A stretch of DNA of 64,000 nucleotides from Escherichia coli phage Shin27, in the sequence record LC788709.1. One strand, 5' to 3'. This document shows, one piece after another, positions 1 through 64,000 of the stretch (the first letter of the stretch is position 1; the number at the start of each line of letters is the position of its first letter). The notes under the pieces are model-generated. The model was not told the origin of the DNA and searched no databases. It saw only the letters and a list, made by a program, of their open reading frames with translations. The translations under genes were made by a program, and so were the position numbers.

Positions 1-189
1 TTTTTTTTTTTTTTTGAGAGGGTGCAAAACGAACCTCTTGCATTTTGCGTTTTCATATTGTACATAAGAACAGCCTAAGAATCAGCGAACTGTTAACATA
101 ACAGAACACGCGTTGCGTTGCTAGGATAATCAATGTTCAGGCTTGTTTCGCAGCAATATTTTTCAGTGACAGATTGCACTCCACTTATA

Positions 190-3100
190 CTACGGTAGTT
201 CTGTAATTGTTGGAGCATTTCCGTTAAGCATTGATTTTACAAGGTTTTTCAGTTCATATAACTCATTGCGTAATACGTTAATTTCCTCCTGTTGATTATC
301 AATCTTTGCTTTTTGCTCTTTGAATGCGTTAACAAGAAGTGCGACAACACCATTATAGTTAATGCCTTTGATTGCCTCGCCTTTTGGGTCTAGCTGACCA
401 TCGTTATTCAAAGAATGAACCGCTTCCGGCAAAACCCTTTCAACATCTTGTGCGATCAATCCAGCCTCAATACTATAAACGCTGTTTTCATCTTCAATTA
501 GATTGTTGCGCTTGTAGTAAGTATAACCAGTTAGATAATCAATTTTGTCGGATGCCGTTTCGATCTCTTTTAGATGTGCTTTTAATCTAATGTCAGACCT
601 GCTAACCCAATTTGATGCGCTACCATTTCCAGCACTATCAAAAATAAATTCAGCGCCCTTAACATAAAGATGTGTTTCAGCGCTGCCAGAAGTCCACGGA
701 ACAACATCCATGCCAGCTATCCAATCTTTCCCCCAATAAACAGATTTAAATATGGCAACCGCAGAATCAAATCCAGTGTGCTCAACAAGCAATCCAGACG
801 CACGACTACGCCAGTCGGCAAATGCACCACCCTCAACTTGACCAGCAATAAGAGCGTTTGGATCACCGCGCCTAACTCCATTTACATACATACCCCTTGC
901 GTAATCATCAGCATAAGATGATATGACCCTGTAAGTGTTTATTCCTGATGGAGTCCATGCAAATATTCTCGCTGAATCAGCAAACGCGCTTATGTGACCA
1001 TCACGATCCCATTTAAGACCTGAATCATGATCCCCAATTGCTATAGAGTAATCACCAAGAGCCGATTGAGCATCAGGACTTAATAACATCAATTGCTTAT
1101 CAGATCTTGCTATCCTGTACCATCCACCCCAAGAGCCATTATTGCAAATGATACCCCATTTATTGCCATTCATTGTGGTTGCAACAATATTTCCATACTC
1201 AACATGGCCGTTTGCATTTTTACGGTGAACATGCAATTCATACATCCACCAACCAGAGGCTTCAGGTGGTTGATATGTAACAAGTTCTCCGCTTGAGTAA
1301 TAACCGCTTTCTGCGTATGTTGACATAAACCCAAGAATGTTTGAAGTATCCGGGATGACAATTGCTTGACCACCAACAGGAGTGTTTAAGTTCTTTCTTG
1401 CTCCAACATCACTTGTTGCACCAGTGCCGCCCTGTTGAATTCCAAGAGGAACAAACTGTTGCGTTGCAGTATTCCAATAACCCCAGCCATCATTACCAAC
1501 CGTTAGGTATTTAATTGTATCTGGCGACTGAATAAATGTTTCACCATCACCCTGATTAAACCTGTTAACCTGAAAATTAATTCTCGCTTGAGCAACGTTT
1601 TCAGCACCAGTACCGCCAGCATCAATAGAAAGCGCAGATGTGCTGTTATTGTCATTACGCGTAACGCGCCATTCCCCATTGTTAGCGATCCGTAATTCAT
1701 AAGTCCATGCAGGATTACGAAAAGAATTATAAGCGCCAGCATATTGATCTTTTACAGAATTAACAGCCTCAACTTTTAGCGCCTCCCTTGCAAGGTCTTT
1801 GTTTGCAAGATCATTAAGGTTCTGATCCTTCTTTAACGACGCTTGCATAACCTGTTCTGCTGATGCAGCCGCTGTCTCCGCTCTATCTGCTGCACTGGTG
1901 GCATTAGTAGCTTTCTCTCCTGCTATTGTAGCGCTACCAGCGGCCTCCAGGGCCTTGTCTGTTGCTGTCGTTGCAGCAGTAGTGGCGGTATTTTTAAATA
2001 CCTCTGCTTCGTCTCTGTAGCCTTTGGTTGTGGTCATCGCTTGCGTAGCTGTATTCGCACTACCTGATGCACTTTGCTGAGCTAGCTTAGCAGCGTCTTC
2101 ACTAGCTTTTGAGTTAATTTCACTAGTCTTTGTATTAGTTTCTGAGTTTTTTGCTGCTAATGCTGATGTGGAGGCTTGTGCAGCGAATGCTTCTGCTTCA
2201 TCCCTGAATCCTTTGGAGTCAGAAGCAGAGGCAGCGGAATCAGCAGCATTAGTCTCACTAGTTTTTGCTGCTGCATATGCTGCTGCATTAGTCTCACTAG
2301 TTTTTGCATTAATCTCACTAGTTTTTGCATTAATCTCACTAGTTTTTGCTGCAGCTGATGATTCTTCACTAGTTTTTGCTGCTGCATATGCTGCTGCATT
2401 AGTCTCACTAGTTTTTGCATTAATCTCACTAGTTTTTGCATTAATCTCACTAGTTTTTGCTGCAGCTGATGATTCTATAGCAGTAGTTTCACTAATTTTT
2501 GCTGCAGCTGATGATTCTGCAGCTTTAGTAGCGGATGCAGCAGATTGAGAAGCAGAAATAGCAGACTGAGAAGCAGAAGCTTCAGAAGCTTCAGCAGAAA
2601 TAGCAGATTCATTCTCAGAATTCTTAGCATTAAGTTCTGAAGTCTTAGCAGCTATCTCGGAGTCTTTTGCAGTAGTAGCGTATTCTCCCGCCTCTGTAGC
2701 AGAACCAGCAGCAGCAATAGCCTGATTGGTAGATTCAGTAGCAGATGTAGCAGCATTTTGCTCAGAAGTAGCAGCAGCAGTCTTAGCAGCCTCAGCGTCC
2801 TTCTTAGCTTGTTCAGCTAATAGACGACTCTGTTCAGCATTTTGTGCAGCAAGTTCAGCAGAATCACGGAATCCTTTGGATTCCTCAGCTGACGTAGCAG
2901 AGGCATCAGCACTATCTTTAGATAAACCAGCTTGTCTCTCCGCTTCAGTAGCAGAAGCAGCAGATTGAGTTGCAGAAGTTTCTGAAGAGTTAGCGTAAAT
3001 TGCAGCTAGGTTCTCCGAGTCCTTAGCATTTGTTTCAGATTCTTTTGCTGCAATTTCAGAATCTTTTGCTGCCGCAGCAGAAGCAGCAGAGGCCTCAATA

Positions 3101-3240
3101 GCCCCTGTTAGTTCACTAGCAGTAATAGAACTAATAGAAGTACCTAAAACTACCGTATACTTAGGATATTTACTAGCAGTAGTTGTAGTGTCATCTATGT
3201 TCAGAATCTGCTGTACAATAATTTTAGTTTTAAGTGCCAT
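190..3240 (-). CDS. L-shaped tail fibre protein (T5 pb1-like) with A/S/T/E-rich repeat shaft and C-terminal intramolecular-chaperone-like domain
   Basis: 1016-aa ORF; low-complexity repeats; C-terminal ~150 aa resembles self-cleaving tail-fibre chaperone domains; distal end of tail module. Confidence 0.6.
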   Translation of the reverse strand: MALKTKIIVQQILNIDDTTTTASKYPKYTVVLGTSISSITASELTGAIEASAASAAAAKDSEIAAKESETNAKDSENLAAIYANSSETSATQSAASATEAERQAGLSKDSADASATSAEESKGFRDSAELAAQNAEQSRLLAEQAKKDAEAAKTAAATSEQNAATSATESTNQAIAAAGSATEAGEYATTAKDSEIAAKTSELNAKNSENESAISAEASEASASQSAISASQSAASATKAAESSAAAKISETTAIESSAAAKTSEINAKTSEINAKTSETNAAAYAAAKTSEESSAAAKTSEINAKTSEINAKTSETNAAAYAAAKTSETNAADSAASASDSKGFRDEAEAFAAQASTSALAAKNSETNTKTSEINSKASEDAAKLAQQSASGSANTATQAMTTTKGYRDEAEVFKNTATTAATTATDKALEAAGSATIAGEKATNATSAADRAETAAASAEQVMQASLKKDQNLNDLANKDLAREALKVEAVNSVKDQYAGAYNSFRNPAWTYELRIANNGEWRVTRNDNNSTSALSIDAGGTGAENVAQARINFQVNRFNQGDGETFIQSPDTIKYLTVGNDGWGYWNTATQQFVPLGIQQGGTGATSDVGARKNLNTPVGGQAIVIPDTSNILGFMSTYAESGYYSSGELVTYQPPEASGWWMYELHVHRKNANGHVEYGNIVATTMNGNKWGIICNNGSWGGWYRIARSDKQLMLLSPDAQSALGDYSIAIGDHDSGLKWDRDGHISAFADSARIFAWTPSGINTYRVISSYADDYARGMYVNGVRRGDPNALIAGQVEGGAFADWRSRASGLLVEHTGFDSAVAIFKSVYWGKDWIAGMDVVPWTSGSAETHLYVKGAEFIFDSAGNGSASNWVSRSDIRLKAHLKEIETASDKIDYLTGYTYYKRNNLIEDENSVYSIEAGLIAQDVERVLPEAVHSLNNDGQLDPKGEAIKGINYNGVVALLVNAFKEQKAKIDNQQEEINVLRNELYELKNLVKSMLNGNAPTITELP
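2245..2480. repeat. intragenic tandem repeats in tail fibre gene
   Basis: ~21-bp unit CTCACTAGTTTTTGC(A/T)... iterated about 8 times within two copies of a ~110-bp unit. Confidence 0.7.
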
Positions 3241-3662
3241 TATTGAGTTACTCCATCGCTGATGTATACTTTACCTTCCATAATACGGAAAGAATTGACT
3301 TCAGAGCCAATTACATCACGAGTCATTAGGATATCATAATAACCAGCAAAACGTTGTCTTGGGTTATACTTATCACGTTCTTTAGATGCTTTTTCACCAA
3401 TATTAGTAGTGTCTGCAATGGAAAGACTAATTGCAGCAGCACCTTGGGCAGCATCAATAATATGAGTTTTAAAATCAGCTAGAACCTCGGCGTTCTCATC
3501 TAAACTAGATTTAATAGTTCCTCGGAGTGAATATCCGGTTAAGTTAACAGGAACTTCTGTTGGTGGATATACACTGTCATCAACATCCATAAACTGCATG
3601 ATAAGACCATAAGGTACTTTCTCATCAACAACAATATCAATAACTCGGTTTTCTGTACTCAT
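3240..3662 (-). CDS. tail collar protein (T5 p132-like)
   Basis: 140-aa ORF between fibre and central-fibre genes; size and position match the T5 collar protein as recalled. Confidence 0.45.
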
Positions 3663-3667
3663 TATAA

Positions 3668-5725
3668 TTACCTTATATGGATATACCCACTATTTAGGTC
3701 TATCTTCATCTTGTAGTATGCTTCAGGGTTCCCTGATAATGCAGCATTTCTATCGTAGATTATATTAACACCTATTTGTGATAAGAAGGCATTTCCTGCC
3801 ACAATCTTATCAGCAGTTACAGTTCCATTAACAATCATGTTGCCATGAAGAACCATTGCAGGGTTAATCCATCCAGCCCCGTTCCATTGACGGGTAAATG
3901 CTGTTTGTGGAGCATTACTGTTAAATTGTGTTAAGACATCGTATTTAACTGGAGGTTTTCCAAAGTTATTTTGGAAGAATGCATTAGCCTGTCCATCATC
4001 CCAACCACCTAATCCAGGAATACCCATGGAGTACATCCCAGGACCACGCTGTCCATCATGTCCTATAGTACCTTCAGTACCACTCCACTGAACCACATCA
4101 GACCAGCTAGTACCTTCGAGAAGTTTGTTAGTAACTGGATCAAGTGTACCCGTAGTAGCATAGATATTTTGTGTCATATCTGTACGATTAGGTGGAGTTT
4201 TTGACCAACCAGGAGGTGGATAATCTTGTTCTAGCGGTTTAGCTGGTAGAGATGTTGCTAACTTATAAACAAATACTGTTTGTTTACCCTGTAATCCAGT
4301 ACCAATATCTACGTCACCATTTGGTGTTCCAATTACTACACCACTAGAAATACGTAGGGTAGTACCATCATAACGTATCCATTGTGTAGCATTACCAATG
4401 TCTAATTTAGCTTTGGCAGAGGTATTATCCATGCCCATCCAAATACCAGAGTTATTATCTCCCCAAGATTTACCTTGAGTGTAAATTGCTGGATTATCTT
4501 TACCAGACAAGTTAGTCATAATAAAGTTTGCAGCATTAATATCTCTAGTGATTACTTTACCATCAACGTTAACAATACGGTTTATAGGGTCGAAAGAAAT
4601 AGGTGCTTTACCTTCTTCATCTAGCAGACCAATGTTAATAGCACCAGTAGCTGCATCAATTAGGAATGTTTGTCTCCAGATTTCCCCATCTTTCATGCTG
4701 CCTTTAATAAAGGCATAGTTAACATCAATACCCGTCTCATTGACAAAGCTGTTGTCTAGAGGAGTATCTTCATTCAGAATAAATGTTACAGGAACTGACT
4801 CTGTTATATCTTGTTTATTTGGTCCCCAGGCAATTGATGATACCTTAAAAGTATGTTCAACTTTCCATGGGAATGATATAATTGTTGCAGCTCTGGCAGC
4901 ACCCACGTTTATCTTTTGAGCTTTAGCCCATCCGGTTTTAGCATATTCCTCGGAGTTTATGTAAGTAACCAAAAACTCACGAACGTTAGCACCAGCACCA
5001 CGTTCCCAATCCCACTCAATTCTAACATCATATCGTTCTTTACCATCTGCAATTCGTGCAGCTTTAAAAACAATATCGATAGGTGCGGTAGGAGGAACAA
5101 AGTTATAAGCTACAGTTAGAATACTAGGGAATTCATAGTATCCAGAAGAATCAACTGTAACACCATCAGGCATAGTTACTTGACCAGATATTCTGATCTT
5201 ATAATCTCCGATAGGAACTCCACCAAATTTAATAGTAGAACCTAAAGCCCCAATGTAATATTTAGTCCATGGACTGTCTTCAGTGGCTGTACTTTTTAAC
5301 TCAATAGTACAGTAGCTTGCTTCACCAGTTGTTTCCACAACAACTATCGGTGAGCCCACCCCAACATCCACGGGTTCTGACTCAGATCTTGCTGCAACAA
5401 TTATTGGCTTCTCTTTTGTTTTAAAGTTAGTTTCATTAGAGAGGTTAATACCAATTTTTGCATTTAAAAGTTCTGAGTCAATAATTGAGTCATAAAAAGC
5501 TCCCTGAACCTGATAGGTAGTTGAGGGAGTTAAGTTATTGATCATAACAAAGAAAGTGTCGATTCCAGTGAAATCTCTTCTATCCACTTCTTCGCCAAGT
5601 TTAAGCCAAAATGATCTACCGATAACATCGTAGTCGGTATAGATAGAATGCTGGATATACGCCATAGTATATCCAGTCATAATACTATTTAAGACCATCT
5701 TGGCTGGTGCATTATTCGAAATCAT
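3668..5725 (-). CDS. central straight fibre / tail tip protein (T5 pb4-like)
   Basis: 685-aa ORF directly downstream of the baseplate hub gene; size close to T5 pb4. Confidence 0.55.
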
Positions 5726-8575
5726 TTAAATAGATGCCCAATCCACAGATTGCTCGCCATTATCACCTTCTGCTCTTATACGGAAGCGTAACTTCCTATT
5801 AATACCTAGAGCATCCTCGTTATGAAGAGCATAGTCTGCCTTATTGTATATCAGTAGATAATCGTAGACATACTGATCTTCAATTCGTACACTTCTTAAT
5901 AAACGATCTAGGTTATCGTAGATTTCGAGAGTGTAGAAGATTCCATCAATAATATCTTCTTCTGGAATTCTATCCCAGGCCAACTTAACGTCTGGTCCTA
6001 CAAACTCCGATGCATCTCCTGAAGCTGTGTTAGTAACCCTGAAATTACTAACGACGCTTAAGTTTTTAGCAGAGTTAAGTTCTACCGATAGTGTTACAGG
6101 AGAACTTCGTCTACCATTAATATCTACAGCTCTAATCTCAAAGACTGCTAAACCAGCAGGTTCTCCAATAATTTCTTGGATCATTCGTAGATTTGGATTA
6201 GTTTCTAGTTGCTGTACTATATAAGGATCAGCATGCCCAGAGTGAACGATGGAGTAATAAACAACGTTATTAGTTAAGCTAGGAAGCCAAGATAGCTCAC
6301 CATTCTTACCAATAGATCCTACTTGTCCACCAGGTGTTGGTGTATACATAAAGTCTCTAGGAGGCAGTACGTTATTACTAACATCAGGAATATCATTACC
6401 ACTATTATCTACCTGTTCAGAGTTAATAAATACATCTTCTCCATACTCTTGTAGAGTAATATTAATCTTGCCTTCTCTTGAGTTCTCAACCTCATCTACT
6501 AGGAAGTATTTCTTATTCCACCCATAACGGTCATAAGTAAACGCTACTGGATCGTTGGGTTCAATACCAATGAAATGGTAAGGTAGAGAGAAAGATAGAG
6601 TTCGAGAGTAACGAGACTTTTTAAGTTCTCTATCAGCAAAACTACGTGCAGTGTAGTAGTTAGTAATGTTTGCAAAGGATAATTGCAGCTTTTTATCTAA
6701 TCCTTTATCCTGCTCTTTAAATATAGAGTTAAAGAATGTAATGGAGTTAGTTTTCCAGCTTAATGCGGGATCTAGTATAGAGGCTTGTACTGAGTTAAAC
6801 TTATTTCTACCAGTAGTATCTGATAGCTCCAGATCACCATAGGTATCTAAGAAGTCAATCTCTAATGGGGTGTTTGAGAACTTCTCAACAGTTATTCTAT
6901 ACTGTCCAGATAAGTTGTTGATAGCACCGCCATAAGACTCTATTAATCCCTGCACGTTTTTAAATACTGACTCAGAGGTATCGAGAATAGTATTCATTTG
7001 AACTATTTGTCTATTCTCTCCTACAGCATCAGTCCATCCAACGTATCTCCAGTAGGGCTGCCAAGAAACCTGATAGGATTCATCAATGATATCCAGGATA
7101 GCTGCTTCTTGAATAAGTTGCTGGAGAGGGAACTGATCAATAGTGATATTAGCACCGTAGCGGTCAGAGGTTAGGTAGTCCAGAGTTTGCCAGATACCAT
7201 TTAAGCTAGTCTTATCAGCAGTTACTCTACCATCTGAATGATAGATCTTAATCTTCTTACCTTGAACTTCAGCGCTAACTTCTGGAATTTCTGTTCTGTT
7301 TTCATTAATAGTAAAGCGAACAATAGCATAAGCAGTATCTAACAGTTTATAACGAGTGTCCCAGTATTCCGGTCCATTCTCATTCATGTTCTGTAGATAG
7401 AAACCTTTCTCTTTTGCAATGTTAACTAGAACATCAGCAGCAGATTGATCAGCCTTACCATGATAAGTCCAGATACGGATATCGCCATTACCATCATTAT
7501 ACTTATATTCCTGTCCATGAACAGAAGGTTCAGAGCTTGGTTGACCAGAAGCAATACGTTGCATGGTATCGCCAGCTACTTTCTTAGTACCAAAGCAAGT
7601 ACGAGACTTACTATCATTAGGATCAATACAGATCATTGGTACATCACCAAAGTAAAAATCTAGGAACCCATCAATCTCACCCTCACAGAAAGCGTATACT
7701 ACATATACGATATTAGGATTATGCAGTTCAGTATCTGCAAATACTGGGACTCCAGGAATTTTCTGAACTCCATATACTACTGGCAGGAATTTAGCAGCTA
7801 AGTTAAAATCAAGATCTACTTCCTTAGTTACAGTCTCATAGTATTTCTTTAGGCTATAGCTTCTAGAAAGACCAAATAACTTTTTCTTAGATTGTAACTT
7901 ATAACGTTCTTCCTGAACCTGATACTTAGCAAGAATAGAAATACTCTTGTTAGCATGAAAGAATCCGTAGTCCTCTTGATATTCAGGTCGTTTAGCACCA
8001 TTAGATGGAACTAATTGGCCAGCAACAATCTCAAGTCCCCTATGGTCAGCATCATCTGTGAAACGTCCGTTTACTCTATCAAAGTCATAGAATTGGTTTG
8101 AACAGTTCCATGTAATAACAGATGTACTAACTCCAGAAGTACCAATGTTATCCTTAATACCACCACCAGTGATTTTACCACGGAAGTAAAGTAAAGGACC
8201 ATTAGTATCTGGATCTACAGGAAGAATGTTACCTTCTTCATCAATAACCGCTTGATGGATTGAAATAGATCTATCTAGGAAGGATACACCATTTTGGACT
8301 AGTTTTAATACTTCATCCTCAGCAGTACCTGTGATAGTAAAAGAAAGGCTACCAATGGAAAGTTTTCTATTTTGTTTATGTGTTGTTATAGACTTAACTT
8401 TACCGGATGTGTAAAGAATACCATTATAAATTACATCCCTAAAATAGTCTGTAAGATAAATGTACGCAGAACTTGATCCGGTAGAGCTTGGCAATTCAAG
8501 AGTAATAAGGCATGCAGTTTTTATTTTATTATTGGTTCTTAGATACTCTCTTGCACTGTCAAGAATTTTCTTCAT
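5726..8575 (-). CDS. baseplate hub protein (T5 pb3-like)
   Basis: 949-aa ORF following the distal tail protein; size and position match T5 pb3 as recalled. Confidence 0.6.
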   Translation of the reverse strand: MKKILDSAREYLRTNNKIKTACLITLELPSSTGSSSAYIYLTDYFRDVIYNGILYTSGKVKSITTHKQNRKLSIGSLSFTITGTAEDEVLKLVQNGVSFLDRSISIHQAVIDEEGNILPVDPDTNGPLLYFRGKITGGGIKDNIGTSGVSTSVITWNCSNQFYDFDRVNGRFTDDADHRGLEIVAGQLVPSNGAKRPEYQEDYGFFHANKSISILAKYQVQEERYKLQSKKKLFGLSRSYSLKKYYETVTKEVDLDFNLAAKFLPVVYGVQKIPGVPVFADTELHNPNIVYVVYAFCEGEIDGFLDFYFGDVPMICIDPNDSKSRTCFGTKKVAGDTMQRIASGQPSSEPSVHGQEYKYNDGNGDIRIWTYHGKADQSAADVLVNIAKEKGFYLQNMNENGPEYWDTRYKLLDTAYAIVRFTINENRTEIPEVSAEVQGKKIKIYHSDGRVTADKTSLNGIWQTLDYLTSDRYGANITIDQFPLQQLIQEAAILDIIDESYQVSWQPYWRYVGWTDAVGENRQIVQMNTILDTSESVFKNVQGLIESYGGAINNLSGQYRITVEKFSNTPLEIDFLDTYGDLELSDTTGRNKFNSVQASILDPALSWKTNSITFFNSIFKEQDKGLDKKLQLSFANITNYYTARSFADRELKKSRYSRTLSFSLPYHFIGIEPNDPVAFTYDRYGWNKKYFLVDEVENSREGKINITLQEYGEDVFINSEQVDNSGNDIPDVSNNVLPPRDFMYTPTPGGQVGSIGKNGELSWLPSLTNNVVYYSIVHSGHADPYIVQQLETNPNLRMIQEIIGEPAGLAVFEIRAVDINGRRSSPVTLSVELNSAKNLSVVSNFRVTNTASGDASEFVGPDVKLAWDRIPEEDIIDGIFYTLEIYDNLDRLLRSVRIEDQYVYDYLLIYNKADYALHNEDALGINRKLRFRIRAEGDNGEQSVDWASI

Positions 8576-9186
8576 AGACTTTCCCTCAAGGAAAGTGAAA
8601 TACCAGTATATGTACCATTACTATTTAACGTAGAGCCAAAACTGTCTCCGTTCATTAATTTAGTTCTAAACAGAATACCATTAAATACCGGTTTCTCACT
8701 ACCCGTAGTAGTAATGAATAGATCAGGATAAACACTTATATTCCAAGTATTTCCTGCTGTGTTGATAGAAGTGATTTTGTACACTTTTGGATGGTTGGAC
8801 AATTTAAATAAATCGCCTGGTTTAGGCAGTCCACGAAGTGTACCTTTAGTGTCCATAATAACTATTGAACCTTTTTGTCCGGCAGGAATATTTACAGCAC
8901 TAGTATCACCACGAACTCGGAAAGCCTCATATTGTGGTAATAACACATCAATATAGCTACCTGTTCTTTTATAATCTAGAATGAATGAGTCTAATTTAGC
9001 AAATTCATCTGGGAATAATTCTGGATAAGAGATATTAATACCCCAATATTGAGCAGACACCTTAACCTCCCTAACTTTACCATTAGGTAATTCATCACGA
9101 ATCATAGGGTCATTGTCTACTAAGTTAACGCTTTCAAAACCTAACCCTGATAGCTCTGGGTTCGTGTATGGGTCTGGTAGTCTCAT
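8572..9186 (-). CDS. distal tail protein (T5 pb9-like)
   Basis: 204-aa ORF immediately after the tape measure gene. Confidence 0.6.
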   Translation of the reverse strand: MRLPDPYTNPELSGLGFESVNLVDNDPMIRDELPNGKVREVKVSAQYWGINISYPELFPDEFAKLDSFILDYKRTGSYIDVLLPQYEAFRVRGDTSAVNIPAGQKGSIVIMDTKGTLRGLPKPGDLFKLSNHPKVYKITSINTAGNTWNISVYPDLFITTTGSEKPVFNGILFRTKLMNGDSFGSTLNSNGTYTGISLSLRESL

Positions 9187-9212
9187 AGTTAATTTCTCCT
9201 CTTAATAACAAT

Positions 9213-9241
9213 ATTATAATAGGATTGGAAAATTTTATCAA
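9213..9241 (-). promoter_or_regulatory. sigma70-type promoter (TTGATA-N17-TATAAT) upstream of distal tail protein gene
   Basis: read on minus strand; follows the terminator hairpin after tape measure gene. Confidence 0.45.
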
Positions 9242-9257
9242 GAAATTTTTATTTTTC

Positions 9258-9290
9258 CATAAAGAAAAGGAGGACATAAAGTCCTCCTCC
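9258..9290 (-). terminator. rho-independent terminator after tape measure gene
   Basis: GC-rich hairpin GGAGGAC-ATAAA-GTCCTCC followed by U-run on minus strand. Confidence 0.5.
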
Positions 9291-9294
9291 AGTA

Positions 9295-12200
9295 TTAAGA
9301 ATTACCAAGTGATTTCAGGGTGGTTCCATTCTCATTAAGAGCCTGTTCTACGGCATCCCTGAAAGCAGCACTGTTGCTCGAAGCAAAGTCTCGGAAGCTA
9401 GCCGCATCCATCGTACTGATGTTCAGCACAATAGGTCTACCCGATGTACCCTTTGAAGATCCTTTGAGTTCATCAGTAGGAGTAGCCTTCATCGGAACCA
9501 TAGGAGTGATTACTTCGGTACCATGTTCACCCATCTGGTAACTAACTCCAGGATACATATTACCACCTTCTGCACGGGGTACGAAAGAGTTAGCATTACC
9601 AATCCCTTGATCTCCTCGAATATAAGAAAGCTCACCTGCGTTAGCCGACATAGAAACGTCTACGTTCTTCTGGCGCTCTCCAAGAGTTAAGTAACCAGCT
9701 GTCTCAGCACCAGAGTCCCCAATAGAAGACATACCAGATGCAGAGGATGCTTGAGCAAGAGCCATAGCACCTGCTAAACCAGCCGCAACCATCAGAGGAA
9801 TAGAGAATGGATACGGAACAGCTGTTGCTGCCTGCATCACCGCTACTGCCGTCTGGATAATGATTTGCTTCTTAGCCGCATCTTGCTGGATCTTGAGCTT
9901 TTCAGCCTCTAACTTCTTGATCTTAGCTTTAGATTGCTCAGATTTACCATCACGTTTCTGTTCTGCTGCAATAGCTGCATCAATAGCACTTACCTGTTGA
10001 CCAACACTATACTGAATCATTGAAGATACAGTTTGCATACCAGCCGCTACTAGAGAAGTGGTATCCAGAGATCCTTGTGAAAACTGGATCATAGCATTAG
10101 TTAGGTTACCCATGCTTTGTGCTACAGCAGTTGCTTCGGAGTTCAGTTCAGACAGCTTAGAAATAGCCTGGTCATAGGATGCCATTCTATTCTGCATATC
10201 CATATTTGCTTTATCATCTCCTTCCAGTCCAGTTGTTGGAGTGTAAACACCACCAACAGAAGAAGTGACTTGCTGCTGCATCTGAGCATCACGTTGCATC
10301 TTAAGCTGTGCTAGAGCTGCCGAAGTTTCTTGGATTTTACGCTTATACTCTTCCTGAGCTTGTGCATTTCCTTTTGTAATTTCCAGTAAACTTTGGTACA
10401 GAGCTTGCTGTTCGGTTAGTCTCTGAGATTCCCCCGTAACGTTTCTGCTAGTCTGTGAAATATTAAGAGCTCTTTCACGTCCAGAAGCCATTTCCCTTTG
10501 CTGATCCTGACGGAATTTCCAGATTTCACGTTCAATTTGTGCCTGAGCTCGTCTTGATTGTTCAGCTTCCTTCTGCTTATCAATCTGCTTGGAGTACCAC
10601 ACATACTTCTCTTTCTCGATAGTCAGTTCAAGGTTCAACTGAGCTAAACGATATTGAGTATCTGTCATAGTACGGTTATTCAGGAGAGCAATTTCACGAT
10701 CAACACCAAGAATCTTATCGGTATAGTCCTTAACCTTCTTCTGAGCTTCCATACCCTGGTTAGTGATCTTGATACGTTCTAGCTGAATCTTAGCTATCTC
10801 ACCTTCGATTGCTTTGTTACCCTTGTTAGTTTCTAGGACACGCTTAAGAGCTGCTTCCTGTTCTTCTAACTGTTGGATTTCCAGACGTCTACCAGCTTCC
10901 TGTGCTTTCTCTTTGTCCTTAGTCTGGCTATACACTTCGGCAATCTTCTGCTGAACTTCTAGCTGATTCTTAGTCTCATTACCAGTTAATTTTACATAAC
11001 CAGCAAGAGCTTGTGAAGCAGTCTTCATCTCACTAAGAGTATTATACCCTAAGTTCAGGCTCTTAACATACTCATCAGCATTTTTACCAGTACCCGCGGA
11101 TAGAGACTCAATAGTCTTAATCGTATCTGATAAGGATGCACTAGTTTTAGCCGCAGTATTAGTATTCTGAGCGATGTTCTGGATATCGTTAGCTAAATCA
11201 CTAGCAGTTTTCTTAGCCTGATCATATGCTTTCTGCTGTTCTGTCAGTCCTTTCAGAGTTGCAGAGTTGAAGTCATAAACCGCATCAGGGTCATTTGCAT
11301 CTTTCTGTAGGTTAATTTGCTTCTGGAATTCTGGATTAGCCTTAGCAGCTGCAGCACCAGCAGCTTGGTATGCCGATTTCCATGCATTAAGATTGCCAGT
11401 TGAATCCTCTACTTCCTTATCAAGACGCTCTACCTGGAGAGCTAATGCAGCAGTATCTGCAATAAATTTCTGGTTTTCTTCAGAAGATCCTATGCGAACT
11501 CCTCCTACTTCAAAACCTCCTGCAGCTAACCCTACCGGTGCACCTTGAGCAACTAAACGAATAGCCCCTGCTGTAGATGCATCTGCTTGCTGCATACGCT
11601 TATCTAGATCAGCTTTTAACTTATTACGCTTTTCTAGAGATTCTTTGTACATATCAAGAGCTTTATTATATCCTTCCTCAGAAGCGGAAAGACTTAAAGC
11701 TACAGCACCAACGTTAGTTGGGTCAATCTGACGGTTAGTTTCTTCCTGTGCTCTAGCAGCAGAGGCCGAGATAGATGCTTGAGAAGTATAGAACACTGCG
11801 TTGATAGAATCAATTACTGGCCCTAAATACTTAGCAGCAGCCTGTTGAACCTTTCTCAGTGCAGCATCAGCATTAGCAGCAAACTGTTCCCAGGGGGTTG
11901 CACGAAGTACATCATCAAGATAGCCGAAACGTTTAGTAGATTCAGCGATAACTGCGTTAGCATATGCTTGTTGCTTCTGGAAAGTAGAGAGACTATTAAC
12001 GTTATATGTAATACCTGTGTTAGCAGCATTTAACTGTTTAACGTAGTCTGCGTAAGCATCGTTAAGACGAATAGTAACACCAAGTTCGTCCAGAAGTTCG
12101 ATTTCTTGTTTAGATACACCCTTGATTACACGGTTAAGTGCATCAGTCATATCAACACCAAGAACAGCAGCAGCACGACGAGCTACTAGACCAAATTTAT

Positions 12201-13002
12201 TAAGTTGTTCAGCATCAAATCCATATGCAGAAGCAGAGGATGCCTGTCTCATTGCTTCTTCGAAGGAGATTGCATAACCAGCAGCCTCTTGTAGAGATCT
12301 AGCTAGAGTTTGTACAGGAGTACCTGTTTGAGTACCAACAATAGTACCAAACTTCTCAAGACGGTTTAACTGATCCCCCATCTTAAGTTGTTCGAAGGCA
12401 GATTGTAGAACGAACACGTTAGATGCGATAGCAGCATACATAAGAGGCAAACTACCGCCCACTTTAGCCATAGCTGCGAAATCACGAGTAGCACCACGTG
12501 CTGAACCAGAAGTATTACCAATTGCACGACTAGCACGTCCTGCGGAGGTAGTTGTATCGTTAAAGCCTCTAGCAGTATTGCCTAGTGCTCGGTTAGTATC
12601 ATATAATCTATCTTGAACTTTTTCGGTTGCAGCAGCTACATCGTTACCCATAGCCTTAACAGATTTACCCACATGTGTAAATCCAGACTCTAGCTTCTCA
12701 GATACTTCGATCATAGCAAGGGCAAGATCATCTAGCTTATCACCAATACCTTCAATGGATTTAGTGATACCAGCCATACCTCTACTAGCCTGCATTTTAG
12801 TTAGACTTTTAGCTGCTCTATCCGCCGCCCTCTCAATGGAGTAAAGAGTTTTGGGCATTTTTCCTAACTGCTCATTAGTCAGTTCGGAAGCGGCAGCAGC
12901 ATTTTCTAACGCATCGGAAACGTTCTCAATAGATTTTGCAGTACTGGTTGCCCCTTTCTGCTTTACATCTATAAGTAGTTCTCGTATTAGCTTATCAGTC
13001 AT
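9295..13002 (-). CDS. tail tape measure protein (T5 pb2-like)
   Basis: 1235-aa ORF, long Ala/Gln/Glu-rich coiled-coil, hydrophobic segment near C-terminus; position after chaperone genes. Confidence 0.8.
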   Translation of the reverse strand: MTDKLIRELLIDVKQKGATSTAKSIENVSDALENAAAASELTNEQLGKMPKTLYSIERAADRAAKSLTKMQASRGMAGITKSIEGIGDKLDDLALAMIEVSEKLESGFTHVGKSVKAMGNDVAAATEKVQDRLYDTNRALGNTARGFNDTTTSAGRASRAIGNTSGSARGATRDFAAMAKVGGSLPLMYAAIASNVFVLQSAFEQLKMGDQLNRLEKFGTIVGTQTGTPVQTLARSLQEAAGYAISFEEAMRQASSASAYGFDAEQLNKFGLVARRAAAVLGVDMTDALNRVIKGVSKQEIELLDELGVTIRLNDAYADYVKQLNAANTGITYNVNSLSTFQKQQAYANAVIAESTKRFGYLDDVLRATPWEQFAANADAALRKVQQAAAKYLGPVIDSINAVFYTSQASISASAARAQEETNRQIDPTNVGAVALSLSASEEGYNKALDMYKESLEKRNKLKADLDKRMQQADASTAGAIRLVAQGAPVGLAAGGFEVGGVRIGSSEENQKFIADTAALALQVERLDKEVEDSTGNLNAWKSAYQAAGAAAAKANPEFQKQINLQKDANDPDAVYDFNSATLKGLTEQQKAYDQAKKTASDLANDIQNIAQNTNTAAKTSASLSDTIKTIESLSAGTGKNADEYVKSLNLGYNTLSEMKTASQALAGYVKLTGNETKNQLEVQQKIAEVYSQTKDKEKAQEAGRRLEIQQLEEQEAALKRVLETNKGNKAIEGEIAKIQLERIKITNQGMEAQKKVKDYTDKILGVDREIALLNNRTMTDTQYRLAQLNLELTIEKEKYVWYSKQIDKQKEAEQSRRAQAQIEREIWKFRQDQQREMASGRERALNISQTSRNVTGESQRLTEQQALYQSLLEITKGNAQAQEEYKRKIQETSAALAQLKMQRDAQMQQQVTSSVGGVYTPTTGLEGDDKANMDMQNRMASYDQAISKLSELNSEATAVAQSMGNLTNAMIQFSQGSLDTTSLVAAGMQTVSSMIQYSVGQQVSAIDAAIAAEQKRDGKSEQSKAKIKKLEAEKLKIQQDAAKKQIIIQTAVAVMQAATAVPYPFSIPLMVAAGLAGAMALAQASSASGMSSIGDSGAETAGYLTLGERQKNVDVSMSANAGELSYIRGDQGIGNANSFVPRAEGGNMYPGVSYQMGEHGTEVITPMVPMKATPTDELKGSSKGTSGRPIVLNISTMDAASFRDFASSNSAAFRDAVEQALNENGTTLKSLGNS

Positions 13003-13011
13003 TTATTTTTC

Positions 13012-13046
13012 CCAATAAAAAAGGCTCTGGGCAAATCACCCAGAGC
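13012..13046 (-). terminator. rho-independent terminator
   Basis: hairpin GGCTCTGGG-CAAATCA-CCCAGAGCC followed by U6 on minus strand. Confidence 0.6.
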
Positions 13047-13082
13047 CAAGCCTCATCGTGGAACGCCCATTGGAGGAAACTT

Positions 13083-13451
13083 TTACTGAGCTCGAGATCT
13101 AGCATGCGGTTTAATGTTCGGAGTACGACCATTAGGTTTACTATGCTTCTCGGCTCTCTTACGAGCTGCATCTACAGCTTTCGAATCAAATATATTGATG
13201 ATGTGTAGAACAAACTCTTTCTCTATAGGATCAGTAATCCCATAGATATCAAATAAAACACCTAGTGCACTTTTGTCTTTTCCTATAAAGATAGGAAAGT
13301 CACCTGGTATGAAACAGTCAATAAGACTGTTATAAATATTCATACTAGTAGATACAATAGGTGGAAAATCTTCGAGTTCAACAGGCATTGCCTTAGGATC
13401 AGGTTCAATACCTAGTGACTCACAAAGCATTAAATATTGTTGTTTTGTCAT
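13083..13451 (-). CDS. tail assembly chaperone (putative)
   Basis: 122-aa ORF directly upstream of tape measure gene. Confidence 0.35.
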   Translation of the reverse strand: MTKQQYLMLCESLGIEPDPKAMPVELEDFPPIVSTSMNIYNSLIDCFIPGDFPIFIGKDKSALGVLFDIYGITDPIEKEFVLHIINIFDSKAVDAARKRAEKHSKPNGRTPNIKPHARSRAQ

Positions 13452-13512
13452 TTTAGATGCTGAGGATTTAATGCATTTATCTGCAAAATCGGCAACAGCA
13501 TCTAGTAACTGC

Positions 13513-13917
13513 TTACGCTTTTGAGCTACGAAAAGTGTCTAAGTGGAACACTGTCTGGTTGATCCAAGAATCAAACGCAGCAGAGTTCTGCATAAGCATG
13601 ATAGCATTATCGCGGCTAAATGGAACTTCAGTAGTAGGATCAGCTTCAGTTTCGATAAGCATCAGCTTCTCAACATCTCCAATCGTCAAGCCAGTCCAGC
13701 CAGCAATTGCAGTATCAACGAAAGCTTCAATAAACTTATCATCATCCTGAACCTGAATCATAGTACCGTTAACCCACTCATCACGCTTAGCGGAAGAGAT
13801 AACACGCTTAGATGCAGCACGAGACATGTAGTTCAGTTGCAGCTTGAAGTTAGGCATACCTGGGTAAGCCAGCTCAATAGTACGAGTTTCAAGGGTAATA
13901 TCTTTTAAATTGATCAT
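13513..13917 (-). CDS. tail assembly chaperone (putative)
   Basis: 134-aa ORF between tail-tube-proximal genes and tape measure. Confidence 0.35.
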   Translation of the reverse strand: MINLKDITLETRTIELAYPGMPNFKLQLNYMSRAASKRVISSAKRDEWVNGTMIQVQDDDKFIEAFVDTAIAGWTGLTIGDVEKLMLIETEADPTTEVPFSRDNAIMLMQNSAAFDSWINQTVFHLDTFRSSKA

Positions 13918-14813
13918 TTCTTTATTTCTCCAAAGAAGTCGATTCTTACCGGATCAGAGTCTGCAGTAGGGATTACATCCCATTCAACTCTGTATATATC
14001 CGAGAATTGTAGGCGTTTTGTTATACGTGCTGAAGGAAAATCAATCGAAATATGTTCATTTCGGATGGTTAATGGTATGTCAGTTTCGGGTTCAATATTA
14101 TAAAACATATCACCAGCAAATCGCTTGGTGTAGTAAAATGCAATTGTTGCCGAAGCATTCATTTCATTAACATAAGCTCTCTTATTATTATATATTTTGT
14201 TTATGTCAAATACGCTTTTATCTTCTCTCCAAGAACATTGTTGCTGGAATGACATAGAAGCGGATAAAAGAGCTGGTAAAACATTACTGTTGGTAGATAC
14301 TCTAGGAGGACTATATGACATAACTTTACCCTGAACAATAGAACCAGCAGGAGTAAAAGTAGACACCTCAGAGAACTTACCAGATTCAATTCCTACGTTT
14401 AGGATAGGAACGCTTTTATCTAGAGAAAAGTCTACAGTAGATACATAGCAATTCTCAAAGTATACACAGTTATTATCTTTATTAACTATGTATATATTAA
14501 ACATTGTTGGCTCAATATTTGTACTATAAAGTGGTAGTAAGAATGTGTTACCCTCTCGGTCAAAGCCCATCCATTCAAAGAAGTTAGCTTCAGTAAGGGT
14601 ATTACTAAAATTTATAGCCAGTGATATTGAAGATGGAGTTTGTGCATTAATAATAGAGTCAGCATAGTTGGTTCTACGATGGATAGTCCTACGAAGAGTT
14701 TTAAATTCCTCATAGGACGTATTGATATCGTAATTTGACAGGGCATCAAAATGATAAGCCCTGCCATCATACTCAACTATAACTTTTGACTCCCTCATTA
14801 GAGAGTAGTACAT
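13914..14813 (-). CDS. tail tip ring protein (T5 p140-like)
   Basis: 299-aa ORF downstream of tail tube gene; size matches T5 p140 as recalled. Confidence 0.4.
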   Translation of the reverse strand: MYYSLMRESKVIVEYDGRAYHFDALSNYDINTSYEEFKTLRRTIHRRTNYADSIINAQTPSSISLAINFSNTLTEANFFEWMGFDREGNTFLLPLYSTNIEPTMFNIYIVNKDNNCVYFENCYVSTVDFSLDKSVPILNVGIESGKFSEVSTFTPAGSIVQGKVMSYSPPRVSTNSNVLPALLSASMSFQQQCSWREDKSVFDINKIYNNKRAYVNEMNASATIAFYYTKRFAGDMFYNIEPETDIPLTIRNEHISIDFPSARITKRLQFSDIYRVEWDVIPTADSDPVRIDFFGEIKK

Positions 14814-14817
14814 TTAA

Positions 14818-16227
14818 TTAGCCACCAGAAGCAGTAACTGTAATGCTCTTAGTACCTTCTACACCAGAACCATCTTTAGCTACAGCTTTCACAGTAACTG
14901 CACCAGTCTTAGAAGCATCAGCGGTCAGTAAACCAGAAGTTGCATCAATAGTAGCAGCAGTACCAGAGGAAATAGACCAAGTTACTTCCTTATTAGTAGC
15001 TTCAGCAGGTAAAACGTCTACAGTCATCTGAAGAGTTGCGCTATTCTCAACGGAAGTTGTATCGCCCGCAGATTTAACAGTAATACCTGTTACCTTAACC
15101 GGAGCTGCTTTACCACCGTCACCAGTTGCAATCAGATTTGCAATAGTAGTTTTGGTGTACTTATTAGAGAAACCAAGATAACCTTCATCACCAGTATCCA
15201 GATCAGTAGGAATTGCTTTGAACTCTACAGAAGTACCAAGTACATCGTCAGTCTCAATAGTTGGGATGTTAACGTGAGCTTGCTTAGCAACTAGAACAGC
15301 GGCTGGGCGCTCATCATCATATTCACCGCCAAGTACTAGAGCGATTTCGAAACGGTTAACTACCTTCAGGGTCTTAATCAGATCTTTATACAGATCCATA
15401 GAACCTAGAGCTTTATCGCTAAGATAAGCGGTCAGAGAACCAGTTAATTCGAATGCACCAGTAAATGAACCGATTGGGATGTTAACACGGGACATGACGT
15501 TAGGAGTCAGATAGGTGATGTTGTTGTTAATTGTAAAGCTACCACCAGTGATCGGAATGTCATATGCCTTACCAGTATCCATATCCTTAATTTTGAGGAT
15601 AGTCAGTTTGTTCTTGATGTAAGAACCCTGGATAGTCATGTAAGTTTCATCATCAATACCCACAGTATCAGGATCAAAGGGAGCAGCGTCCAGAGGGATC
15701 AGCTGGTTACCATTACCCGACCAAGTTACACGACCGATATCTTCGATATCAACGTTTACTTCAGCCTGGTTGATCTGACAGGAATCGATGTAGCTCCATG
15801 CTTTATCAGTAAGGATGTAAATATGTAGCATTGCCAGCTCGTGGTATGCGTTATCCTTAAAGTTAACCATGAAGTTAGTTTCGTTAGTGTGAGCACCTGT
15901 ATCACCATCTAGGTTGATAGGCTTACCGCTAGAAAGAGCATGCCACAGCATGTAGTCCGGGACGATCTGCTTACTAGTAGTCTTATCTAAGTAAGGCAGG
16001 ATGTAAGTAGAGAAACTCCACTCAGCTGCGTTCAGGGAGTCGTTGAAACGTTTTGAACCACGAGTTGGACGCGGACCAGCTTCGTTAACAGTAATATCGG
16101 TTGAGTTACTGTCCTGACCCCAAGAAATATCATCTTGAACTAGAATCTCTTGCGTGTTGGTCTTATCGTGACCAGTCTTAACCGTAGACACGAAGATTCG
16201 AGTATTACGTAATAGTTGTAAAGACAT
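14818..16227 (-). CDS. major tail tube protein (T5 pb6-like) with C-terminal Ig-like domain
   Basis: 469-aa ORF; C-terminal T/S/V-rich Ig-like segment; position upstream of chaperones and tape measure. Confidence 0.7.
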   Translation of the reverse strand: MSLQLLRNTRIFVSTVKTGHDKTNTQEILVQDDISWGQDSNSTDITVNEAGPRPTRGSKRFNDSLNAAEWSFSTYILPYLDKTTSKQIVPDYMLWHALSSGKPINLDGDTGAHTNETNFMVNFKDNAYHELAMLHIYILTDKAWSYIDSCQINQAEVNVDIEDIGRVTWSGNGNQLIPLDAAPFDPDTVGIDDETYMTIQGSYIKNKLTILKIKDMDTGKAYDIPITGGSFTINNNITYLTPNVMSRVNIPIGSFTGAFELTGSLTAYLSDKALGSMDLYKDLIKTLKVVNRFEIALVLGGEYDDERPAAVLVAKQAHVNIPTIETDDVLGTSVEFKAIPTDLDTGDEGYLGFSNKYTKTTIANLIATGDGGKAAPVKVTGITVKSAGDTTSVENSATLQMTVDVLPAEATNKEVTWSISSGTAATIDATSGLLTADASKTGAVTVKAVAKDGSGVEGTKSITVTASGG

Positions 16228-16253
16228 TTATTTATATTCTCCTAATCTGTAAC

Positions 16254-16739
16254 TTATCTGCGAAGTGCCCTACGAGGTGGCTGATACCTCACTGTTACAT
16301 TTATTTCCGCTAAACCATATGGGGCCAGTAGACCCTCATCTGTAGCTACTGAGGTGATGCTCATATCAGTTGCCTCACATGGGAAGGTCGATCCATTAGG
16401 TTTACTAACAGTATATTCTAAATTTCCACCTGTGTCAATGACGGTTTTTATGTCAGCTACGAGTTTTTCAAGTTGCTCTTGAATATCTGTTTTCTCTTTA
16501 TCATACACGAGGATTGGAAGTTCTAAAAACACCCACTGTTGGCCTGAAGGAAGATACTGCCCAGTTTCAGTTCCGATATGGACTGCCACATAAGGAAATT
16601 CTCGGATTTCCTCGAATTTATAAGTTTGACGAGAAACGTTTCCATAAAGGTTATTGAAATACTCGTCAGGTTGTGAACCATCCATTTGTGTGGCGATTCG
16701 GTCAACCACTGCTTGTGCAATACTTGTTCTGTGATCCAT
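16254..16739 (-). CDS. tail terminator / completion protein (putative)
   Basis: 161-aa ORF between capsid and tail tube genes. Confidence 0.4.
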   Translation of the reverse strand: MDHRTSIAQAVVDRIATQMDGSQPDEYFNNLYGNVSRQTYKFEEIREFPYVAVHIGTETGQYLPSGQQWVFLELPILVYDKEKTDIQEQLEKLVADIKTVIDTGGNLEYTVSKPNGSTFPCEATDMSITSVATDEGLLAPYGLAEINVTVRYQPPRRALRR

Positions 16740-16742
16740 TTA

Positions 16743-17510
16743 TTAGGTTCCTTGATTAACCTTGATTTTATATCTAGAGTGAATCAGGTCTCTTGCAGCT
16801 TTTGCGATTGCTTCCCCAATAAGTTTTTGAGGGTTTCGAGCGCCAGGGTAAGGTCGTAGAGAAAGTCTTCGATATGTAGAAACTGCGGGGTTGAACACAG
16901 AGTAAGGACGAACCATATAGTTATACGTCACATTCAGCTCTGGAGCACCTTTACTAGTTTCTGCATCACGTAGCATAACGTCTTTAATCTTTAAGGAGTT
17001 AGCAAAGCGACCAGTTCTGAACTTCAATGGTGCCCCTGCTTTTTTCATATCCTTGATTAAATATTCCTTAGCAACTATCTCAAGAATAGCACGCATGTTA
17101 CTGTTCGATACGAAACGACCGGAAGCACCTGTTACTGCACCAGAATAGCCATCTTCAGTATCTCTAGGATCTCCAAAGTTTACCTGAACTCTACCGGTAG
17201 AACGTTTTTTACCAACAGCAGAACGTTTACCTGCTGTTGCTTGAATTAAATTCTCTAGAGCGCCTAAATCACCAGAAAGATCTAAATTAGAAGAAACAGC
17301 CTTCAGTATAGATGCTGTCCTAACATTTAATAAGTCTTGAGATACTGGTTTTGAGAATTTGAAAGATACCTGTGCAACTGTACCATCTCTTGTAGGATCT
17401 TTCAAACCTGTCTCAACTGTATACACAACAGTATTCTTATTATTCTCAGATCGTCCTGCAGTATCTAGCTGCTCTTTAATAATTTGTCTAGCTAGATCAG
17501 AAAGAGCCAT
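16743..17510 (-). CDS. head-tail joining / tail completion protein (putative)
   Basis: 255-aa ORF in connector region. Confidence 0.4.
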   Translation of the reverse strand: MALSDLARQIIKEQLDTAGRSENNKNTVVYTVETGLKDPTRDGTVAQVSFKFSKPVSQDLLNVRTASILKAVSSNLDLSGDLGALENLIQATAGKRSAVGKKRSTGRVQVNFGDPRDTEDGYSGAVTGASGRFVSNSNMRAILEIVAKEYLIKDMKKAGAPLKFRTGRFANSLKIKDVMLRDAETSKGAPELNVTYNYMVRPYSVFNPAVSTYRRLSLRPYPGARNPQKLIGEAIAKAARDLIHSRYKIKVNQGT

Positions 17511-18022
17511 TATACTCTCCTGTAGACTTCGATGATTGTACGAATATGCTCTGGAATACCAGACTTAGTATTGTTAAACGTAACTGTCTCACCACCAATA
17601 GTCTTGGCTTGACGATAATCTTGCTTATGCCAGTGGTCTACTAACAGACATGCTGCCAGTTTAAGATCTTCAGGCATTGGATTGAAACCACCTTGAGTAT
17701 ACTCTACATCCATATACCCTTCAGGAGGATTAAACTTAAGAAGAATAACACCATCAGGATACAGTTTAAACTGTTCCGGGTCTATTTCATTCTCGTTAAT
17801 AGTCATCTTTGTAATAGATGTGGCTGAAGGAGAACTCAGGAAATATTTCCTACGGCTAGGTTTTGTGGTAATTAATTGATCTACCGCATCTGCATCATCC
17901 ATACCTAGAAGGCTTGTAATCAGCGTATTGGCAGCTTTAATCATCATCTCAACCTGAGTTTCCATATCAGGACGTTTTAAATTCCCATATAGTTTATAAT
18001 CTTCAACAGTGATGATTTGCAT
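17510..18022 (-). CDS. head completion protein (putative)
   Basis: 170-aa ORF immediately downstream of major capsid gene. Confidence 0.4.
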   Translation of the reverse strand: MQIITVEDYKLYGNLKRPDMETQVEMMIKAANTLITSLLGMDDADAVDQLITTKPSRRKYFLSSPSATSITKMTINENEIDPEQFKLYPDGVILLKFNPPEGYMDVEYTQGGFNPMPEDLKLAACLLVDHWHKQDYRQAKTIGGETVTFNNTKSGIPEHIRTIIEVYRRV

Positions 18023-18031
18023 TTATTTTTC

Positions 18032-18060
18032 CCAATAAAAAAGGAGAGCCGAAGCTCTCC
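18032..18060 (-). terminator. rho-independent terminator after major capsid gene
   Basis: hairpin GGAGAGC-CGAA-GCTCTCC followed by U6 on minus strand. Confidence 0.6.
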
Positions 18061-18081
18061 TTATCGGCTGAAAAGCCTGTA

Positions 18082-19458
18082 TTAAGATGCAGCGTAAGCA
18101 CCAGATACAACGCCGTTTTCGAAGTAACGTTGCAGGTTAACACGCTGGGTAACGTAGTATGCATCACGCTGTTTGCCAGCTTGGCGCTCACGTTCAACAG
18201 TAACGGCACGCTGACGCGGCATTACGAAGTTATCTTTATAAACAATAACTGCGAATTCAGCGGAAGCAGCTTTAGCTGGGAAGTACTCAGAAACTACAAC
18301 CGGCAGACCGTAAATACGACCAACCTGACCCTGCAGTTTAACAGCATCGTTACCAACCTGGGCAACATCCTGCCATTCTTCATCTTCCAGCAGATCGTAG
18401 TAAGCATCCATAGATACGATCAGTACCAGTTTGCTTAGTTTCAGACCGTGACGGCCCAGTTTACGACGCAGCTTGGAGATAGTCTTAGCAGTTACCAGAA
18501 CAGAACCGTCAGCTTTAGCTTCGGTAACAACCTTAGCACCATCATCAGCAGCCAGTTTCAGCAGACCCTTAGGCTGACCAGTACCATTACCGGACATGAA
18601 AGCTTCTTCGATAGAAACAGCGTGTGCTTCGATCAGACGCTTACGCAGCAGAGGCAGCAGGGAGAAGATTGCATCTTCTTCAGTTTCATCAGTGATGAAG
18701 GATTTAGCAGCCAGCTTGTAAGTTTTGAAGCTGATTTCAGTCAGTTGACCTTTAACTTCGTCACCAACAGTTTCGTCAGTACCGAATTTGGAAGCATCTA
18801 CCCAAGTAGCACGACCAGCTTCTGGTTCAACGAGCATAGTAAGGATTTTGCTGGACATTGGCAGTTCATCGAACAGTGCACCAACTACCAGTTCCTTCTG
18901 CAGGTCACGGATAATACGGGTAGAGAAGATAGTTTCGTATGCTTCGCTAGACATGGAAACGGAAGAAGAACCGTTAACAGCTTTAACGTGAGCCTTACCA
19001 TGTTCAGTTTCGAATACGTCTTTCTCCATCATATAAGACAGAAGAACCAGTTTCTCAACTTCATCTTCGAAAGCATCCTGAGTGCCATAAAGAGCTTTAG
19101 CTACGCTATCACCAACGAAGGAACGACCTTCACGAGCTGCCAACAGAGACTTGATTTCGTCCTGAAGACCAACGATGGTTTCCTGTTGCTTTTCTACAGT
19201 CTGTGCAAACAGTTCTGCGCTCTTCTTAGACTTCTCATCCAGGTTCTTAACCAGATCCAGAGCTTCTTCCAGACGCTTACGGTCTTCACCAACAGCTTTA
19301 GATACTAGGTCGTTCATACGAGCCAGTTCTTTTTCTTCCTGCTCTTCACGCAGACGCTTAGCTTCCGCAGCTTTCTGAGCAGCAGTCAGACCTTCCAGAG
19401 ATTTAGCCAGATCACCCAGACCAAGTTCTTCCTTCAGCTTATTAATATCAATAGTCAT
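18082..19458 (-). CDS. major capsid protein precursor (T5 pb8-like, HK97 fold expected)
   Basis: 458-aa ORF following prohead protease; N-terminal coiled-coil scaffolding-like delta domain; size matches T5 pb8. Confidence 0.8.
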   Translation of the reverse strand: MTIDINKLKEELGLGDLAKSLEGLTAAQKAAEAKRLREEQEEKELARMNDLVSKAVGEDRKRLEEALDLVKNLDEKSKKSAELFAQTVEKQQETIVGLQDEIKSLLAAREGRSFVGDSVAKALYGTQDAFEDEVEKLVLLSYMMEKDVFETEHGKAHVKAVNGSSSVSMSSEAYETIFSTRIIRDLQKELVVGALFDELPMSSKILTMLVEPEAGRATWVDASKFGTDETVGDEVKGQLTEISFKTYKLAAKSFITDETEEDAIFSLLPLLRKRLIEAHAVSIEEAFMSGNGTGQPKGLLKLAADDGAKVVTEAKADGSVLVTAKTISKLRRKLGRHGLKLSKLVLIVSMDAYYDLLEDEEWQDVAQVGNDAVKLQGQVGRIYGLPVVVSEYFPAKAASAEFAVIVYKDNFVMPRQRAVTVERERQAGKQRDAYYVTQRVNLQRYFENGVVSGAYAAS

Positions 19459-19475
19459 TTTTAAATAATTCTCCG

Positions 19476-20108
19476 TTATTCTTTAACGTAGCCTAAAGCT
19501 ATCGCAAGTTTTTCTAGTTCAGAAAGATTACGTTCTTGAGCTGGGACAGCCTTAGAACTTGTTGCAGTAAAAGATTTGCGCCATTCAGTGTAATCGTGGC
19601 CATTCATACTCTTAGCGAGGTTGAACGTTGAGTCCTGATTACAAGGTACAGAAACTACCGAAACTTCGTATAGTTCTAAATCTTTAATAATAAATATGTC
19701 AGTAGCTTCATCCCATTCTGCGTCTAGGCAGCGGAATCCGATACTGAAGGTTTTCAGTACACCGTTTTTAATTAGTGAGAAGATAGCTGGATCAGAACTT
19801 TCATAAATCTCGCATTCAATTTCGAGACCCATTTCAGTAGGGTTAAGATCAATACACTTGCCGATTGGACGACGATGGTCGTGGCCGAAAAGAATAATCG
19901 GGTTTTTCATGTAGTTAGCAAGTGCATTAGACGTTTTCCATGCCGAAGCAGGAATTACGTCACCAGCGCGATCTTTACTAATTGTATTAGCGAATCCACG
20001 GATTTTTACAACACCCTCTTTGGATTCGCTATCAATAGACTTAATGTAAGCGTCTAAATGAACCGGTGCTGATTTTAACTTGTTATAGTCAATAGCAGCA
20101 TTTGTCAT
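19476..20108 (-). CDS. prohead protease (T5 pb11-like)
   Basis: 210-aa ORF between decoration and capsid genes; conserved His/Ser-containing protease-like core. Confidence 0.65.
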   Translation of the reverse strand: MTNAAIDYNKLKSAPVHLDAYIKSIDSESKEGVVKIRGFANTISKDRAGDVIPASAWKTSNALANYMKNPIILFGHDHRRPIGKCIDLNPTEMGLEIECEIYESSDPAIFSLIKNGVLKTFSIGFRCLDAEWDEATDIFIIKDLELYEVSVVSVPCNQDSTFNLAKSMNGHDYTEWRKSFTATSSKAVPAQERNLSELEKLAIALGYVKE

Positions 20109-20111
20109 TTA

Positions 20112-20594
20112 TTAAGCCTCCGGCGCAGGGTTGATAGTTGTTACACACTCATTAGAAGTAATGGAAGTAGATTTACTATCCGTTACAACAACTTTGTAAG
20201 TACCAGCATCTTCTGCAACAGCTGTAGCTTTGTTGAAATTAGGGCCAGTAACACCACTAAGTGGAGAACCGTCTTTAGTCCAAGCATAAGTATATGGTGC
20301 AGTACCACCAGTAACTGTTACGCCCAGATTAATTGCTGCACCAGTATCAACAGCTAGAGTTTTAGCCAAATTCTTCGTGAAAGCTAGAGCCGGAACAACC
20401 GGAGCAGTAACTTCGTATGCTTCTTTGAACTTATTCCAAACCTTGCGGTTGGTATGTGCAGTGGTCATTCCAAACTCTTTACGTAGAGTAGCGTAGTTTG
20501 GAACGAACTTGTGTGCTGCAACCGTAGCAAAGAAGATATGAGATTCTGGCAGCTTTTCACCAAAAATGGCCTTTAGACCATCATAATCAATCAT
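20112..20594 (-). CDS. capsid decoration protein with Ig-like domain (T5 pb10-like)
   Basis: 160-aa ORF downstream of portal; C-terminal Ig-like T/V/G-rich segment. Confidence 0.55.
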   Translation of the reverse strand: MIDYDGLKAIFGEKLPESHIFFATVAAHKFVPNYATLRKEFGMTTAHTNRKVWNKFKEAYEVTAPVVPALAFTKNLAKTLAVDTGAAINLGVTVTGGTAPYTYAWTKDGSPLSGVTGPNFNKATAVAEDAGTYKVVVTDSKSTSITSNECVTTINPAPEA

Positions 20595-21808
20595 TCTTTA
20601 TCCCCATCGGCAGTGCCTTGCGGTCTACCACCTTCTTGACCAGATACACCTGTTGCAGAACCAGCAACGTTAGCAGGAATACGAATCTTATTCATCTGCT
20701 CATCATCTAAAGGTTCAAGGTTAAGCTCTTCACGAGCCTCGTTACCAGTCATGATACCGTTATTAACCAAAGAGGTTAAATGTTTAGCCTCAGCTTCTTT
20801 ATCTGGCGTCAGTGCAGCTACTTCCTTAGTATTAGGAGTAACCTTGTAGCCAAAGAAGAAAGTAAGAGAACTAGTCAGCTTGTTCAGCATAGGAATGACA
20901 GTCATGTAATAGAACAATTCGATGTTTGGTCGAATGTTAGCATTATTACCACCATCAAGTAACACTTGCGGAACACCAAAGGCAAGACAGATGGATTTAT
21001 TAAATCCTTCGATATCTTCCTTGAAGTCTAGATCTTTAAAAGAGGATATTTGGGAGTACGGTTTTGCTTTCATACCACCATCTAGAATCAGGACAGTAGA
21101 CTGACCAGTACTAGGATTATAATCGAGTTGTAATTCTTCTTGTTTACGCTCACGCAATTTCTTGTTCAGGATTTCATCCGTCTCAAGAATAAGACCAATC
21201 ACAGTGCCGTTATCGAGGAACTTCTCTTTAAAGTTAAGCATTTTAGAACGCTTCTCAAGAGAGTCAATAACTGTAGCAACACGAGATTGTCCAGAAATTT
21301 GGGAGTTTGTGCCACACACGTAACTGTTATCCTTTATAAAGATAATCTCATCTACGCGATAGTCTATCTGGTTATTAAATATGAATTTTTTGATAAACTT
21401 ATTGGCATCTGCCTCTACTTGCATTAGTGCAGCAGGGACATGGTAAAGTGCTGTGCCATCCCAATAGATGTATGCACAACCCTCAAAAAGTAGGTCAGTG
21501 ACTACAAGTCTACGGAATGTGCTTATATCCATGAATGGATTAGGTCGTACATTTAAGAGAGTGTCTAGAGTCTTTGCCTTGACGCCATTAGCGTACGTGA
21601 CAATATTATATTTATCTCCGACAGTATAAGAACACTCCGCCGCACTATCGATAACCATGTTAGCAGTTCGGTTGAGAATCTCAATCTTACTGTAGGCTTG
21701 TCCAGTGGTAAATGGCTTACGGTTAGTGCGATGACTAACTGGTTCCATGTCTCTTATAATACGTTGACCCGGATTTAGCTTTTCAGTAATCCAGCTTTTT
21801 AAACCCAT
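20591..21808 (-). CDS. portal protein (T5 pb7-like)
   Basis: 405-aa ORF downstream of terminase; size and position typical. Confidence 0.75.
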   Translation of the reverse strand: MGLKSWITEKLNPGQRIIRDMEPVSHRTNRKPFTTGQAYSKIEILNRTANMVIDSAAECSYTVGDKYNIVTYANGVKAKTLDTLLNVRPNPFMDISTFRRLVVTDLLFEGCAYIYWDGTALYHVPAALMQVEADANKFIKKFIFNNQIDYRVDEIIFIKDNSYVCGTNSQISGQSRVATVIDSLEKRSKMLNFKEKFLDNGTVIGLILETDEILNKKLRERKQEELQLDYNPSTGQSTVLILDGGMKAKPYSQISSFKDLDFKEDIEGFNKSICLAFGVPQVLLDGGNNANIRPNIELFYYMTVIPMLNKLTSSLTFFFGYKVTPNTKEVAALTPDKEAEAKHLTSLVNNGIMTGNEAREELNLEPLDDEQMNKIRIPANVAGSATGVSGQEGGRPQGTADGDKE

Positions 21809-22332
21809 TATAAGAACCTTGCGAATCCTGATTTAGTTTCAGTCTTGACTTGTGTCTTTTCTTGAGGATTCTGTAGCTTTTCCTTTTGTTTAAGAACCCA
21901 TGCCTTCTGCTTATTAGCGGAAAAAAGAGGAGGTTCTTTAGTGTACACCTTATGTAATAGTTGGTGATGGTGTACACAAAGGGTAACAGTGTCATCTACT
22001 AGCTCATGCCTATATCTTTCATAGAATGCCGTCCTATTTGAGAGGACTGTTTCTTCGTCAGTGAAATCCAATTGGAGTTCTTTAGCAAATTTTTTGACTA
22101 GTAGAGACACTGTATGGTAATGATGAAGCTCTAATTCTTCACCACAACCACAGATTTCGCAGCGATCGGCTTTTTTATATTGACTTTTTATACCATCTCG
22201 CATGAGTGATATAGCATCACGTTTATATTTTACATTTCCTGCCACAGTATTCTCCTCAACTGTATGAATATAGTATACATAATCATGTCGAATTTGTAAA
22301 GGGGATTTTAAAATGCAGGAATGGGATACCAA
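21808..22332 (-). CDS. HNH endonuclease
   Basis: 174-aa ORF with CEICGC and HHY / VHHHQLLH motifs; inserted between terminase and portal. Confidence 0.5.
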   Translation of the reverse strand: MVSHSCILKSPLQIRHDYVYYIHTVEENTVAGNVKYKRDAISLMRDGIKSQYKKADRCEICGCGEELELHHYHTVSLLVKKFAKELQLDFTDEETVLSNRTAFYERYRHELVDDTVTLCVHHHQLLHKVYTKEPPLFSANKQKAWVLKQKEKLQNPQEKTQVKTETKSGFARFL

Positions 22333-22359
22333 CTGAGTAGTATCCCATCCTATACTTAT

Positions 22360-23676
22360 TTATTTCCCACGGGAAATTGAGTAAATTCCATAACGCAGTG
22401 CGTCACAAAGGTGAGAGTTCGCATCATGACGTGGTTTTTCACGTGATAATTTCTCTTCGCCTTCCTGGAAGTCCCACTTGTAGTTCGCTAGGGCGTGGAT
22501 CAATGAGGTACATGAAGCATCTACGATGATCTTACCTTGCTGGAACAGTGCTTGCAGGCATGCCAAACCATCTAGGACAGATTTCTTAGCAGGTGCAGAA
22601 GCGATTTCATGTTCATAGGCTAAGTCCTGACGGAACTGAGCAGCAGCGGAGTCTACAAATATACGATCAACATTATAACGATCTATGCAGTGTTGGATAT
22701 AAGCAGCGTGTTGAGCTGTAGTCTTTTCAGCTTGCTGATACTCTTCCAGTACGTAGTAAATATCTTCATCGTAGTGATACTTAATAGTAAGAACTGCTGT
22801 AGGATCACGATAACCAACGTCGATACCAAGTAATGTTTCGAATGCTTCATCATCTTTAAAGAAGTGACGCATACCCTTGAGGTCTTTAACATGCTCTATA
22901 GCATTGAAAGTATCAAAGATCTGACCTTCGAATACGGAGAAGTCAGCTTCATATTCTTGGCGGAAGTAGTTTTTACTAACAGTACGACGCGCTTCCTCGA
23001 TATCGTTCAGGTCAGCACGTGGGTTATCACGATATGTACCATGAATGGATACCCAGTTAGGTAACGTTTCGTTAAATCCTTTCTCGTAGAACTCTTTGAA
23101 CCAGTTACCACCACGAGGTGTGGAAATAAATAGAGCTTTAGAGTTTGGCTTATCTAGGGTAGGACGTAACTGAATATCGAAAGCTGCACCACCAACGTCG
23201 GAAATCGCTGCTTCGTCAAAAATGATGAAGTCATATGAACGACCAACCGCGGAGTCAGCCTGAGCCGCAGAAGCTAGTTTAAAGAGAGAACCATTCGCCA
23301 GTTCAATCTCTTTATCTTTGGCATTCTCACGTTCAGTCTGTAGTCCATACTTCTTAATAAGACCACGAATCTGAGACCAACCGATATTAGCTAGGGAGTA
23401 GTTAGGTGCAACTACCAGCACCTTCACATTAGGTTCCAGAAGTTTTAGGAACCCAAGTGTATATGCGATGAATGACTTACCTACACGACGTGATACACAT
23501 GCAGTCACGAAGCGGTGTTTTGGGTCTTCCAGCGCATTAATGATTGCAATCTGAGGGGCATTAGGTGTAATCCCCTCTTGAGCTAAAATGCTAGAGACTG
23601 GCAGACGGAAGAATCGTTTGTCAATACCAAAGTCAATAACATCTGTGGTGTTAATATAGTCTCTAGAGACTTTCAT
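22360..23676 (-). CDS. terminase large subunit
   Basis: 438-aa ORF; Walker A-like CVSRRVGKS, Walker B-like IIFDEAA, C-terminal nuclease acidic motifs. Confidence 0.85.
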   Translation of the reverse strand: MKVSRDYINTTDVIDFGIDKRFFRLPVSSILAQEGITPNAPQIAIINALEDPKHRFVTACVSRRVGKSFIAYTLGFLKLLEPNVKVLVVAPNYSLANIGWSQIRGLIKKYGLQTERENAKDKEIELANGSLFKLASAAQADSAVGRSYDFIIFDEAAISDVGGAAFDIQLRPTLDKPNSKALFISTPRGGNWFKEFYEKGFNETLPNWVSIHGTYRDNPRADLNDIEEARRTVSKNYFRQEYEADFSVFEGQIFDTFNAIEHVKDLKGMRHFFKDDEAFETLLGIDVGYRDPTAVLTIKYHYDEDIYYVLEEYQQAEKTTAQHAAYIQHCIDRYNVDRIFVDSAAAQFRQDLAYEHEIASAPAKKSVLDGLACLQALFQQGKIIVDASCTSLIHALANYKWDFQEGEEKLSREKPRHDANSHLCDALRYGIYSISRGK

Positions 23677-24158
23677 TATCTCTTACCTCCTCCTGCTAGA
23701 GCGGTAATAAGATTCATATAGTTTTCGTCACCACTTCCAGCAATAATATTATTCTGAATATTAGTCTGGTTAGCCGGAGTACGGGCTGCTGCCTTCACTT
23801 TCTCCAGTTCTACCATCATTTTCATTTCTTCCATCTTCATCTTGTGCGCCTTCCAGAGAATATCCATGATATCCTGGTCAGAACCCATGCCAGTTTCTTC
23901 AAGTTCTTCCAGCTTACGCTTGATAACTTCGTCAAGAACTCCGAATAAGCGGTCACGATTACGGAAGCCACTTTCCATAAAGATATCGTTGAGATAGTTT
24001 TTAACTTCCCCACGATTCATTATATCACGGAATGCAATCTCGGACATTCCAAGACTACGAGCGGCGGCAGGAACATCACTACCGCACTGTAAATAGGCTT
24101 CAATAACATCCATGCCTTCGGGAGACATGAGATCGGGAACTAATACATCATTTGCCAT
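23676..24158 (-). CDS. terminase small subunit (putative, HTH)
   Basis: 160-aa ORF translationally coupled upstream of large subunit; helix-turn-helix-like segment. Confidence 0.5.
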
Positions 24159-24168
24159 ATATCCTCCT

Positions 24169-25950
24169 TTAGGTTAGGCGTTGAACTGTTACACGTAGTC
24201 TTGGCAAGAAAACAGCTGCCGCTTCTGCAGCGTGAATGATAACACCCAACTCAACGTTGCCATTACCAAGGTTTTTAATAGTATAAATATATCCGTTCCT
24301 ACGGAAAGCAAACTCATCAGGCCTACTAGCCCAAGTCTGTGTATAACTATAGGAAGTTGTACTGTGATAAGGTACTAGATATCCAGGTGGCAGAGTAAGA
24401 ATCTGGTGGAATACACCATCACCAGCTGTATAACTTTGTTGACGTCTACCTTGTACCTGCCAAGCGCTACCGCCGTAAGTACGCACAGGCATTCCAGCAG
24501 TATTAAGATTACCCATAATAACTTCAGTAGTTAATATAACAGTAGAGTGAGCATTTGGTAATCCCAACCAAACTGTGGCCAAAGGTGTGTAGAAGTCACC
24601 AGCACCAGGGTAGGATGGAGTTATATCGTCCCCTACATAAGTACTTGCAACGTTGCCTGGGAATAACCTGAGTGGTACAGTACTAGGACTCCACACAGGT
24701 CCATGTTCATTACCAATGGAGTTGGTATTAGTATCTACATACCATTGTTTACCTACACCAAATTTATATAAGCTAATTTGAGAAGCTGCACCCCCATAGT
24801 TAACAGGAGACCACAACCCGCCATTACTAGAGCCGATAAATTCACATCGTGCAGTATTATCACCAAAAACTCCGGTATACGCAGCGTTATTACCAACATA
24901 CTCCATATCAGGGCGATAGCCTAAGTTTCCGAAAGCATTCTGGTTAATAAATTTATAGCCTGTATTTGGTAGGCTAACACCTTTAATAGTAAAATTAGAC
25001 GGAGATATTAGGATATCTGAACCGGTAAATGGATTACCAGAAACTCCCATACTACCATTAGAATAGCGCAGATTTAGCACATACCAAATAACCTTAGTTG
25101 GCGTAACGTTATACCAGTCCTGTACATATACCTTTCTAGCAGACTGAGCAGCCATATTAGAAGTAGAACCTCTACAAACATATATTTTTTCTGGGTATGC
25201 AGGAGATTGGTAAAGAACGTTTACGTTATCTGGTAGTACGCCTTTTTTACCTGCGAAGCCACGAATATTAGAACTACAAACATAAAACCAATCATGGCCT
25301 CTACCAGCAGAACCAATAGGCGCCTGCCAGTTAGGTTCCCAATAATCTGCGTTACCACCATCTAAAGGAACAGTAGAGACACCAGTTGGAAAACCCATAA
25401 GACTCCAGGCTCTGGCAATGGCTTCACCAGCAGAAACACCACCAGGTCTAAAGATCTGGAAACCAGAGGACTGTAGTAAACTGCCTCCAGAACCTTGCCT
25501 AGCAATAGATTCCTCATGACCAAGACCACCATTATAGATATAAGTACCATGAGCTAAACTATCACCGATCGCAAAAGCAGATGTTACAGATAATTCAGCA
25601 CCAGCACGTGGTGGGTCTTCAAAGAATGATAAGAACTGGCCAACCTGAGATTGAGTACCATTCAGAAATCCACGATGAGTACCGTTTATCTCAATAGCAG
25701 TTAATATAACTCTACCCGGATCATTGGATTTAATATTTATAATATCCCAAGGCATCTGAGTAACAAAGTATCCATTACCTGCATTACCTAGGGCTGCTTC
25801 ATAAGTCCCATCAACTAGGACAAATGGCATATCTGAGTGGAAGATACTATTAGTATTTGGAGAGTAGTGCTGATTTATATCACCACCATTAGCAGCGTTT
25901 AGAGATAATACAGTTTTACCATCACTAAATTTTCCTGCGAAAAAACTCAT
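24169..25950 (-). CDS. receptor-binding tail protein (T5 pb5/Oad-like)
   Basis: 593-aa Gly/Asn/Tyr-rich ORF at the end of the late module, divergent from a lipoprotein gene as for T5 oad-llp. Confidence 0.5.
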
Positions 25951-25975
25951 ACAATCTCCTTCTTTAAAAATGTAT

Positions 25976-26004
25976 TTGCTTAGATCCCTCTATTTTGCTA
26001 TAAT
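25976..26004 (+). promoter_or_regulatory. T5-type sigma70 promoter (TTGCTT-N17-TATAAT) for the llp-like gene
   Basis: consensus hexamers with 17-bp spacer, AT-rich leader ATATTTATAAATT, ~30 bp upstream of ATG at 26034. Confidence 0.6.
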
Positions 26005-26033
26005 ATATTTATAAATTAAACAGAGGAACGATT

Positions 26034-26300
26034 ATGAAAAAGTTACTAGCCATCGTAGTTGCAGCAGTAGTGTTGACGGGTTGTGTGCCAGCTCCCGAGC
26101 CATTTTGTAAGGCATATGTGAAGTCTTATGGTCATGTTGGTGAAGAACACTACGCTTTAGATATTCGAGAAGCACGTACTGTGGGCTACCGATTCCCTAA
26201 AACTCAGTTACGCACTAAGTTTGGGTGGTGGGATTTGTCACAGTTTGATCTCAAATATGGTGATTGCAAATTTAAACTAGAACAATCTGGTCACTTGTAA
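26034..26300 (+). CDS. llp: lipoprotein, Llp-like receptor-blocking / superinfection-exclusion candidate
   Basis: 88-aa ORF with signal peptide and lipobox LTGC; divergent from putative RBP gene; own sigma70 promoter. Confidence 0.55.
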   Translation: MKKLLAIVVAAVVLTGCVPAPEPFCKAYVKSYGHVGEEHYALDIREARTVGYRFPKTQLRTKFGWWDLSQFDLKYGDCKFKLEQSGHL

Positions 26301-26629
26301 TTAGTATAAAGTAAAAAGATCTCGAAGTAAACAAAAATTTTTATTTCTGGGATGAGGTACAGGTAGCAAACACAATGCAAGATGAAGAAAAGTCCTTTCA
26401 GGAACCTGTTAACTTTGAAATAAATCCCAGGAATAAAAAGCAATACATGATGCAATTGATGAAATCATTCAAGACGTCATAGAAGATACAATAGAAGACG
26501 TGATGGGAACATCCTTCTTACTAGAAGAATCCGGCTTCGACGAAGTAATGGATCTAATCGGGACAGTCGTAATGGTTCGTGCAATTGCTAGGGTATTCCA
26601 AATACCAAGACTATAGGAGAAGCAAAGAG

Positions 26630-26764
26630 ATGTCAGACGACAACAGAAGAAAGAACAGACGCGGGGAAGTGTACGAAAGTTGGATAAATAGTTTCGGATT
26701 CGGGACTGTGTTATTCTTTATCTTTGTACTCTTTTGGTTAGCAGCTATGGCGGGGTGGTTATAA
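26630..26764 (+). CDS. small membrane protein
   Basis: 44-aa ORF from ATG with AGGAG RBS, basic N-terminus and C-terminal TM helix; ORF track gives a longer GTG-start version from 26579. Confidence 0.35.
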   Translation: MSDDNRRKNRRGEVYESWINSFGFGTVLFFIFVLFWLAAMAGWL

Positions 26765-26868
26765 TGGAAGTAGTAATTATTACTTTACTAGTTGTGGTAA
26801 TTATAGGGCAGTGTATTTTAGATAACCACTTAGCTCGTATTGAACGTAAGCTGCGGGGAGATAAATAA
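26764..26868 (+). CDS. small membrane peptide
   Basis: 34-aa ORF, N-terminal TM helix, stop overlaps next start (TAATG). Confidence 0.3.
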   Translation: MEVVIITLLVVVIIGQCILDNHLARIERKLRGDK

Positions 26869-27062
26869 TGGATTGGTTAGGACTTATTACACTTGTAGTA
26901 TGGATTGTCTGGATTGTTGGATACATGACGTCACATCGTAATCGTATACAGAAGCTAGAGGATAAAGTCACCCAACTAAACATTAATATGGATAAGTTAC
27001 TGGACTCCCAACGTAATGATCGGGCGCGTATTCACCAACTTGAGAGGGAATTAGATGTTTAG
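26868..27062 (+). CDS. small membrane protein with coiled-coil tail
   Basis: 64-aa ORF, N-terminal TM, translationally coupled. Confidence 0.4.
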   Translation: MDWLGLITLVVWIVWIVGYMTSHRNRIQKLEDKVTQLNINMDKLLDSQRNDRARIHQLERELDV

Positions 27063-27300
27063 CTTTGTAGCTATCTTCATTATCGGAGTGCTTGCGGGGA
27101 TCTTCGGAACACTCGGGGCGATTAACAAGCATCGTGAATACGTTGCGGGAATATCGCGGGAGCTTTCGGAAAGGGAGCGGAGGTTTGCGGAGAAACGTGC
27201 GGAGTTTGAGCGGGAGTGGTCGGATGGATCTCGGGCGTCGCGGAGGAGATTTCGTATGTCAGAATCAGGAGACAAGCCGGTAGACCGGTGTTCCTCCTAA
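27055..27300 (+). CDS. small membrane protein with charged coiled-coil tail
   Basis: 81-aa ORF, N-terminal TM, R/E-rich C-terminus. Confidence 0.4.
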   Translation: MFSFVAIFIIGVLAGIFGTLGAINKHREYVAGISRELSERERRFAEKRAEFEREWSDGSRASRRRFRMSESGDKPVDRCSS

Positions 27301-27463
27301 GTTAGCGCTAATTACCAATTCTCGAAATCTCATAAGATTACACATGAAGGTGTGCCCAGAGGTTACCTAGATGAGAATGAGTCTCATTACCGCCCCGGTA
27401 CTTAGCAAGCTAATAGTCACACTATGTGATGATAACATAGTGTGACTATTTTATTTTTAATTG

Positions 27464-28198
27464 TTAGGCGACTTTTAATTTATCAATGAATTGTTGCGGG
27501 CTGCAACTATATTCTGCGCGTTCTTCCTCGGTCATACCTTCCCAACACATTTTTAAACGGTCGGCTAGGAATTGATAATCATTATCATCATCTAATGATT
27601 CATCAATAAAGGTTTCACCGATCAATGTTACGCCGATTGATAGGATATCATTAACGGCTTGAGCGTCCAGCGTTTTAAATCCAGCACTTGCCGCCGCCGA
27701 TAATACGCCTTTATGATCATCAATCATCGTAAAATCAGCGTTCGGATATAACTGTTTAAACAGTTCAAAGTAATAGCTTTTGTATACAGCGTCTTTACTA
27801 TGATATATTTCGCTAACCTTATCCGCTTCAAAGTATTTGTGTAATGTATCGCGAGAGAATACGCGGATATTGCTATTTCCGCGCCCTCGCAAGCCTTGTT
27901 TACGCAAATAAAAGTAATCGCTTTTAGACATAAGGCGCGCGGTACAAATAATATTTAAAGTATTTGCATCATTCATACATTGGCGCATATATTCAACCAA
28001 TGGCAATAAAGAATCCTGCATAATTAAATCATGTTTACAGGCTTCGCGTGAATACTTATTTAAATTTAAATTCCCGTTATCATCAAAGCAAGGCGCTACA
28101 CGGTGGAAAGAATTAATGATAGTTCCGTCTAAGTCCCAAATCATAACGCGGGAAATATGCGGGAAAGCGCGGGCAATATTCAAGGTTACTTGATTCAT
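27464..28198 (-). CDS. dmp: HAD-family 5'-deoxyribonucleotidase (T5 Dmp-like)
   Basis: 244-aa ORF with HAD motif I (IWDLDGTI); size and position next to A1-like gene. Confidence 0.65.
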   Translation of the reverse strand: MNQVTLNIARAFPHISRVMIWDLDGTIINSFHRVAPCFDDNGNLNLNKYSREACKHDLIMQDSLLPLVEYMRQCMNDANTLNIICTARLMSKSDYFYLRKQGLRGRGNSNIRVFSRDTLHKYFEADKVSEIYHSKDAVYKSYYFELFKQLYPNADFTMIDDHKGVLSAAASAGFKTLDAQAVNDILSIGVTLIGETFIDESLDDDNDYQFLADRLKMCWEGMTEEERAEYSCSPQQFIDKLKVA

Positions 28199-28285
28199 TT
28201 GTTACATTCTCCATTTAAGGGATTTAGGTTAATTCAATCTTGCCAGCTAATTATATTGGATTAGCTGGCAATGTTCAATTAACTA

Positions 28286-28678
28286 TTAATTAGTGAGGCC
28301 ATACGCTAGCGCGTCACCAATAAAGCTAATATCTTCACCATGTACGCTAGAACGAATCCCCGCGCAAGTGTAAACCATCGCGCTAGCTTCTGGATTGCAG
28401 ACCGGACACGGCTTAACAACTGCAAACGCTAGACCGGATTTAAGCGCATCAATAATAATTGTTTGCACTGTCAAAGTATCAGCGTAAACGCCTTTTGCTT
28501 TCGTATGGCTTGCCACTTTGCCGGTATCATAAGCAAAGGTAGTAACCTGCAAAGCGTCGTTATAATTCAGCAAATCAAAATTAACTTGCCCCGCCTCGAC
28601 GTGATAACGTTCACCATTAGAATAAACTAGAACGATGGAAGAAGTAGCACGATCAAAAGGAATGTTTTGGTTTTTCAT
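28286..28678 (-). CDS. hypothetical pre-early protein
   Basis: 130-aa ORF between dmp-like and A1-like genes. Confidence 0.4.
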   Translation of the reverse strand: MKNQNIPFDRATSSIVLVYSNGERYHVEAGQVNFDLLNYNDALQVTTFAYDTGKVASHTKAKGVYADTLTVQTIIIDALKSGLAFAVVKPCPVCNPEASAMVYTCAGIRSSVHGEDISFIGDALAYGLTN

Positions 28679-28710
28679 GTTTATGACTCCAGATTATTTA
28701 ATTACGGGAT

Positions 28711-28989
28711 TTATTGAAAAAATACATTTAAAGATAAATCAGTTTTACGAAAATATGTTTCGTCGCCGTCTTTCCTTTCTTGATTAAGGTAATCGCCTGT
28801 CATTACCTGAATATGATCTTTTTCGAAAAAGATCATATTTTCGCCAATATTACTATCCCATACGGCATACATTCCCGCGTACATTCCACGGGTAACTAAA
28901 TAAACGCAACTATCAAAAGACATTTCAGACCATGCAATATCTTCTAAACAATTGCTATCAGGGATAGATATATTAATTTTACTAGCCAT
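28711..28989 (-). CDS. hypothetical pre-early protein
   Basis: 92-aa ORF. Confidence 0.4.
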   Translation of the reverse strand: MASKINISIPDSNCLEDIAWSEMSFDSCVYLVTRGMYAGMYAVWDSNIGENMIFFEKDHIQVMTGDYLNQERKDGDETYFRKTDLSLNVFFQ

Positions 28990-29041
28990 TTAATAAACCT
29001 TTTATTAATGGCGGTATATTTCAACCGCCGATTAAATTTAA

Positions 29042-30706
29042 TTATGCAAAGAATTTACCGTTTTTGAAATCAATCAAAGTACGTTGCCCGTTTGCATAGG
29101 TAATTAAATGCGTTTGCGTCCAGCTTGACGCGCCCACGTTGTAGCCCATATCAAGGGAACCAGCAACGCCAGCGGTATAAACGCCGCCGTAAATGCTAGC
29201 CGTGTGAGTGTGACCAGTGTTAAGGCGTCCCAACTTTTTAAACTGCTTAGGATTGCCCCGACTGCCGTTAATGCCATTGTGACCATGTACGCCGCATTCA
29301 ATGCCAGCGATTTTAAAGGACTGGTCAGTAGTCAAAAAAATGGCGTTAAATTCGCATCCTGCAACGTTTCTAAGCGCATAATCTAACACGTTAAAGGTAT
29401 CATCCTTTTCAGCAATAGCGGCGTAAATCGCAGCGTTTAGACGGTGATACAGTTCCGCGTTTGCGGGATCATCTTTAATGTTTGCGTTACGATCATCTAA
29501 CCAGCGGGATAATGCTAAATCATGGTTAGATTCCACAATGATTGTTTGACTAAAATCACGTTCCATAGATTCTAATACGCGTCCAGTATCGATAAGATCA
29601 TCAATAACTTTATCACGTCCGGCGGCGTATTGTTTCGCAAGGAATACACCACTAGCGCGGTTATGATGGTTACGCGATGTAAAATCATGCACGTCATGAA
29701 TAAATTGATATTTCGGTTTAAGAATATCAAGCAAGCTGTTTTCACTAGCCCATGAAGCGACGGCGCAATCATCATCTAATTTTTCGGCGTGAATATCGCC
29801 ATATTGCAAGCCTAGAACATGATCGGACGTTTCAAAACATCCGGTAGGCATAGCGCAAACATTCAAATCATAGAACATTCCGCTTTCATCCATTGTTTCA
29901 ATCTGGCGAGCATAAAATTCGCCGTCGTCGTCGAACTCTACCAGCAAAGCGCCATAATTATGTAAAGCCTCAGCTTTTTGACCTGCTTTCTGCTGAATGT
30001 AGTTTTTAAGCGTAGCCGTTCCGGTTGAATACATACGGCACACTACTTCACCTTTTAACGCTGGCACACTTTCAGCGGTAATTTTAGCGTGACCAATTGC
30101 CAGACCTTCAATATTTAAAGCCGTGGCGGTTTCTGCGAATCCTGAAAGCGGGTAATCTGCCGTTGGTAAAACGTTAATTTCAGCCATGAAAGCAAAGCGG
30201 CGGTTATTTAAAAATACGTTTTTATCACAAACATATTTATCAAATGCGGGATCGTATTTAATACCGTTTGCCCCTTCCCCGTTCTGAAATCCGTTTTTGT
30301 TGTAAATGAATTTGCTAACAAGTAATTCAGCGCCGCAATATTCAGCGAATTTTTCCAGACTTGCTAAAAAGTTTTTATGCGGGAAAGTATTATTTTGAAT
30401 CGACGTTAGAATAAAACGGCGACCGGACTTAACTTCCCATTGCTCAACGGTGCTAGAAACAATTCCCGCCGCCTCTGGGCGATCATCGTTTTTAATCGCC
30501 TTTTCGGCTTTTGCCGCTTTCGGTTTCGCTGGTTTATTTGCTTCCAGCCAGTCACAAATTGCGGTCGAATGTTTCGGCGTACCATAAACAGCTTTTGAAA
30601 TATCGTCGCAAACTTCCAATTTAGTAGCGCGTAAACGCTTACCGTAGAAGTTAAAATCTGCGGCCATTTTCAAAATTTGAGCTTGTTTTTCTGCGGAAAT
30701 ATTCAT
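29042..30706 (-). CDS. A1: metallophosphoesterase, T5 A1-like (host DNA degradation / second-step transfer)
   Basis: 554-aa ORF with calcineurin-like motifs (GDIHAE, NHD, GHTHT); size matches T5 A1 as recalled. Confidence 0.65.
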   Translation of the reverse strand: MNISAEKQAQILKMAADFNFYGKRLRATKLEVCDDISKAVYGTPKHSTAICDWLEANKPAKPKAAKAEKAIKNDDRPEAAGIVSSTVEQWEVKSGRRFILTSIQNNTFPHKNFLASLEKFAEYCGAELLVSKFIYNKNGFQNGEGANGIKYDPAFDKYVCDKNVFLNNRRFAFMAEINVLPTADYPLSGFAETATALNIEGLAIGHAKITAESVPALKGEVVCRMYSTGTATLKNYIQQKAGQKAEALHNYGALLVEFDDDGEFYARQIETMDESGMFYDLNVCAMPTGCFETSDHVLGLQYGDIHAEKLDDDCAVASWASENSLLDILKPKYQFIHDVHDFTSRNHHNRASGVFLAKQYAAGRDKVIDDLIDTGRVLESMERDFSQTIIVESNHDLALSRWLDDRNANIKDDPANAELYHRLNAAIYAAIAEKDDTFNVLDYALRNVAGCEFNAIFLTTDQSFKIAGIECGVHGHNGINGSRGNPKQFKKLGRLNTGHTHTASIYGGVYTAGVAGSLDMGYNVGASSWTQTHLITYANGQRTLIDFKNGKFFA

Positions 30707-30814
30707 AACTAAATCAACTCCTATAAAGGGATAAATATTAATACTGGCAATATTGCCAAATATAACGCCTTGCCTGAAGTGAGGACAATTTAAAAGGCGT
30801 TATAATTTGCAATA

Positions 30815-31060
30815 TTATTCTAGAATTGGCATAAGACTAGAACTAAAACCGCAACTAATAGCCAGCGTTAAAAATATAATCGCTAGATATTTTTGTTTAT
30901 TAGCTTGACGTTTAAACATATCAGCGGCATAAGCTGAATTAATGCCGATAATAGAGATTATATATTTGCCGTAATTAAATATAAATATAGCGGCAACTAT
31001 AAATAAACCTAAAATAAACGCTTCACTAGGGAAGAAAATCATTTTAATAACTCCGGTCAA
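30815..31060 (-). CDS. small membrane protein
   Basis: 81-aa ORF with two predicted TM helices. Confidence 0.4.
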   Translation of the reverse strand: MTGVIKMIFFPSEAFILGLFIVAAIFIFNYGKYIISIIGINSAYAADMFKRQANKQKYLAIIFLTLAISCGFSSSLMPILE

Positions 31061-31100
31061 AGGGAAATTATAGCGGGGAATATTCCCCGCTAATTAGAAT

Positions 31101-31517
31101 TTATTCACCTGCGGCCTGTTTTACTTCCTCCGCTACGCCTAACAATTGCGCTACGGCGTCCAGCGTTTCCAGTTTAGCACTTTCAAGGCTTGCCAGATCG
31201 TCGGCATCTTTTACGATACCTGAATCAATGGCGTGTTTAGCGATGACGCGCACATAGTGAGCTTTACGAATTGAGCTACCGCCGCCAACTTTGCGAGGTT
31301 TATCGCTTTTCTGATAGGCTTTTGCGCTTGTCAGTTTAGAACGTACAGACACCGGACTAGCAGCACCAACGGCGGCGGCAATTTCTTTCAGGCCGTCACT
31401 GTTAGCAAATTCACTTCCGCTTTTAGCGACCATTTCAGAATACATAGAAACAGCTTTTTCGGTGTTTTCTTCGTTCCAAGAGAATTTTGCGGTTTTTTCG
31501 GTTTTAACGTTAGACAT
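31101..31517 (-). CDS. hypothetical pre-early protein (possible A2 equivalent by size and position)
   Basis: 138-aa ORF immediately upstream of A1-like gene. Confidence 0.35.
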   Translation of the reverse strand: MSNVKTEKTAKFSWNEENTEKAVSMYSEMVAKSGSEFANSDGLKEIAAAVGAASPVSVRSKLTSAKAYQKSDKPRKVGGGSSIRKAHYVRVIAKHAIDSGIVKDADDLASLESAKLETLDAVAQLLGVAEEVKQAAGE

Positions 31518-31805
31518 AATTTAATACTCCATTCAATTATTAATTAAGGGATTATGATTAACTAAATGTTAATCGCTATATATTCTATTAGCTAGAATAT
31601 ATATAACGGAAACATTTTATTTTTATTTCCAGTTTCAAGCGGTTTATTAATTCCCGAATATATTTATATTCTCACCTTACCCGGCTTGCCAGAGAATTAA
31701 TAAGGCAACATTGTATTTATACGCTGTTTATTATTCCGTTCACGCTAGGAATATTTCGAGTTATCTTTATTGCCTAACTAAGCATGATATGTAAGGCGCA
31801 TTAAT

Positions 31806-32057
31806 TTATGCGATAGCTTGCCATTTATCATCTTTCTGAATGATTTTTACAACGTCGCCAGATTTAACACGGACGTTATAAATAGGCTTGCCGTGGTTAC
31901 TGCGTTCCGTTTCCGCATAGACCGCTTCAATCTTATCAAAGGGATCAAGCGCCGCACCTTTAATACGTTCAGCTTTTCCAGTTAATTCATCCGTTTTAGT
32001 AACGAAAGGAATAAAAACGGATTGACCTACTTTCGGTGCGGTGATAACGTTTTGCAT
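31806..32057 (-). CDS. hypothetical protein
   Basis: 83-aa ORF with GGAG RBS. Confidence 0.4.
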   Translation of the reverse strand: MQNVITAPKVGQSVFIPFVTKTDELTGKAERIKGAALDPFDKIEAVYAETERSNHGKPIYNVRVKSGDVVKIIQKDDKWQAIA

Positions 32058-32223
32058 TTTTAATACTCCGGTTTATTGGGGGATTATTCCACAATAGCGC
32101 CTCGATACTTTGAAACGCTATTAGATTATAATCCGCTAGGAGTTAGCCTAAACATTACCGTTTTTCCAAATTGTTAAAGAGCAGTTACTACGGGGAACAT
32201 CTTAAAACCTATCGGCTAGCGTG

Positions 32224-32433
32224 TCAATCGTTTTTTAAACTTTTTTCGATTTGATGGGAGTTATATAAATCAATCATTATATTACGCCACACCATTTCCA
32301 GCCCTTGTTGCTTGCCTTTCTTGTATTGCTTGAATCTGTATTTTACAGATCGTTGCGCTACTGTCAACAAATTTTTTGTTCTGCTATCAAGCGACTTGAT
32401 AGGCTTGCCAGTGATCAAAAGCGTTTGTTTCAT
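32224..32433 (-). CDS. hypothetical basic protein
   Basis: 69-aa ORF with AAGGA RBS, Lys/Arg-rich. Confidence 0.35.
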   Translation of the reverse strand: MKQTLLITGKPIKSLDSRTKNLLTVAQRSVKYRFKQYKKGKQQGLEMVWRNIMIDLYNSHQIEKSLKND

Positions 32434-32840
32434 ATCGTCGATTCCTTATAATATCTAAGTTTACCGCCGATAGGCTTTAAGATGTTCCCTAATTTTTAAA
32501 GAGCATGGCAGGGTTTTGAAAGGTCAAACAGACTGTCAATCGCTGTTATCCCCGCCGTGTAGTTCGTCATTGCCGCCCTACGTGATAAATAATAGGAGAA
32601 TACCGAGAAGGGCGCAAGCGTATTTTTGTAAAGAAACGTAAAGAAAACCACTACTCGCAAACGTCCAGCGGCGCATTAAATTTAATGAAACGGGCGCGCG
32701 AATAACACCAAAACAACCATTTTAGCAAGTAATTTTTTTCATTTATATTTGCTTTGCCATACTTGACAAAATCTAAAATCCTCGTGGTGAGGTTTTCTCG
32801 GTGTATCCCTTATGATTGCCTATCCTTTCCTTTGAGGCGC

Positions 32841-32867
32841 TTAGAATGCGTTACAGAGCGTTTTAGA
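32841..32867. repeat. 27-bp exact direct repeat, copy 1
   Basis: TTAGAATGCGTTACAGAGCGTTTTAGA identical to 37085-37111. Confidence 0.8.
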
Positions 32868-33185
32868 CCCTGTTAATAACTTATACAAAAAGCAAAAATG
32901 AAATTTAATGAGTTATCCACTTGATTTTTCAAAAAAGTATTTTCTGCTGTTATTTTTCATTGACAAATAAGTTTAGACGTGCATTTATTGGTTAGCAGAC
33001 TAATAATCGCTAGGAGGATAATCACGCTGGTGGATTGTAACAGCCGAAACAGTTAGCGGACTATTAATACTTTAAAAACCTATTAGCCAACTAACTATTT
33101 CATAATATATAATATACACATAAATTAATGAGAAATAATAACTATGAGAAACTATCGGGCTAAGTGAGAACCACTATCATTTAGG

Positions 33186-33255
33186 TTATGCACAAAGCTA
33201 TCCACAGCACAAAATAACTTGACGCAATAGGCGACGTTTTGGCGACTTATCCACA
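33186..33255 (+). promoter_or_regulatory. DnaA-box cluster
   Basis: TTATGCACA 33186-33194, cTATCCACA 33198-33206, TTATCCACA 33247-33255. Confidence 0.5.
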
Positions 33256-33295
33256 GACTTATATACAGGTTATCCTACTGTATAAATATACAGGG
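33241..33295. repeat. inverted-repeat arm L (DnaA box + LexA-like box)
   Basis: TTATCCACA at 33247-33255 and TACTGTATAAATATACAG at 33276-33293; reverse-complement partner at 37141-37205. Confidence 0.65.
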
Positions 33296-33543
33296 TAGAA
33301 TGGTAGCAGTAACAACCGCAATCAAATTTAAGCGGCCTAGAACGCGCTACACGGCGTTTTCTCACTGCTACCCTTATTATAATAAAGCCTTGTGTACGCT
33401 TACAGAGAGCTAGAAATAGAAAACGCGCGATTATCATAAAAACGGGCAGTAGGCAAGGAATAAAAAACCTTTTCTTTTTTTCTTGCCCCTAGCGAACAAT
33501 TATCTATATCATTCACTCACCGATTAACGAGGGAGACAAAGAA

Positions 33544-34545
33544 ATGTCTACTGTAAGAATTGCAGTACCAGCAAACGCAACTATTATTAAAGGTAGTTTG
33601 CGCAACCTGCTAGATGGTAGTAGTGCGGCAAGTATTCAGCACACCGCCGCAATGGTTGAAAAAATTCACGAGGATATTTTAGATAATAATGATACTCATT
33701 ATTCAGTCGATGATTTCACGCTATTACTAGACCAGACAAGGGCGCTAGTAATTTTCAACCGTGATTATCACATTTTCCGTAATAGTCAGGGAACTGATAT
33801 TGATTTTATCATTGTTGGTTATAGTGAGTCTCATAGTGGTTACATTGCGCGATTATATAACGTGCAAGAAAAAGAGCAGGTAACAGCAACAAAAGTAAAT
33901 AATATCAGATTGGATAGTGTCGGATCGTTATTAAATAGTATCTGGCGTGAATTATCATCCAGTTATAAAGGTGCTGATAGTGACGCAATCGAAACAACTG
34001 GCGTATTGTGCTTTGAACGCGCTAGCGGTAACATGTTGATCCCTAACGATTATTTAGAGTATGGGAATGAATCAAACGTTGCAAACGCTGGATTTACACT
34101 TTTACCGCTTGACAATGTAGCAAAACAGGCTGTAAACTCTCAAACTTCAAGCGCAAATGCGCAAACTACTGAAAATAAAGGAAATATTATGTCTAAAGTA
34201 TCTTCTATCGTTGCCGCTAATAAATCCGCCGTTGTTAACGCTGCTAAACTGGAAGCGGGTAAAATTGCACTGACTCAAATCACAAAAGTAGCGGCGAAAA
34301 AAGCGCCGTTTATGATTAAAGGTTATATCGATACGCCGATCGGTCGCGTAGTGATCGCTAACCTGTTAAGCGTAGCGGTTGACCAGTACGCCCCGACTAA
34401 TGCGAAAGCGAAAGCGGTAGCAGGCGCGGCAATGGAAGCGGCAATGCTGGAAATGGTACAGAGTTTCAATATTGCGGAAATGATCGATGAAATGGTAAAA
34501 GGTATTGACATTTCTACTTTTACCACTAACACCGAAAGTGAGTAG
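33544..34545 (+). CDS. hypothetical protein, first gene of plus-strand pre-early cassette
   Basis: 333-aa ORF with GAGGGAG RBS; Ala/Lys-rich C-terminal half; no recognisable motif. Confidence 0.55.
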   Translation: MSTVRIAVPANATIIKGSLRNLLDGSSAASIQHTAAMVEKIHEDILDNNDTHYSVDDFTLLLDQTRALVIFNRDYHIFRNSQGTDIDFIIVGYSESHSGYIARLYNVQEKEQVTATKVNNIRLDSVGSLLNSIWRELSSSYKGADSDAIETTGVLCFERASGNMLIPNDYLEYGNESNVANAGFTLLPLDNVAKQAVNSQTSSANAQTTENKGNIMSKVSSIVAANKSAVVNAAKLEAGKIALTQITKVAAKKAPFMIKGYIDTPIGRVVIANLLSVAVDQYAPTNAKAKAVAGAAMEAAMLEMVQSFNIAEMIDEMVKGIDISTFTTNTESE

Positions 34546-34612
34546 TAATAACTAGCGGGGATTATTTCCCCGCGTTACTATTTCCCTGTTAATTGTTAGG
34601 AGACTACTTATT

Positions 34613-34921
34613 ATGCAACTGAATCAAATCATGTTGACGCAATTAGCCGAAAAAATGCCGAATAGCCCCCATGTTAATTATTCGGACGATCAAAGCAATA
34701 TTCCTATATGGGAAAAACAAGGCCGTCCCTTTTTATGGGAACATGTAGAAAGCGCGAATAATTATCATGCTTTCTTTGATCGTGGTTATGGCTGGCTATG
34801 TATTTTTGTAGACGAAACTTTGCTGGATTATGGAATGGATGAAATAGTCCGTGATGACGTAATTTTCTTAAATAAAGGATTTTACAGTGTAGCAAATTCT
34901 CTTTATTTCCCTGCTAATTAA
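34613..34921 (+). CDS. hypothetical protein
   Basis: 102-aa ORF with AGGAG RBS. Confidence 0.5.
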   Translation: MQLNQIMLTQLAEKMPNSPHVNYSDDQSNIPIWEKQGRPFLWEHVESANNYHAFFDRGYGWLCIFVDETLLDYGMDEIVRDDVIFLNKGFYSVANSLYFPAN

Positions 34922-34934
34922 TAGGAGGCTAGTT

Positions 34935-35429
34935 ATGTCAGAAGAAAAATATGGCTTTTCACTAGAAAGTGTGAATGAAGCTAAACACGATATGATAGTT
35001 TTAGTTGATTGTCATACTGGCTATTGCGGGGAAGGCTGGACGGAGGAACATTTTGTTCCCGCTGGCTGTGATCTGGACGCTTTCGCAAACGAACACGCAT
35101 ATGATAATGCTTCTCGTTTCGGTAGTGATGGGGAAGAAGATGAAGAAACAGGGGAATGGATTGAAAATGATAATGTTTATGCGAGTATTTATCATTATCA
35201 ATTGAGTAAATCCGGTATTTATGTAAATGGCGGCGATCCTATTAATACCGTTATGAAACTAATTATTAAACACGGTGGCGCGGAAATAATTGGTAACAAG
35301 GCGTTATTATATGCAAATCGATTAAAACAGCTTGTTTATATTCCTGATAATTCCCGTTGGGATGAATATGCCGTTTTACAGAAAGAACTAAAACGCTGTT
35401 TCGGTGTGGAAGCATTAGAAATAGTCTAA
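34935..35429 (+). CDS. hypothetical acidic protein (DNA-mimic / anti-restriction candidate)
   Basis: 164-aa ORF with TAGGAGG RBS; strongly acidic segment DGEEDEETGEWIENDN. Confidence 0.5.
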   Translation: MSEEKYGFSLESVNEAKHDMIVLVDCHTGYCGEGWTEEHFVPAGCDLDAFANEHAYDNASRFGSDGEEDEETGEWIENDNVYASIYHYQLSKSGIYVNGGDPINTVMKLIIKHGGAEIIGNKALLYANRLKQLVYIPDNSRWDEYAVLQKELKRCFGVEALEIV

Positions 35430-35536
35430 TGTAAAGTTTTGTAAAGGTCGCCTATTATGGCGACCTTTTTTGTTATAATGCCTTTACACCGAAACGGTGG
35501 GTTGAAAATTTTCCCTGATTTCTAGGAGGCGTTAAA

Positions 35537-35764
35537 ATGGTACATTCATCATCTTCTGCAATTTTTAACGGTATGGAATGGGTATCCGTTCCCGCTATTG
35601 TCAGCGTTATGGTTTCTGAGTTCGGCATAGGTAAAACTTATGTTACCATTCAGGGGCTTTACGACAATGACAAGATTGACCAGCAAACCGCCGGATTTTT
35701 GCTGGATGAATTGAAAGCTAACCATTGCACTAAAAAGCAAGCGGCAAAAATTGTTTTAATGTAA
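35537..35764 (+). CDS. hypothetical protein
   Basis: 75-aa ORF with TAGGAGG RBS. Confidence 0.45.
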   Translation: MVHSSSSAIFNGMEWVSVPAIVSVMVSEFGIGKTYVTIQGLYDNDKIDQQTAGFLLDELKANHCTKKQAAKIVLM

Positions 35765-35810
35765 TTAATAAAGGGGGTATATTATCCCCTAATTTCTAGG
35801 AGCTAATAAA

Positions 35811-35960
35811 ATGGTTATTTTTCGATCTATTCTAGCTAGTATCTTGGGCGCTATTTTATCACTGTTTGTAATAGCTTTCGGCGTTAACGTGGTTATTATT
35901 GGAGCAGGTATCGCTGGGTTTTCTTACTTGTTAGGCTGTATGACTGGTAAAGGGGAATAA
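35811..35960 (+). CDS. small membrane peptide
   Basis: 49-aa hydrophobic ORF with TAGGAG RBS; below ORF-track size cutoff. Confidence 0.35.
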   Translation: MVIFRSILASILGAILSLFVIAFGVNVVIIGAGIAGFSYLLGCMTGKGE

Positions 35961-35962
35961 AA

Positions 35963-36175
35963 ATGTTAAAGAATGTTTCCCTTGCCCGTTCTAAAGGTTT
36001 TAAGCTGGTGGATGTTAACACGTTCGAGCGTCCAGATTGTAAAATCGAATATGTAGCACGCAACAAAAACGCTTTCCGTGTTACTGAAAAGAAATTTGAC
36101 AAGCGCGGAAATTTGGTAGCCGAAACGGTTAAACACTTTGCTACTTTTTACGCTGCGTTTCGTGGGGTATTATGA
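35963..36175 (+). CDS. hypothetical protein
   Basis: 70-aa ORF tightly packed after preceding ORF. Confidence 0.45.
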   Translation: MLKNVSLARSKGFKLVDVNTFERPDCKIEYVARNKNAFRVTEKKFDKRGNLVAETVKHFATFYAAFRGVL

Positions 36176-36273
36176 GATCCTTATATATTGCTCTAGCGTT
36201 TGCTACCGTTGGCGTTGTTTGCTCATTCGCTGCATTTGTTCTAAAAATGTACCTGATATTTTCCCAGCTTTAG
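36172..36273 (+). CDS. small membrane peptide
   Basis: 33-aa hydrophobic ORF overlapping previous stop (ATGA). Confidence 0.25.
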   Translation: MRSLYIALAFATVGVVCSFAAFVLKMYLIFSQL

Positions 36274-36284
36274 GAGCTTGACAA

Positions 36285-36632
36285 ATGGTTATTTATGAGG
36301 GTAATCGCTTTGTTACTAATTGCCGTCCGGCATTATTAGCAAACTATTTAAATCAGCTTTCCCCTGTTTATAAAGGCGTGGTTAACATCTATGAAGGCAA
36401 AGCGCACTATAGAATTAATGCCGTTGTCGCTCGCGAGCTTGCCTTTCAGTTTCTTACTTTTAACTCATGCGATATTCAGGTTATGGGTGAGTCTTTGATT
36501 GCAGAAAATGAAGATGAATTTATTAACATTTTCCGCAAAGTATGTACAGAGCGCCTGATTATGAAAGGCGCATATATTCAATCAACCGCTGATAGTATTG
36601 AAACAGCGTTTCGAAAAATTGTAAATGAATAG
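36285..36632 (+). CDS. hypothetical protein
   Basis: 115-aa ORF with TAGGAG RBS. Confidence 0.5.
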   Translation: MVIYEGNRFVTNCRPALLANYLNQLSPVYKGVVNIYEGKAHYRINAVVARELAFQFLTFNSCDIQVMGESLIAENEDEFINIFRKVCTERLIMKGAYIQSTADSIETAFRKIVNE

Positions 36633-36755
36633 CTGGTGGCGTAAAACGCAATCCCATAAATCTAATAATACCGCTGGGAAACATTCCCAGCGTTTACGAT
36701 TTGGGAACGGCTTCACAATGTTAATAATAATCATTCTCATTCTAGGAGCAATGGC

Positions 36756-36995
36756 ATGGCTGTAAGAATTTTACGATATGTAGAACGTAAAGAAACCGAT
36801 ATTATGCAGCATCATTTAACTGATGGGCAATACGCGCAATTTTTAGAAATGCAGAAAAGCGGAGCTAGTACGGCGGCGCTAGGGGCGTGGATCAATTCAG
36901 TTTCAACGTGTACGCATTTTGATTCATACGGGTATACGCCAGCCGAAACCGTCCAGATCTTTGACGACTACGAGAAGGAATACATAGCAGACTAA
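36756..36995 (+). CDS. hypothetical protein, last gene of cassette
   Basis: 79-aa ORF with TAGGAG RBS. Confidence 0.45.
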   Translation: MAVRILRYVERKETDIMQHHLTDGQYAQFLEMQKSGASTAALGAWINSVSTCTHFDSYGYTPAETVQIFDDYEKEYIAD

Positions 36996-37084
36996 TAATA
37001 GCGGGGCGCAACTATCGGCCCCGCCTTTTCTGCCTGCAAACAAATTTCCCCTTATTAAAATACCTCCTCCAAAAATAAACGCGT

Positions 37085-37111
37085 TAGAATGCGTTACAGA
37101 GCGTTTTAGAG
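37085..37111. repeat. 27-bp exact direct repeat, copy 2
   Basis: identical to 32841-32867. Confidence 0.8.
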
Positions 37112-37140
37112 CTATATTAGAGTTATTCACTACGTAGGAA

Positions 37141-37205
37141 TACTGTATATTTATACAGTAGAATAACCTGTGGATAAGTCAGTGGATAACGCCTCAAAAT
37201 CGCTA
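37141..37205. repeat. inverted-repeat arm R (LexA-like box + DnaA boxes)
   Basis: TACTGTATATTTATACAGTA at 37141-37160, TGTGGATAA at 37169-37177. Confidence 0.65.
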
Positions 37206-37251
37206 GGATTTTGTCAAGTCAAATCGTGCTGTTAATAAACCTGTGGATAAC
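37169..37251 (-). promoter_or_regulatory. DnaA-box cluster
   Basis: reverse complement of TTATCCACA at 37169-37177 and 37243-37251, near-match at 37181-37189. Confidence 0.5.
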
Positions 37252-37269
37252 TTAAATAGCAGTGTTTCT

Positions 37270-37420
37270 CACTTCGCTTTCTAAATGCGAATCATTCTCA
37301 TTATGCGACTCATTCGTATTCAATTCTGTAAATGATAATCATTCCCATTCCACTTTCTAAATGCGAGTAGTTCTCATTCGCATTCAACTTCTCAAATGCG
37401 AATCAATCTCATTATCAGTT
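37270..37420. repeat. three copies of ~25-bp motif (CTTTCTAAATGCGAATCATTCTCATT family)
   Basis: copies near 37277, 37344, 37385. Confidence 0.6.
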
Positions 37421-37463
37421 GCATTTCGGCAGGCAGGGCATTTTCTATTTGCCCTGCGCTTTT

Positions 37464-38065
37464 GTGCAAATCCGACATCTGCCCCCACGGATTACGTGCC
37501 AGCGTGCATGTGCGAATCCGACAATTTTTGGTAGTGTGCAAATCCGATGGGAAATATTTTTTATATGTGCGAATCCGACAATGAATTTTCCTAAAAACTC
37601 CAGCAATCCGCAACTGCGATGCAATCCAGCTGGATTTACTAGAGTATGCGCAAATCCGACATGAGTTTATTTGTGCAAAACCGACAAGATTTTTGTGACT
37701 TCGATGAGAGGGTGTGTGATTGTGAGGGTTTGGGGAGAAGTGCGAATCCGATGAGATTTTGGGAGGAACTACGGAAGGAGCAGCGGTGATGGTGCTTTAG
37801 CACCGGTTTGCTGCATTTTTGAGGATAATGCGGGATGTTTTGGCTAGAATTGAGATTAGGGGAGATAAAGCGAAATTTTATTAGCAAAATGGGGCAAAAT
37901 CGCTTGACAAGTGAAAATTCCTGTGGCTCTAAAAAACTCAGGCAAATATGGGCCTTCGGCCCGAAATAATGCTGCTATTTTCAGTGTTCCTAAAAACTTT
38001 GGAGACTCCTATCAATGTGCAAATCCGACCATAAATTTCTAGAAACACAGTGTGCAAATCCGATA
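37464..38065. repeat. dispersed array of ~10 copies of 14-bp motif GTGCRAATCCGAYR
   Basis: copies at 37464, 37510, 37538, 37567, 37648, 37673, 37740, 38017, 38052, degenerate at ~37603; irregular spacing. Confidence 0.75.
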
Positions 38066-38230
38066 GCAATTTCCAGAAATGTGTTTTGGAAAAATGTCTC
38101 CTAGAAATAACCGCCCTCCCTATAACCGCCCTGTATTAAACCGCCTATTGCTGGAGTTTCTAGGAACATGAAAACCGCCTGAGTTGGCGAGAGTTTTCCT
38201 AGAAACTTAGGAGTCTACTAGAAAGTGTTG
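38030..38230. repeat. cluster of TTCTAGAA-type palindromes and AACCGCC repeats
   Basis: TTTCTAGAAAC, TCCTAGAAA, TTTCTAGGAAC, TTCCTAGAAAC plus four AACCGCC copies at 38100-38170. Confidence 0.6.
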
Positions 38231-38528
38231 TGCTATCCTAGCAGATGAGCGGCAACAGGTGTATCATCTTGAACATTAATTTATCTATTCAACAGTATTA
38301 GTTTTTATATAAGTATAAGATCCCCAGGGGATTGTGAGAGATGCTCCACCCCTGGGATACGAATTGCGTGAGATGGTACAAAACTTCTGAAGATTTCCCT
38401 AGCCCTCCGACAAGCTACGGGGGAAATAGAAGTTTCCCATCCACCATCCGTATCCGGGTGGATCTCTTTATTCTATGTTATTTCATAGAGTTATTATAAC
38501 ATGCAGAAATCATAACGTCAAGTAGAGT

Positions 38529-39419
38529 TTATTCATCGAACATGAGATTTCCTTTCATCCCCATCTCCGCATACTCCATGAGTTCTCCTAGGGATCTCAC
38601 AGGGTAATCTACTTTACTGAAGTTATCATAGATCTTACATGAACTCTCGTACAACTCGTTAGGTATCTGCAATTTGTTATCAGTTAGCTTCTCATAACGT
38701 GTAGAAGATTTTGTACCTTCAAACAGAACTGCAATAACTGCGGCGATTTGTTTGGTAAGATCATCTGCTCCTAGAATTATTCTATTAATAGCAATCGTTA
38801 CTTCATGCTTAGGTTTCACAGGTGGAAGGATAGGCTTGAGATCCTTAGGTAAAGGTTCTGTTCCTAGGAATCCTTCTTTTGTGCGGAACCAATAATTATC
38901 TAGATCAGATATTGTCTTAGACTTATTCCATATAGTGAAGCAAGGTTTATTTCCTTCACGATCTCTGTATTCACGAACTGGAAGATAATGATCAGGGAAT
39001 GAGTTGAGTGCATCATGCATTGGTGAGCCTGTCTTTTTAAATGACAAACCGTACAACTCATTATAATTCATAACTTCATCTTCATAAACATGGAAATCTT
39101 TATATGCTGGAAGATTAAACCATTCCTGAAGTGAATGAACTGCAAAACGTTGTGCCCAAGCATGCATCACAAGAACTCTGTACTCTTTTACTTCATCTTT
39201 TGGAGAAGTACCTCTAACTGTTCTAGCTGACCGAATACAGAACATCTCAACAACACGTCTCTCGTTTAAAGAAAGCTCAGAGTAACAACGTTCATGGCAA
39301 CCTTCTAGCATTTCTAGAAGTTCACGTAGTTTCTCTACATCGACCGGTGGAAAAGGTCTCTCTTCCACCGCGAATTTACCAACTACACCTTTCGGCTTTC
39401 TATTACTATAAAATCCCAT
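38529..39419 (-). CDS. hypothetical early protein
   Basis: 296-aa ORF, last gene before the repeat region. Confidence 0.5.
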   Translation of the reverse strand: MGFYSNRKPKGVVGKFAVEERPFPPVDVEKLRELLEMLEGCHERCYSELSLNERRVVEMFCIRSARTVRGTSPKDEVKEYRVLVMHAWAQRFAVHSLQEWFNLPAYKDFHVYEDEVMNYNELYGLSFKKTGSPMHDALNSFPDHYLPVREYRDREGNKPCFTIWNKSKTISDLDNYWFRTKEGFLGTEPLPKDLKPILPPVKPKHEVTIAINRIILGADDLTKQIAAVIAVLFEGTKSSTRYEKLTDNKLQIPNELYESSCKIYDNFSKVDYPVRSLGELMEYAEMGMKGNLMFDE

Positions 39420-40030
39420 TAACGACCTCTAGCCTTATCTGCATCAATAGCTTCGAATACTTTCGTTAACATTTCTTCAAGCTCACCTTCTTTGCTAGGA
39501 TTGCTCAAACGAATAGTATATGAGTTCCTAGAAACTCCTGAGTCTTCTTGTGCTCCGCGATCTTTTGCAAAGCCCATCATTGCAACGCCAGCTTTATTCC
39601 ACTCGTCTACGCTAGATGCTTCCCCAAATTTATATGATTGCGTATTGCTTACCACGCCACCACAAGGAACATTGTGCATATCCGGCATTAATCTTTTATC
39701 GGAATTATTCAGCATTGCGATTGGTCCCGACTGCCACGGATCTCGAATAGTCACTGGAGTACTCGGGCGGTTCACTTCAGTCTTCACGAGTTTGTATCCA
39801 GCATCGATTAGTGCATTAATCAGATTATCAGCCGGGATACGAGCCGTGCCAAAGATAGCACGAGCATTCATAAGCTTAGCCTGAAATTCCTTGCAACCTT
39901 GAAGATCAGTGTGCAAAAACGACAGTTGCATAGATTTAAACTGTACTGTAGCAGTCAGATCTTTAAAGCTGTAATCCCATGTGTCGAGTTCATGATCTGC
40001 AACTACTTTAATGGTTTGTTGTGTAAACAT
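39419..40030 (-). CDS. hypothetical early protein
   Basis: 203-aa ORF. Confidence 0.5.
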   Translation of the reverse strand: MFTQQTIKVVADHELDTWDYSFKDLTATVQFKSMQLSFLHTDLQGCKEFQAKLMNARAIFGTARIPADNLINALIDAGYKLVKTEVNRPSTPVTIRDPWQSGPIAMLNNSDKRLMPDMHNVPCGGVVSNTQSYKFGEASSVDEWNKAGVAMMGFAKDRGAQEDSGVSRNSYTIRLSNPSKEGELEEMLTKVFEAIDADKARGR

Positions 40031-40215
40031 TATTTATTCTCCAGTTTATCTAACAGCTTACGAGCTGCGATATTGTGTTGTTTAATTTCTCTGTTAAGAA
40101 TCTCGTTCTCACAGTTTAACTCTAGATTCTTAGTATTAAGACGACTGCAAATCAGTATCAAGCCTAGAATAGTTAAGAGTGAACCGCCCAGTAATATAAG
40201 AAGTAATGTTTCCAT
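40030..40215 (-). CDS. small membrane protein
   Basis: 61-aa ORF with N-terminal TM. Confidence 0.35.
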   Translation of the reverse strand: METLLLILLGGSLLTILGLILICSRLNTKNLELNCENEILNREIKQHNIAARKLLDKLENK

Positions 40216-40448
40216 TATTTGATTCCCATGTAACGTTTAAGATAAACAATGAAGTCTTCCGGTGCATGCTCTAGGCTACCTTGAGCCACGAATAACTTCA
40301 GAGCTTCACGTTGTAGTTTAAGAGTCGCCACCTCGCCACGTAACTTTGTTAGATCCTCTGCTAATTCTCTGGCTCTACGCATAATAACGAAAGATACAAG
40401 TATTACTATGAATAACATAACTACTAAGACGCTTGCTACAATTTCCAT
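40215..40448 (-). CDS. small membrane protein
   Basis: 77-aa ORF with N-terminal TM and coiled coil. Confidence 0.35.
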   Translation of the reverse strand: MEIVASVLVVMLFIVILVSFVIMRRARELAEDLTKLRGEVATLKLQREALKLFVAQGSLEHAPEDFIVYLKRYMGIK

Positions 40449-40735
40449 TAGTTACCCCAAATTAACATCCAACTCTTATCAAAGTTAGATACTCTATTAA
40501 TTAATTCGCCCATAGAAATGTTATTGTTGTCTATGGCTTCTTGTACAAACTCTTTACCGAAATCATCTACTAGGTATTCTGTACCATTTATAATAATCTT
40601 GTAGAGAGCTGGGACTAAAGGATGTTGATGATTAAGAGGACTCTCGTTAACAATTATCTCATTCTTTCCCCACGTCGTCTTGAACAGTTTGTGAGAGAGT
40701 AGAGCTAAGGGGTTTGACCAGACTACGTACTCCAT
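40448..40735 (-). CDS. hypothetical protein
   Basis: 95-aa ORF; overlaps 3' end of upstream ORF by 77 nt in another frame. Confidence 0.35.
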   Translation of the reverse strand: MEYVVWSNPLALLSHKLFKTTWGKNEIIVNESPLNHQHPLVPALYKIIINGTEYLVDDFGKEFVQEAIDNNNISMGELINRVSNFDKSWMLIWGN

Positions 40736-41201
40736 CTTTCTTTAACTCCTGTTTTAACTTTTGATCTTTATTATACCAAATTATGTGCTCACCGTCAACT
40801 ACAAATTTGTGGAAAGGTGCTGGTACGGTGTACACTCCATATTCTGTTAAGCGTGTCACAACTTTATGTGCACATAATCGGCAACCATGTCCTTCTAAGT
40901 GAGACCGTGCAGTTTGCAAGAAGTAACCATCATGATCTGGACAATAGATCTCAACTTGCTGTTGCATAGTTCTATACTTAACTCTCTCGTATCCAAAGAA
41001 CTTACCATGTGCTTCTACAGCTCTCCTGATAAAGATTAGATTAAGTGCATCTTGCTGGAAGTCTGGATGAAGTTGTTTGAGTTTAATTCTATTAATAGAT
41101 CCATCTGATTTAGTGAATCTATTTATGGGAAACTGTAATGCTTCCTCATAAAGTAATTCGTTTATTTTATCTCTCATAGTATACACGAAAGGCCAGAACA
41201 A
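40659..41201 (-). CDS. hypothetical protein (Cys/His-containing)
   Basis: 180-aa ORF; HEGHGCRLC motif; 3' end overlaps next ORF. Confidence 0.4.
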   Translation of the reverse strand: MFWPFVYTMRDKINELLYEEALQFPINRFTKSDGSINRIKLKQLHPDFQQDALNLIFIRRAVEAHGKFFGYERVKYRTMQQQVEIYCPDHDGYFLQTARSHLEGHGCRLCAHKVVTRLTEYGVYTVPAPFHKFVVDGEHIIWYNKDQKLKQELKKDGVRSLVKPLSSTLSQTVQDDVGKE

Positions 41202-41222
41202 TTAAGTCCTGGCCTCTAGAAA

Positions 41223-41645
41223 TTAGGTAGCGTCAATGCTCACTAAATCCGTTATAAATTCACCTGATTCCATAGGGATAGAGATCGCAGGGTCACATTC
41301 ACAGGAGGTTATCCATTCGTCCCATTTACTATCAAGTAAAGAGATAAAGCTATCAGGACTTCCTCTTTCTTTATACCTAGCTAAATATTCTTCTTTTAGC
41401 TCTCGTTCTGGATAAAGCAAAATAAAATCTATTCCAGCAGCATGAAGAGCATCTCGTACTTCTTTATGGCTAGAAACTAAGATCAGTTTACCTTCTTCTA
41501 TAGCTTGTGAAATGTGCTCAATATAGTTTGCTGGAAAGTTATCCTTCGGGAACTTAGAAGAATCCGAATCTAGTACACGTGGAAAACACTTAGTGAAGTA
41601 AGTCTTACCGCACCCTGGAAAAGCAGATATAACATTAAATTGCAT
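41223..41645 (-). CDS. P-loop NTPase-like small protein
   Basis: 140-aa ORF with Walker A-like FPGCGKT at N-terminus. Confidence 0.45.
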   Translation of the reverse strand: MQFNVISAFPGCGKTYFTKCFPRVLDSDSSKFPKDNFPANYIEHISQAIEEGKLILVSSHKEVRDALHAAGIDFILLYPERELKEEYLARYKERGSPDSFISLLDSKWDEWITSCECDPAISIPMESGEFITDLVSIDAT

Positions 41646-41655
41646 AATTATTTCC

Positions 41656-42039
41656 TTAATGAAGTTGCTTGCCGTTTAAGGCCATATCAGCGGTTTCCAG
41701 AAGAGATTCAGTAATCTCACGAGAAACTAGATATTCATCAATTGAGTGGCGGCGTTTGCAGGCATAAGCATTAACAATCAGATCTAGAGCACCAAGAACA
41801 TCATGAATAGTTACTTCTTCATCCTTGTCTAACTCTTCTTTGGTAATCTCAATTAACTGGCCAACTGCCATTAAAAGCCCAAGAATATCTGCTGTTTCGC
41901 CTGCCACCAGCGGATTAGCACATCCTACTGTAAGATCGAAAGCATGATTGACAATTGACTGCCCATCAACGCTTCCTTCCTCAATCTGCTTCTCCAACTG
42001 CTTCATCTGCTCTAGCACTGGATTTTTCTTTTGTGTCAT
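41656..42039 (-). CDS. hypothetical protein
   Basis: ORF trimmed to internal ATG with AGGAAA RBS; ORF track gives 41656..42105. Confidence 0.4.
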   Translation of the reverse strand: MTQKKNPVLEQMKQLEKQIEEGSVDGQSIVNHAFDLTVGCANPLVAGETADILGLLMAVGQLIEITKEELDKDEEVTIHDVLGALDLIVNAYACKRRHSIDEYLVSREITESLLETADMALNGKQLH

Positions 42040-42448
42040 GGTAAAGATTTCCTGTATCAGTTGGAAGGAATGCCGATTGTGCCTTCGGCGGATGTTGTTT
42101 AGCAATCCAGTTGAGGATCAGTACACGGCTAGGAACGATATCGGTATTATACCAGAAATCATGAACCCAATGTCGTGCATTTTCAAACTTACCGAACTTA
42201 TACGCTTTCTTGAACAGCTCAAAACCAAAACAGTCAGGTGCAAAATCTACATCACGATAAGGAATTACCTTAGATCCGGTGAGATCTTGAATCGCTGCGT
42301 TAATCTCTGTATGCGAGAACTTCGTTTCATGGAAAGTATTAAAGAAGCGGTAATTAAAACGTCCGTTCGTTTCGACAAACAACTGGATGAATAAATCATT
42401 AAATTGGCCATCAAACCAGTAATTCTGTAATCTTTGCAGTGCTGTCAT
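41981..42448 (-). CDS. hypothetical protein
   Basis: 155-aa ORF. Confidence 0.4.
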   Translation of the reverse strand: MTALQRLQNYWFDGQFNDLFIQLFVETNGRFNYRFFNTFHETKFSHTEINAAIQDLTGSKVIPYRDVDFAPDCFGFELFKKAYKFGKFENARHWVHDFWYNTDIVPSRVLILNWIAKQHPPKAQSAFLPTDTGNLYHDTKEKSSARADEAVGEAD

Positions 42449-42645
42449 TTACGAACCCCATTTATTGCTGCGATAACGCCTTCATACATGAAAGGAAGAA
42501 CTTGTGAAATGTGGAAATCTTGGACTGTCCAACCAGCTTCTTGATACATAATGTTAATGATTGCACAACTTAACATAAAAGCTGGTAGAATTATAAAGTA
42601 ATCCCACGTTGCTTTCTGCAAGTTAGGGTTATAAAAATTAATCAT
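42445..42645 (-). CDS. small membrane protein
   Basis: 66-aa ORF with TM helices. Confidence 0.35.
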   Translation of the reverse strand: MINFYNPNLQKATWDYFIILPAFMLSCAIINIMYQEAGWTVQDFHISQVLPFMYEGVIAAINGVRK

Positions 42646-42745
42646 CTGTTTTTAAGTCTCCGTATTACTTTGGCCTGCTCAACGATTATGAAAGCGGCAA
42701 CCACTAAACCGAAGATTAGGATTGCCGTAACAGTTGTTAAATCAA

Positions 42746-43078
42746 TCAAGGCAGACGCCAAATATAATGGGCTGTCCAAAGTGTTTCTGGTTCATCGTCA
42801 TGATGCATCACTAGGGACTCTGGAGAATAACTATTAGCCAGTTCTTTACGAACCATCTCACGTTCTTCGCCAGTTTCAATATTTTTAACAATCACTTTCA
42901 TATTAAGAGGAGTTAGCTCAGAAAGTGGTCGCCATAAGTCTTCCAGATCTGTTTTAGTTTTATTCTGGATGGATTGCAAGACTTCTAGTGTCTGAGGATC
43001 TACATTAATAAACCCACGTTCAGTAACAAAACCTAGAAACTCGTCCAGCAGGGTTAATTCACTAAAATTAAGCTTCAT
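42746..43078 (-). CDS. hypothetical protein
   Basis: 110-aa ORF. Confidence 0.4.
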   Translation of the reverse strand: MKLNFSELTLLDEFLGFVTERGFINVDPQTLEVLQSIQNKTKTDLEDLWRPLSELTPLNMKVIVKNIETGEEREMVRKELANSYSPESLVMHHDDEPETLWTAHYIWRLP

Positions 43079-43313
43079 CTTTCAGAATATCCTCGATCAT
43101 GTCAGAAGATTGCTGTAGTTCGTCTACAATGCGTTTAACGTCAGTTTTTGTCACTTTACAGGCCAACATCGTGAACAGCATTGCAACGATGATGATAGGA
43201 ACTGGCAGAACAAACAGTGCTACTTTAGCAACGTTCTTCGGGGTCCAGGTATGATACTTAGTAACCAGAACACCAACAATAACCAGATAAAAAGCTAAGA
43301 TAATTAACATCAT
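43068..43313 (-). CDS. small membrane protein
   Basis: 81-aa ORF with two TM helices. Confidence 0.35.
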   Translation of the reverse strand: MMLIILAFYLVIVGVLVTKYHTWTPKNVAKVALFVLPVPIIIVAMLFTMLACKVTKTDVKRIVDELQQSSDMIEDILKDEA

Positions 43314-43591
43314 TTCTTAATCTCCGTGATTACCTGAGCGCGCAGGACTTTAATAGGAAGTTTAGTGTTACCAACAAGAGTTTCAATATTCGTTAGCTTT
43401 TCTTTAAGAAGATCTGAGCGTCTTTGTGCTAATTCGATATCTTCTTCCTGTTCAACGAGACGTTTAACTAGCCCATCATTGGTGAGGCGCATCCTATCCA
43501 TATTTTTATTAGCATTAATAATGCCAATGATTCCACCAATTGCTGCTAAAGTCGTGAGAACCAGTAATCCAATTAAAATTTCTGTTATCAT
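43310..43591 (-). CDS. small membrane protein with coiled coil
   Basis: 93-aa ORF with N-terminal TM. Confidence 0.35.
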   Translation of the reverse strand: MITEILIGLLVLTTLAAIGGIIGIINANKNMDRMRLTNDGLVKRLVEQEEDIELAQRRSDLLKEKLTNIETLVGNTKLPIKVLRAQVITEIKK

Positions 43592-43995
43592 TTAAATACT
43601 CCATTAGCACACCACATGGATGGTGGGACTTCTTCTACATTTCCATAAAATTTGATCTTAAATAAGACACTACCTTTATTTTGGCAGAAAATCTTTCCTT
43701 CCTCTACCATAATTTTTGCTTGATTTGTGTCACCAGATCTTAAAACATCTATTACTGTAACCCCTGTAAATCTGGAGAATTGTTCATCAGCATATTCACC
43801 TTGTTGACGGTGTCTCTGCTCCATTTCCATGGCTGCTTTCTTTGCCTCTTCCCATTTATCCTTATGCTGGGTTGGGGCTTCCTTAACTTCTACTTTATCA
43901 CGCTGGTTAAGCATGAAATCGGTAACACCGAGTGTGATAGCTAGAGAGACTAGGGCATTCAGCCCTAGTACAAGTAAGAATTTTCCATTAGTCAT
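43588..43995 (-). CDS. membrane-anchored protein
   Basis: 135-aa ORF with N-terminal TM. Confidence 0.4.
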   Translation of the reverse strand: MTNGKFLLVLGLNALVSLAITLGVTDFMLNQRDKVEVKEAPTQHKDKWEEAKKAAMEMEQRHRQQGEYADEQFSRFTGVTVIDVLRSGDTNQAKIMVEEGKIFCQNKGSVLFKIKFYGNVEEVPPSMWCANGVFK

Positions 43996-44264
43996 TATTT
44001 CTTACCTTTCAGTTGCTTAACTTCACGCTCAAAAGATGCTGCACGACGTTCGGCAGTTGCCTGATGCTCTTTCGCAAAACGTGCTTCTTGTTTCGCAAGG
44101 TTGAATGCCATAGCATTCTTGTTCAGAGAATCATACATCTTTTTCATTGCCGGAATAGACATCTTCATGAGCTGACCTTCAAACCCTTGCATGTCCAACA
44201 GGATAGCCAATACGTTTGCCATTTCAGTTTTAGTCATGTTTTCCATTTGAACTTCCTCTCTCAT
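43995..44264 (-). CDS. hypothetical protein
   Basis: 89-aa ORF directly downstream of a T5-type promoter. Confidence 0.4.
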   Translation of the reverse strand: MREEVQMENMTKTEMANVLAILLDMQGFEGQLMKMSIPAMKKMYDSLNKNAMAFNLAKQEARFAKEHQATAERRAASFEREVKQLKGKK

Positions 44265-44278
44265 TAATTTATAAATAT

Positions 44279-44307
44279 ATTATATAAGATTTCTGGACAT
44301 TTAGCAA
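44279..44307 (-). promoter_or_regulatory. T5-type early promoter (TTGCTA-N17-TATAAT)
   Basis: minus-strand hexamers with 17-bp spacer and conserved AT-rich leader. Confidence 0.55.
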
Positions 44308-44312
44308 GTAAA

Positions 44313-44843
44313 TTATTTATTTAATTCTTCTAATGCTGGAAGCAACCCGCGAAAGACTTCCTTAACTGCTAGCTCTCCGTGAAGCTCTTCCCTTAGTATA
44401 TTAGCTGCTTCAACAGCTAAATTTAGATCTTGGTATCTAAAGTAGCCACCATGTACTGGAGTACTTTCAGAATTTCTGGCTTGGACTCTCCATTGCTGGA
44501 GATCTTTCTTCCAGCTAACCCCTAGATATCCAGAATTAGATTGTGCGACTTTATTACGATTATTTTCCTGAGATGTGGCATCCTTTAGATTACACCATCT
44601 GTTATCTTTTCTTATATTATTTAAGTGATGAACTAAACCTGGGATATAACCCTCCATATACAGGAAAGCTAATCTATGGGCTGCATATCTTTTTCTGTTT
44701 ATCCCGATAAATATATAACCATCTTTATCGGGACTGCCAGCGATAGCTCCAGCTTTAGCTCTACCCTTACTGACTTTCCTTATAAAGTCTCCTGTATCGG
44801 GATTATATTCAAATAGTTCTTTTAGTAGTTCTTGTGTTATCAT
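44313..44843 (-). CDS. HNH homing endonuclease (HNH_3/AP2-like)
   Basis: 176-aa ORF; motifs YAAHRLAF, HHLNNIRKDNRWCNL. Confidence 0.6.
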   Translation of the reverse strand: MITQELLKELFEYNPDTGDFIRKVSKGRAKAGAIAGSPDKDGYIFIGINRKRYAAHRLAFLYMEGYIPGLVHHLNNIRKDNRWCNLKDATSQENNRNKVAQSNSGYLGVSWKKDLQQWRVQARNSESTPVHGGYFRYQDLNLAVEAANILREELHGELAVKEVFRGLLPALEELNK

Positions 44844-45275
44844 TTACCAATCGTTAACGAAACCTGAGAACTCAGAAGCAAAGACTAACTCAAATTTCTC
44901 AGCAATTTCAGGATGATCTTTACAGATCAGTTCAATGCACTTCTCAGGTTCCATACCATCTTCTTCAGGATCACCGTAATACTTGTCCCAAAGATCATCA
45001 GGAATAACTTGCTCAGCTAGATCTTGGAAGTTCACTAACTGATAGCGTGGAGTATCCTCATTAATAAAGATCTCATGCAATTCCTCAGATACTTCTCCCT
45101 TATAATCGGAAATTAGCAGAGCATTGCAAGCAAAACATTCCCACATCATCAAACGCTCAGAAATCGGGTTCGATTTGTCTTGAACATAGGACTGAAAGAC
45201 TGCCTTAAAAGTAGCTTTAACTTGCTCAAACTTATCTGCTGTTGCGATTAAAAGTGCTTTATCAATCTTTTGCAT
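44844..45275 (-). CDS. hypothetical acidic protein
   Basis: 143-aa ORF downstream of a T5-type promoter. Confidence 0.45.
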   Translation of the reverse strand: MQKIDKALLIATADKFEQVKATFKAVFQSYVQDKSNPISERLMMWECFACNALLISDYKGEVSEELHEIFINEDTPRYQLVNFQDLAEQVIPDDLWDKYYGDPEEDGMEPEKCIELICKDHPEIAEKFELVFASEFSGFVNDW

Positions 45276-45305
45276 TTTGATTCCTTCTCATCAATTTATA
45301 AAGTA

Positions 45306-45334
45306 ATTATACAGAAAACTAAGCATTTTAGCAA
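45306..45334 (-). promoter_or_regulatory. T5-type early promoter (TTGCTA-N17-TATAAT)
   Basis: as above, upstream of 44844..45275. Confidence 0.55.
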
Positions 45335-45436
45335 ATGAAGTTTTAAAATAAAAGGCCTAAGCCTAGGCCCGTAAAGAAAGAGATAAGAACTACTATCCCT
45401 ATTGCTATAAATATCTCACGAGCCATGCCATCAAAA

Positions 45437-46027
45437 TCAAACATTGATATCTCCCCTCAATACCGCTGCCACATCTTCATCGATTTGGAGTATTTCACCA
45501 GTAGTGCAGTTAACCACTTTATCATAGCTTGTGAACTTGCCAGACACAATATCCTCTAGAGGAATAGGAGTCTTGCTCATCTCAAAAGAGACGTTGATAT
45601 AACGTGGGTCACGCACAGAATTGGTGTGCACATGTCCGTGAATGTTTAGCTTACCACGAAGTTCTGCTTCGTGCAATGGACAATGTGACAGCCAAAACTT
45701 CTTGCCACCACCTGTTTGCTTACCTAGAGCCTGAATATCATCATAAACGTCTACAAGATCTTTAATACGCAGACCCTGACGTTCAGCATCGTGGTTGCCC
45801 ATGATTAATTGGTTAGGCACATTGTAGATAACCGACTTCAATTTAGCCAACCCTTCACGCCCCACGGCAATATCTCCTAGCAATACAAGTTTTGTACGCT
45901 TGCCAATGTGCTTGGACAAAGTATCTAGGATATATTCATCGTGCTCTTTCCTGTTCTTAAACCACGGACGGAAGCGAAGAGTTCCAGGATGGTCTAGGTG
46001 CAAATCCGACCAGAATTTAACTTTCAT
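45437..46027 (-). CDS. calcineurin-like metallophosphoesterase
   Basis: 196-aa ORF with DLHLDH, GDIAVG, GNHD, GHVH motifs. Confidence 0.55.
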   Translation of the reverse strand: MKVKFWSDLHLDHPGTLRFRPWFKNRKEHDEYILDTLSKHIGKRTKLVLLGDIAVGREGLAKLKSVIYNVPNQLIMGNHDAERQGLRIKDLVDVYDDIQALGKQTGGGKKFWLSHCPLHEAELRGKLNIHGHVHTNSVRDPRYINVSFEMSKTPIPLEDIVSGKFTSYDKVVNCTTGEILQIDEDVAAVLRGDINV

Positions 46028-46233
46028 TACTTATTCCTTACACAAGTTGAGGTAATAGTATAACTATCGTAGAATATACCTTTTGTGAGTCCAATTTGGA
46101 TGCTGGAATTATCCAGCTTACCTCCAGCTACGTCACACAAGTGTCTAGTATCTTCTGCGGTGAATCTCATACTATTATCATAAGGATCACATCCAGCTAG
46201 TATTAGTACTGATACTAGTAGTAATCTCTTCAT
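46027..46233 (-). CDS. small lipoprotein
   Basis: 68-aa ORF with signal peptide and lipobox LAGC. Confidence 0.4.
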   Translation of the reverse strand: MKRLLLVSVLILAGCDPYDNSMRFTAEDTRHLCDVAGGKLDNSSIQIGLTKGIFYDSYTITSTCVRNK

Positions 46234-46601
46234 TACAGAACTTCCTCCGCATATTTATTCCAACCCTGACAATAACTACTAATACCACGAAGTTTGAATA
46301 TTTCATCATAAACCTCATGGTGCTCTTTTGCTTCTTGATATCCTTTGTCAAGTTCTTCTTGTCGTGCTTGCTCAAAATCAACACGATTCTCTAGCATTTT
46401 CCAGACTTTTTCATACTCTGGCCAGTCATGCTCTACCACAACGGTTTTGAGATCCTCTTTTCCACGTTGTGCTCGACTATACCACAGTTTGGATAAGATA
46501 TGTTCCAAAGTGGTAAAGTTGCTTTGAGTGATATGCCCTAATTCTAGGGCTTTCTCAATATCAGACAACTTTATAACTACATAACGTTCTTCACGTTCCA
46601 T
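46233..46601 (-). CDS. hypothetical protein
   Basis: 122-aa ORF. Confidence 0.4.
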   Translation of the reverse strand: MEREERYVVIKLSDIEKALELGHITQSNFTTLEHILSKLWYSRAQRGKEDLKTVVVEHDWPEYEKVWKMLENRVDFEQARQEELDKGYQEAKEHHEVYDEIFKLRGISSYCQGWNKYAEEVL

Positions 46602-47464
46602 TATAGAATCCTCTGTACACCACAGCTATCATTTTTATCTGTGGTAAATGTCAAGATCTTACCAGCTTCATCATTAACTTGCGCAACCGTCAACTGCCCG
46701 TTGAAAACACCGCCAGTATCGAGATAAACACGGTTCTTGTACAGAATTGGGTAAGGAACACCAGTGTGGCCATGGAATACGAAATCTACACTTTCAACTT
46801 CTGGCACTTCCACAGTCAGTTCATCTTTAAATCCTGCATAACGCTGGAAATAGGGGTGCTCTGCACCTTGCTTAGACAGATGAAAACCAATTTCCTGAAT
46901 TACATCACGATCCCATAGATATGGCTCAATGTAATAACTAGGATGATCATTAGGATCATTTTCACTTGCAGCGATATGATCAATAATATCATCCCAATTA
47001 GGTGTATGTACATCGAATCCCGCATCTTTATACTGGAATGGTATTCCACCATGAACAACACCATATTTCTTGCCACGATGGAGTACAGTCATGAATACTG
47101 GCATTTTAACTGCCATATCTTCTGCGATACCTTTAATTGTATCGGTATCTAGATCATTCATTGCCCACATTCCACCATTATACATCCAGTTGGCGTAGTC
47201 ACCAGCAATCATAAACTGATCATGGTTGCCACGAACGCTGCGGAAGCGTGGGTTATATAAGAATTTGGCTAGAACCTGTAAGTTCTGCGGGCCACGGTCA
47301 ATTAAGTCGCCAACACAGACAACATAGTCACGCTTCTCTTTATATCCTGCTAGTTTAAGAGCATCTTCCAGCATATCATTACAGCCGTGAATATCTCCTA
47401 CGAAGAACAGGTTAACATCGTCTGGTACTACTAACATTTCATGCAGGTTAAATTCTTTTTTCAT
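46601..47464 (-). CDS. Ser/Thr protein phosphatase (PPP family)
   Basis: 287-aa ORF with GDIHGC, GDLIDRG, GNHD motifs. Confidence 0.7.
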   Translation of the reverse strand: MKKEFNLHEMLVVPDDVNLFFVGDIHGCNDMLEDALKLAGYKEKRDYVVCVGDLIDRGPQNLQVLAKFLYNPRFRSVRGNHDQFMIAGDYANWMYNGGMWAMNDLDTDTIKGIAEDMAVKMPVFMTVLHRGKKYGVVHGGIPFQYKDAGFDVHTPNWDDIIDHIAASENDPNDHPSYYIEPYLWDRDVIQEIGFHLSKQGAEHPYFQRYAGFKDELTVEVPEVESVDFVFHGHTGVPYPILYKNRVYLDTGGVFNGQLTVAQVNDEAGKILTFTTDKNDSCGVQRIL

Positions 47465-47495
47465 TATCTGGTTCCTTTCTCAAGTTTATAGGTAT

Positions 47496-47524
47496 ATTAT
47501 ATCAAAATTTTAAGCGTTTAGCAA
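47496..47524 (-). promoter_or_regulatory. T5-type early promoter (TTGCTA-N17-TATAAT)
   Basis: immediately after terminator 47527-47557, upstream of phosphatase gene. Confidence 0.55.
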
Positions 47525-47526
47525 AT

Positions 47527-47557
47527 AAAGAAAAACCCAGATCAGCTAAGATCTGGG
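47527..47557 (-). terminator. rho-independent terminator
   Basis: hairpin CCCAGATC-AGCTAA-GATCTGGG followed by U-run on minus strand. Confidence 0.6.
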
Positions 47558-47566
47558 TTGGATTTA

Positions 47567-47857
47567 TTAATCTTCTGGATTATCTTCCAGGAAGTTTTTG
47601 ATTGCATCGTGCATAGTTTCCTTACGAAGCTGACGACCAATCAGAATGTGGTTGGCTTCCACACGACCATTCGGTAGACGATCTGCTAGAACTACTACAG
47701 GAACTTGTCTAACACCGAACTTCTGCATAAGTTCTGTATTATCAGTCTCTTTATGAACTTCTAGACTGTAGCCCTGTACTACTTTATCGAATACAGGCTC
47801 GAAAAGTTTACATGGGTTGCAAGTGGAACCTTTTAATAGATATATTAATTTACTCAT
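47567..47857 (-). CDS. thioredoxin/glutaredoxin-like protein
   Basis: 96-aa ORF with CNPC redox motif near N-terminus. Confidence 0.5.
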   Translation of the reverse strand: MSKLIYLLKGSTCNPCKLFEPVFDKVVQGYSLEVHKETDNTELMQKFGVRQVPVVVLADRLPNGRVEANHILIGRQLRKETMHDAIKNFLEDNPED

Positions 47858-48260
47858 GTTTATTAATGGCCTCCAAAAAGCCTTTCATTACCTTGACAGT
47901 TGCAGTGCTAAGATCTAAGGTAGCACCTAAGCACTCGGATACAGCAGCTTGATAAGGGGCTTTTAGCCTGCCTTCCGGTACTTGTACTTTCTTATAGGTT
48001 TTCTTCTTGACTTTATCCAGCATCGTTTCAAGAACATTGAGAGGCAACTTCTGACCTTCAATATTCACGCCAAGCTCTTCCATTAGCATGGTATTTAAGT
48101 CAATACGAGTAAGTTTCTTGCCCTTGCTAGACATACGAATTCCCGCCTTTTTCTCAAGTTTTGCACGCTCTGGTGAATCGAGGTCACGTAATGCGATGTT
48201 CAATTCATACGGAGCCATATTGTAATGGTTAGCCATCTGAGTATAGTAACGATCTGACAT
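47850..48260 (-). CDS. hypothetical protein
   Basis: 136-aa ORF. Confidence 0.4.
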   Translation of the reverse strand: MSDRYYTQMANHYNMAPYELNIALRDLDSPERAKLEKKAGIRMSSKGKKLTRIDLNTMLMEELGVNIEGQKLPLNVLETMLDKVKKKTYKKVQVPEGRLKAPYQAAVSECLGATLDLSTATVKVMKGFLEAINKHE

Positions 48261-48293
48261 TTGTGAAACTCCTCTGATTCAATTTATATAAAT

Positions 48294-48322
48294 ATTATAT
48301 AAAAATTTCAGCGGAAAGTCAA
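48294..48322 (-). promoter_or_regulatory. T5-type early promoter (TTGACT-N17-TATAAT)
   Basis: upstream of 47850..48260. Confidence 0.55.
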
Positions 48323-48335
48323 CTACTTTTTTATA

Positions 48336-48752
48336 TTAGTGTGCTTGATGTGGGAATCTCTTCCTAACTAAGTACATAGTTATTGGATATATTGAATACA
48401 TAAGTATAGGGGAGAAAAGGGTGAAATAAGCCGTGACTCCCCCAGCTAACATTAGTGGTATCAATGCTAGAGTAAGGGCCATAAGAATCATACCGAATGA
48501 GACAGCCAGGGCTACTGTGATGCAGTTCTCTAACTCCATCCAAAGCCAACAATATTTCGTATTCCTCTGGCAGTTGCATTTGCAAACGCCGAATGTGCCC
48601 ATAATTATATACTCTAGCCCATGAACGACTTTCTTTAATGTATCATTTTGGGTAACTAGTGCGACAACAGTGAGAATTATCATTAAGATGAAAATTACTA
48701 GGCTTATTTTCCATATTCCTAGTAATATCATGGTGAATAGTTCTGCAAACAT
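48336..48752 (-). CDS. multi-pass membrane protein (lysis-associated candidate)
   Basis: 138-aa ORF with 3-4 TM helices and a Cys cluster; adjacent to endolysin. Confidence 0.4.
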   Translation of the reverse strand: MFAELFTMILLGIWKISLVIFILMIILTVVALVTQNDTLKKVVHGLEYIIMGTFGVCKCNCQRNTKYCWLWMELENCITVALAVSFGMILMALTLALIPLMLAGGVTAYFTLFSPILMYSIYPITMYLVRKRFPHQAH

Positions 48753-48827
48753 GGCTTTCTCCTATCATTAAGTTTTTAAAGCCCCCTTTGCTTTAAAAGG
48801 CGGGAATTACCCCGCCTTGATTTATTA

Positions 48828-49241
48828 TCAGACTAATTCTACGTGACCACCGTCGTAAGTACCACGATCGATCTCATCATGATAATCACCAGAACTATTC
48901 CAGTCGGCACCAAAACGAAGTTTGACACCAAGTTCCTTACCGGCTTGTTCAAAAGCCTTCTTAACAGCCCAAAATGCTTCCAGATCTTTCCAATCAATCT
49001 TTCCATTAATATATGGTGCAAAATCGATAGCGTCTCCAGTTACATGCTTACTCTTGCTAGGGTCTTTCAAAAATGAAGTACCATTAGCAATGTTTTGGGC
49101 ACTTTGTGCTACTGTACGAATACCCTGTACGATTGTGAAATCATATGGAGATAATTCTAAAGCCCTACGAGCTACCTTTTGTAGCTCGGGCTTAACAGTT
49201 GCTAATTGTTTTTCGCTATTTTTACCAAATTTAAAACTCAT
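48828..49241 (-). CDS. lys: endolysin, M15-type peptidoglycan peptidase (T5 Lys-like)
   Basis: 137-aa ORF with VanY/M15-like HVTGDAIDF and DGGHVE motifs; size equals T5 endolysin as recalled. Confidence 0.7.
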   Translation of the reverse strand: MSFKFGKNSEKQLATVKPELQKVARRALELSPYDFTIVQGIRTVAQSAQNIANGTSFLKDPSKSKHVTGDAIDFAPYINGKIDWKDLEAFWAVKKAFEQAGKELGVKLRFGADWNSSGDYHDEIDRGTYDGGHVELV

Positions 49242-49894
49242 ATAGATCTACCTAATGATCTCCGTTGTGGGGAACAGAGCTTTGCTAAGTACTCATTAAA
49301 TTGTTCCGAATCAGCTGTATCTACGGGTTTATCCTTCCATGCAATACCTATGTATCCAGCATAGATATTATTTAGGTTGAAATATGGACAAGTGTAGACG
49401 TAATTAAAAGTAATGTTCTTAAATGCTGGTATATTTGACCCAGTATATTTATTTACTTTTACACTTAAATCCGCAGCGTAGTTAAAGCCTTCCAGGTGAC
49501 GTCTATAAAGTTCAGACGTCTTATTTACTGCTTTATCGGCCAAGTCAGCCCTATCCAATTGCGCATTGCTTTCCCATGCAATAATGTTTGAATAATCATT
49601 TATAGCATCTGGTTTATACTTTACTACAAAAACGGCATCCGCACCAGTCTGGGAGAAAAGAACCATACTCTTTTCTCGTGCTACATTAGGAAAGTTATCT
49701 ATCCTTTGGGTTTGAACATCCTGTAAAACCGAAGACGTGGAGAAAGTCTTTAAAAATGACATCACCTCGCTAGTGTTACTTACAAACAAGAAAATAATGA
49801 CAGCAACTAAGATAGTTAGCAGACGTTTTAGTAGTGAAGCTGGATCTTTCGCTTCTTGTAGCAGTATCGTTAATAGTTGTATAAACTTTTCCAC
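49238..49894 (-). CDS. membrane protein upstream of endolysin (holin candidate)
   Basis: 218-aa ORF with single N-terminal TM; translationally coupled to endolysin. Confidence 0.4.
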   Translation of the reverse strand: MEKFIQLLTILLQEAKDPASLLKRLLTILVAVIIFLFVSNTSEVMSFLKTFSTSSVLQDVQTQRIDNFPNVAREKSMVLFSQTGADAVFVVKYKPDAINDYSNIIAWESNAQLDRADLADKAVNKTSELYRRHLEGFNYAADLSVKVNKYTGSNIPAFKNITFNYVYTCPYFNLNNIYAGYIGIAWKDKPVDTADSEQFNEYLAKLCSPQRRSLGRSI

Positions 49895-49917
49895 TTGTAA
49901 CCTCCTCTAACCACTAC

Positions 49918-49946
49918 CATTATACTAATTCTAGAGTAAAATTACA
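49918..49946 (-). promoter_or_regulatory. sigma70-type promoter (TTGTAA-N17-TATAAT) upstream of lysis cassette
   Basis: upstream of 49238..49894. Confidence 0.45.
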
Positions 49947-50007
49947 ATGTGTTTTTTAAGATCACTTCTGGAGCACAATTTTTTGTCGTTGTCAAGAAGA
50001 ATTTTAG

Positions 50008-50041
50008 GCAAAAGAAAAGCCAGAGTCGTTAAACTCTGGCT
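50008..50041 (-). terminator. rho-independent terminator after ClpP-like gene
   Basis: hairpin GCCAGAG-TCGTTAAAC-TCTGGC followed by U-run on minus strand. Confidence 0.55.
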
Positions 50042-50050
50042 TAAAACTAC

Positions 50051-50650
50051 TTACACTTCTCCATGTTCTTCTGGATGCGGGGCTTGAGCTTTACTACACT
50101 GCTCTTTACGATAATTCGCCAAAATTTCAATACGCTTATTGATTTCTTTGCTGTTGAGATAGATATTCTTATTCTCTTTTACCATATCCTCGATTTCGTC
50201 GACAGAGAAGAACGGAAAGTAAATATCTAGCATCATATCTTCTACAAACTGGTTGTAGGATTCATAGGCTTTCTTGATTTCTTGACCTTTCTCGCAGAAT
50301 CCGCCAGAGAACGTATGTCCCATAAGCGTAGCATGTGGATGTACAACCCAACCGTGGCAAGACAGGAAGATTGTGCAGTAAGCAGAAGCACTAGGACCGA
50401 GCAGGTGTCCAATAACAGTTCCACGACAGTTAGCGATTAGGTTAGATAGTTGTGCAGCAGTATCAACGTAACCACCCGGCCCATTAATCATCAGATTAAT
50501 TTCATCATCTTCACCAGCCTGCATCAGTATCATGGATAGGTCACGATACTCATCCGGTGAGCCTAATTCTTCATCAAAGAAAAAGGTATATTCGTTAGAT
50601 TGGCGAACAGTGTGAAACAGGTTAGTCTTTTCTTCTTTCTTATTAGTCAT
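50051..50650 (-). CDS. ClpP-like serine protease
   Basis: 199-aa ORF; INGPGG, GPSASAY, LMGHTFSGG segments resemble the ClpP core. Confidence 0.55.
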   Translation of the reverse strand: MTNKKEEKTNLFHTVRQSNEYTFFFDEELGSPDEYRDLSMILMQAGEDDEINLMINGPGGYVDTAAQLSNLIANCRGTVIGHLLGPSASAYCTIFLSCHGWVVHPHATLMGHTFSGGFCEKGQEIKKAYESYNQFVEDMMLDIYFPFFSVDEIEDMVKENKNIYLNSKEINKRIEILANYRKEQCSKAQAPHPEEHGEV

Positions 50651-50662
50651 AGTGATCCTTAA

Positions 50663-51415
50663 TTATCCAACTAGTGGTTCTAGTTCTAAGTCACAGAAGT
50701 GGTACACATCGGTACGAAGTGCATCAAGTCCGTTGAAGGTATTCTCAAATTTATGAGAAATGTATTTTTCAGGAATACCGCTTTCAGACGGATGATCTGT
50801 CTCGATGCGATACTTATTAGTAATACCAGATTCAACCTTAATAAGCATGGAATCCATATCTAGAGTATTGGTTTCCATGATTAGCTCTCCCTCATTGGGG
50901 AAACGCACATCGGTAACGATTGCGACGTCTGGGTCGTCTTTATCGATGGATTGCTCCAGAATTATGAGCCAAATGCGTTCATGCACCAGCTGCCTTCCTA
51001 ACTCAGTACCTACAAGCTGTAGCATTTTTCTTGGGGAGATAAATACGCTATACAGCGCATCATCAGCTTGCCCAATTAACTGCTGAGGATCAAGGTATTT
51101 TCCTTCAAAAATCGGCCAAACGTACGAGAAGTCCTCAAACTTATCGATACCATACTTAAACCATACGTCTCTAGCTCGCTCCAATTGAGATTGTGTGACC
51201 GTAAACCATTGGTCAATCTCTTTTCCCCTGCGCTCTCCCAGAAACTCTGGAGTTACCCCGAGGATTACGGATGCAAGTTCGTAAACGGGTTTAGCAAAAC
51301 TGTAACGACGGGATAAACACGTTGGGAACGTGTCATTACACCAGTCAATCATTAATTCTGCAACGGTATCTTTTCCCGCACCAGCCTCACCATGTAAACC
51401 GACTAATACTGACAT
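50663..51415 (-). CDS. deoxynucleoside monophosphate kinase-like P-loop protein
   Basis: 250-aa ORF with N-terminal GEAGAGKDT P-loop as in phage dNMP kinases. Confidence 0.5.
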   Translation of the reverse strand: MSVLVGLHGEAGAGKDTVAELMIDWCNDTFPTCLSRRYSFAKPVYELASVILGVTPEFLGERRGKEIDQWFTVTQSQLERARDVWFKYGIDKFEDFSYVWPIFEGKYLDPQQLIGQADDALYSVFISPRKMLQLVGTELGRQLVHERIWLIILEQSIDKDDPDVAIVTDVRFPNEGELIMETNTLDMDSMLIKVESGITNKYRIETDHPSESGIPEKYISHKFENTFNGLDALRTDVYHFCDLELEPLVG

Positions 51416-51768
51416 TAATCTTTCCTATTTGTAATGGGTGGATAGTAAACTAAGCAACGTTTTTCTTGTAAATCTTGACGATAGAAGCAAACCATACCAG
51501 TCAGTCGTGAAATGTAAGAGTAAACTGCTTCCTCGCATTTTGCTTTTGCATTCCAATCTTTGTAAGGTACAACAACTACTACGCCATCTTCGCCATTCGT
51601 AGCTAATTTCTTTTCGAATTTGAAATCAAAGCTACACGGCTGAAGTCCTTTAGGCCAGTCAACATGGGCTTGCTTTAACTCATGTGAAGGCTCTGGTTTT
51701 ATTTCTTCTGCACAGCCTGTGATTGTGATTGCGGCTGCGAGCAGTACTCCAAGTTTCCAGTTAAGCAT
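51415..51768 (-). CDS. lipoprotein
   Basis: 117-aa ORF with signal peptide and lipobox ITGC. Confidence 0.45.
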   Translation of the reverse strand: MLNWKLGVLLAAAITITGCAEEIKPEPSHELKQAHVDWPKGLQPCSFDFKFEKKLATNGEDGVVVVVPYKDWNAKAKCEEAVYSYISRLTGMVCFYRQDLQEKRCLVYYPPITNRKD

Positions 51769-52148
51769 GCTAATCTTTCCTCGAACTCCTTACTCTGCTT
51801 TTTAGCAATTAATGTAACCAATCCAGGCTTTGCAGCTATAATGTCTTGACGACTAAGTGCTTTATCAAGCTGACTAATTTTCTTGTCTAGATCTGCTTGG
51901 GAAACATTATTCATTGTGAAATACTGATTCATACGAGTTTCACGAAGTTCACTTTCAGCTTTCACATTATTAAGGGAAGTCTCTAGGGACGTAATCTTTT
52001 TAGTAGCTACTGCAAGATCACCTGCTAGAGTCTCAACCTTATTTACTAAGTGATAAGCACCGAATCCGATACCTATCGCAAGACCAGCTCCCAGGATATA
52101 CCACTTACCTTGCCATATTCCTGAAAGAAGTTTTTGTATCAAATCCAT
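51699..52148 (-). CDS. membrane-anchored coiled-coil protein
   Basis: 149-aa ORF; N-terminal TM; overlaps neighbours. Confidence 0.4.
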   Translation of the reverse strand: MDLIQKLLSGIWQGKWYILGAGLAIGIGFGAYHLVNKVETLAGDLAVATKKITSLETSLNNVKAESELRETRMNQYFTMNNVSQADLDKKISQLDKALSRQDIIAAKPGLVTLIAKKQSKEFEERLACLTGNLEYCSQPQSQSQAVQKK

Positions 52149-52803
52149 GTGCTGCTAACCTGTCTTTATCTGATACGGTAATCATATCAGGCTCACCAGT
52201 TCCTAGTACACCGAAGATATACTGTTCGAGAACTTGGTGTAAACGGTATAAGTTACTTTCAATTTCCTGCCACGGAATACCTGACTGGTGGAAACGAATG
52301 TTTGTCTGAATTACGAAGTTACGAACATCATCGTTATCGTTCTTCTTAATACCTTTCACATATGCAATTGGTACGCGCAGTTCAGATAAGATACGTTCTG
52401 CTTTAGGTTTTGCTTCAACCAACATATCTCGCATGGTTTCACGAACATCACCACGATTCTTGTCTAGTAAGTAAGAACGGGCATGTAATCCCATTTCTTC
52501 CATTTTATCAAATACAGCATCGATGTTGAACGTTTTGAAACTGAATGCCGGATGCCAGCAGGACAGCTCATGTAACCAGTAAACTTCACCTGCAATAAAC
52601 AGCGGATTTACTGAGTATTCGAAATCACCACGGAAGGATAAGGAACCTTCACGAAACACCTGACGATTATGAACAATATTCTTTTCTACATCGTCGGTTA
52701 CTTTTACTCGCAGCTCTTCAGTTTTACGCTCCCAGACACGATCTGGATCAAATAAACTATTCTGCAAATCGTATACATCATTGAACTTTGAAATGATTCT
52801 CAT
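52105..52803 (-). CDS. hypothetical protein
   Basis: 232-aa ORF downstream of a T5-type promoter. Confidence 0.5.
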   Translation of the reverse strand: MRIISKFNDVYDLQNSLFDPDRVWERKTEELRVKVTDDVEKNIVHNRQVFREGSLSFRGDFEYSVNPLFIAGEVYWLHELSCWHPAFSFKTFNIDAVFDKMEEMGLHARSYLLDKNRGDVRETMRDMLVEAKPKAERILSELRVPIAYVKGIKKNDNDDVRNFVIQTNIRFHQSGIPWQEIESNLYRLHQVLEQYIFGVLGTGEPDMITVSDKDRLAAHGFDTKTSFRNMAR

Positions 52804-52834
52804 AAATTATCCTTTTGCCTCAATCTATAAACAT

Positions 52835-52863
52835 ATTATACAATACTTGTGGCATCTGAGCAA
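52835..52863 (-). promoter_or_regulatory. T5-type early promoter (TTGCTC-N17-TATAAT)
   Basis: upstream of 52105..52803, after terminator 52876-52913. Confidence 0.5.
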
Positions 52864-52875
52864 CTGAAATTTTAT

Positions 52876-52913
52876 TACAAAAATAGCCCAGTCGCAAAAT
52901 TGCAGGCTGGGCT
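52876..52913 (-). terminator. rho-independent terminator
   Basis: hairpin AGCCCAG...CTGGGCT followed by U-run on minus strand. Confidence 0.5.
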
Positions 52914-52948
52914 TTGTCATTATTATTCTTGCTAGGAGGTGATTATCA

Positions 52949-53338
52949 TCACTCTTGTTTACTTAATTCTCTAGCACGACGTAGCGATCCAGCGGTTCTC
53001 CATAGTTTAATGTCGTCAACAACTTCTTTGTAGGGAGCAATAGTAAGACCTAGCGGCCCCGCTACCAACAGTCCAAAGAAACCAATTACACGCATGTAAA
53101 GCAAGCATTCTTTGGGAGTCATTGACTGGACAGCCTGTCTTTCCTCAGCACTGTCGAACTCGTGTTCTCGATCGTCTAAACGTAGGTACTTAATAAACCA
53201 TTCAGCAGAATATTCATCCAGATGACGAATAACTGCAATAGCATAGCCTAAACCAATAATAAACCATGCTGCTACAATGAATAAAATAAAGCTCATGATA
53301 TCTCCAGTTAAAGTTGAGGTCAGCGACCAACTCACCAC
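52949..53338 (-). CDS. membrane protein
   Basis: 129-aa ORF with 3 TM helices. Confidence 0.45.
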   Translation of the reverse strand: MVSWSLTSTLTGDIMSFILFIVAAWFIIGLGYAIAVIRHLDEYSAEWFIKYLRLDDREHEFDSAEERQAVQSMTPKECLLYMRVIGFFGLLVAGPLGLTIAPYKEVVDDIKLWRTAGSLRRARELSKQE

Positions 53339-53413
53339 TTACCGCACTAAAGGGGCACGACTCCCTTATCCGTAACAGTTGCAGGTGACGCAACTCGGTC
53401 CTACGCGAGTTCT

Positions 53414-53698
53414 TTACTTGCTCTGCATTTCAGCGCGAAACTTTTTCATCTTACGAGTTTTACGGAAGAAGAAGTAAGTAGCTACTGGCCCGAACAAGGT
53501 GTCCATGATAAGCATACCTGACATAATGAATTTGAACATCTTTTCATTGTCAAATTCTGCTAATTCTGGTGGACGATATTTGTTTATAACATAAAGAATA
53601 ACATCTTTATTTTTAGAGATATACAGATCATCAATCAGGCTGTAAATCGCGACAACTGCACCAATAACAAACCACAAAGCAAATGGAGAGATAATCAT
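53414..53698 (-). CDS. membrane protein
   Basis: 94-aa ORF with 2 TM helices. Confidence 0.4.
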   Translation of the reverse strand: MIISPFALWFVIGAVVAIYSLIDDLYISKNKDVILYVINKYRPPELAEFDNEKMFKFIMSGMLIMDTLFGPVATYFFFRKTRKMKKFRAEMQSK

Positions 53699-53988
53699 TT
53701 AAGATCCTTTTCATCAATTAGAATAGTAACAAACAATGGTACACAACCTGGGCACAAATCTTTACCAAACTTTTCCATCACATCCCAAAGTGGTAAAGTA
53801 ATCACACCATTCTTAACTCTAGGATCTGTATACTCAGCTATTCGTTTATTTGCAAAATCAGTAGCTAAATCTGAGTTATGCTCGTAGCTATAATCAGTCC
53901 AGAATTTAACATGATCCTTTCTAAGATATTCTAGTACAGCATCAGTTGCTGGAATCTGTACTAGACTGTTGAGATTTAGCTCTTTCAC
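53695..53988 (-). CDS. hypothetical protein
   Basis: 97-aa ORF. Confidence 0.4.
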   Translation of the reverse strand: MKELNLNSLVQIPATDAVLEYLRKDHVKFWTDYSYEHNSDLATDFANKRIAEYTDPRVKNGVITLPLWDVMEKFGKDLCPGCVPLFVTILIDEKDLK

Positions 53989-54439
53989 GTTCTTCTCTCC
54001 GACGTTTGCGTTCTTTCATCATGTAAGCTGCTACAACTTCATGATAGTAGTCATTAATGTTATCTTCTGGCAAGAAATGTTTAATTGTTTCTAGCTGACA
54101 GATAACACGGTAAAGATGTTTATTTGGTAGACATAGTTTCATGCCCATAACAAATCCAGAGAAGCCTGGAACACTGAACATGGGTTGGGCTTCTACGTTG
54201 CCCTCTGGATTGATACTAAGTTCAATCGAGATGCCCATTTTCATGCTATAAAGCTGACAGCCTTCACCATTGCCAAATCTTGACCAAACAGTGAAGTCCT
54301 CATCTATCTGATCTTGGATTTCTTCGACTGCATGTTTAATTCTAGGGTCTAAATTACTCATCTTCACCTTCAAAGTCGCAGTCATAACGGCAAGTAAAAG
54401 AATCAGAACTATTAGTACGTTGAGTAGTGATTTCACCAC
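53942..54439 (-). CDS. membrane-anchored protein
   Basis: 165-aa ORF with N-terminal TM. Confidence 0.4.
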   Translation of the reverse strand: MVKSLLNVLIVLILLLAVMTATLKVKMSNLDPRIKHAVEEIQDQIDEDFTVWSRFGNGEGCQLYSMKMGISIELSINPEGNVEAQPMFSVPGFSGFVMGMKLCLPNKHLYRVICQLETIKHFLPEDNINDYYHEVVAAYMMKERKRRREERERAKSQQSSTDSSN

Positions 54440-54653
54440 GTTTACTAACAGTAACAGCCGGAGTAGAGAAGTTTTTATTAGTATATATTTCTACTTTGCC
54501 ATTACGTTCTTTTACATCACGTACTTTACCATATTCGGTGGTAATGCCATTCTGCTGAACTTTAACATTACCATTTTTCATAGAAACTTTGGTAGATGCC
54601 AGAGAACCGAAACTAACTGCTGAAATTACTAGAGCAATAATAAACTTATTCAT
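54354..54653 (-). CDS. secreted small protein
   Basis: 99-aa ORF with N-terminal signal peptide. Confidence 0.35.
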   Translation of the reverse strand: MNKFIIALVISAVSFGSLASTKVSMKNGNVKVQQNGITTEYGKVRDVKERNGKVEIYTNKNFSTPAVTVSKRGEITTQRTNSSDSFTCRYDCDFEGEDE

Positions 54654-54925
54654 TATTCTTCTCCTTCACAATCGGAACAGTAGGAACCTTCTTCAGAACG
54701 ATCATGCTCTGGACACCACCAATTACAGTTACCACACTGGAAGACTTCAGCACTACTACAAGTTTCCATTAGAAGATCTTCAATTTCAGTATCTTCCATA
54801 TGTACGCCTTTCTCGGCTAACATTTCCTGAAATACTATAGCAGACTCGAATAAACTATTGCAACTGCCTTGCATATAGGAAACGATGAATATTCTAGCCA
54901 TTTCATTAATTTCTGCTTCTTTCAT
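54653..54925 (-). CDS. Cys-rich zinc-ribbon-like protein
   Basis: 90-aa ORF with CGNCNWWC and CSDC motifs. Confidence 0.4.
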   Translation of the reverse strand: MKEAEINEMARIFIVSYMQGSCNSLFESAIVFQEMLAEKGVHMEDTEIEDLLMETCSSAEVFQCGNCNWWCPEHDRSEEGSYCSDCEGEE

Positions 54926-54955
54926 TTCAAAGCCCTCTCATCAATTTATATAAAT

Positions 54956-54984
54956 ATTATATCAAAAGGAGAGGGTTTTAGCAA
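54956..54984 (-). promoter_or_regulatory. T5-type early promoter (TTGCTA-N17-TATAAT)
   Basis: upstream of 54653..54925. Confidence 0.55.
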
Positions 54985-55001
54985 ATGAATTATTTACGAA
55001 A

Positions 55002-55397
55002 TTAGTCGTAGCACCACCATAACCCACGCTTACGCAGATCATGATCGCGATTATAGTCGTAATTTTCTGGATCTTTCATCACACGATGAAGTTCGCGACG
55101 GTTTCCCTGACGAACCATTTTGTTAGAATGCCACTTAACATTCCTACTAACAGAATCCCACCAGTGCCCATCTTTCTTCTCGTTACGGATGATATTTTCC
55201 TGAATCTCCTTCTCAATTTCATCCCAAGTTTTAGCCCATGCTTCATTGGATCGAACTTGATAATACTTCCACTGCTTACCCTCCCTATCCGTGTAGGTAT
55301 ACGGAATACGGATATTAGTGCTATGAAAATTATAAGTAGAACGATGTGCATCACGCCAGTGACGATCACCAGATTGTTTACGATATGTACGGCTCAT
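55002..55397 (-). CDS. hypothetical basic protein
   Basis: 131-aa ORF, Arg/Lys/Trp-rich. Confidence 0.4.
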   Translation of the reverse strand: MSRTYRKQSGDRHWRDAHRSTYNFHSTNIRIPYTYTDREGKQWKYYQVRSNEAWAKTWDEIEKEIQENIIRNEKKDGHWWDSVSRNVKWHSNKMVRQGNRRELHRVMKDPENYDYNRDHDLRKRGLWWCYD

Positions 55398-55455
55398 ATT
55401 ACCTCCATTAAGTCTTTTAAATTAACTTAATGTGGGCGAACTTCAAAATATAACA

Positions 55456-55641
55456 TCAGTAATCTCCGTTGTTGTTGTATACTACCCCACTGCTCGGGAG
55501 TTCTTCTACTATCACATCCTCGAATTCTATAGAACTTCTATGGTTTCTAGTCAGTTCGATTGCTTCTTCTGCAGTTTCTGCAACGACAATAGCTGTACCA
55601 CCTAACCACAGGCCGCTATAGTTCACTTTAAAAATTTTCAT
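55456..55641 (-). CDS. hypothetical protein
   Basis: 61-aa ORF. Confidence 0.3.
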   Translation of the reverse strand: MKIFKVNYSGLWLGGTAIVVAETAEEAIELTRNHRSSIEFEDVIVEELPSSGVVYNNNGDY

Positions 55642-55659
55642 TTCGAAAATCCTACATAC

Positions 55660-55695
55660 AAGAAAACCCCAGACTACCTATTCAATAGCTGGGGT
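55660..55695 (-). terminator. terminator-like hairpin
   Basis: CCCCAG...CTGGGG stem with large loop flanked by T/A runs. Confidence 0.35.
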
Positions 55696-55705
55696 TTATT
55701 ATTAA

Positions 55706-56005
55706 TTAGATAATTTCGACAATATCCTGAGTTACAAAACCGTCGAATTCATCAGAGATACCACCTGTAAAGGTGATGCCCATAATCATTGCATCCATCT
55801 TTTTAATCTCCGAGATTTTCATGCCTGCTTTACTATTCTTATAGTATTTGCGAGGATTCCCACACATCCAACAAGAACAGATGCAAGGAGTGGTAGTGAT
55901 AATGCCTAACCGCTTAGGACTTTCTTCATGTGGGAAGACTGTCCAATACTTTTTGCGATTGTTTTTCACACGTTGCCGGTGATGGCGTCTTAATGCTCGA
56001 TCCAC
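55706..56005 (-). CDS. Cys-rich small protein
   Basis: 99-aa ORF with CICSCWMC motif. Confidence 0.35.
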   Translation of the reverse strand: MDRALRRHHRQRVKNNRKKYWTVFPHEESPKRLGIITTTPCICSCWMCGNPRKYYKNSKAGMKISEIKKMDAMIMGITFTGGISDEFDGFVTQDIVEII

Positions 56006-56086
56006 ACATTTCTCCTAAAACTTGGGAGATAAATGGAGTTTGCTCGACTACCTTGCGTAGCTGGGAGAAATCGTATCCAAACCCCA

Positions 56087-56455
56087 TTATATCGCCTGAG
56101 TAAATGTACGACTAATAACGTCGTTCTGTTGTTCACGCGTCAATGCGTTAAATCGAACAGCATAGCCAGAGACACGGATGGTCAACTGAGGATATTTTTC
56201 AGGATGTTTCTGTGCATCCAAAAGCTGATCACGGCTTAACACATTGACATTTAGGTGCTGACCACCCTCGACTTGAGGAACCACTTCCACATCTACAATG
56301 CGAAAGGCCTCAGGGTCAAAGTGAGGTGTGATACCTTCTAGATCTTCGACTAGAACTTTCTGTTTAAGTTCACCATCTTTAGAATATAGTTGAATGATCT
56401 GATTGTTATGAACAATGTTAATTACGCCAGACTTAAGACTTTGATATGCTTTCAT
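56087..56455 (-). CDS. grcA: autonomous glycyl radical cofactor (GrcA/YfiD-like)
   Basis: 122-aa ORF; C-terminal [10 protein letters not shown]...[24 protein letters not shown] matches the glycyl-radical signature RVSGY and the E. coli GrcA C-terminus as recalled. Confidence 0.7.
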
Positions 56456-56820
56456 TAGATCTCCCTGATGTTAGAATTTGGCTCAGCTTTTTGTTAACCC
56501 AGAAGCAAGATAAAAACTGGAAGGCAGGCTTGCTTATTAAGTGAATACCCGATAATCGCTCGTAGTCCGGCTTGTGGATTGATAGTCCCATTCAGTTTAA
56601 TAAGCACAGGAGCTTTGATTTTAACGTTGCGATCTTCCAGGTCTGTTGCAACTACGTGATTGCTCACGCTAAGACAATGGCTATCTAAAGTCTTAGCTTC
56701 TACATTTATACTCCTGGATAGCATGGAGTTGCAGTCTACTTCCTGCTGTCACGCCCGGCCATTTATAGAATGTGGACTCTCTTCTCAGCAGGATCTGGTA
56801 CAATGACCTGATCCTCTGTT

Positions 56821-56896
56821 TGGTAGTTAGTAGTGGATTTGAACCACTGTAGTCGCTCCGTATGAAGGAGGTGCATAACCACTCTGCCAACTAACT
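56821..56896 (-). tRNA. tRNA-Met(CAT): tRNA with CAT anticodon (Met / initiator / Ile2 not distinguishable)
   Basis: hand fold: 7-bp acceptor, T-loop TTCAAAT, anticodon loop TTCATAC, encoded CCA. Confidence 0.6.
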
Positions 56897-56902
56897 ATAA
56901 TT

Positions 56903-56978
56903 TGGTACTCCGACTTGGGATCGAACCAAGATTTGACGATTATCGGTCGCCTGTTCTAACCGTTTGAACTATCGGAGC
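56903..56978 (-). tRNA. tRNA-Ile(GAT): tRNA-Ile (GAT) candidate
   Basis: hand fold: acceptor GCTCCGA/TCGGAGT, T-loop TTCGATC, anticodon loop CCGATAA (C at position 33), CCA encoded. Confidence 0.5.
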
Positions 56979-56979
56979 A

Positions 56980-57273
56980 TTACATCATTTCGTCTAAGTA
57001 AGAAGTATACTGGTATTTAGCTTCTCCAGTTTTATCTACTTCGACTTCTGTTCTAGGTACTTTTCGTACCAGACCGTGAATCATCTTGTACTGAATAGAC
57101 TTAGATGGTTCGTGATCTTTTGGAAATACTTGTTTAACCGTTACTACTTTGAAGCCTTCACGAGGTGTTAGCACAACAACTTGATCACCTTCTTTTATTT
57201 TCCAAGACTCAGGAAATTCGTAAGTGTAGCGTTGACCACCCGTTTGGAACACGACAGAAAGATAACGTTTCAT
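56980..57273 (-). CDS. hypothetical protein
   Basis: 97-aa ORF between tRNA genes, downstream of a T5-type promoter. Confidence 0.4.
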   Translation of the reverse strand: MKRYLSVVFQTGGQRYTYEFPESWKIKEGDQVVVLTPREGFKVVTVKQVFPKDHEPSKSIQYKMIHGLVRKVPRTEVEVDKTGEAKYQYTSYLDEMM

Positions 57274-57303
57274 TTGGTTTCCCTCTCATTAATTTATGTA
57301 AAT

Positions 57304-57332
57304 ATTATAACAAGAAATAAGAGAGAAGGCAA
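57304..57332 (-). promoter_or_regulatory. T5-type early promoter (TTGCCT-N17-TATAAT)
   Basis: upstream of 56980..57273 and the first tRNAs. Confidence 0.5.
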
Positions 57333-57347
57333 ATGAATTTTTAAATT

Positions 57348-57422
57348 TGGTGCTCCCACCAGGAATCGAACCCGGTTCAGATGCTTACAAGGCAACTGCA
57401 TCGCCAGCAATGCTTTAGGAGC
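57348..57422 (-). tRNA. tRNA-Thr(TGT): tRNA-Thr (TGT)
   Basis: hand fold: acceptor GCTCCTA/TGGGAGC, D-stem GCAT/ATGC, anticodon loop CTTGTAA, T-loop TTCGATT. Confidence 0.6.
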
Positions 57423-57589
57423 AATAAACCCGTTATTTCAACGGAATTTCTTTTTCAAATACAGGAGACTTATCAGACATTACTGTCATAGCCAACTGCT
57501 GTAGAAATTCGAATGAGAGTTTTAAACGTTCTTCACCCAACTCAACCTCAACACACTTCATTTGCTTATCAACCTTTAGCTTTAGATTA

Positions 57590-57811
57590 TCAGCCCTCTT
57601 CGGGTTCTCTTTGCTCAGCTATTGCTAGCCAGTCTGGTAAAAGAAACTTAGTACGAAATTCTTCATATGTTTCTTCTGGATGAAAGCTATAGCCTTGCTT
57701 TTCATCATTTAATAAAACCGAACCGTCTTCCTGTTCATAAGCTCGGTATGTTTCACCAATAATTAAAACTCGTCTATTGGGGTTTTTATTACGAAACTCA
57801 AAAACGTCCAT
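57590..57811 (-). CDS. hypothetical protein
   Basis: 73-aa ORF. Confidence 0.35.
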   Translation of the reverse strand: MDVFEFRNKNPNRRVLIIGETYRAYEQEDGSVLLNDEKQGYSFHPEETYEEFRTKFLLPDWLAIAEQREPEEG

Positions 57812-57826
57812 AACGTTTCCTTAAGT

Positions 57827-57901
57827 TGGTGCGGGATACGAGAGTCGAACTCGTGTCTACTGGTTGGAAGCCAGTTATTCTAGCCACTGAACTAATCACG
57901 C
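57827..57901 (-). tRNA. tRNA-Gly(TCC): tRNA-Gly (TCC)
   Basis: hand fold: anticodon arm ACTGG-CTTCCAA-CCAGT, T-loop TTCGACT, CCA encoded; one acceptor mismatch. Confidence 0.6.
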
Positions 57902-57907
57902 ATAAAT

Positions 57908-57983
57908 TGGCTGGAGAAGGAGGAATCGAACCTACCATTAACGGAGTCAAAGGCCGTTGTGCTAACCGTTACACTACTCTCCA
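57908..57983 (-). tRNA. tRNA-Gln(TTG): tRNA-Gln (TTG)
   Basis: hand fold: U1-A72 acceptor, anticodon loop CTTTGAC, T-loop TTCGATT. Confidence 0.6.
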
Positions 57984-57989
57984 AGTATT

Positions 57990-58065
57990 TGGCTGGGATG
58001 CCACGGATCGAACGTGGAACCTTCGGAGTCAGAGGCCGACGATCTGCCAATTGATCTACATCCCA
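57990..58065 (-). tRNA. tRNA-Gln(CTG): tRNA-Gln (CTG)
   Basis: hand fold: U1-A72 acceptor TGGGATG/CATCCCA, D-stem GATC/GATC, anticodon loop CTCTGAC. Confidence 0.6.
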
Positions 58066-58072
58066 ATAATTT

Positions 58073-58273
58073 TTATTCTACAGGAACCGTGGCAATTGGA
58101 TCTGGTTCTTCTAGACGTTTACCATTATGGTCAACACGAATAATACCACAACCTTCACAGATTACAACAGCACCATAGCCTTCTTTAACTTCGGCTTCTG
58201 TAATCAGACCAGAAAGATCACCAGTATCTTTGCCCCACATATCGATAGAGCATTCTTTGCAGAAATCAGCCAT
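58073..58273 (-). CDS. Cys-rich zinc-ribbon-like small protein
   Basis: 66-aa ORF with CKEC and CEGC pairs. Confidence 0.35.
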   Translation of the reverse strand: MADFCKECSIDMWGKDTGDLSGLITEAEVKEGYGAVVICEGCGIIRVDHNGKRLEEPDPIATVPVE

Positions 58274-58287
58274 ATTTTAGTTCCTGT

Positions 58288-58362
58288 ATAAGTTAATTGG
58301 TGCATCCTCAGGGAATCGAACCCCGATCGTAAAGTTCGTAGCTTTACATTCTTTCCGTTGAA
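58288..58362 (-). tRNA. tRNA-Arg(ACG): tRNA-Arg (ACG)
   Basis: hand fold: anticodon arm TAAAG-CTACGAA-CTTTA, T-loop TTCGATT, CCA encoded. Confidence 0.65.
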
Positions 58363-58367
58363 ATAAG

Positions 58368-58444
58368 GACGCATATTTGGGGTGGCTAGTGGAATTCGAA
58401 TCCACATAGGCCTGATTCACAATCAGGATCATTAACCAATTATG
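58368..58444 (-). tRNA. tRNA-His(GTG): tRNA-His (GTG)
   Basis: hand fold: acceptor GTGGCTA/TAGCCAC, discriminator C, anticodon arm CCTGA-TTGTGAA-TCAGG. Confidence 0.65.
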
Positions 58445-58699
58445 ATATAGCCACAATTGAATACTATTAGGGGATGATCAGTCCTCCATTTGGCCGTCTA
58501 AGGTACCAAAGTTAGTCATTCTGCGCACAGGTTTTTCTCCTGATTCTTTATTGCGAATGCTCTCTAATAATACTCAATTGTGGCGGCTCTCCGAAACTCT
58601 TCTACTCTAGCCTTAGCAGCTTACTCCCGAACGCATGTCGGGAAAGTCTTACTAAGAACATCAAATAGCACCGTTACACTTTGAGCCATTAATGTATCA

Positions 58700-58835
58700 A
58701 GAAGCAGAAGGACTTGAACCTTCACGAGATAGACCATTTATCTCAGCCTCGTTTTCGGGTATCTTATGAGGAGTGGATGTTCCCCTTACGCCCTTTAGGA
58801 AGCCCCGTCTACCGATTCCGGCATACTTCAAGATT
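58700..58835 (-). ncRNA. tRNA-like element of atypical length (no canonical cloverleaf found)
   Basis: contains GGTTCAAGTCC T-arm and GAATCGGTAGA D-loop-like motifs but ~130 nt and no pairing acceptor stem by hand. Confidence 0.25.
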
Positions 58836-58925
58836 TGGCAGAAGATAATGGAGTCGAACCATCACCGTATCACTACAGCGGGCCGGTTTTCAAGACCGGT
58901 TACGTACCACTACGTCCTATCTTCT
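58836..58925 (-). tRNA. tRNA-Ser(TGA): tRNA-Ser (TGA), class II
   Basis: hand fold: perfect acceptor AGAAGAT/ATCTTCT, anticodon arm CCGGT-CTTGAAA-ACCGG, long variable arm, CCA encoded. Confidence 0.7.
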
Positions 58926-59152
58926 AGTATTTGTTCTACTTCTTTTCGAAGATCTTCTGGATTATCATGATAGGTTGTTTGCCATACATAAATAACTCCA
59001 GTATCACATGCTTTATCAAATATTTCTCGCTCAGGAAGTTTCATGCCCATTGCGTACTTGATATGAAACTCTAAAGCTTGCTTACTAGGGAATGTATGAC
59101 GCAAGAAAAACTTATCATTAACTAAATCCAACATCATAATCTTGACTTTCAT
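58910..59152 (-). CDS. hypothetical protein
   Basis: 80-aa ORF; 3' end overlaps tRNA-Ser by ~16 nt. Confidence 0.35.
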   Translation of the reverse strand: MKVKIMMLDLVNDKFFLRHTFPSKQALEFHIKYAMGMKLPEREIFDKACDTGVIYVWQTTYHDNPEDLRKEVEQILEDRT

Positions 59153-59173
59153 TTATATTCCCTATTAGTTGTT

Positions 59174-59266
59174 TGGCGGAAGAAGAGAGATTCGAACTCT
59201 CAAGCCTGCTTTAACAAGTCAGCCACTTTCCAAGCGGTTTTCGTCACCTAATCGATTTGCTCTTCC
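59174..59266 (-). tRNA. tRNA-Ser(GGA): tRNA-Ser (GGA) candidate, class II
   Basis: hand fold: acceptor GGAAGAG/TTCTTCC, anticodon loop TTGGAAA, long variable arm, T-loop TTCGAAT. Confidence 0.55.
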
Positions 59267-59440
59267 GTAGATCTCAGGATTAAATCATAAACTTCATTAG
59301 CAGATACTGGAAGTATGAGATTATACATCTTTTGGTCATACCTCTGACCATACTCTATAAACACATACTCTTTAGTTAATGTATTAACAGCTAACCAGAT
59401 ATCAGTTATAGGAGTTTTCATCATGAGTTAATCCAATGTT

Positions 59441-59521
59441 TGGTAGGGATGGAGGGACTCGAACCCACACCCGAAGACTAGAACCTAAATCTAGCGCGTC
59501 TGCCAATTTCGCCACATCCCC
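59441..59521 (-). tRNA. tRNA-Leu(TAG): tRNA-Leu (TAG)
   Basis: hand fold: acceptor GGGGATG/CATCCCT, D-loop AAATTGGCAGA, anticodon arm CTAGA-TTTAGGT-TCTAG, extended variable region. Confidence 0.6.
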
Positions 59522-59528
59522 ATTTTAT

Positions 59529-59747
59529 TTAGTTAGAAATAAATAGTAACCCTGCAACAATGGAACCTATGCCACTGAATACCATTATCAGCATAGCTTC
59601 TAAGCTGATAAAGCGGACGTTATATGGAGCGCCCCAAGAATAATCAGTAAAGAAAGTTTTCTTTTCTTTAGCTAAATCTTTAATAGTTCTAAAATAGATA
59701 GCTAGTGCTAAAGCTACAAGAACTACAGAGGCTGCTAAGAATACCAT
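59529..59747 (-). CDS. small membrane protein
   Basis: 72-aa ORF with two TM helices. Confidence 0.35.
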   Translation of the reverse strand: MVFLAASVVLVALALAIYFRTIKDLAKEKKTFFTDYSWGAPYNVRFISLEAMLIMVFSGIGSIVAGLLFISN

Positions 59748-59766
59748 ATTATTTCCTTAATTTGTT

Positions 59767-59842
59767 TGGTGGAGTCACTCAGAATTGAACTGAGTTCCAC
59801 TGCTTGCAAGGCAGTAAGTTTAACCAAATAACCTATGACCCC
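59767..59842 (-). tRNA. tRNA-Ala(TGC): tRNA-Ala (TGC)
   Basis: hand fold: G3-U70 in acceptor, anticodon arm ACTGC-CTTGCAA-GCAGT. Confidence 0.65.
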
Positions 59843-59847
59843 GAATT

Positions 59848-59926
59848 TGGTGGAGAATAAGAGATTCGAACTCTTCTGATATCCTCGGTGCAAGCGAGGT
59901 GTCCACTCCAAGCAGACCCATTCCCC
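59848..59926 (-). tRNA. tRNA-Ala(TGC): second tRNA with TGC anticodon (Ala-like, 7-nt variable loop)
   Basis: hand fold: acceptor GGGGAAT/ATTCTCC with G3-U70, anticodon arm CCTCG-CTTGCAC-CGAGG, T-loop TTCGAAT. Confidence 0.5.
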
Positions 59927-59929
59927 AAA

Positions 59930-60165
59930 ATCTTTAAGTTTACTAAGGCTATTAGCTCGGTGTGCGTATTACCCTCAGACATTAGCCAGTAGAGGATAAC
60001 CGCTCTTCACAAACCCGATACACTATTCAGTTGCCGCTGAATCTAGTGGACTAATCTAGAACTTATTGCAAAGTATCCCCCGCCATTAAGGGTCTACTTG
60101 CAATTGTGCTTTTTGGCAGCCAGTCCTAGGTCGAGCTAATACCTTAGTGAACTTTGATGAGGATT
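59930..60165 (-). ncRNA. ORF-free ~235-nt segment in tRNA array (candidate stable small RNA)
   Basis: no ORF >= 60 aa on either strand, lies downstream of promoter 60189-60217 and upstream of tRNAs. Confidence 0.2.
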
Positions 60166-60188
60166 TCTCCTCATCAATTTATATAAAT

Positions 60189-60217
60189 ATTATAACAAGA
60201 AATTAAGCATCAAGCAA
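60189..60217 (-). promoter_or_regulatory. T5-type early promoter (TTGCTT-N17-TATAAT)
   Basis: upstream of the ORF-free segment and tRNAs 59767-59926. Confidence 0.55.
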
Positions 60218-60569
60218 GTACATTTTTAGCGATTTCTTGTATTTCCTTAACGTCACTAACGAAAAGGTAATCAGAGCTTCCAGAGTGCATACTCTGCATA
60301 ACCACACCATCCTCTGGTGCATCTTCTTTCAAAGTAATACCTAACCAGAACTCGGCAAAACTAGGTGTTACCTCACCTTGACTTGCCTTGAATACATCGG
60401 CTTCTGTGATCTCCTGACCAGTAGAGAGTCCCATGTACGGTACGTTCAGATCAATATCTTTGTAAAACTCAGCTAGATCTTGTTCGAAGTCCCAACCTTT
60501 AGAGATAGCGAACTCCATTGTTACATGACCGAAATAGCCTTGAACCTTGCTTGATAATTGCATTTGCAA
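60210..60569 (-). CDS. hypothetical acidic protein
   Basis: 119-aa ORF. Confidence 0.4.
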   Translation of the reverse strand: MQMQLSSKVQGYFGHVTMEFAISKGWDFEQDLAEFYKDIDLNVPYMGLSTGQEITEADVFKASQGEVTPSFAEFWLGITLKEDAPEDGVVMQSMHSGSSDYLFVSDVKEIQEIAKNVLA

Positions 60570-60588
60570 TTCCTTATTTTGAGTTAAT

Positions 60589-60662
60589 TGGTACTCGGTG
60601 ATAGAATCGAACTATCGCAACCGCCGTGTAAAGACGGGGTTCTCCCATTAAACTAACCGAGC
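60589..60662 (-). tRNA. tRNA-Val(TAC): tRNA-Val (TAC)
   Basis: hand fold: anticodon arm CCGTC-TTTACAC-GGCGG, T-arm GATAG-TTCGATT-CTATC. Confidence 0.65.
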
Positions 60663-60666
60663 AATT

Positions 60667-60744
60667 TGGTGGATTGCCTGGGATTCGAACCCAGAACTGA
60701 CGGATTAAAGGTCCGCTACTCTTATCCGGTTGAGCTAGCAATCC
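60667..60744 (-). tRNA. tRNA-Lys(TTT): tRNA-Lys (TTT)
   Basis: hand fold: perfect acceptor GGATTGC/GCAATCC, anticodon loop CCTTTAA (C at position 33), T-loop TTCGAAT. Confidence 0.6.
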
Positions 60745-61208
60745 AATTTTTCTACTAATAATTTAAAAGCATCTAGTACAGGTACTTCAAACCATTCCCC
60801 GGATACTCTGTAGTCTTTGAGAAGATTATGTAACTCTTTCTCCGTACGTCTTTTATCTGACGAAAATCTGAAATGGTGTAGCTTGTAGTCTCTATTAGGT
60901 GAATAGGTTTGATAACTTGCTAACCTCTCATTTACATCTATAGTCATACCTATTTTATACATGCCTGGCCATGCGGGATTACCGATTACATATACAAAAC
61001 CTTCCGTTATAGGTATTTTATGTTCTCTTTTGTATTTTAAGAGATTTAAAGCTGCCATTCGATAACAGAATTTAAATTCTGAAGTTTTTAACTTACCCTC
61101 TTTACCAGAAATTTCATTATATTTGCTCATATAAGCTCTTATAAGCTTATCATCTATAATAAAATTATCAGGAAGGTTTAAGGCAGCTAAAACTTTATTA
61201 ATTAGCAT
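60735..61208 (-). CDS. T5orf172 / GIY-YIG-like domain protein
   Basis: 157-aa ORF; GFVYVIGNP...GMYKIGMT segment resembles T5orf172-type domain. Confidence 0.4.
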   Translation of the reverse strand: MLINKVLAALNLPDNFIIDDKLIRAYMSKYNEISGKEGKLKTSEFKFCYRMAALNLLKYKREHKIPITEGFVYVIGNPAWPGMYKIGMTIDVNERLASYQTYSPNRDYKLHHFRFSSDKRRTEKELHNLLKDYRVSGEWFEVPVLDAFKLLVEKLDC

Positions 61209-61383
61209 AAACTTCCTTAATAGAGTAGACTTTCAAGTAAGGATGATTAATACCAAATTCCGCCATTACTTCATTTTCATCTTTACCATAATGGGCTAGT
61301 GGATACTTCTTACGATCTTTACTAGAACGTAAATCACTTACTTTTAAACGAAATAATTTCATTTCGAAATCCTTCTATTAAAT

Positions 61384-61461
61384 TGGAAGCGGGTGCAGGA
61401 ATCGAACCTACCTCTTTCTAGCTTATGAGACTAGCGATCTCTACCAGAGATCTAACCCGCA
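61384..61461 (-). tRNA. tRNA-Met(CAT): tRNA with CAT anticodon and unpaired 1:72 position (initiator-like feature)
   Basis: hand fold: D-stem GATC/GATC, anticodon arm CTAGT-CTCATAA-GCTAG, T-loop TTCGATT, CCA encoded. Confidence 0.5.
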
Positions 61462-61467
61462 ATTGTT

Positions 61468-61545
61468 TGGTCTCCGTGGGAGGATTTGAACCCCCGACCC
61501 TATCGCCCCAAACGAAACGCTCTGGCCAAACTGAGCTACACGGAG
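61468..61545 (-). tRNA. tRNA-Pro(TGG): tRNA-Pro (TGG)
   Basis: hand fold: perfect acceptor CTCCGTG/CACGGAG, D-arm GCTC/GAGC, anticodon loop TTTGGGG, T-loop TTCAAAT. Confidence 0.65.
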
Positions 61546-61577
61546 AATATTCTTTGTTAACTCACTTTATAAAATAT

Positions 61578-61606
61578 ATTATACAGAGAATTAAGCTAAA
61601 TAGCAA
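61578..61606 (-). promoter_or_regulatory. T5-type early promoter (TTGCTA-N17-TATAAT)
   Basis: upstream of tRNA-Pro and the CAT tRNA. Confidence 0.55.
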
Positions 61607-61624
61607 CTACATTTTTTAATAAAT

Positions 61625-61855
61625 TTACTTATTGCGTAGGCCACCTGGAGGGTTCAAGCCCCACGGCTGACAAAGAAGTTTGCGAGACTTCTCTTAAACG
61701 CCAGAATAGACCCGCCGATCTATCGGAACCTACTCAATAAGTAAACTTTCGTTTACCTACACCTACCTGGTCGGGAGGATTTTCAGCGACTAGAACCGGC
61801 CGGAAACTCATCGCCTTGTTTATCTAGGAGTCCGTTCTCTAGGAAGCAGAAACCT
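61625..61855 (-). ncRNA. ORF-free ~230-nt segment in tRNA array (candidate stable small RNA)
   Basis: no ORF, between tRNA-Gly(GCC) and promoter 61578-61606. Confidence 0.2.
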
Positions 61856-61860
61856 AAATT

Positions 61861-61934
61861 TGGTGCGGTCGGAGGGAATCGAACCCTCAACTTCTGGTTG
61901 GCAACCAAAAATTATACCTTTTAACTACGAACGC
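61861..61934 (-). tRNA. tRNA-Gly(GCC): tRNA-Gly (GCC)
   Basis: hand fold: anticodon arm TTTGG-TTGCCAA-CCAGA, T-loop TTCGATT, CCA encoded. Confidence 0.6.
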
Positions 61935-61944
61935 ATAATAAGTC

Positions 61945-62060
61945 AATCTAGGCAGGACTTGAACCTGCTATCACTTGTGCGGATTTACGAGAACCATTCT
62001 TTCACTCGAATCGAACGAGCTTCTACCCTCGGCAAGCTGGTGTCCCCTCTCCACCACGCT
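61945..62060 (-). ncRNA. tRNA-like fragments (possible tRNA pseudogene or atypical RNA)
   Basis: two T-arm-like motifs (GCAGG-TTCAAGT-CCTGC and GCTCG-TTCGATT-CGAG) without a complete cloverleaf by hand. Confidence 0.2.
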
Positions 62061-62147
62061 AGAATGATAATTAGTGCCTGCTCCTTTGAATCAAGAAGTC
62101 CACCCCGGACTTTGGGTCTTTGCAGTACATCACGCTGCTCTGATGTT

Positions 62148-62224
62148 TGGTACACCCACTAGGACTTGAACCTAGAACCTACCGCTTAAGAGGCGGTAGC
62201 TCTAACCAATTGAGCTATGGATGT
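62148..62224 (-). tRNA. tRNA-Lys(CTT): tRNA-Lys (CTT)
   Basis: hand fold: D-arm GCTC-AATTGGTTA-GAGC, anticodon arm ACCGC-CTCTTAA-GCGGT, T-arm CTAGG-TTCAAGT-CCTAG. Confidence 0.6.
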
Positions 62225-62230
62225 ATAATT

Positions 62231-62305
62231 TGGCGGTACTAAGGGTAATCGAAACCCTACCTCTCCCGTGACAGGGGAGTATCCTAACCGTTAGACTATA
62301 GTACC
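62231..62305 (-). tRNA. tRNA-Asp(GTC): tRNA-Asp (GTC)
   Basis: hand fold: perfect acceptor GGTACTA/TAGTACC, anticodon arm CTCCC-CTGTCAC-GGGAG. Confidence 0.65.
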
Positions 62306-62877
62306 TTTAACTTTTTAAGTTCTTTAGGATTGCCTCCTAAAGAAGTGTATCTTTTACGCAACCCATTATCTGAATAACTTAACTTTCTCCCTGCACCTGA
62401 CCAGCCTAGCTCTCTTACTGTAACCTCGATTATTTCTTTAGTTATAGAGATATCTTTTGGTTTATGTGAAGAGCACTCCTGACATTTTTCAGCTTTTAAA
62501 GAAATAGCTTTACCACAATCCTTACAACAATTATCATGGTTTAGTTTACTAAATCCTTTATCTTTTAAAGTCTTTTCTAGATGCTGCTCTTTTGTGAGCA
62601 CTTGTAAGTTATTAAGACCCCAATAAGTAATGTCTGTGTTAATATGGTCAACTTCTAGTTCAGAGTCTAGACTTGGTAATTTCTTAAATGCACATGCTAA
62701 AATCCTATGTACACCGGTATTTCTCTGTTGACCATTTTTATGGAGACGTATAGATAAGTATCCGTAATTACTGGTTATTTGGGTTAGTATTTTGTTTGAT
62801 TTGATACTAAATACTAACCCATCCAAACTTACTAAGTACTCCTCAAACCCTGGAATGGGTAAGGATATTCCGTGCAT
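62296..62877 (-). CDS. HNH homing endonuclease
   Basis: 193-aa ORF; NUMOD4-like N-terminus, HNH core VDHINTD...NNLQVLTKEQH; abuts tRNA-Asp. Confidence 0.6.
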   Translation of the reverse strand: MHGISLPIPGFEEYLVSLDGLVFSIKSNKILTQITSNYGYLSIRLHKNGQQRNTGVHRILACAFKKLPSLDSELEVDHINTDITYWGLNNLQVLTKEQHLEKTLKDKGFSKLNHDNCCKDCGKAISLKAEKCQECSSHKPKDISITKEIIEVTVRELGWSGAGRKLSYSDNGLRKRYTSLGGNPKELKKLKVL

Positions 62878-62880
62878 AAT

Positions 62881-63066
62881 TTACTCAGTTTTGAGTTTTT
62901 CGATAGCTTCCTCAACCTCTTTTAGAGCTTCACGACGCTCTACTTGACCTTGAAGTTCTTCAAGAAGTTCAGCTTTCAGAGCCTTAATAATATTACCACG
63001 AACCTTAATATTATTAATCAGATTATCACGATCAGCTTCTAGTCGAGCAATTGCACGAGTTGTCAT
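62881..63066 (-). CDS. small coiled-coil protein
   Basis: 61-aa ORF. Confidence 0.3.
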   Translation of the reverse strand: MTTRAIARLEADRDNLINNIKVRGNIIKALKAELLEELQGQVERREALKEVEEAIEKLKTE

Positions 63067-63169
63067 ATCTATTTCCTCAGTTGTTAATGAAAAATGGTAT
63101 CTGTGACTGAATTCGATATCAGCAATGATAGCTGGTTGGCTACCGGTTTACTTAACTCTACACAGAATA

Positions 63170-63252
63170 TGGCGGGCCGTGTAGGATTCGAACCTACGTT
63201 GTCTTTCGACATGGATTAACAGTCCACCGCCAAACCGCTTGGCTAACGACCC
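63170..63252 (-). tRNA. tRNA-Asn(GTT): class II-like tRNA (Tyr-type architecture) with GTT (Asn) anticodon
   Basis: hand fold: 3-bp D-stem GCC/GGC, anticodon arm GTGGA-CTGTTAA-TCCAT, 13-nt variable arm, T-arm GTAGG-TTCGAAT-CCTAC, discriminator G. Confidence 0.5.
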
Positions 63253-63259
63253 TAAAATT

Positions 63260-63335
63260 TGGACGACCGCATGAGATTCGAACTCACATAAGGAGGTTTT
63301 GCAGGCCTCCGCCTAAGCCATTCAGCCAACGGTCG
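63260..63335 (-). tRNA. tRNA-Cys(GCA): tRNA-Cys (GCA)
   Basis: hand fold: anticodon loop CTGCAAA, T-loop TTCGAAT, CCA encoded. Confidence 0.55.
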
Positions 63336-63513
63336 ATTTATCTTGCTTTTCGAGATTAGTAAACTCTAGATCTTTAGAATGTCCTATAGATCTAGCATAA
63401 TAGCCATCTCCAGCATCGTAGCCTGATTTACCGCACTCACACATCTTAAACTCTCTATAATGAGTGAAAATATGTTCAGAACCACAACACTTAAATTTAA
63501 CTAACATTTTCAT
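63322..63513 (-). CDS. Cys-rich zinc-ribbon-like small protein
   Basis: 63-aa ORF with CCGSEH and CECG motifs. Confidence 0.35.
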   Translation of the reverse strand: MKMLVKFKCCGSEHIFTHYREFKMCECGKSGYDAGDGYYARSIGHSKDLEFTNLEKQDKSTVG

Positions 63514-63752
63514 TTAACACGCTCCGGTAAATCTTCGAGTTTATATTGAGTAGCCACATTAGCAGCATCTAGTAACAAACCCATATGTTTAAGAATCCTA
63601 GTGATAGCCTCGCCTTCTGCTTCTTCTACAAAAGTGCGTAGTTGAATGAAGTCAATACCCCCATCCATACCAGAGAAAATGTTTAGTAAGCGAAGCATTA
63701 CCAGCTTACGTTCTTTCAATTCTTGTTCTGTCATGTTGCTTCTCCAGTTCAA
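63510..63752 (-). CDS. hypothetical protein
   Basis: 80-aa ORF directly downstream of a T5-type promoter. Confidence 0.4.
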   Translation of the reverse strand: MNWRSNMTEQELKERKLVMLRLLNIFSGMDGGIDFIQLRTFVEEAEGEAITRILKHMGLLLDAANVATQYKLEDLPERVK

Positions 63753-63763
63753 TTTATGTAATA

Positions 63764-63792
63764 ATTATACAGAACTTTAAGCGGTTAAGCAA
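63764..63792 (-). promoter_or_regulatory. T5-type early promoter (TTGCTT-N17-TATAAT)
   Basis: upstream of 63510..63752. Confidence 0.55.
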
Positions 63793-63801
63793 CTACATTT
63801 T

Positions 63802-64000
63802 TTAAGAATTTGATGCCTTTCTTTTTCTTCTTATATTTCCACGTTAACGGGTTCTGTCGATTATGAACGCTTGAGATCTTTGTCTCGTCAAAGTTCTTCA
63901 AAACCATGTAATCACAGGCCAACTGTTCTAGTGGGATGTGATCTCCATCAAAAGCATAAACATAAGGCTGTTGACTAGCACGATAATGATAGACTTTGTT
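63802..64000 (-). CDS. hypothetical protein, 3' portion only (gene start beyond window)
   Basis: open minus-strand frame running to window edge, stop near 63802. Confidence 0.3.

Follow-up and report, generated by a model that had tools for sequence, protein, structure and literature searches.

The divergent gene pair at positions 24169–26300 of the window (the whole stretch of DNA analysed here, 64 000 nucleotides of Escherichia coli phage Shin27, LC788709.1) is very probably a BF23/EPS7-type host-recognition module of a T5-like Epseptimavirus, consisting of a receptor-binding protein and a small lipoprotein, Llp, that would block BtuB. The module is already known, its allele being identical or near-identical in dozens of deposited and annotated phage genomes. 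Indeed, the hrs-llp pair of BF23 (Mondigler et al. 2006; DQ097178) and its counterparts in EPS7, SPC35, DT57C, JNwz02 and Bas26 are arranged in the same order, are likewise divergent, stand directly upstream of terS and terL, and carry identical −35 and −10 hexamers in the same alignment columns. Within these modules, the receptor-binding proteins are 66–98% and the Llps 68–100% identical to those of the window, for which BtuB is predicted as the receptor. Since such modules have been annotated and published for many phages, the locus holds little novelty as such.

As described in the initial annotation, a 593-aa open reading frame (ORF) on the minus strand (24169..25950, ATG start) is transcribed divergently from an 88-aa ORF on the plus strand (26034..26300, ATG start). 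A spacer of 83 bp (25951–26033) separates the two. The former is the gene of a receptor-binding tail-tip protein (oad/hrs homologue) and the latter is the putative llp, encoding the precursor of a receptor-blocking (superinfection-exclusion, lytic-conversion) lipoprotein. Both genes possess good ribosome-binding sites, as seen by direct reading: AAGGAG for the receptor-binding protein gene (25956..25961, minus strand, 5 nt before the ATG) and GAGGA for llp (26023..26027, plus strand, 6 nt before the ATG). Hundreds of homologues rule out that these are chance ORFs. Over the 3.2 kb around the gene pair, the DNA is 99.9% identical to Salmonella phage bux (three mismatches), in whose record the two genes are labelled ‘receptor-binding tail protein’ and ‘receptor-blocking protein’, and the same region is matched at more than 97% identity by dozens of further T5-like phages of Salmonella and E. 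coli. By its sequence, the window is, like bux, a T5-like member of Epseptimavirus (Demerecviridae).

The 593-aa gene opens an unbroken series of structural genes on the minus strand, approximately 26 kb long, and is followed by terS, terL, an HNH endonuclease gene and the portal gene. Its placement at the end of the late module, as initially annotated, is correct in terms of the map, but in terms of transcription it is the promoter-proximal first gene of the block. The small terminase subunit gene terS (23676..24158, minus strand; phrog_3802, E=2.2e-90, and bux annotation) begins 10 nt past the stop codon of the 593-aa gene and belongs to the same leftward late unit. This arrangement, with terS and then terL directly downstream, is the one reported as a rule for the pb5/Hrs family (PMC8594841). 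Within the spacer, a generic sigma-70 scan gave nothing convincing on the minus strand as a promoter of the receptor-binding gene. The T5 record annotates a minus-strand promoter for oad in its spacer, the hexamers of which could not be pinned down with confidence in the window.

The affiliation of the 593-aa protein to the pb5/Hrs family of receptor-binding tail-tip proteins can be considered as established, because sequence comparison and predicted fold agree. The protein matches phrog_4815 (‘receptor binding tail protein’) over residues 1–593 (E=3.2e-283), and phmmer against the PDB retrieved the T5 pb5 chains 8b14_B and 8a8c_B (E=1.7e-46). Pfam and NCBIfam scans returned nothing useful for either the 593-aa or the 88-aa protein; precomputed tables list PF26860 in all homologues of the 593-aa protein. 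An AF2 model built with 28 homologues reached a pLDDT of 88.8 and a pTM of 0.89; in a Foldseek comparison of this model with the PDB, pb5 was the sole significant match (E=2.8e-32 and 2.5e-28, TM 0.62–0.69), the next one being noise (E=7e-3, TM <0.1). T5 pb5 is approximately 32% identical to the 593-aa protein and 47 residues longer. Its length of 640 aa agrees with the figure of about 640 given in the initial annotation, which had noted the shorter size of the protein encoded in the window.

Conservation is unevenly distributed along the protein. Counted in bins of 50 aa, identity to T5 peaks at the N-terminus (52%) and reaches its minimum in residues 101–150 (14%); among BtuB binders, residues approximately 100–300 are the least conserved, and it is there that the receptor-binding protein of the window diverges most from those of the other BF23-type modules. 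Since this part is variable, and since, in pb5, insertion into FhuA involves the loops around residues 115 and 170 (PMC9586334), residues approximately 100–300 presumably form the receptor-contact end. When compared with JNwz02, the 593-aa protein shows 14 differences, mostly conservative, eight of which fall in residues 113–212. This concentration in the presumed receptor-contact region is an observation that counts against the assignment to BtuB.

Within the pb5 family, three clades have been described, for FhuA, FepA and BtuB (PMC8594841), and by sequence the 593-aa protein falls outside the FhuA and FepA clades and groups with the proteins of phages whose dependence on BtuB was shown by experiment. 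Its counterpart in MET_P1_137_112 is 100% identical, that in bux differs by a single amino acid, and identity is 97.6% in JNwz02 and S133, 85% in Bas26 and 83% in SPC35. Alignment with T5, BF23 and FepA-type relatives, the comparison that had been proposed at the outset, gave 76% identity to BF23 Hrs, 32% to T5 pb5 and 31–33% to the FhuA type (T5, oldekolle) and FepA type (S124) as a whole; between these extremes stand DT57C (66%) and phiR2-01 (59%). JNwz02, whose Llp is identical to that of the window, forms no plaques on a btuB deletion strain, on which adsorption amounts to 8% versus 91% on the wild type (PMC11014889). BF23, DT57C, SPC35/EPS7 and phiR2-01 are likewise BtuB-dependent (PMC4728585, PMC10644984, PMC8624392), and S133 is listed among BtuB-binding phages (PMC12980165). 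The receptor-binding proteins of the BtuB clade measure 585–595 aa versus 640 aa for pb5, a shorter length that is only a correlate of the clade. From these sequence relationships, the receptor of the 593-aa protein is most probably BtuB, which the protein itself would bind. The initial suspicion that the receptor may differ from that of T5 is thereby borne out, as the clade identities point to a BF23/EPS7-type BtuB module and not to a FhuA module (PMC11014889, PMC4728585, PMC8594841).

The 88-aa protein starts with MKKLLAIVVAAVVLTGC, that is, a lipoprotein signal peptide ending in the lipobox L-T-G-C. The signal peptide covers residues 1–16, cleavage being predicted between MKKLLAIVVAAVVLTG and Cys17 (codon 26082–26084, plus strand), the residue predicted to be lipidated, which leaves a mature protein of 72 aa. 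A match to Pfam LPAM_1 was marginal (E=0.0025, 18.6 bits versus a cut-off of 20). Three cysteines (Cys17, Cys25 and Cys78) are invariant across the family. This family is tiny: the BF23-type Llps form ten clusters at 90% identity, at 50% identity they come down to one representative in a set of 1.84 billion proteins, and a phmmer search of this set retrieved only the family itself, plus three spurious long proteins. Neither Pfam nor NCBIfam has a model for it, and a sequence search of the PDB with Llp gave no match.

Within the family, resemblance is strong. Llp is 100% identical in JNwz02, Bas26 (GreteKellenberger) and many Epseptimaviruses, and tblastn matched it to the SPC35/AKFV33-type Llp at E=1e-32. 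The BF23, DT57C and SPC35 proteins are 67–69% identical to it without gaps (BF23 Llp: 68% over 88 aa), the C-terminal half (QLRTKFGWWDLSQFDLKYGDCKFKLEQS) being nearly identical. The window carries the Epseptimavirus allele; about one-third of its positions depart from BF23 Llp, and most of these changes lie in the N-terminal half of mature Llp. According to Mondigler et al. (2006), as cited in PMC4728585, BF23 Llp blocks BtuB. The cloned llp of DT57C, one residue away from that of BF23, cut the plating of BF23 and of the DT57C group more than 100-fold and left T5 unaffected (PMC4728585). These comparisons support the 88-aa protein as a lipoprotein of the receptor-blocking (Llp) kind, and its 68% identity to the BF23 and DT57C proteins suggests that it would block BtuB as well. 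For the Epseptimavirus variant, at 32% divergence from BF23 Llp, we found no published exclusion test. In the phage collection, BF23-type llp genes occur almost only beside BtuB-type receptor-binding genes. The exception is Cit2, in which a BF23-type Llp reportedly accompanies a receptor-binding protein of the T5 type (PMC12980165); receptor-binding and llp genes are therefore not always matched.

The initial annotation had also attributed to the pair its own T5-type promoter, and this is justified for llp by the spacer hexamers, their conservation and the BF23 annotation. The promoter, a T5-type (early-class) sigma-70 promoter at 25966..26017 on the plus strand, is recognized from its sequence, from pattern counts and from conservation. 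The spacer reads AAAAATGTAT-TTGCTT-(17 bp)-TGc-TATAAT-ATATT-T-ATAAATT, where an A-rich upstream element (AAAAATGTA) precedes the −35 TTGCTT (25976–25981), which is separated by 17 bp from the −10 hexamer within the extended element TGcTATAAT (25996–26004), followed by the discriminator ATATT (26005–26009) and a conserved ATAAATT (26011–26017), all on the plus strand. These hexamers match those of the classic T5 PN25 promoter. The generic sigma-70 scan passed over the llp promoter, as TTGCTT shares only three of six positions with TTGACA; reading the sequence itself and searching for the specific pattern brought it to light. The pattern TTGCTT-N16-18-TATAAT occurs three times in the window versus 0.15 expected, and a longer upstream motif (AAATGTAnTTGCTT) four times versus 0.26 expected, the other copies having the same flanks. 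When the spacers of seven T5-like phages, including T5 and BF23, were aligned, both hexamers (−35 and −10), the A-tract upstream of them and ATAAATT were invariant, even between T5 and the window, although the coding sequences on either side have diverged strongly. In the BF23 record (DQ097178), the −35 and −10 given for llp fall on these hexamers, which also lie inside the promoter feature of the T5 record, and an ATATT discriminator has been reported for T5 early promoters (PMC7472727). The llp of T5 is reportedly expressed early (Decker et al. 1994, as cited in PMC8624392), a timing that would also apply to llp in the window.

The comparison with the T5 oad (pb5)-llp pair, which is FhuA-specific (PDB 8B14, 8A8C, 8A60, 7QJF), needs to be made separately for the two proteins. 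The overall architecture, the promoter core of the spacer and the fold of the receptor-binding protein are the same, and the differences lie in the low identity to pb5 (about 32%) and in the receptor, predicted to be BtuB here and FhuA in T5. The initial statement that the pair mirrors that of T5 consequently holds for the arrangement, the spacer promoter and the homology to pb5, but does not extend to the sequence of mature Llp. Indeed, BF23-type and T5-type Llps have been termed non-homologous in the literature (PMC4728585, PMC10644984), and T5 Llp had no match to the Llp of the window by tblastn at E<0.01, nor by phmmer over 1.84 billion proteins. Both Llps match phrog_1119 (‘Cor superinfection exclusion protein’), and hhalign of full-length BF23-type and T5-type profiles gave a probability of 94.6%. 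After trimming of the signal peptide and lipobox, this probability fell to 0.5% (E=0.11). The full-length value was accordingly rejected as evidence of homology: since trimming abolishes the match, the signal in sequence is that of the signal peptide and not of a functional domain, and the shared phrog_1119 match may also be due largely to the signal peptide and lipobox. Between the mature Llp of the window and T5 Llp, tblastn, phmmer and hhalign detected no similarity in sequence.

T5 Llp is the best structural match to the predicted fold of the window Llp. The two proteins are of similar size, lipidated, and carry a cysteine pair near both mature ends: in T5 Llp, a Cys11–Cys58 disulfide ties the termini (PMC9586334), and in the mature Llp of the window the invariant cysteines occupy positions 9 and 62 (Cys25 and Cys78). 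The Cys9/Cys62 pair suggests, not conclusively, a fold shared with T5 Llp and possibly a common ancestry. The Llp of the window mirrors that of T5 in its arrangement and, probably, in fold and mechanism as well, but not in sequence. We tentatively consider that BtuB-blocking and FhuA-blocking Llps could belong to a single ancient family, that of small beta-barrel ‘plug-jamming’ lipoproteins with a disulfide staple, and could have diverged within it while co-diversifying with the receptor-binding protein, an idea to which we give somewhat less than even weight. If true, the mature domain would have been almost wholly rewritten for a different transporter plug, with the promoter, signal peptide, fold and cysteine staple retained. 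Cor proteins (T1, phi80, N15, HK022) are comparable in being small lipoproteins of the outer membrane by which a TonB-dependent transporter serving as phage receptor is inactivated; however, Cor acts on FhuA, and the ‘Cor’ label attached to Llp comes from a remote-homology cluster.

These elements can be assembled in the following scenario. The 593-aa protein would be made late, as the product of the gene that opens the leftward structural block, and would sit at the end of the straight tail fibre, where its irreversible binding to BtuB, the TonB-dependent vitamin B12 transporter, would lead to DNA ejection. In the infected cell, llp would be transcribed from its own strong T5 early-type sigma-70 promoter. 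Lipoproteins with a signal peptide, a lipobox and a residue other than Asp at position +2 are directed through the Lol pathway to the inner leaflet of the outer membrane, facing the periplasm. Llp, once exported and lipidated at Cys17, would likewise be sorted to that leaflet, because Val and not Asp occupies its position +2. There, as a disulfide-stapled small beta-barrel of approximately 70 residues, it may bind the periplasmic face and the plug of BtuB and lock the extracellular loops in a shape unfit for the receptor-binding protein, so that superinfection would be prevented and progeny would not be inactivated on cell debris. This putative periplasmic jamming of the BtuB plug is modelled on the FhuA–Llp crystal structure, in which T5 Llp binds the plug, in a non-native state, from the periplasm, and the extracellular loops fold inward and clash with the receptor-binding protein (PMC9586334).

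Other explanations of the locus have to be weighed against this scenario. The pair could target another TonB-dependent transporter than BtuB, whether FhuA, FepA or an unknown one: receptor switching is real in the pb5 family, as its three clades attest (PMC8594841), and the most variable part of the protein is precisely the presumed receptor-contact stretch of residues 100–300. Such a switch is very improbable in view of the 97.6% identity to S133 and to JNwz02, for which BtuB was identified by both knockout and adsorption (PMC11014889) and whose Llp is the same, whereas FhuA- and FepA-type proteins are only 31–33% identical; moreover, BtuB is retained as receptor even at 66% (DT57C) and 59% (phiR2-01) identity (PMC4728585, PMC8624392). 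Similarly, Llp might not act on the receptor of its own phage, but exclude unrelated phages through another outer-membrane protein, play a role in lysis or in the envelope, or be functionless. The Llp/receptor-binding protein mismatch of Cit2 (PMC12980165) and the small size of a family without Pfam or NCBIfam model would fit such a role. It is nonetheless improbable, as proteins 68% identical to Llp, those of BF23 and DT57C, protect against BtuB phages and not against T5 (PMC4728585), as it invariably lies beside the receptor-binding gene and has a conserved early-type promoter, and as Cit2 is the exception to an otherwise almost strict association of BF23-type llp with BtuB-type receptor-binding genes.

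A further alternative concerns the mechanism, in that a BtuB-type Llp might mask its receptor sterically from the cell surface instead of jamming the plug from the periplasm. The mature sequence being unrelated to that of T5 Llp, the mechanism need not be the same, and an early in vitro study, as cited in PMC9586334, had put T5 Llp outside the cell. By contrast, the signal peptide, the lipobox and the non-Asp residue at +2 predict an inner-leaflet lipoprotein facing the periplasm, and the pair of terminal cysteines is kept as in T5 Llp (PMC9586334), which makes surface masking unlikely, if slightly less so than the two preceding alternatives.

From a practical point of view, the phage of the window is predicted to use BtuB, and resistance is therefore expected to arise through loss of btuB. 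It would be redundant in cocktails with other BtuB phages, and cells that it infects should come to resist other BtuB-dependent phages and perhaps E colicins. To our knowledge, no BtuB–Llp complex has been solved. The likeness of the predicted fold to T5 Llp suggests that jamming by ‘reverse allostery’ extends to other TonB-dependent transporters. The specificity of the DT57C/BF23-type Llp differs from that of its T5 counterpart, as it confers no protection against T5 (PMC4728585).

Downstream of llp, the rest of its transcription unit (26376..27300, plus strand) comprises a disrupted phrog_16810 gene followed by small membrane-protein ORFs, which are homologues of T5.160–162 (26764–26868, 26868–27062 and 27055–27300, plus strand). 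The protein labelled ‘receptor blocking protein’ in S124 was rejected as a FepA-type comparator for Llp, because it is an unrelated phrog_16810 protein without signal peptide. An Rfam search of positions 23500–27700 returned no RNA family. A terminator scan detected a 16-bp hairpin followed by a T-run at 27412..27450 on the plus strand (fold −23.2 kcal/mol, z=−5.6), which likely serves as intrinsic terminator of the llp unit and lies immediately within the terminal repeat. T5 and SPC35 have, at the equivalent place, a hairpin that differs in sequence.

Directly downstream of llp, the receptor-blocking lipoprotein gene, lies a disrupted gene (window 26376-26615, + strand) whose homologues are phrog_16810, Bas26_0207 and orf155 of Salmonella phage S124. 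Both in the window and in the near-identical Salmonella phage bux, this gene carries a 2-nt insertion within an A-run (AATAAAAAGC versus ACT--AAAGC) and, further on, a second lesion in the form of a TAG (CTATAG versus CTACAG). The disrupted gene of this lineage is probably a pseudogene, or else a sequencing artefact common to both.

In S124 (MH370375), it is the phrog_16810 protein (1067-1500) that bears the label ‘receptor blocking protein / T5 Llp-like’. This protein has neither a signal peptide nor a lipobox, and no lipoprotein ORF lies beside the FepA-type receptor-binding gene of S124. The Llp-like annotation of S124 looks like a mistaken one, assigned by position, and Llp may be absent at this site in FepA-type phages. 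Citrobacter phage Cit2 is reported to pair a T5-like (FhuA-type) receptor-binding protein with a BF23-type Llp (PMC12980165); the Llp of Cit2 (OP745948) shares 68% identity with that of the window. This combination indicates that the receptor-binding gene and llp can be passed on with partners of different types.

At the other end of the llp unit, a hairpin with a fully paired 16-bp stem precedes a T-run (window 27412-27450; folding energy −23 kcal/mol, z = −5.6) and is likely to be the terminator of this unit. T5 and SPC35 display a hairpin at the matching place, but with a sequence unlike that of the window, so that the structure is conserved despite changes on both arms. The hairpin is located approximately 60 nt inside the terminal repeat, the start of which was placed near position 27354 by homology with the T5 annotation. 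An 81-aa membrane-protein ORF (27055-27300, + strand), homologous to T5.162, Bas26_0203 and SPC35_0145, is intact in the window and unannotated in the bux record.

A structural comparison with the predicted model of the window Llp returned a weak match (Foldseek E = 8e-3, TM 0.42-0.49) to an uncharacterised 75-aa protein of the T5-like Escherichia phage DT571/2 (BFVD A0A0A7RZG8). T5-like genomes may thus encode another small barrel protein besides Llp.

The T5 early-type promoter architecture, composed of AAATGTAnTTGCTT, a 17-bp spacer, TATAAT and ATAAATTGA downstream, recurs on the − strand (60189-60225, 61601-61614 and 63764-63800); these additional copies presumably serve early genes located towards the distant end of the window. 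Finally, an HNH-type endonuclease gene (21808-22332, − strand) lies between the portal and large terminase genes; the bux record lists it as a ‘putative nicking site-specific endonuclease’ of 145 aa, while the mechanical ORF call for the window is longer (174 aa, TTG start).

What the first reader, a model, noticed from the sequence alone, without database searches (positions are those of the whole stretch)
26579..27300. Four tandem single-pass membrane mini-proteins downstream of the lipoprotein gene
Four ORFs of 34-81 aa, each with an N-terminal TM helix and a charged or coiled-coil tail, are translationally coupled on the plus strand between the Llp-like gene and the dmp-like gene. They could be membrane-acting superinfection-exclusion, injection-control or lysis-timing factors.
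Basis: seen in the sequence. Interest (0 to 1): 0.45.

Follow-up and report, generated by a model that had tools for sequence, protein, structure and literature searches.

The report
Conserved T5-type membrane mini-gene operon
The four tiny membrane-protein genes are real and conserved, but they are the already-annotated, still uncharacterised T5 genes T5.159-T5.162, which are transcribed with the receptor-blocking lipoprotein gene llp, so this is a known open question rather than a new discovery.

Summary
The window is T5-like phage Wa28 (Epseptimavirus). All four ORFs exist: orf1 26630-26764 (44 aa), orf2 26764-26868 (34 aa), orf3 26868-27062 (64 aa) and orf4 27055-27300 (81 aa). They are chained by TAATG, TAATG and 8-nt overlaps, and each has a Shine-Dalgarno sequence.

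One correction: orf1 is tail-anchored, with a basic N-terminus and a C-terminal TM helix. It is not N-anchored.

They are orthologues of T5.159-T5.162, annotated in T5 as "contains single transmembrane domain" (PHROGs 8596, 6369, 5851, 6447).
- They are under purifying selection (dN/dS 0.15-0.37).
- orf1 and orf4 occur in about as many phage records as close dmp homologues do.
- orf2 and orf3 are gained, lost or duplicated between relatives.
- They lie in one operon with llp, from a T5-type promoter to a strong terminator just inside the terminal repeat.

Published data show transcription only after second-step DNA transfer (Bas33). CRISPRi-ART knock-down in T5 gave no fitness effect.

No homologue was found outside T5-like phages. 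No exclusion, holin, spanin or PspB family is matched above threshold, and the true spanins lie elsewhere in the window.

Function remains unknown. My best guess, with low confidence, is an accessory inner-membrane arm of the llp lytic-conversion operon.

The parts
25976..26004 (+). Promoter of the llp operon: TTGCTT, 17-nt spacer, TGcTATAAT (extended -10), preceded by an A-rich tract. It is divergent from the receptor-binding-protein gene.
   Evidence: Read from the sequence. The same hexamers and spacing occur in T5 inside the promoter feature annotated in AY543070. The consensus scan missed it because its -35 matches only 3 of 6.
26034..26300 (+). llp: Llp/Cor-type receptor-blocking lipoprotein (88 aa, lipobox LTGC). 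First gene of the operon.
   Evidence: phrog_1119, E 1.2e-23. Annotated as receptor-blocking protein in relatives.
26375..26616 (+). Disrupted acidic ORF (phrog_16810 family). It is intact at 104 aa in EscoHU1. Here it is broken by a 2-nt insertion near 26433-26438 and ends at a TAG (26614-26616) where relatives have CAG.
26630..26764 (+). orf1 (44 aa), orthologue of T5.159. Tail-anchored: basic N-terminus with the motif RRGEVYESWINSFGFG, then a C-terminal TM helix. It is the most conserved gene of the cluster.
   Evidence: phrog_8596, E 2.4e-28. 82.5% identity to T5 over 40 residues. dN/dS 0.15. Found in 447 phage records. Start codon settled. Not annotated in the Wa28 record.
26764..26868 (+). 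orf2 (34 aa), orthologue of T5.160. N-terminal TM helix plus a 15-residue basic tail (NHLARIERKLRGDK).
   Evidence: phrog_6369, E 2.6e-23. dN/dS 0.19. A 51-aa tandem paralogue exists in 30 records. Not annotated in the Wa28 record.
26868..27062 (+). orf3 (64 aa), positional orthologue of T5.161. N-terminal TM helix plus a heptad-patterned helical tail ending in the conserved ERELDV. It has two alloforms about 38-44% identical and is absent from many relatives.
   Evidence: phrog_5851, E 8.7e-36. Alloforms and absences. dN/dS 0.17 and 0.30 for the two alloforms.
27055..27300 (+). orf4 (81 aa), orthologue of T5.162. N-terminal TM helix continuous with a long charged helix (residues 2-67), then a disordered tail that takes four alternative forms among relatives.
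   Evidence: phrog_6447, E 4.9e-46. Family alignment A1. AlphaFold2: one helix 2-67, mean pLDDT 73. Found in 440 phage records. dN/dS 0.37.
27301..27354 (.). Conserved junction between orf4 and the start of the terminal repeat. The repeat starts at about 27354 by transfer of the EscoHU1 annotation.
   Evidence: Repeat features in EscoHU1 and T5. Alignment of the junction in 13 loci.
27412..27460 (+). Intrinsic terminator of the operon: a 16-bp perfect stem, a 7-nt loop, then TTTTATTTTT. It lies about 58 bp inside the terminal repeat.
   Evidence: Scan. Folding energy -23.2 kcal/mol, z = -5.6. The hairpin is kept with different stem sequences in T5, other Markadamsvirinae and the Pantoea phage.

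Best explanation
Shown (about 0.95):
- The four ORFs are the Wa28 orthologues of T5 genes T5.159-T5.162.
- They form the distal, translationally coupled part of the llp operon. The order is: T5-type sigma-70 promoter at 25976-26004, llp, a decayed acidic ORF, orf1-orf4, then a terminator at 27412-27460.
- They encode very small single-pass membrane proteins.

Inferred from the positive-inside rule:
- orf1 is tail-anchored (N-terminus inside).
- orf2-orf4 are N-out/C-in.
- All four therefore display short basic or helical peptides on the cytoplasmic face of the inner membrane.
- orf1 and orf4 are the constant core. orf2 and orf3 are variable N-anchored members.

Inferred function (about 0.3): they are a non-essential accessory module that modifies the inner membrane of the infected cell, alongside Llp's blocking of the outer-membrane receptor. 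The most likely role is a receptor-independent barrier to DNA entry by a superinfecting phage. The operon is the last unique transcription unit to enter the cell before the right terminal repeat. It would therefore be switched on only once the genome is almost fully inside.

The stated confidence refers to the functional part.
For: Identity and reality:
- PHROG matches with E 1e-23 to 1e-46.
- T5 has the same four-gene arrangement, annotated as single-TM proteins.
- dN/dS is 0.15-0.37 and third-codon positions vary most.
- The stop/start overlaps are conserved.
- orf1 is in 447 records and orf4 in 440, against 443 records with dmp at 80% identity or more.

Operon:
- The promoter matches the annotated T5 llp promoter.
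- No good promoter or terminator lies between llp and orf1.
- The terminator is strong and structurally conserved.
- In Bas33 RNA-seq at 20 min, read density over the cluster (2290 reads over about 820 bp) is similar to llp (1108 reads over 267 bp). Counts are zero or near zero when infection is arrested after first-step transfer (PMC13250531 Dataset S1).

Accessory, conflict-type behaviour:
- orf3 is absent in 8 of 24 loci and orf2 in one. orf2 is duplicated in 30 records. There are two orf3 alloforms and four orf4 tails.
- T5.159-T5.162 and lpp all scored 'Not Fit' in CRISPRi-ART (PMC11879866).

Independence from receptor type:
- The same orf1 and orf4 accompany three different Llp types.
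- A mini-TM cluster persists next to the receptor-binding-protein gene in relatives that have no llp.

Topology: charge distribution around the TM helices and the single long helix of orf4.
Against: - There is no experimental or homology evidence for any function.
- The only link to exclusion is co-transcription with llp. The cluster also exists without llp, so the association may be positional (next to the receptor-binding-protein gene or the repeat junction) rather than functional.
- No similarity to known exclusion proteins or defence-system models was found.
- Topology is predicted, not measured.
- Translation has not been demonstrated.
- Per-gene RNA-seq counts alternate between very low and high (2, 479, 1, 1704, 104 reads). 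This probably reflects how reads were assigned to overlapping tiny genes, but it could hide internal processing or promoters.
- CRISPRi-ART in T5 has false negatives, because structural genes also scored 'Not Fit'. It is weak evidence for dispensability.
Confidence: 0.3

Rival explanations
1. Host-takeover or anti-defence factors at the membrane. The cytoplasmic tails would bind and inhibit or redirect a host inner-membrane protein. Candidates are the Psp stress system, FtsH, the energy-transducing TonB/ExbBD or Tol complexes, or a membrane-bound abortive-infection effector.
For: - The tails are predicted to be cytoplasmic.
- The genes are fast-evolving and are gained and lost, as in conflict genes.
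- They appear non-essential on a laboratory K-12 host.
- The cluster is kept in relatives without llp.
- orf3 gives sub-threshold, whole-length matches to PspB (Pfam E 0.0056; NCBIfam E 0.0092) and CcmD (E 4e-4). Both are small N-out/C-in proteins.
Against: - All these matches are below the curated cut-offs.
- Only 3 of 11 orf3-family members match PspB, and none of them is of the T5 alloform.
- There are no PADLOC matches.
- No target is known.
Confidence: 0.22
2. Lysis-timing modulators (antiholin- or holin-like) that tune the class III holin, which in T5-like phages lies among the early genes.
For: - They are small bitopic membrane proteins.
- orf3 weakly matches a holin PHROG (phrog_1296, E 0.0086).
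- The holin and endolysin lie in the early region, so some delay mechanism is needed. This last point is inference from the gene map.
Against: - They are not in or near the lysis cassette. In the relative EscoHU1, holin and endolysin are annotated about 2-3 kb from its spanin gene. The window's own spanin pair is at 51415-52148.
- The holin match is weak and is driven by the TM helix plus coiled coil.
- orf3 is missing from many relatives.
- Knock-down gave no fitness effect.
Confidence: 0.1
3. Injection completion or membrane resealing. As the last unique genes to enter the cell, they would close or stabilise the inner-membrane channel left by the tape-measure protein, or anchor the incoming or replicating DNA end to the membrane through their basic tails.
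For: - The operon lies immediately before the right terminal repeat, and T5 DNA enters left end first.
- orf1 and orf4 have basic, arginine-rich cytoplasmic segments.
- They are expressed only after second-step transfer.
Against: - The argument is purely positional.
- Knock-down shows no fitness cost, which would be unexpected for a resealing function.
- Membership of the cluster is very variable.
Confidence: 0.08
4. i-spanin-like or other periplasm-spanning lysis components that pair with the neighbouring lipoprotein.
For: - orf3 has an N-terminal TM helix plus a coiled coil and lies near a lipoprotein gene.
- It gives very weak matches to Rz-like PHROGs (E 0.1-0.2).
Against: - A bona fide spanin pair is present at 51415-52148 (phrog_739 E 3e-38; phrog_812 E 5e-30).
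- orf3's soluble part is only about 42 residues.
- The charge bias predicts that this part is cytoplasmic.
- Llp has a known, different function.
- orf3 is often absent.
Confidence: 0.02
5. Chance ORFs in an AT-rich spacer that are not genes.
For: - They are very short.
- orf1 and orf2 are not annotated in the Wa28 record.
- RNA-seq counts for the orf1 and orf2 homologues are near zero.
Against: - dN/dS is 0.15-0.37 and third-codon positions vary most.
- Start/stop overlaps and Shine-Dalgarno sites are conserved.
- Each ORF has its own PHROG family.
- orf1 is conserved as far as a Pantoea phage at 49% identity.
Confidence: 0.02

Closest known systems
T5 genes T5.159, T5.160, T5.161 and T5.162 (GenBank AY543070; PHROGs 8596, 6369, 5851, 6447)
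   Same: - Orthologous, with the same order, sizes (42/35/64/81 aa in T5; 44/34/64/81 aa here) and overlapping junctions.
- Same position between llp and the right terminal repeat.
- Each has one TM helix.
- Identity to T5 is about 82% (orf1), 83% (orf2), 38% (orf3) and 72% (orf4).
   Different: - orf3 is a different alloform from T5.161.
- orf4 has a different C-terminal tail.
- Wa28 has an extra, decayed acidic ORF between llp and orf1.
- Function is uncharacterised in T5 as well. A 2025 re-annotation still lists them as 'unknown function'.
Llp (T5) / Cor receptor-blocking lipoproteins
   Same: - Same operon and same expression after second-step transfer.
- Envelope-located.
- Non-essential accessory function.
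   Different: - Llp is a secreted, lipidated outer-membrane protein that binds the receptor.
- orf1-orf4 have no lipobox or signal-peptidase site and no sequence similarity to Llp.
- They are predicted to be inner-membrane proteins with cytoplasmic tails.
- They do not co-vary with Llp type.
Inner-membrane superinfection-exclusion proteins of virulent phages, such as T4 Imm and Sp (comparison from general knowledge, not tested by alignment)
   Same: Small, early-expressed, dispensable membrane proteins of a lytic phage. This is the working analogy for the proposed mechanism.
   Different: - No family-level match was found in the Pfam, PHROG, NCBIfam or PADLOC scans.
- Exclusion activity is untested.
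PspB and CcmD-type small N-out/C-in bitopic proteins
   Same: orf3 aligns over nearly its whole length, with an N-terminal TM helix, a basic juxtamembrane segment and a short cytoplasmic helix.
   Different: - Scores are below the curated cut-offs: 17.1 against 25.6 bits for PspB and 20.3 against 24 bits for CcmD.
- Only the Epseptimavirus alloform matches.
- This is a resemblance in architecture, not demonstrated homology.
Rz-type i-spanins
   Same: N-terminal TM helix followed by a coiled coil.
   Different: - orf3 is far shorter.
- The predicted topology is the opposite.
- It lies outside the lysis cassette.
- The genuine spanin pair is at 51415-52148.

Membership tests
T5.159-T5.162 families (PHROGs 8596, 6369, 5851, 6447) | Significant full-length match of each ORF to its family profile | tested here: met
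   E-values of 2.4e-28, 2.6e-23, 8.7e-36 and 4.9e-46, each covering essentially the whole profile.
T5.159-T5.162 families (PHROGs 8596, 6369, 5851, 6447) | Synteny: + strand, downstream of llp or the receptor-binding-protein gene, immediately before the terminal repeat and dmp | tested here: met
   The arrangement is the same in T5, EscoHU1, Bas33 and 22 IMG/VR loci.
T5.159-T5.162 families (PHROGs 8596, 6369, 5851, 6447) | One TM helix per protein | tested here: met
   Hydropathy maxima of 2.0-2.7 over 19 residues. The T5 annotation reads 'contains single transmembrane domain'.
Superinfection-exclusion proteins | Homology to a characterised exclusion protein or defence model | tested here: not met
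   No such match was found in Pfam, PHROGs, NCBIfam or PADLOC.
Superinfection-exclusion proteins | Expression protects the cell from a second infection | not testable with these tools
   This needs plating or DNA-entry assays.
Holin / antiholin | Encoded in or next to the endolysin/spanin cassette | tested here: not met
   In the relative EscoHU1, holin and endolysin are annotated about 2-3 kb from its spanin gene. The window's own spanin pair lies at 51415-52148, about 24 kb from this locus.
Holin / antiholin | Significant match to a holin family | tested here: inconclusive
   Only orf3 matches, to phrog_1296 at E 0.0086, among many weak hits from the TM helix plus coiled coil.
Rz/Rz1 spanins | N-in/C-out protein with a long periplasmic coiled coil, plus a partner outer-membrane lipoprotein in the lysis cassette | tested here: not met
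   The tail is only 42 residues and the charge bias predicts it is cytoplasmic. PHROG spanin hits have E of 0.1 or worse. The real pair is at 51415-52148.
PspB (PF06667 / PRK09458) | Score above the curated cut-off, consistently across the family | tested here: not met
   17.1 against 25.6 bits, and 16.3 against 90 bits. Only 3 of 11 family members match.

The most novel reading that the evidence does not exclude
Demerecviridae carry, next to the receptor-binding-protein gene and just before the right terminal repeat, a conserved but rapidly diversifying operon of inner-membrane mini-proteins. It has a tail-anchored core (orf1/T5.159) plus exchangeable N-anchored coiled-coil partners. This operon would form a receptor-independent gate against DNA entry by a second phage, or a seal of the phage's own injection channel. 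It would be switched on by being the last unique DNA to enter the cell, and it would be a second, inner-membrane layer of T5 'lytic conversion' alongside Llp.
Probability: 0.2. Interest if true: 0.6.

Novelty: already known. Interest (0 to 1): 0.28.

Why it matters
T5 is a classical model phage, and T5-like phages are widely used in biocontrol and therapy cocktails. Four genes that nearly every member keeps in the llp operon still have no assigned function.

If they prove to be an inner-membrane exclusion or membrane-repair module, that would explain how T5-like phages protect an infected cell from relatives that use other receptors. This bears on how cocktails are designed.

As a scan result, however, it adds little. 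The genes are already annotated in T5 and in PHROGs. The practical gains are:
- orf1 and orf2 are missing from the Wa28 annotation.
- orf1 has the opposite orientation to the other three.
- The operon's boundaries are now defined.

Tried and rejected
1. Remote homology for orf4. A profile of 35 sequences searched against 1.84 billion representative proteins found only 5 representatives, all T5-like. A word-indexed search of 5.8 billion proteins found only T5-like phage proteins and contaminant contigs.
2. The same for an orf1 profile: only T5-like hits, the most distant being Pantoea phage AAS21 and Eos-like phages.
3. Pfam, NCBIfam and PADLOC scans: nothing above threshold.
4. The idea that orf2 and orf3 are paralogues. 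hhalign gave 17% probability, so this is not supported. The 51-aa extra gene, in contrast, is an orf2 paralogue (phrog_6369, E 9e-17).
5. Spanin and holin readings: rejected.
6. The long GTG-initiated form of orf1 (61 aa): rejected, because relatives have in-frame stops upstream.
7. AlphaFold2 of orf4 gave a single long helix. I ran no fold search, because a single helix would give meaningless matches.
8. Literature. No paper in the held library names T5.159-T5.162 in its main text. Davison's injection review and several T5-like genome papers do not discuss them. Proteomic evidence of translation could not be found: the phiR2-01 supplement is not held, and the Bas33 protein list is not in the stored files.

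Full report
**Where the window comes from.** The 1.5 kb around the finding is 100% identical to Escherichia coli phage Wa28 (LC788710, Demerecviridae, Markadamsvirinae, Epseptimavirus). It is 96-99% identical to many Salmonella and E. coli T5-like phages. The neighbouring genes are:
- the receptor-binding tail protein (24169-25950, minus strand, phrog_4815);
- an Llp/Cor-type lipoprotein (26034-26300, plus strand, phrog_1119);
- dmp (27464-28198, minus strand);
- A1 (29042-30706, minus strand).

**The observation.** The four ORFs exist:

| ORF | Coordinates | Length |
|---|---|---|
| orf1 | 26630-26764 | 44 aa |
| orf2 | 26764-26868 | 34 aa |
| orf3 | 26868-27062 | 64 aa |
| orf4 | 27055-27300 | 81 aa |

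- The orf1/orf2 and orf2/orf3 junctions are TAATG overlaps. orf3 and orf4 overlap by 8 nt.
- Each start is preceded by a purine-rich Shine-Dalgarno sequence.
- Each protein has one strongly hydrophobic 19-residue stretch.

Two details of the finding need correcting:
- The start at 26579 is an upstream GTG. In relatives that frame contains stop codons, and the universally conserved start is the ATG at 26630.
- orf1 is not N-anchored. It has a basic 21-residue N-terminus (MSDDNRRKNRRGEVYESWINS) and a C-terminal TM helix. orf2-orf4 have the TM helix at the extreme N-terminus, followed by basic or helical tails.

By the positive-inside rule, all four soluble segments are predicted to be cytoplasmic. 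This is inference. AlphaFold2 models orf4 as one continuous helix (residues 2-67) with a disordered last 14 residues (mean pLDDT 73).

**They are known genes.** T5 itself (AY543070) has the same four genes in the same place:
- They are T5.159 (42 aa), T5.160 (35 aa), T5.161 (64 aa) and T5.162 (81 aa).
- They lie between lpp/llp (T5.158) and the right terminal repeat.
- Each is annotated 'hypothetical protein; contains single transmembrane domain'.
- Each window ORF hits its own PHROG family over the full length (8596, 6369, 5851, 6447; E 1e-23 to 1e-46).
- The Wa28 record annotates only orf3 and orf4. orf1 and orf2 are unannotated there.

**They are real genes under selection.** I compared 24 non-redundant loci (T5, EscoHU1 and 22 IMG/VR contigs).
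- Pairwise Nei-Gojobori dN/dS is 0.15 (orf1), 0.19 (orf2), 0.17 and 0.30 (the two orf3 alloforms) and 0.37 (orf4). llp gives 0.22.
- Third-codon positions are the most variable in every gene, and the -1/-4/-8 stop-start overlaps are conserved.
- orf1 is found in 447 phage records and orf4 in 440. This essentially equals the 443 records that carry a dmp of 80% identity or more.

**Lineage restriction.**
- An orf4 profile searched against 1.84 billion representative proteins returned only five representatives, all T5-like.
- Word-indexed searches of 5.8 billion proteins with orf4 and with an orf1 profile returned only T5-like phage proteins.

**Architecture of the cluster in relatives.**
- orf1 and orf4 are constant.
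- orf3 has two alloforms about 38-44% identical and is missing in 8 of the 24 loci. In those loci orf2 is coupled directly to orf4.
- One locus lacks orf2.
- Thirty records, Bas33 among them, have an extra 51-aa orf2 paralogue.
- orf4 has four alternative C-terminal tails after the conserved ...EWSDGSRASR(K/R)RF. In Bas33 a homing-endonuclease gene lies just downstream of orf4, and homing-endonuclease annotations adjoin orf4 in several other records.
- The cluster types do not track the three Llp types present. The module is therefore independent of receptor specificity.

**More distant relatives without llp keep a mini-TM cluster beside the receptor-binding-protein gene.**
- Pantoea phage AAS21 has an orf1 homologue (49% identity) plus three other coupled 22-42-aa TM genes.
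- Eos-like phages and contig L031 have orf1 followed by three to four N-anchored coiled-coil proteins. One of these is a weak orf4 relative.
- Klebsiella phage KpGranit (Sugarlandvirus) has two N-anchored coiled-coil proteins before its terminal repeat.

**Transcription unit.**
- Upstream of llp is TTGCTT, a 17-nt spacer, then TGcTATAAT (25976-26004). The hexamers and spacing match the annotated T5 llp promoter.
- No convincing promoter or terminator separates llp from orf1.
- After orf4 comes a 16-bp perfect hairpin with a U-tract (27412-27460; -23.2 kcal/mol, z = -5.6).
- In T5 and other lineages the stem sequence differs but the hairpin is kept, even in the Pantoea phage.
- Transferring the EscoHU1 repeat annotation puts the start of the terminal repeat at about 27354. 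The operon therefore terminates about 58 bp inside the repeat.

**Published expression and fitness data.**
- Locus tags bas33_0187-0191 are the orf4-to-orf1 homologues, and bas33_0192 is llp.
- In Bas33 RNA-seq at 20 min (PMC13250531, Dataset S1), the first untreated replicate gave 104, 1704, 1, 479 and 2 reads for 0187-0191 and 1108 reads for llp.
- All had zero or one read when infection was arrested after first-step transfer.
- The alternating per-gene counts probably reflect how reads were assigned to overlapping tiny genes. The density over the whole cluster is close to that of llp.
- The genes are therefore not pre-early.
- In the T5 CRISPRi-ART screen (PMC11879866, Fig. 6a source data), T5.159-T5.162 and lpp all scored 'Not Fit'. 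This fits dispensability on a laboratory host, but the screen also missed some structural genes.

**What they are not.**
- The window has a genuine spanin pair at 51699-52148 and 51415-51768 (phrog_739 and phrog_812).
- In the relative EscoHU1, holin and endolysin are annotated about 2-3 kb from its spanin gene.
- orf3's matches to a holin PHROG, Rz-like PHROGs, DUF7365, PspB and CcmD are all below threshold. They are limited to one alloform and are explained by the TM helix plus coiled-coil architecture.
- There are no PADLOC matches.
- orf2 and orf3 are not demonstrably paralogous.

**Interpretation.** What is shown is a conserved, translationally coupled set of inner-membrane mini-protein genes. 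They form the distal part of the llp operon, are expressed after second-step transfer, and are apparently accessory and diversifying.

What is inferred, at about 0.3, is that they act at the cytoplasmic membrane as a receptor-independent complement to Llp. Two observations fit this idea:
- They are co-transcribed with the one known exclusion gene.
- They evolve in the gain-and-loss manner of conflict genes.

There is also a biological rationale, from general knowledge of T5: a superinfecting T5-like phage that uses another receptor would express host-takeover genes harmful to the resident phage.

The rivals cannot be excluded by computation: a host-takeover or anti-defence factor (about 0.22), lysis timing (about 0.10), and injection completion or resealing (about 0.08).

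**Verdict.** It is not a new kind of element. Interest is modest.

Noticed in passing
window 26375-26616 (+): An acidic ORF between llp and orf1 (phrog_16810; intact at 104 aa in EscoHU1 and L013) is broken in this phage. A 2-nt insertion sits in an A-run near 26433-26438, and the ORF ends at TAG 26614-26616 where relatives have CAG. T5 keeps only a short remnant. It is either a decaying gene or a shorter product starting at ATG 26503.
   Followed up: partly
window 27412-27460 (+); also L003, L012, L016, L026 and L031: The operon's terminator hairpin lies about 58 bp inside the terminal repeat. It is conserved as a structure with different stem sequences across Markadamsvirinae, including the Pantoea phage. 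In the left copy of the repeat it would sit about 60-100 bp from the physical end of the genome, where there is no upstream transcription for it to stop.
   Followed up: partly
window 27301-27354: The roughly 50 bp between orf4's stop and the start of the terminal repeat (…GCGCTAATT…TCTCGAAATCTCATAAGATTACACATGAAGGTGTG…) is highly conserved between Wa28, T5 and other relatives. It is a candidate recognition or cut region for generating the left genome end.
   Followed up: no
L034 2235-2774 (bas33_0186); L007 and L009 downstream of orf4; records listed: The orf4/terminal-repeat junction appears to be an insertion hot spot. Bas33 has a homing-endonuclease gene there, several other records carry homing or HNH endonuclease annotations next to orf4, and L007 and L009 carry extra inserted DNA. 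Truncated or alternative orf4 C-terminal tails may be related to such insertions; I did not test this.
   Followed up: partly
window 51415-52148 (-): An overlapping spanin pair is present: a 149-aa i-spanin (phrog_739) and a 117-aa ORF (phrog_812). This shows that the phage has a conventional outer-membrane disruption system, contrary to some genome papers that report T5-like phages as lacking spanins.
   Followed up: partly
L026 2064-2502; L027 and L029 3001-4400; L031 3001-3654; L032 4372-5060: More distant Demerecviridae that lack llp still have a coupled cluster of single-pass membrane genes between the receptor-binding-protein gene and the terminal repeat. In Eos-like and Sugarlandvirus phages the last gene (153-184 aa) has an N-terminal TM helix, a coiled coil and a Ser-rich tail ending in paired cysteines.
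   Followed up: partly
PMC13250531 Dataset S1 (bas33_0187-0191): Per-gene RNA-seq counts across the cluster alternate between about 1-2 and hundreds to thousands of reads for adjacent overlapping genes. This is probably an artefact of read assignment for very short overlapping genes. Per-gene values for such genes should not be trusted.
   Followed up: no

What the first reader, a model, noticed from the sequence alone, without database searches (positions are those of the whole stretch)
27464..30706. Pre-early dmp-like and A1-like genes and a compositional shift across 26.3-37 kb
A HAD 5'-nucleotidase and a 554-aa metallophosphoesterase match the T5 dmp/A1 pre-early pair in size and motifs. 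The whole 26.3-37 kb stretch is visibly richer in G+C (frequent GCG/CGC/CCG codons) than the AT-rich early region. This fits a terminal-repeat / first-step-transfer region, but the second repeat copy is outside this window.
Basis: partly seen in the sequence, partly recalled or inferred. Interest (0 to 1): 0.45.

Follow-up and report, generated by a model that had tools for sequence, protein, structure and literature searches.

The report
T5-type pre-early terminal repeat, CpG-rich
This is the well-known "first-step-transfer" terminal repeat of a T5-like phage, carrying the dmp, A1 and A2 genes; it is not richer in G+C than the rest of the genome, but it has a sharply bounded CpG/GpC-rich sequence signature that I did not find described in the searchable literature.

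Summary
The window is an Epseptimavirus (T5-like, Demerecviridae) genome. Its closest record is E. coli phage Wa28.

**Genes.** The two ORFs are true orthologues of T5 Dmp (92% aa) and T5 A1 (90% aa), and A2 lies next to them. An AlphaFold model of A1 (pLDDT 90) has a metallophosphoesterase fold. Its nearest structures are PolD-DP1, SbcD and Mre11.

**Terminal repeat.** The ends of more than ten complete relatives, T5 included, map the repeat to 27354-37929. The window reads late genes, then repeat, then early genes, with one repeat copy. That is a collapsed or concatemer-junction arrangement.

**Composition.** The "richer in G+C" claim is wrong: 39.3% against 39.95% for the whole window. The impression of frequent GCG/CGC/CCG codons is real.
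- CpG o/e is 1.2-1.7 in each 1-kb bin from 27 to 37 kb (1.07 in the last). Elsewhere it is 0.36-1.05.
- Dinucleotide distance δ* is 210 against a mean of 54 within the rest of the genome.
- The block coincides with the repeat. It also occurs in T5 and across Demerecviridae, but not around A1 homologues in other phages.
- Repeat genes prefer CpG across codon borders (OR 2.5). The rest of the genome avoids it (OR 0.6-0.7). E. coli is neutral.

**Also seen.** The repeat holds three conserved, co-oriented Chi sites and no CCWGG sites.

The biology is known. The compositional compartment appears undescribed, and its cause is unresolved.

The parts
27354..37929 (.). Terminal repeat (TR), the first-step-transfer DNA. 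It is 10,576 bp and present once in the window.
   Evidence: Position 1 of the EscoHU1 left repeat maps to 27354, and the last base of its right repeat maps to 37929. The right termini of eight complete T5-like genomes, T5 included, map to 37927-37930 (a ninth to 37722); alignments from the left termini run to 27353-27370 in six genomes and stop about 90-130 nt short in the rest, T5 included. A dinucleotide model trained on T5 picks 27448..37981 as the best segment, at 245 nats against 8.6 for the next best. An order-2 model gives 27009..38151, so the left edge is uncertain by about 350 nt.
27464..28198 (-). dmp, deoxynucleoside-5'-monophosphatase (244 aa)
   Evidence: 92% identical over full length to T5 Dmp. 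It is the first gene inside the left end of the repeat, as in T5 and EscoHU1. PHROG 415, E 9e-57. HAD motif I is readable; Pfam HAD matches are sub-threshold only, E 0.06-0.12.
28286..28678 (-). Homologue of T5.002, function unknown
   Evidence: PHROG 4576, E 9e-78. Syntenic with T5 and EscoHU1.
28711..28989 (-). Small pre-early ORF in the position of T5.003 (homology to T5.003 itself not tested; the T5 DNA alignment skips it), function unknown
   Evidence: PHROG 18783, E 3e-64. Syntenic.
29042..30706 (-). A1 (554 aa), a metallophosphoesterase-fold protein. In T5 it is essential, required for second-step transfer, and necessary and sufficient for host DNA degradation.
30815..31042 (-). Small membrane protein, homologue of T5.005
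   Evidence: PHROG 4820, E 2e-35. Same position as EscoHU1_163/005.
31101..31517 (-). A2, a DNA-binding protein required for second-step transfer
   Evidence: 89% identical to T5 A2. PHROG 1725.
31806..32057 (-). Homologue of T5.007 (DUF7177)
   Evidence: Pfam PF23801, E 2e-44. DNA aligns to T5 4270-4522.
32224..32433 (-). ORF in the position of T5.008 (hdi), with promoter-like sites inside and just downstream of it
   Evidence: DNA aligns to T5 4681-5259. Sigma-70-like sites at 32367-32340 (11 of 12 matches) and 32227-32199 on the - strand. In T5 the promoters P-H22 and P-D/E20 lie in the same place.
32434..33543 (.). Central divergent control region. It holds one arm of the long inverted repeat (33159-33293), DnaA boxes at 33186 and 33247, a Chi site at 33026, and a promoter-like site at 33483-33512 (+).
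33544..34545 (+). Homologue of T5.011 (DUF7566), first gene of the rightward pre-early operon
   Evidence: Pfam PF24450, E 2e-140. PHROG 4263.
34613..36995 (+). Remainder of the rightward pre-early operon. ORFs at 34613-34921, 34935-35429, 35537-35764, 35811-35960, 35963-36175 (T5.014-like), 36285-36632 (T5.015-like) and 36756-36995.
   Evidence: ORF lists. DNA alignments to T5 7514-8631 and to EscoHU1. PHROG hits. In T5, gene 015 encodes the Ung-dependent nickase.
36996..38528 (.). Non-coding region of the injection-stop-signal type. It straddles the right end of the repeat. It holds the second arm of the inverted repeat (37143-37277), DnaA boxes at 37169 and 37242, and an 18-nt direct repeat present seven times (37462-38032).
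   Evidence: Aligns to T5 9287-10664, which includes the annotated iss at 9140-10149. Same architecture as described in bioRxiv 10.1101/866236.
33026..33033 (+). Chi octamer GCTGGTGG
   Evidence: Conserved in 20 of 22 homologous loci.
36004..36011 (+). Chi octamer GCTGGTGG, inside the T5.014-like ORF
   Evidence: Conserved in 40 of 40 homologous loci whose flanks are as low as 83% identical. Also present in T5 at 8127.
36632..36639 (+). Chi octamer GCTGGTGG
   Evidence: Conserved in 9 of 9 homologous loci.

Best explanation
**What it is.** The region is the long direct terminal repeat, the first-step-transfer (FST) DNA, of a T5-like Epseptimavirus. It spans window 27354-37929.

**How it works (known T5 biology).**
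- Host RNA polymerase transcribes two divergent pre-early operons from the central control region (32.4-33.5 kb).
- A1 (29042-30706), a metallophosphoesterase-fold protein related in fold to the PolD-DP1, SbcD and Mre11 nucleases, drives host DNA degradation. Together with A2 (31101-31517) it allows the rest of the genome to enter.
- Dmp (27464-28198) dephosphorylates the released dNMPs.

**What is shown here.** Orthology, synteny, repeat boundaries by homology, the A1 fold, and the stop-region anatomy.

**What is new here.** The repeat has the same G+C as the rest of the genome but a separate oligonucleotide compartment. CpG and GpC are over-represented; AG/CT and GA/TC are under-represented. 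This holds in coding and non-coding DNA, and CpG is actively preferred across codon borders. The rest of the genome avoids CpG.

**Inferred cause (about 0.4 on its own).** FST DNA is the only part of the genome that must function before host takeover. It is exposed to host restriction systems and nucleases, and it is translated before the phage tRNA genes (56.8-63.3 kb) are inside the cell. It is therefore under a different selective regime. That regime would purge many defence target words and host-rare codons and shift synonymous choice into CG/GC-containing words.
For: **Identity**
- DNA is 99.7% identical to phage Wa28 over window 24001-31581 and 94-96% identical to many Epseptimaviruses with annotated dmp, A1 and terminal repeats.
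- Protein identities to T5 are 92% (Dmp), 90% (A1) and 89% (A2).
- Termini of complete genomes map to 27354 and 37929.
- A 135-nt inverted repeat, DnaA boxes and tandem 18-mers occur as in the T5 iss region.

**Composition**
- G+C is equal, but CpG o/e is 1.41 vs 0.74 and GpC 1.57 vs 1.10.
- δ* is 210 against the rest of the genome; chunks of the rest differ from each other by 54 on average and 115 at most.
- The same holds in T5, with the step at its repeat end.
- δ* between repeat and outside is 195-245 in T5-like and Klebsiella phages, 129-220 in more distant Demerecviridae, and 18-72 around A1 homologues of other phage families.
- Non-coding repeat DNA shares the signature.
- Context test for synonymous C before G: OR 2.5 in the repeat, 0.60 in late genes, 0.73 in early genes, about 1.0 in E. 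coli.

**Selective-regime inference**
- Only sites within the FST region make T5-like phages sensitive to restriction (PMC10644984).
- Repeat share of known target sites: CCWGG 0 of 52, CAGCAG 2 of 78, CAGAG 8 of 111, Esp1396I 0 of 17, EcoR124I 0 of 15, EcoRI 0 of 11.
- CCWGG is absent against 8-12 expected from the repeat's own tri- and tetranucleotide content.
- Palindrome O/E is 0.79-0.84 in the repeat and 0.94-0.96 elsewhere.
- E. coli-rare codons occur at 41 per 1000 codons in the repeat and 62-77 elsewhere.
- Eight of ten codons cognate to phage tRNAs are used less in the repeat and none more.
Against: **Identity**
- Only one copy of the repeat is in the window. Terminal redundancy of this particular phage is therefore inferred from relatives, not observed.
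- Pfam, NCBIfam and PDB sequence searches do not recognise A1.
- Dmp is recognised as HAD only below threshold.

**Proposed cause of the composition**
- The host shows no CpG context preference (OR about 1), so the repeat overshoots rather than mimics the host.
- δ* to E. coli is no smaller for the repeat (142) than for the rest of the genome (130).
- CAI against highly expressed E. coli genes is not raised (p 0.59 and 0.12).
- C-ending two-fold codons and CTG are not raised.
- Site depletion is confounded with the general AG/CT deficit.
- The signature is also present in non-coding DNA, which translation cannot explain.
Confidence: 0.9

Rival explanations
1. The compositional block comes from a process specific to the terminal repeat, not from selection on first-entering DNA. 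The repeat is re-synthesised when it is duplicated at packaging. It also forms long heteroduplexes when ends recombine into concatemers. Context-biased mismatch repair or a different polymerase would then give it its own mutational equilibrium.
For: The block coincides with the repeat boundaries to within about 100-350 nt. It covers coding and non-coding DNA and all three codon phases. It is family-wide. Three conserved, co-oriented Chi sites suggest the repeat is a recombination substrate.
Against: G+C is not raised, unlike classical GC-biased conversion. No known repair bias favours both CpG and GpC while disfavouring AG/GA. The FST stop point and the repeat end lie within about 1 kb of each other, so the boundary argument does not separate this from the exposure hypothesis. 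Depletion of CCWGG and type III sites is not predicted.
Confidence: 0.25
2. The shift is only codon adaptation. Pre-early genes are translated with the host tRNA pool because the phage tRNA genes lie on second-step DNA.
For: The tRNA genes lie at 56.8-63.3 kb, outside the repeat. Host-rare codons are fewer in the repeat, 41 against 62-77 per 1000. AGA, AGG, CTA, CCA, GGA and AAG are used less; CGC, GGC and CCG more. CAI against average E. coli genes is higher (p 2e-4).
Against: Choice of C3 depends on the next codon's first base, which tRNA supply does not predict (OR 2.5). Non-coding repeat DNA has the signature. CAI against ribosomal-protein genes is not raised. CTG, TTC, TAC, ATC and GAC are not raised.
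Confidence: 0.1
3. The block is a horizontally acquired island of foreign origin, and its signature has not yet drifted to match the rest of the genome.
For: δ* of 210 is as large as between unrelated organisms.
Against: G+C is identical to the rest of the genome. The block is present in every Demerecviridae lineage sampled, from E. coli to Vibrio phages, so it is ancient and would have drifted to match. A1 homologues in other phage families sit in compositionally ordinary DNA.
Confidence: 0.03
4. In this particular phage the region is single-copy, with no terminal redundancy, and merely homologous to the T5 repeat.
For: Only one copy is in the window. The closest record, Wa28, is 111 kb and holds the region once.
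Against: Records of about 110 kb are the usual collapsed form. Relatives deposited with both ends are 118-123 kb, and their termini map exactly to 27354 and 37929. The stop-signal architecture is intact.
Confidence: 0.03

Closest known systems
Bacteriophage T5 left terminal repeat / first-step-transfer region (NC_005859, 1-10219)
   Same: The gene order is the same: dmp, 002, 003, A1, 005, A2, 007, hdi on one strand; a divergent control region; then 011-017 on the other strand; then the injection stop region. Protein identity is 89-92%. The long inverted repeat carries DnaA boxes in both. The CpG/GpC-rich signature and Chi sites on the same strand are shared.
   Different: DNA identity is about 79% (a different genus, Epseptimavirus). 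There is no hegG homing endonuclease. Extra small ORFs lie at 34613-35429. There are three Chi sites instead of two, and no CCWGG sites instead of two.
Escherichia phage EscoHU1 (NC_133119) and E. coli phage Wa28 (LC788710), genus Epseptimavirus
   Same: DNA identity is 94% (EscoHU1) and 93-99.7% (Wa28). EscoHU1 carries annotated left and right repeats of 9,914 bp whose ends define 27354 and 37929 in the window.
   Different: The window is a mosaic. It is nearly identical to Wa28 up to 31581 and then only 93-97% identical. The inferred repeat is 10,576 bp, because of insertions relative to EscoHU1.
Calcineurin-like metallophosphoesterase nucleases (archaeal PolD DP1 exonuclease, SbcD/Mre11)
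   Different: No sequence-level match exists to any Pfam, NCBIfam or PDB family. A1 has an extra N-terminal helical domain and a middle beta domain. No Rad50/SbcC partner is known. Nuclease activity of purified A1 has not yet been shown, according to the 2026 preprint.
Restriction-site avoidance and type III orientation bias in first-entering phage DNA (T7; FST of T5-like phages, PMC10644984)
   Same: Known enterobacterial target sites are depleted in the repeat. Type III sites are strand-biased: AGACC 7:0, CAGAG 7:1, and CAGCAG 0:7 in T5.
   Different: Here the whole 10.6-kb compartment differs in dinucleotide usage, not only at particular sites. GC-only palindromes such as GCGC and CGCG are enriched in absolute terms.

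Membership tests
T5 Dmp (deoxynucleoside-5'-monophosphatase) orthologue | Full-length high identity to T5 Dmp | tested here: met
   224 of 244 residues identical (92%), no gaps
T5 Dmp (deoxynucleoside-5'-monophosphatase) orthologue | Position: outermost gene at the left end of the terminal repeat, transcribed towards the terminus | tested here: met
   The gene ends 110 nt inside the mapped terminus, as in EscoHU1 and T5
HAD-superfamily phosphatase (Dmp) | Recognised HAD domain with catalytic motif I, DxDx(T/V) | tested here: inconclusive
   Motif D22-L-D24-G-T26 is present in the sequence. Pfam Hydrolase and HAD_2 match only at E 0.06 and 0.12, below their cut-offs. The single-sequence structure model is unusable, pLDDT 36.5.
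HAD-superfamily phosphatase (Dmp) | 5'-dNMP phosphatase activity | not testable with these tools
   Activity is known for the T5 enzyme from the literature cited
T5 A1 orthologue | Full-length high identity and synteny with A2 | tested here: met
   498 of 556 residues identical (90%). A2 lies 395 nt upstream with the small membrane-protein gene between them, as in T5.
Calcineurin-like metallophosphoesterase superfamily (A1) | Conserved metal-binding motifs | tested here: met
   D304, H306, D338, D341, N394, H395, H474, H499 and H501 are invariant in 41 homologues down to 41% identity and in 16 sequences that include other phage families
Calcineurin-like metallophosphoesterase superfamily (A1) | Metallophosphoesterase fold | tested here: met
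Calcineurin-like metallophosphoesterase superfamily (A1) | Match to the Pfam Metallophos family models | tested here: not met
   No Pfam hit even at E<=10, and none among the precomputed domains of 120 homologues. Membership holds at fold level only.
T5-type long direct terminal repeat / FST DNA | Two identical copies at the two ends of virion DNA | not testable with these tools
   One copy in the window. Raw reads are not available. Relatives carry both copies.
T5-type long direct terminal repeat / FST DNA | Boundaries homologous to the physical termini of complete relatives | tested here: met
   Right termini of eight of nine complete genomes map to 37927-37930; left termini to about 27354, reached within 20 nt by alignments from six genomes
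T5-type long direct terminal repeat / FST DNA | Injection-stop architecture: paired long inverted repeats with DnaA boxes and a repeat-rich non-coding end | tested here: met
   135-nt inverted repeat at 33159-33293 and 37143-37277, four consensus DnaA boxes in the arms, and an 18-nt repeat present seven times
G+C-rich compositional island | Higher G+C than the surrounding genome | tested here: not met
   0.393 against 0.3995 for the whole window. 76% of equal-sized windows are as G+C-rich or richer.

The most novel reading that the evidence does not exclude
The first-step-transfer terminal repeat of T5 and its whole family is a distinct compositional compartment maintained by selection.
- Its G+C is the same as the rest of the genome, but CpG pressure has the opposite sign: preferred in the repeat, avoided elsewhere, neutral in the host.
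- Many host defence target words are lacking.
- It carries conserved Chi sites, all oriented to stop RecBCD entering from the right-hand terminus. Such a stop would give a 3' end able to invade the left repeat and prime concatemer formation.

If this is true, sequence texture itself marks which phage DNA must survive in an untamed cell. That may bear on the old question of how T5 DNA is told apart from host DNA while A1 destroys the chromosome.
Probability: 0.3. Interest if true: 0.65.

Novelty: new member of a known kind. Interest (0 to 1): 0.42.

Why it matters
The genes and the repeat are textbook T5 biology, so the finding as written adds little beyond annotating one more Epseptimavirus. 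The closest record, Wa28, is deposited with every gene labelled "hypothetical protein".

A 10.6-kb block has the same G+C as the rest of the genome but a radically different dinucleotide and codon signature. It is bounded by the repeat ends, conserved from E. coli to Vibrio phages, and absent around A1 genes in other phage families.

- **Practical use.** It gives a simple sequence-only way to locate the first-step / terminal-repeat region in collapsed assemblies.
- **Testable handle.** CpG recoding, Chi mutations and restriction-site insertion could probe what first-entering DNA has to withstand.
- **Caution for methods.** Genome-wide codon-usage or k-mer host-prediction analyses of these phages should not average over the two compartments.

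Tried and rejected
**Searches that found nothing useful**
- Pfam, NCBIfam and PDB sequence searches gave nothing for A1 and only sub-threshold HAD hits for Dmp.
- A 16-sequence A1 profile against PDB sequences gave only a spurious dehydroquinase hit.
- Single-sequence AlphaFold of Dmp was unusable, pLDDT 36.5.

**Explanations for the composition, tested and rejected**
- G+C enrichment: rejected.
- Plain mimicry of the host signature: δ* to E. coli is not smaller for the repeat (142 vs 130), and E. coli has no CpG context bias.
- Adaptation to highly expressed host codons: CAI is not different.
- Avoidance of type I-E CRISPR PAMs: AAG is still present at 31 per kb and ATG is unchanged.
- Helical (10-11 bp) periodicity of AA/TT or CG/GC, that is, DNA bending: not enhanced.
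- One repeated GC-rich motif: the enriched hexamers are diverse.
- Specific avoidance of the T5 nick consensus GCGC in the rest of the genome: GCGC there is near its trinucleotide-based expectation, 42 vs 50.

**Other checks**
- A second repeat copy in the window: none.
- Literature searches found no description of the compositional block or of Chi sites in T5.
- Davison 2015 (PMC4743489) was not held in the library. Wang et al. 2005 was not looked up. Prior description in either cannot be excluded.


Full report
**What the window is.** A 4-kb query around the finding matches 475 phage records. The best is E. coli phage Wa28 (LC788710, genus Epseptimavirus, Demerecviridae) at 100% over 27000-31000, followed by many Salmonella and Escherichia T5-like phages at 94-96%. 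In those records the genes under the match are annotated as deoxynucleoside-5'-monophosphatase, A1 protein and terminal repeat. Beyond 31581 the identity to Wa28 drops to 93-97%, so the window is a mosaic relative and not that record.

**The observation.** They are full-length orthologues of T5 Dmp (92% aa) and T5 A1 (90%). T5 A2 (89%) lies at 31101-31517.

Neither Dmp nor A1 is recognised by Pfam, NCBIfam or PDB sequence searches. The only hits are sub-threshold HAD matches at the DxDGT motif of Dmp.

I therefore tested the metallophosphoesterase claim for A1 by structure.
- A 41-sequence alignment of homologues gave an AlphaFold2 model with mean pLDDT 90.4.
- Foldseek gave the same kind of hits, but weakly.
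- The metal-ligand residues D304, H306, D338, D341, N394, H395, H474, H499 and H501 are invariant in all homologues aligned.

This agrees with a 2026 preprint that calls A1 a predicted metallo-phosphatase with structural features of break-repair and proofreading nucleases. That preprint shows A1 is necessary and sufficient for host DNA degradation in vivo (10.64898/2026.04.02.716235).

**The terminal repeat.**
- EscoHU1 (NC_133119) has annotated left and right repeats. Base 1 of its left repeat aligns to window 27354, and the last base of its right repeat aligns to 37929. The right-end locus continues leftwards into the late genes, and the left-end locus continues rightwards into the early genes.
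- The physical right ends of eight complete T5-like genomes in IMG/VR, T5 included, map to 37927-37930 (a ninth to 37722). Alignments from the left ends run to within about 20 nt of 27354 in six genomes and stop about 90-130 nt short in the others, T5 included.
- The repeat is therefore 27354-37929 (10,576 bp), not 26.3-38.4 kb.
- The window contains late genes (receptor-binding protein, llp) directly left of the repeat and early genes directly right of it, with no second copy. That order exists only in a concatemer junction or a collapsed assembly. So "second copy outside the window" cannot be assumed.

Inside the repeat the anatomy is that of T5.
- A leftward operon runs dmp through the hdi-like ORF.
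- A central control region holds sigma-70-like promoters.
- A rightward operon begins with the DUF7566 gene.
- A non-coding stop region follows. It has a 135-nt inverted repeat (33159-33293 and 37143-37277), four consensus DnaA boxes and seven copies of an 18-nt repeat. This is as described by Davison (10.1101/866236).

**The compositional claim.** G+C in 26.3-37 kb is 0.393, against 0.3995 for the whole window, so the claim as stated fails.
- GCG, CGC, CCG and CGG are two to four times more frequent there.
- CpG observed/expected is 1.2-1.7 in each 1-kb bin from 27 to 37 kb and 1.07 in the 37-38 kb bin. It is 0.36-1.05 in all 53 other bins.
- The symmetrised dinucleotide signature differs from the rest of the genome by δ* = 210. 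Equal-sized chunks of the rest differ from each other by 54 on average and 115 at most.
- Dinucleotide values in the repeat against the rest: CG 1.41 vs 0.74; GC 1.57 vs 1.10; AA/TT 1.20 vs 1.01; AG/CT 0.81 vs 1.15; GA/TC 0.82 vs 1.03.
- Tetranucleotide usage of the repeat is uncorrelated with the rest (r = -0.07) but correlates at 0.91 with the T5 repeat.
- A dinucleotide model trained only on T5 (repeat against the rest) picks 27448-37981 as the best segment of the window. It scores 245 nats against 8.6 for the runner-up.

**Generality.**
- T5 itself shows the same step at its repeat end: CpG 1.31 and GpC 1.52 against 0.76 and 1.10.
- In loci fetched around A1 homologues, δ* between repeat and outside is 195-245 in all 18 T5-like loci and a Klebsiella phage. 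It is 129-220 in distant Demerecviridae, including Vibrio phages. It is only 18-72 around A1 homologues of unrelated phages (Caulobacter phiCbK-like and metagenomic contigs).
- The block is thus a property of the Demerecviridae terminal repeat, not of the A1 gene.

**What kind of force.**
- Codon usage of repeat genes correlates poorly with both late and early genes (r 0.60 and 0.68), although those two sets agree with each other at 0.94.
- Raised codons: GCG, CCG, ACG, CGC, GGC, TGC. Lowered codons: AGA, AGG, GAG, AAG, CTA, CCA.
- Host-rare codons are fewer in the repeat (41 against 62-77 per 1000), and CAI against average E. coli genes is higher (p 2e-4). CAI against ribosomal-protein genes is not (p 0.59 and 0.12). 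CTG, TTC, TAC, ATC and GAC are not raised.
- CpG excess is equal at all three codon phases (1.5) and also holds in non-coding repeat DNA: CpG 1.17-1.28 and GpC about 1.5, against 0.80-0.84 and 1.06-1.13.
- In repeat genes a synonymous C rather than T is used 47% of the time before a G-starting codon but 26% otherwise. The odds ratio is 2.5 (p 3e-15), and it holds in both operons separately. In late and early genes the odds ratios are 0.60 and 0.73. In E. coli genes they are 0.96-1.09.
- tRNA supply cannot produce dependence on the next codon, and the host is neutral. The repeat therefore actively prefers CpG while the rest of the same genome avoids it.

**Possible causes.** The best-supported idea is that first-step DNA lives under a different selective regime.
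- Published work shows restriction systems affect T5-like phages only through sites in this region (PMC10644984).
- Consistent with that, the repeat has 0 of 52 CCWGG sites (8-12 expected from its own composition), 2 of 78 CAGCAG, 8 of 111 CAGAG, 0 of 17 Esp1396I, 0 of 15 EcoR124I and 0 of 11 EcoRI sites.
- It also shows stronger palindrome avoidance than the rest of the genome, and strand-biased type III sites.
- The phage tRNA genes lie at 56.8-63.3 kb on second-step DNA.

This does not explain why CpG should be positively preferred. A repeat-specific repair or synthesis bias remains a serious rival. Several other ideas were tested and rejected: G+C-biased conversion, PAM avoidance, helical periodicity, a single repeated motif, and specific avoidance of the nick consensus.

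**Chi sites.**
- The window has four Chi octamers. Three are on the + strand inside the repeat (33026, 36004, 36632). None is on the - strand of the repeat, and the fourth is at 41904 (-).
- Expected numbers are 0.05-0.13 per strand of the repeat.
- The octamers are intact in 20 of 22, 40 of 40 and 9 of 9 homologous loci whose flanks are only 81-94% identical.
- T5 has two, a Klebsiella phage two to three, and Proteus phage Stubb one inside its repeat plus two just beyond it, nearly always on the same strand.
- From established knowledge of RecBCD, this orientation is recognised by an enzyme entering from the right, that is, from the right-hand genome terminus. It is not the orientation for the first-injected left end.
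- Whether this protects that end, or seeds invasion of the left repeat for concatemer formation, is speculation.
- I found no paper mentioning Chi in T5.

**Verdict.** The identification is correct and already known. The boundaries need correcting, and the G+C statement is wrong. Behind it lies a strong, sharply bounded, family-wide dinucleotide compartment. I could not find it described in the accessible literature; Davison 2015 was not held in the library and Wang et al. 2005 was not looked up.

Noticed in passing
window 33026-33033, 36004-36011, 36632-36639 (+ strand); 41904-41911 (- strand): Three Chi octamers (GCTGGTGG), all on the + strand and all inside the terminal repeat. About 0.05-0.13 are expected per strand. 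They are conserved in 20 of 22, 40 of 40 and 9 of 9 homologous loci and are present on the same strand in T5, Klebsiella and Proteus relatives. Their orientation suits RecBCD entering from the right-hand terminus.
   Followed up: partly
window 27354-37929: No CCWGG (EcoRII/Dcm) site in the repeat against 52 in the rest of the window (8-12 expected). T5 has 2 against 58. Type III sites are strand-biased in the repeat: AGACC 7:0, CAGAG 7:1 and CAGCAG 0:2 in the window, and CAGCAG 0:7 in T5.
   Followed up: partly
window 27354-37929 vs the rest: GCGC, the core of the annotated T5 nick consensus PuGCGC, occurs 53 times in the repeat (5.0 per kb) and 42 times in the other 53 kb (0.8 per kb). Eleven of those 42 lie in the first 2 kb of the window.
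   Followed up: partly
window 56821-63335 (- strand): A cluster of 21 tRNA genes, including Lys-CTT, Gln-CTG, Leu-TAG, Pro-TGG, Gly-TCC and Arg-ACG. It lies on second-step DNA, about 19-25 kb beyond the right end of the repeat.
   Followed up: partly
window 24001-40533 vs L002 (Wa28): Mosaicism. The window is 99.7% identical to Wa28 up to 31581. It then drops to 93-97%, with small indels through the rest of the repeat and into the early region.
   Followed up: no
window 26954-27353: The 400 nt just left of the homology-defined repeat boundary are also CpG-dense. They contain the Arg-rich 81-aa ORF at 27055-27300. In some relatives the corresponding kilobase is CpG-rich and in others it is not, so the true left boundary in this phage may lie up to about 350 nt further left.
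   Followed up: partly
loci L057-L078, L086 (IMG/VR) and records: A1 homologues at 28-46% identity occur in phages outside Demerecviridae: Caulobacter phiCbK-like, Rhizobium, Rhodobacter, Dinoroseobacter, Flavobacterium and Cellulophaga. Some carry an N-terminal HTH domain (PF13384, PF04218). There is no compositional step around them.
   Followed up: partly
window 190-3240 (- strand): A 1016-aa ORF at the start of the window. Its first 2 kb are the only other GCGC-dense stretch and have high GpC o/e (up to 2.16).
   Followed up: no
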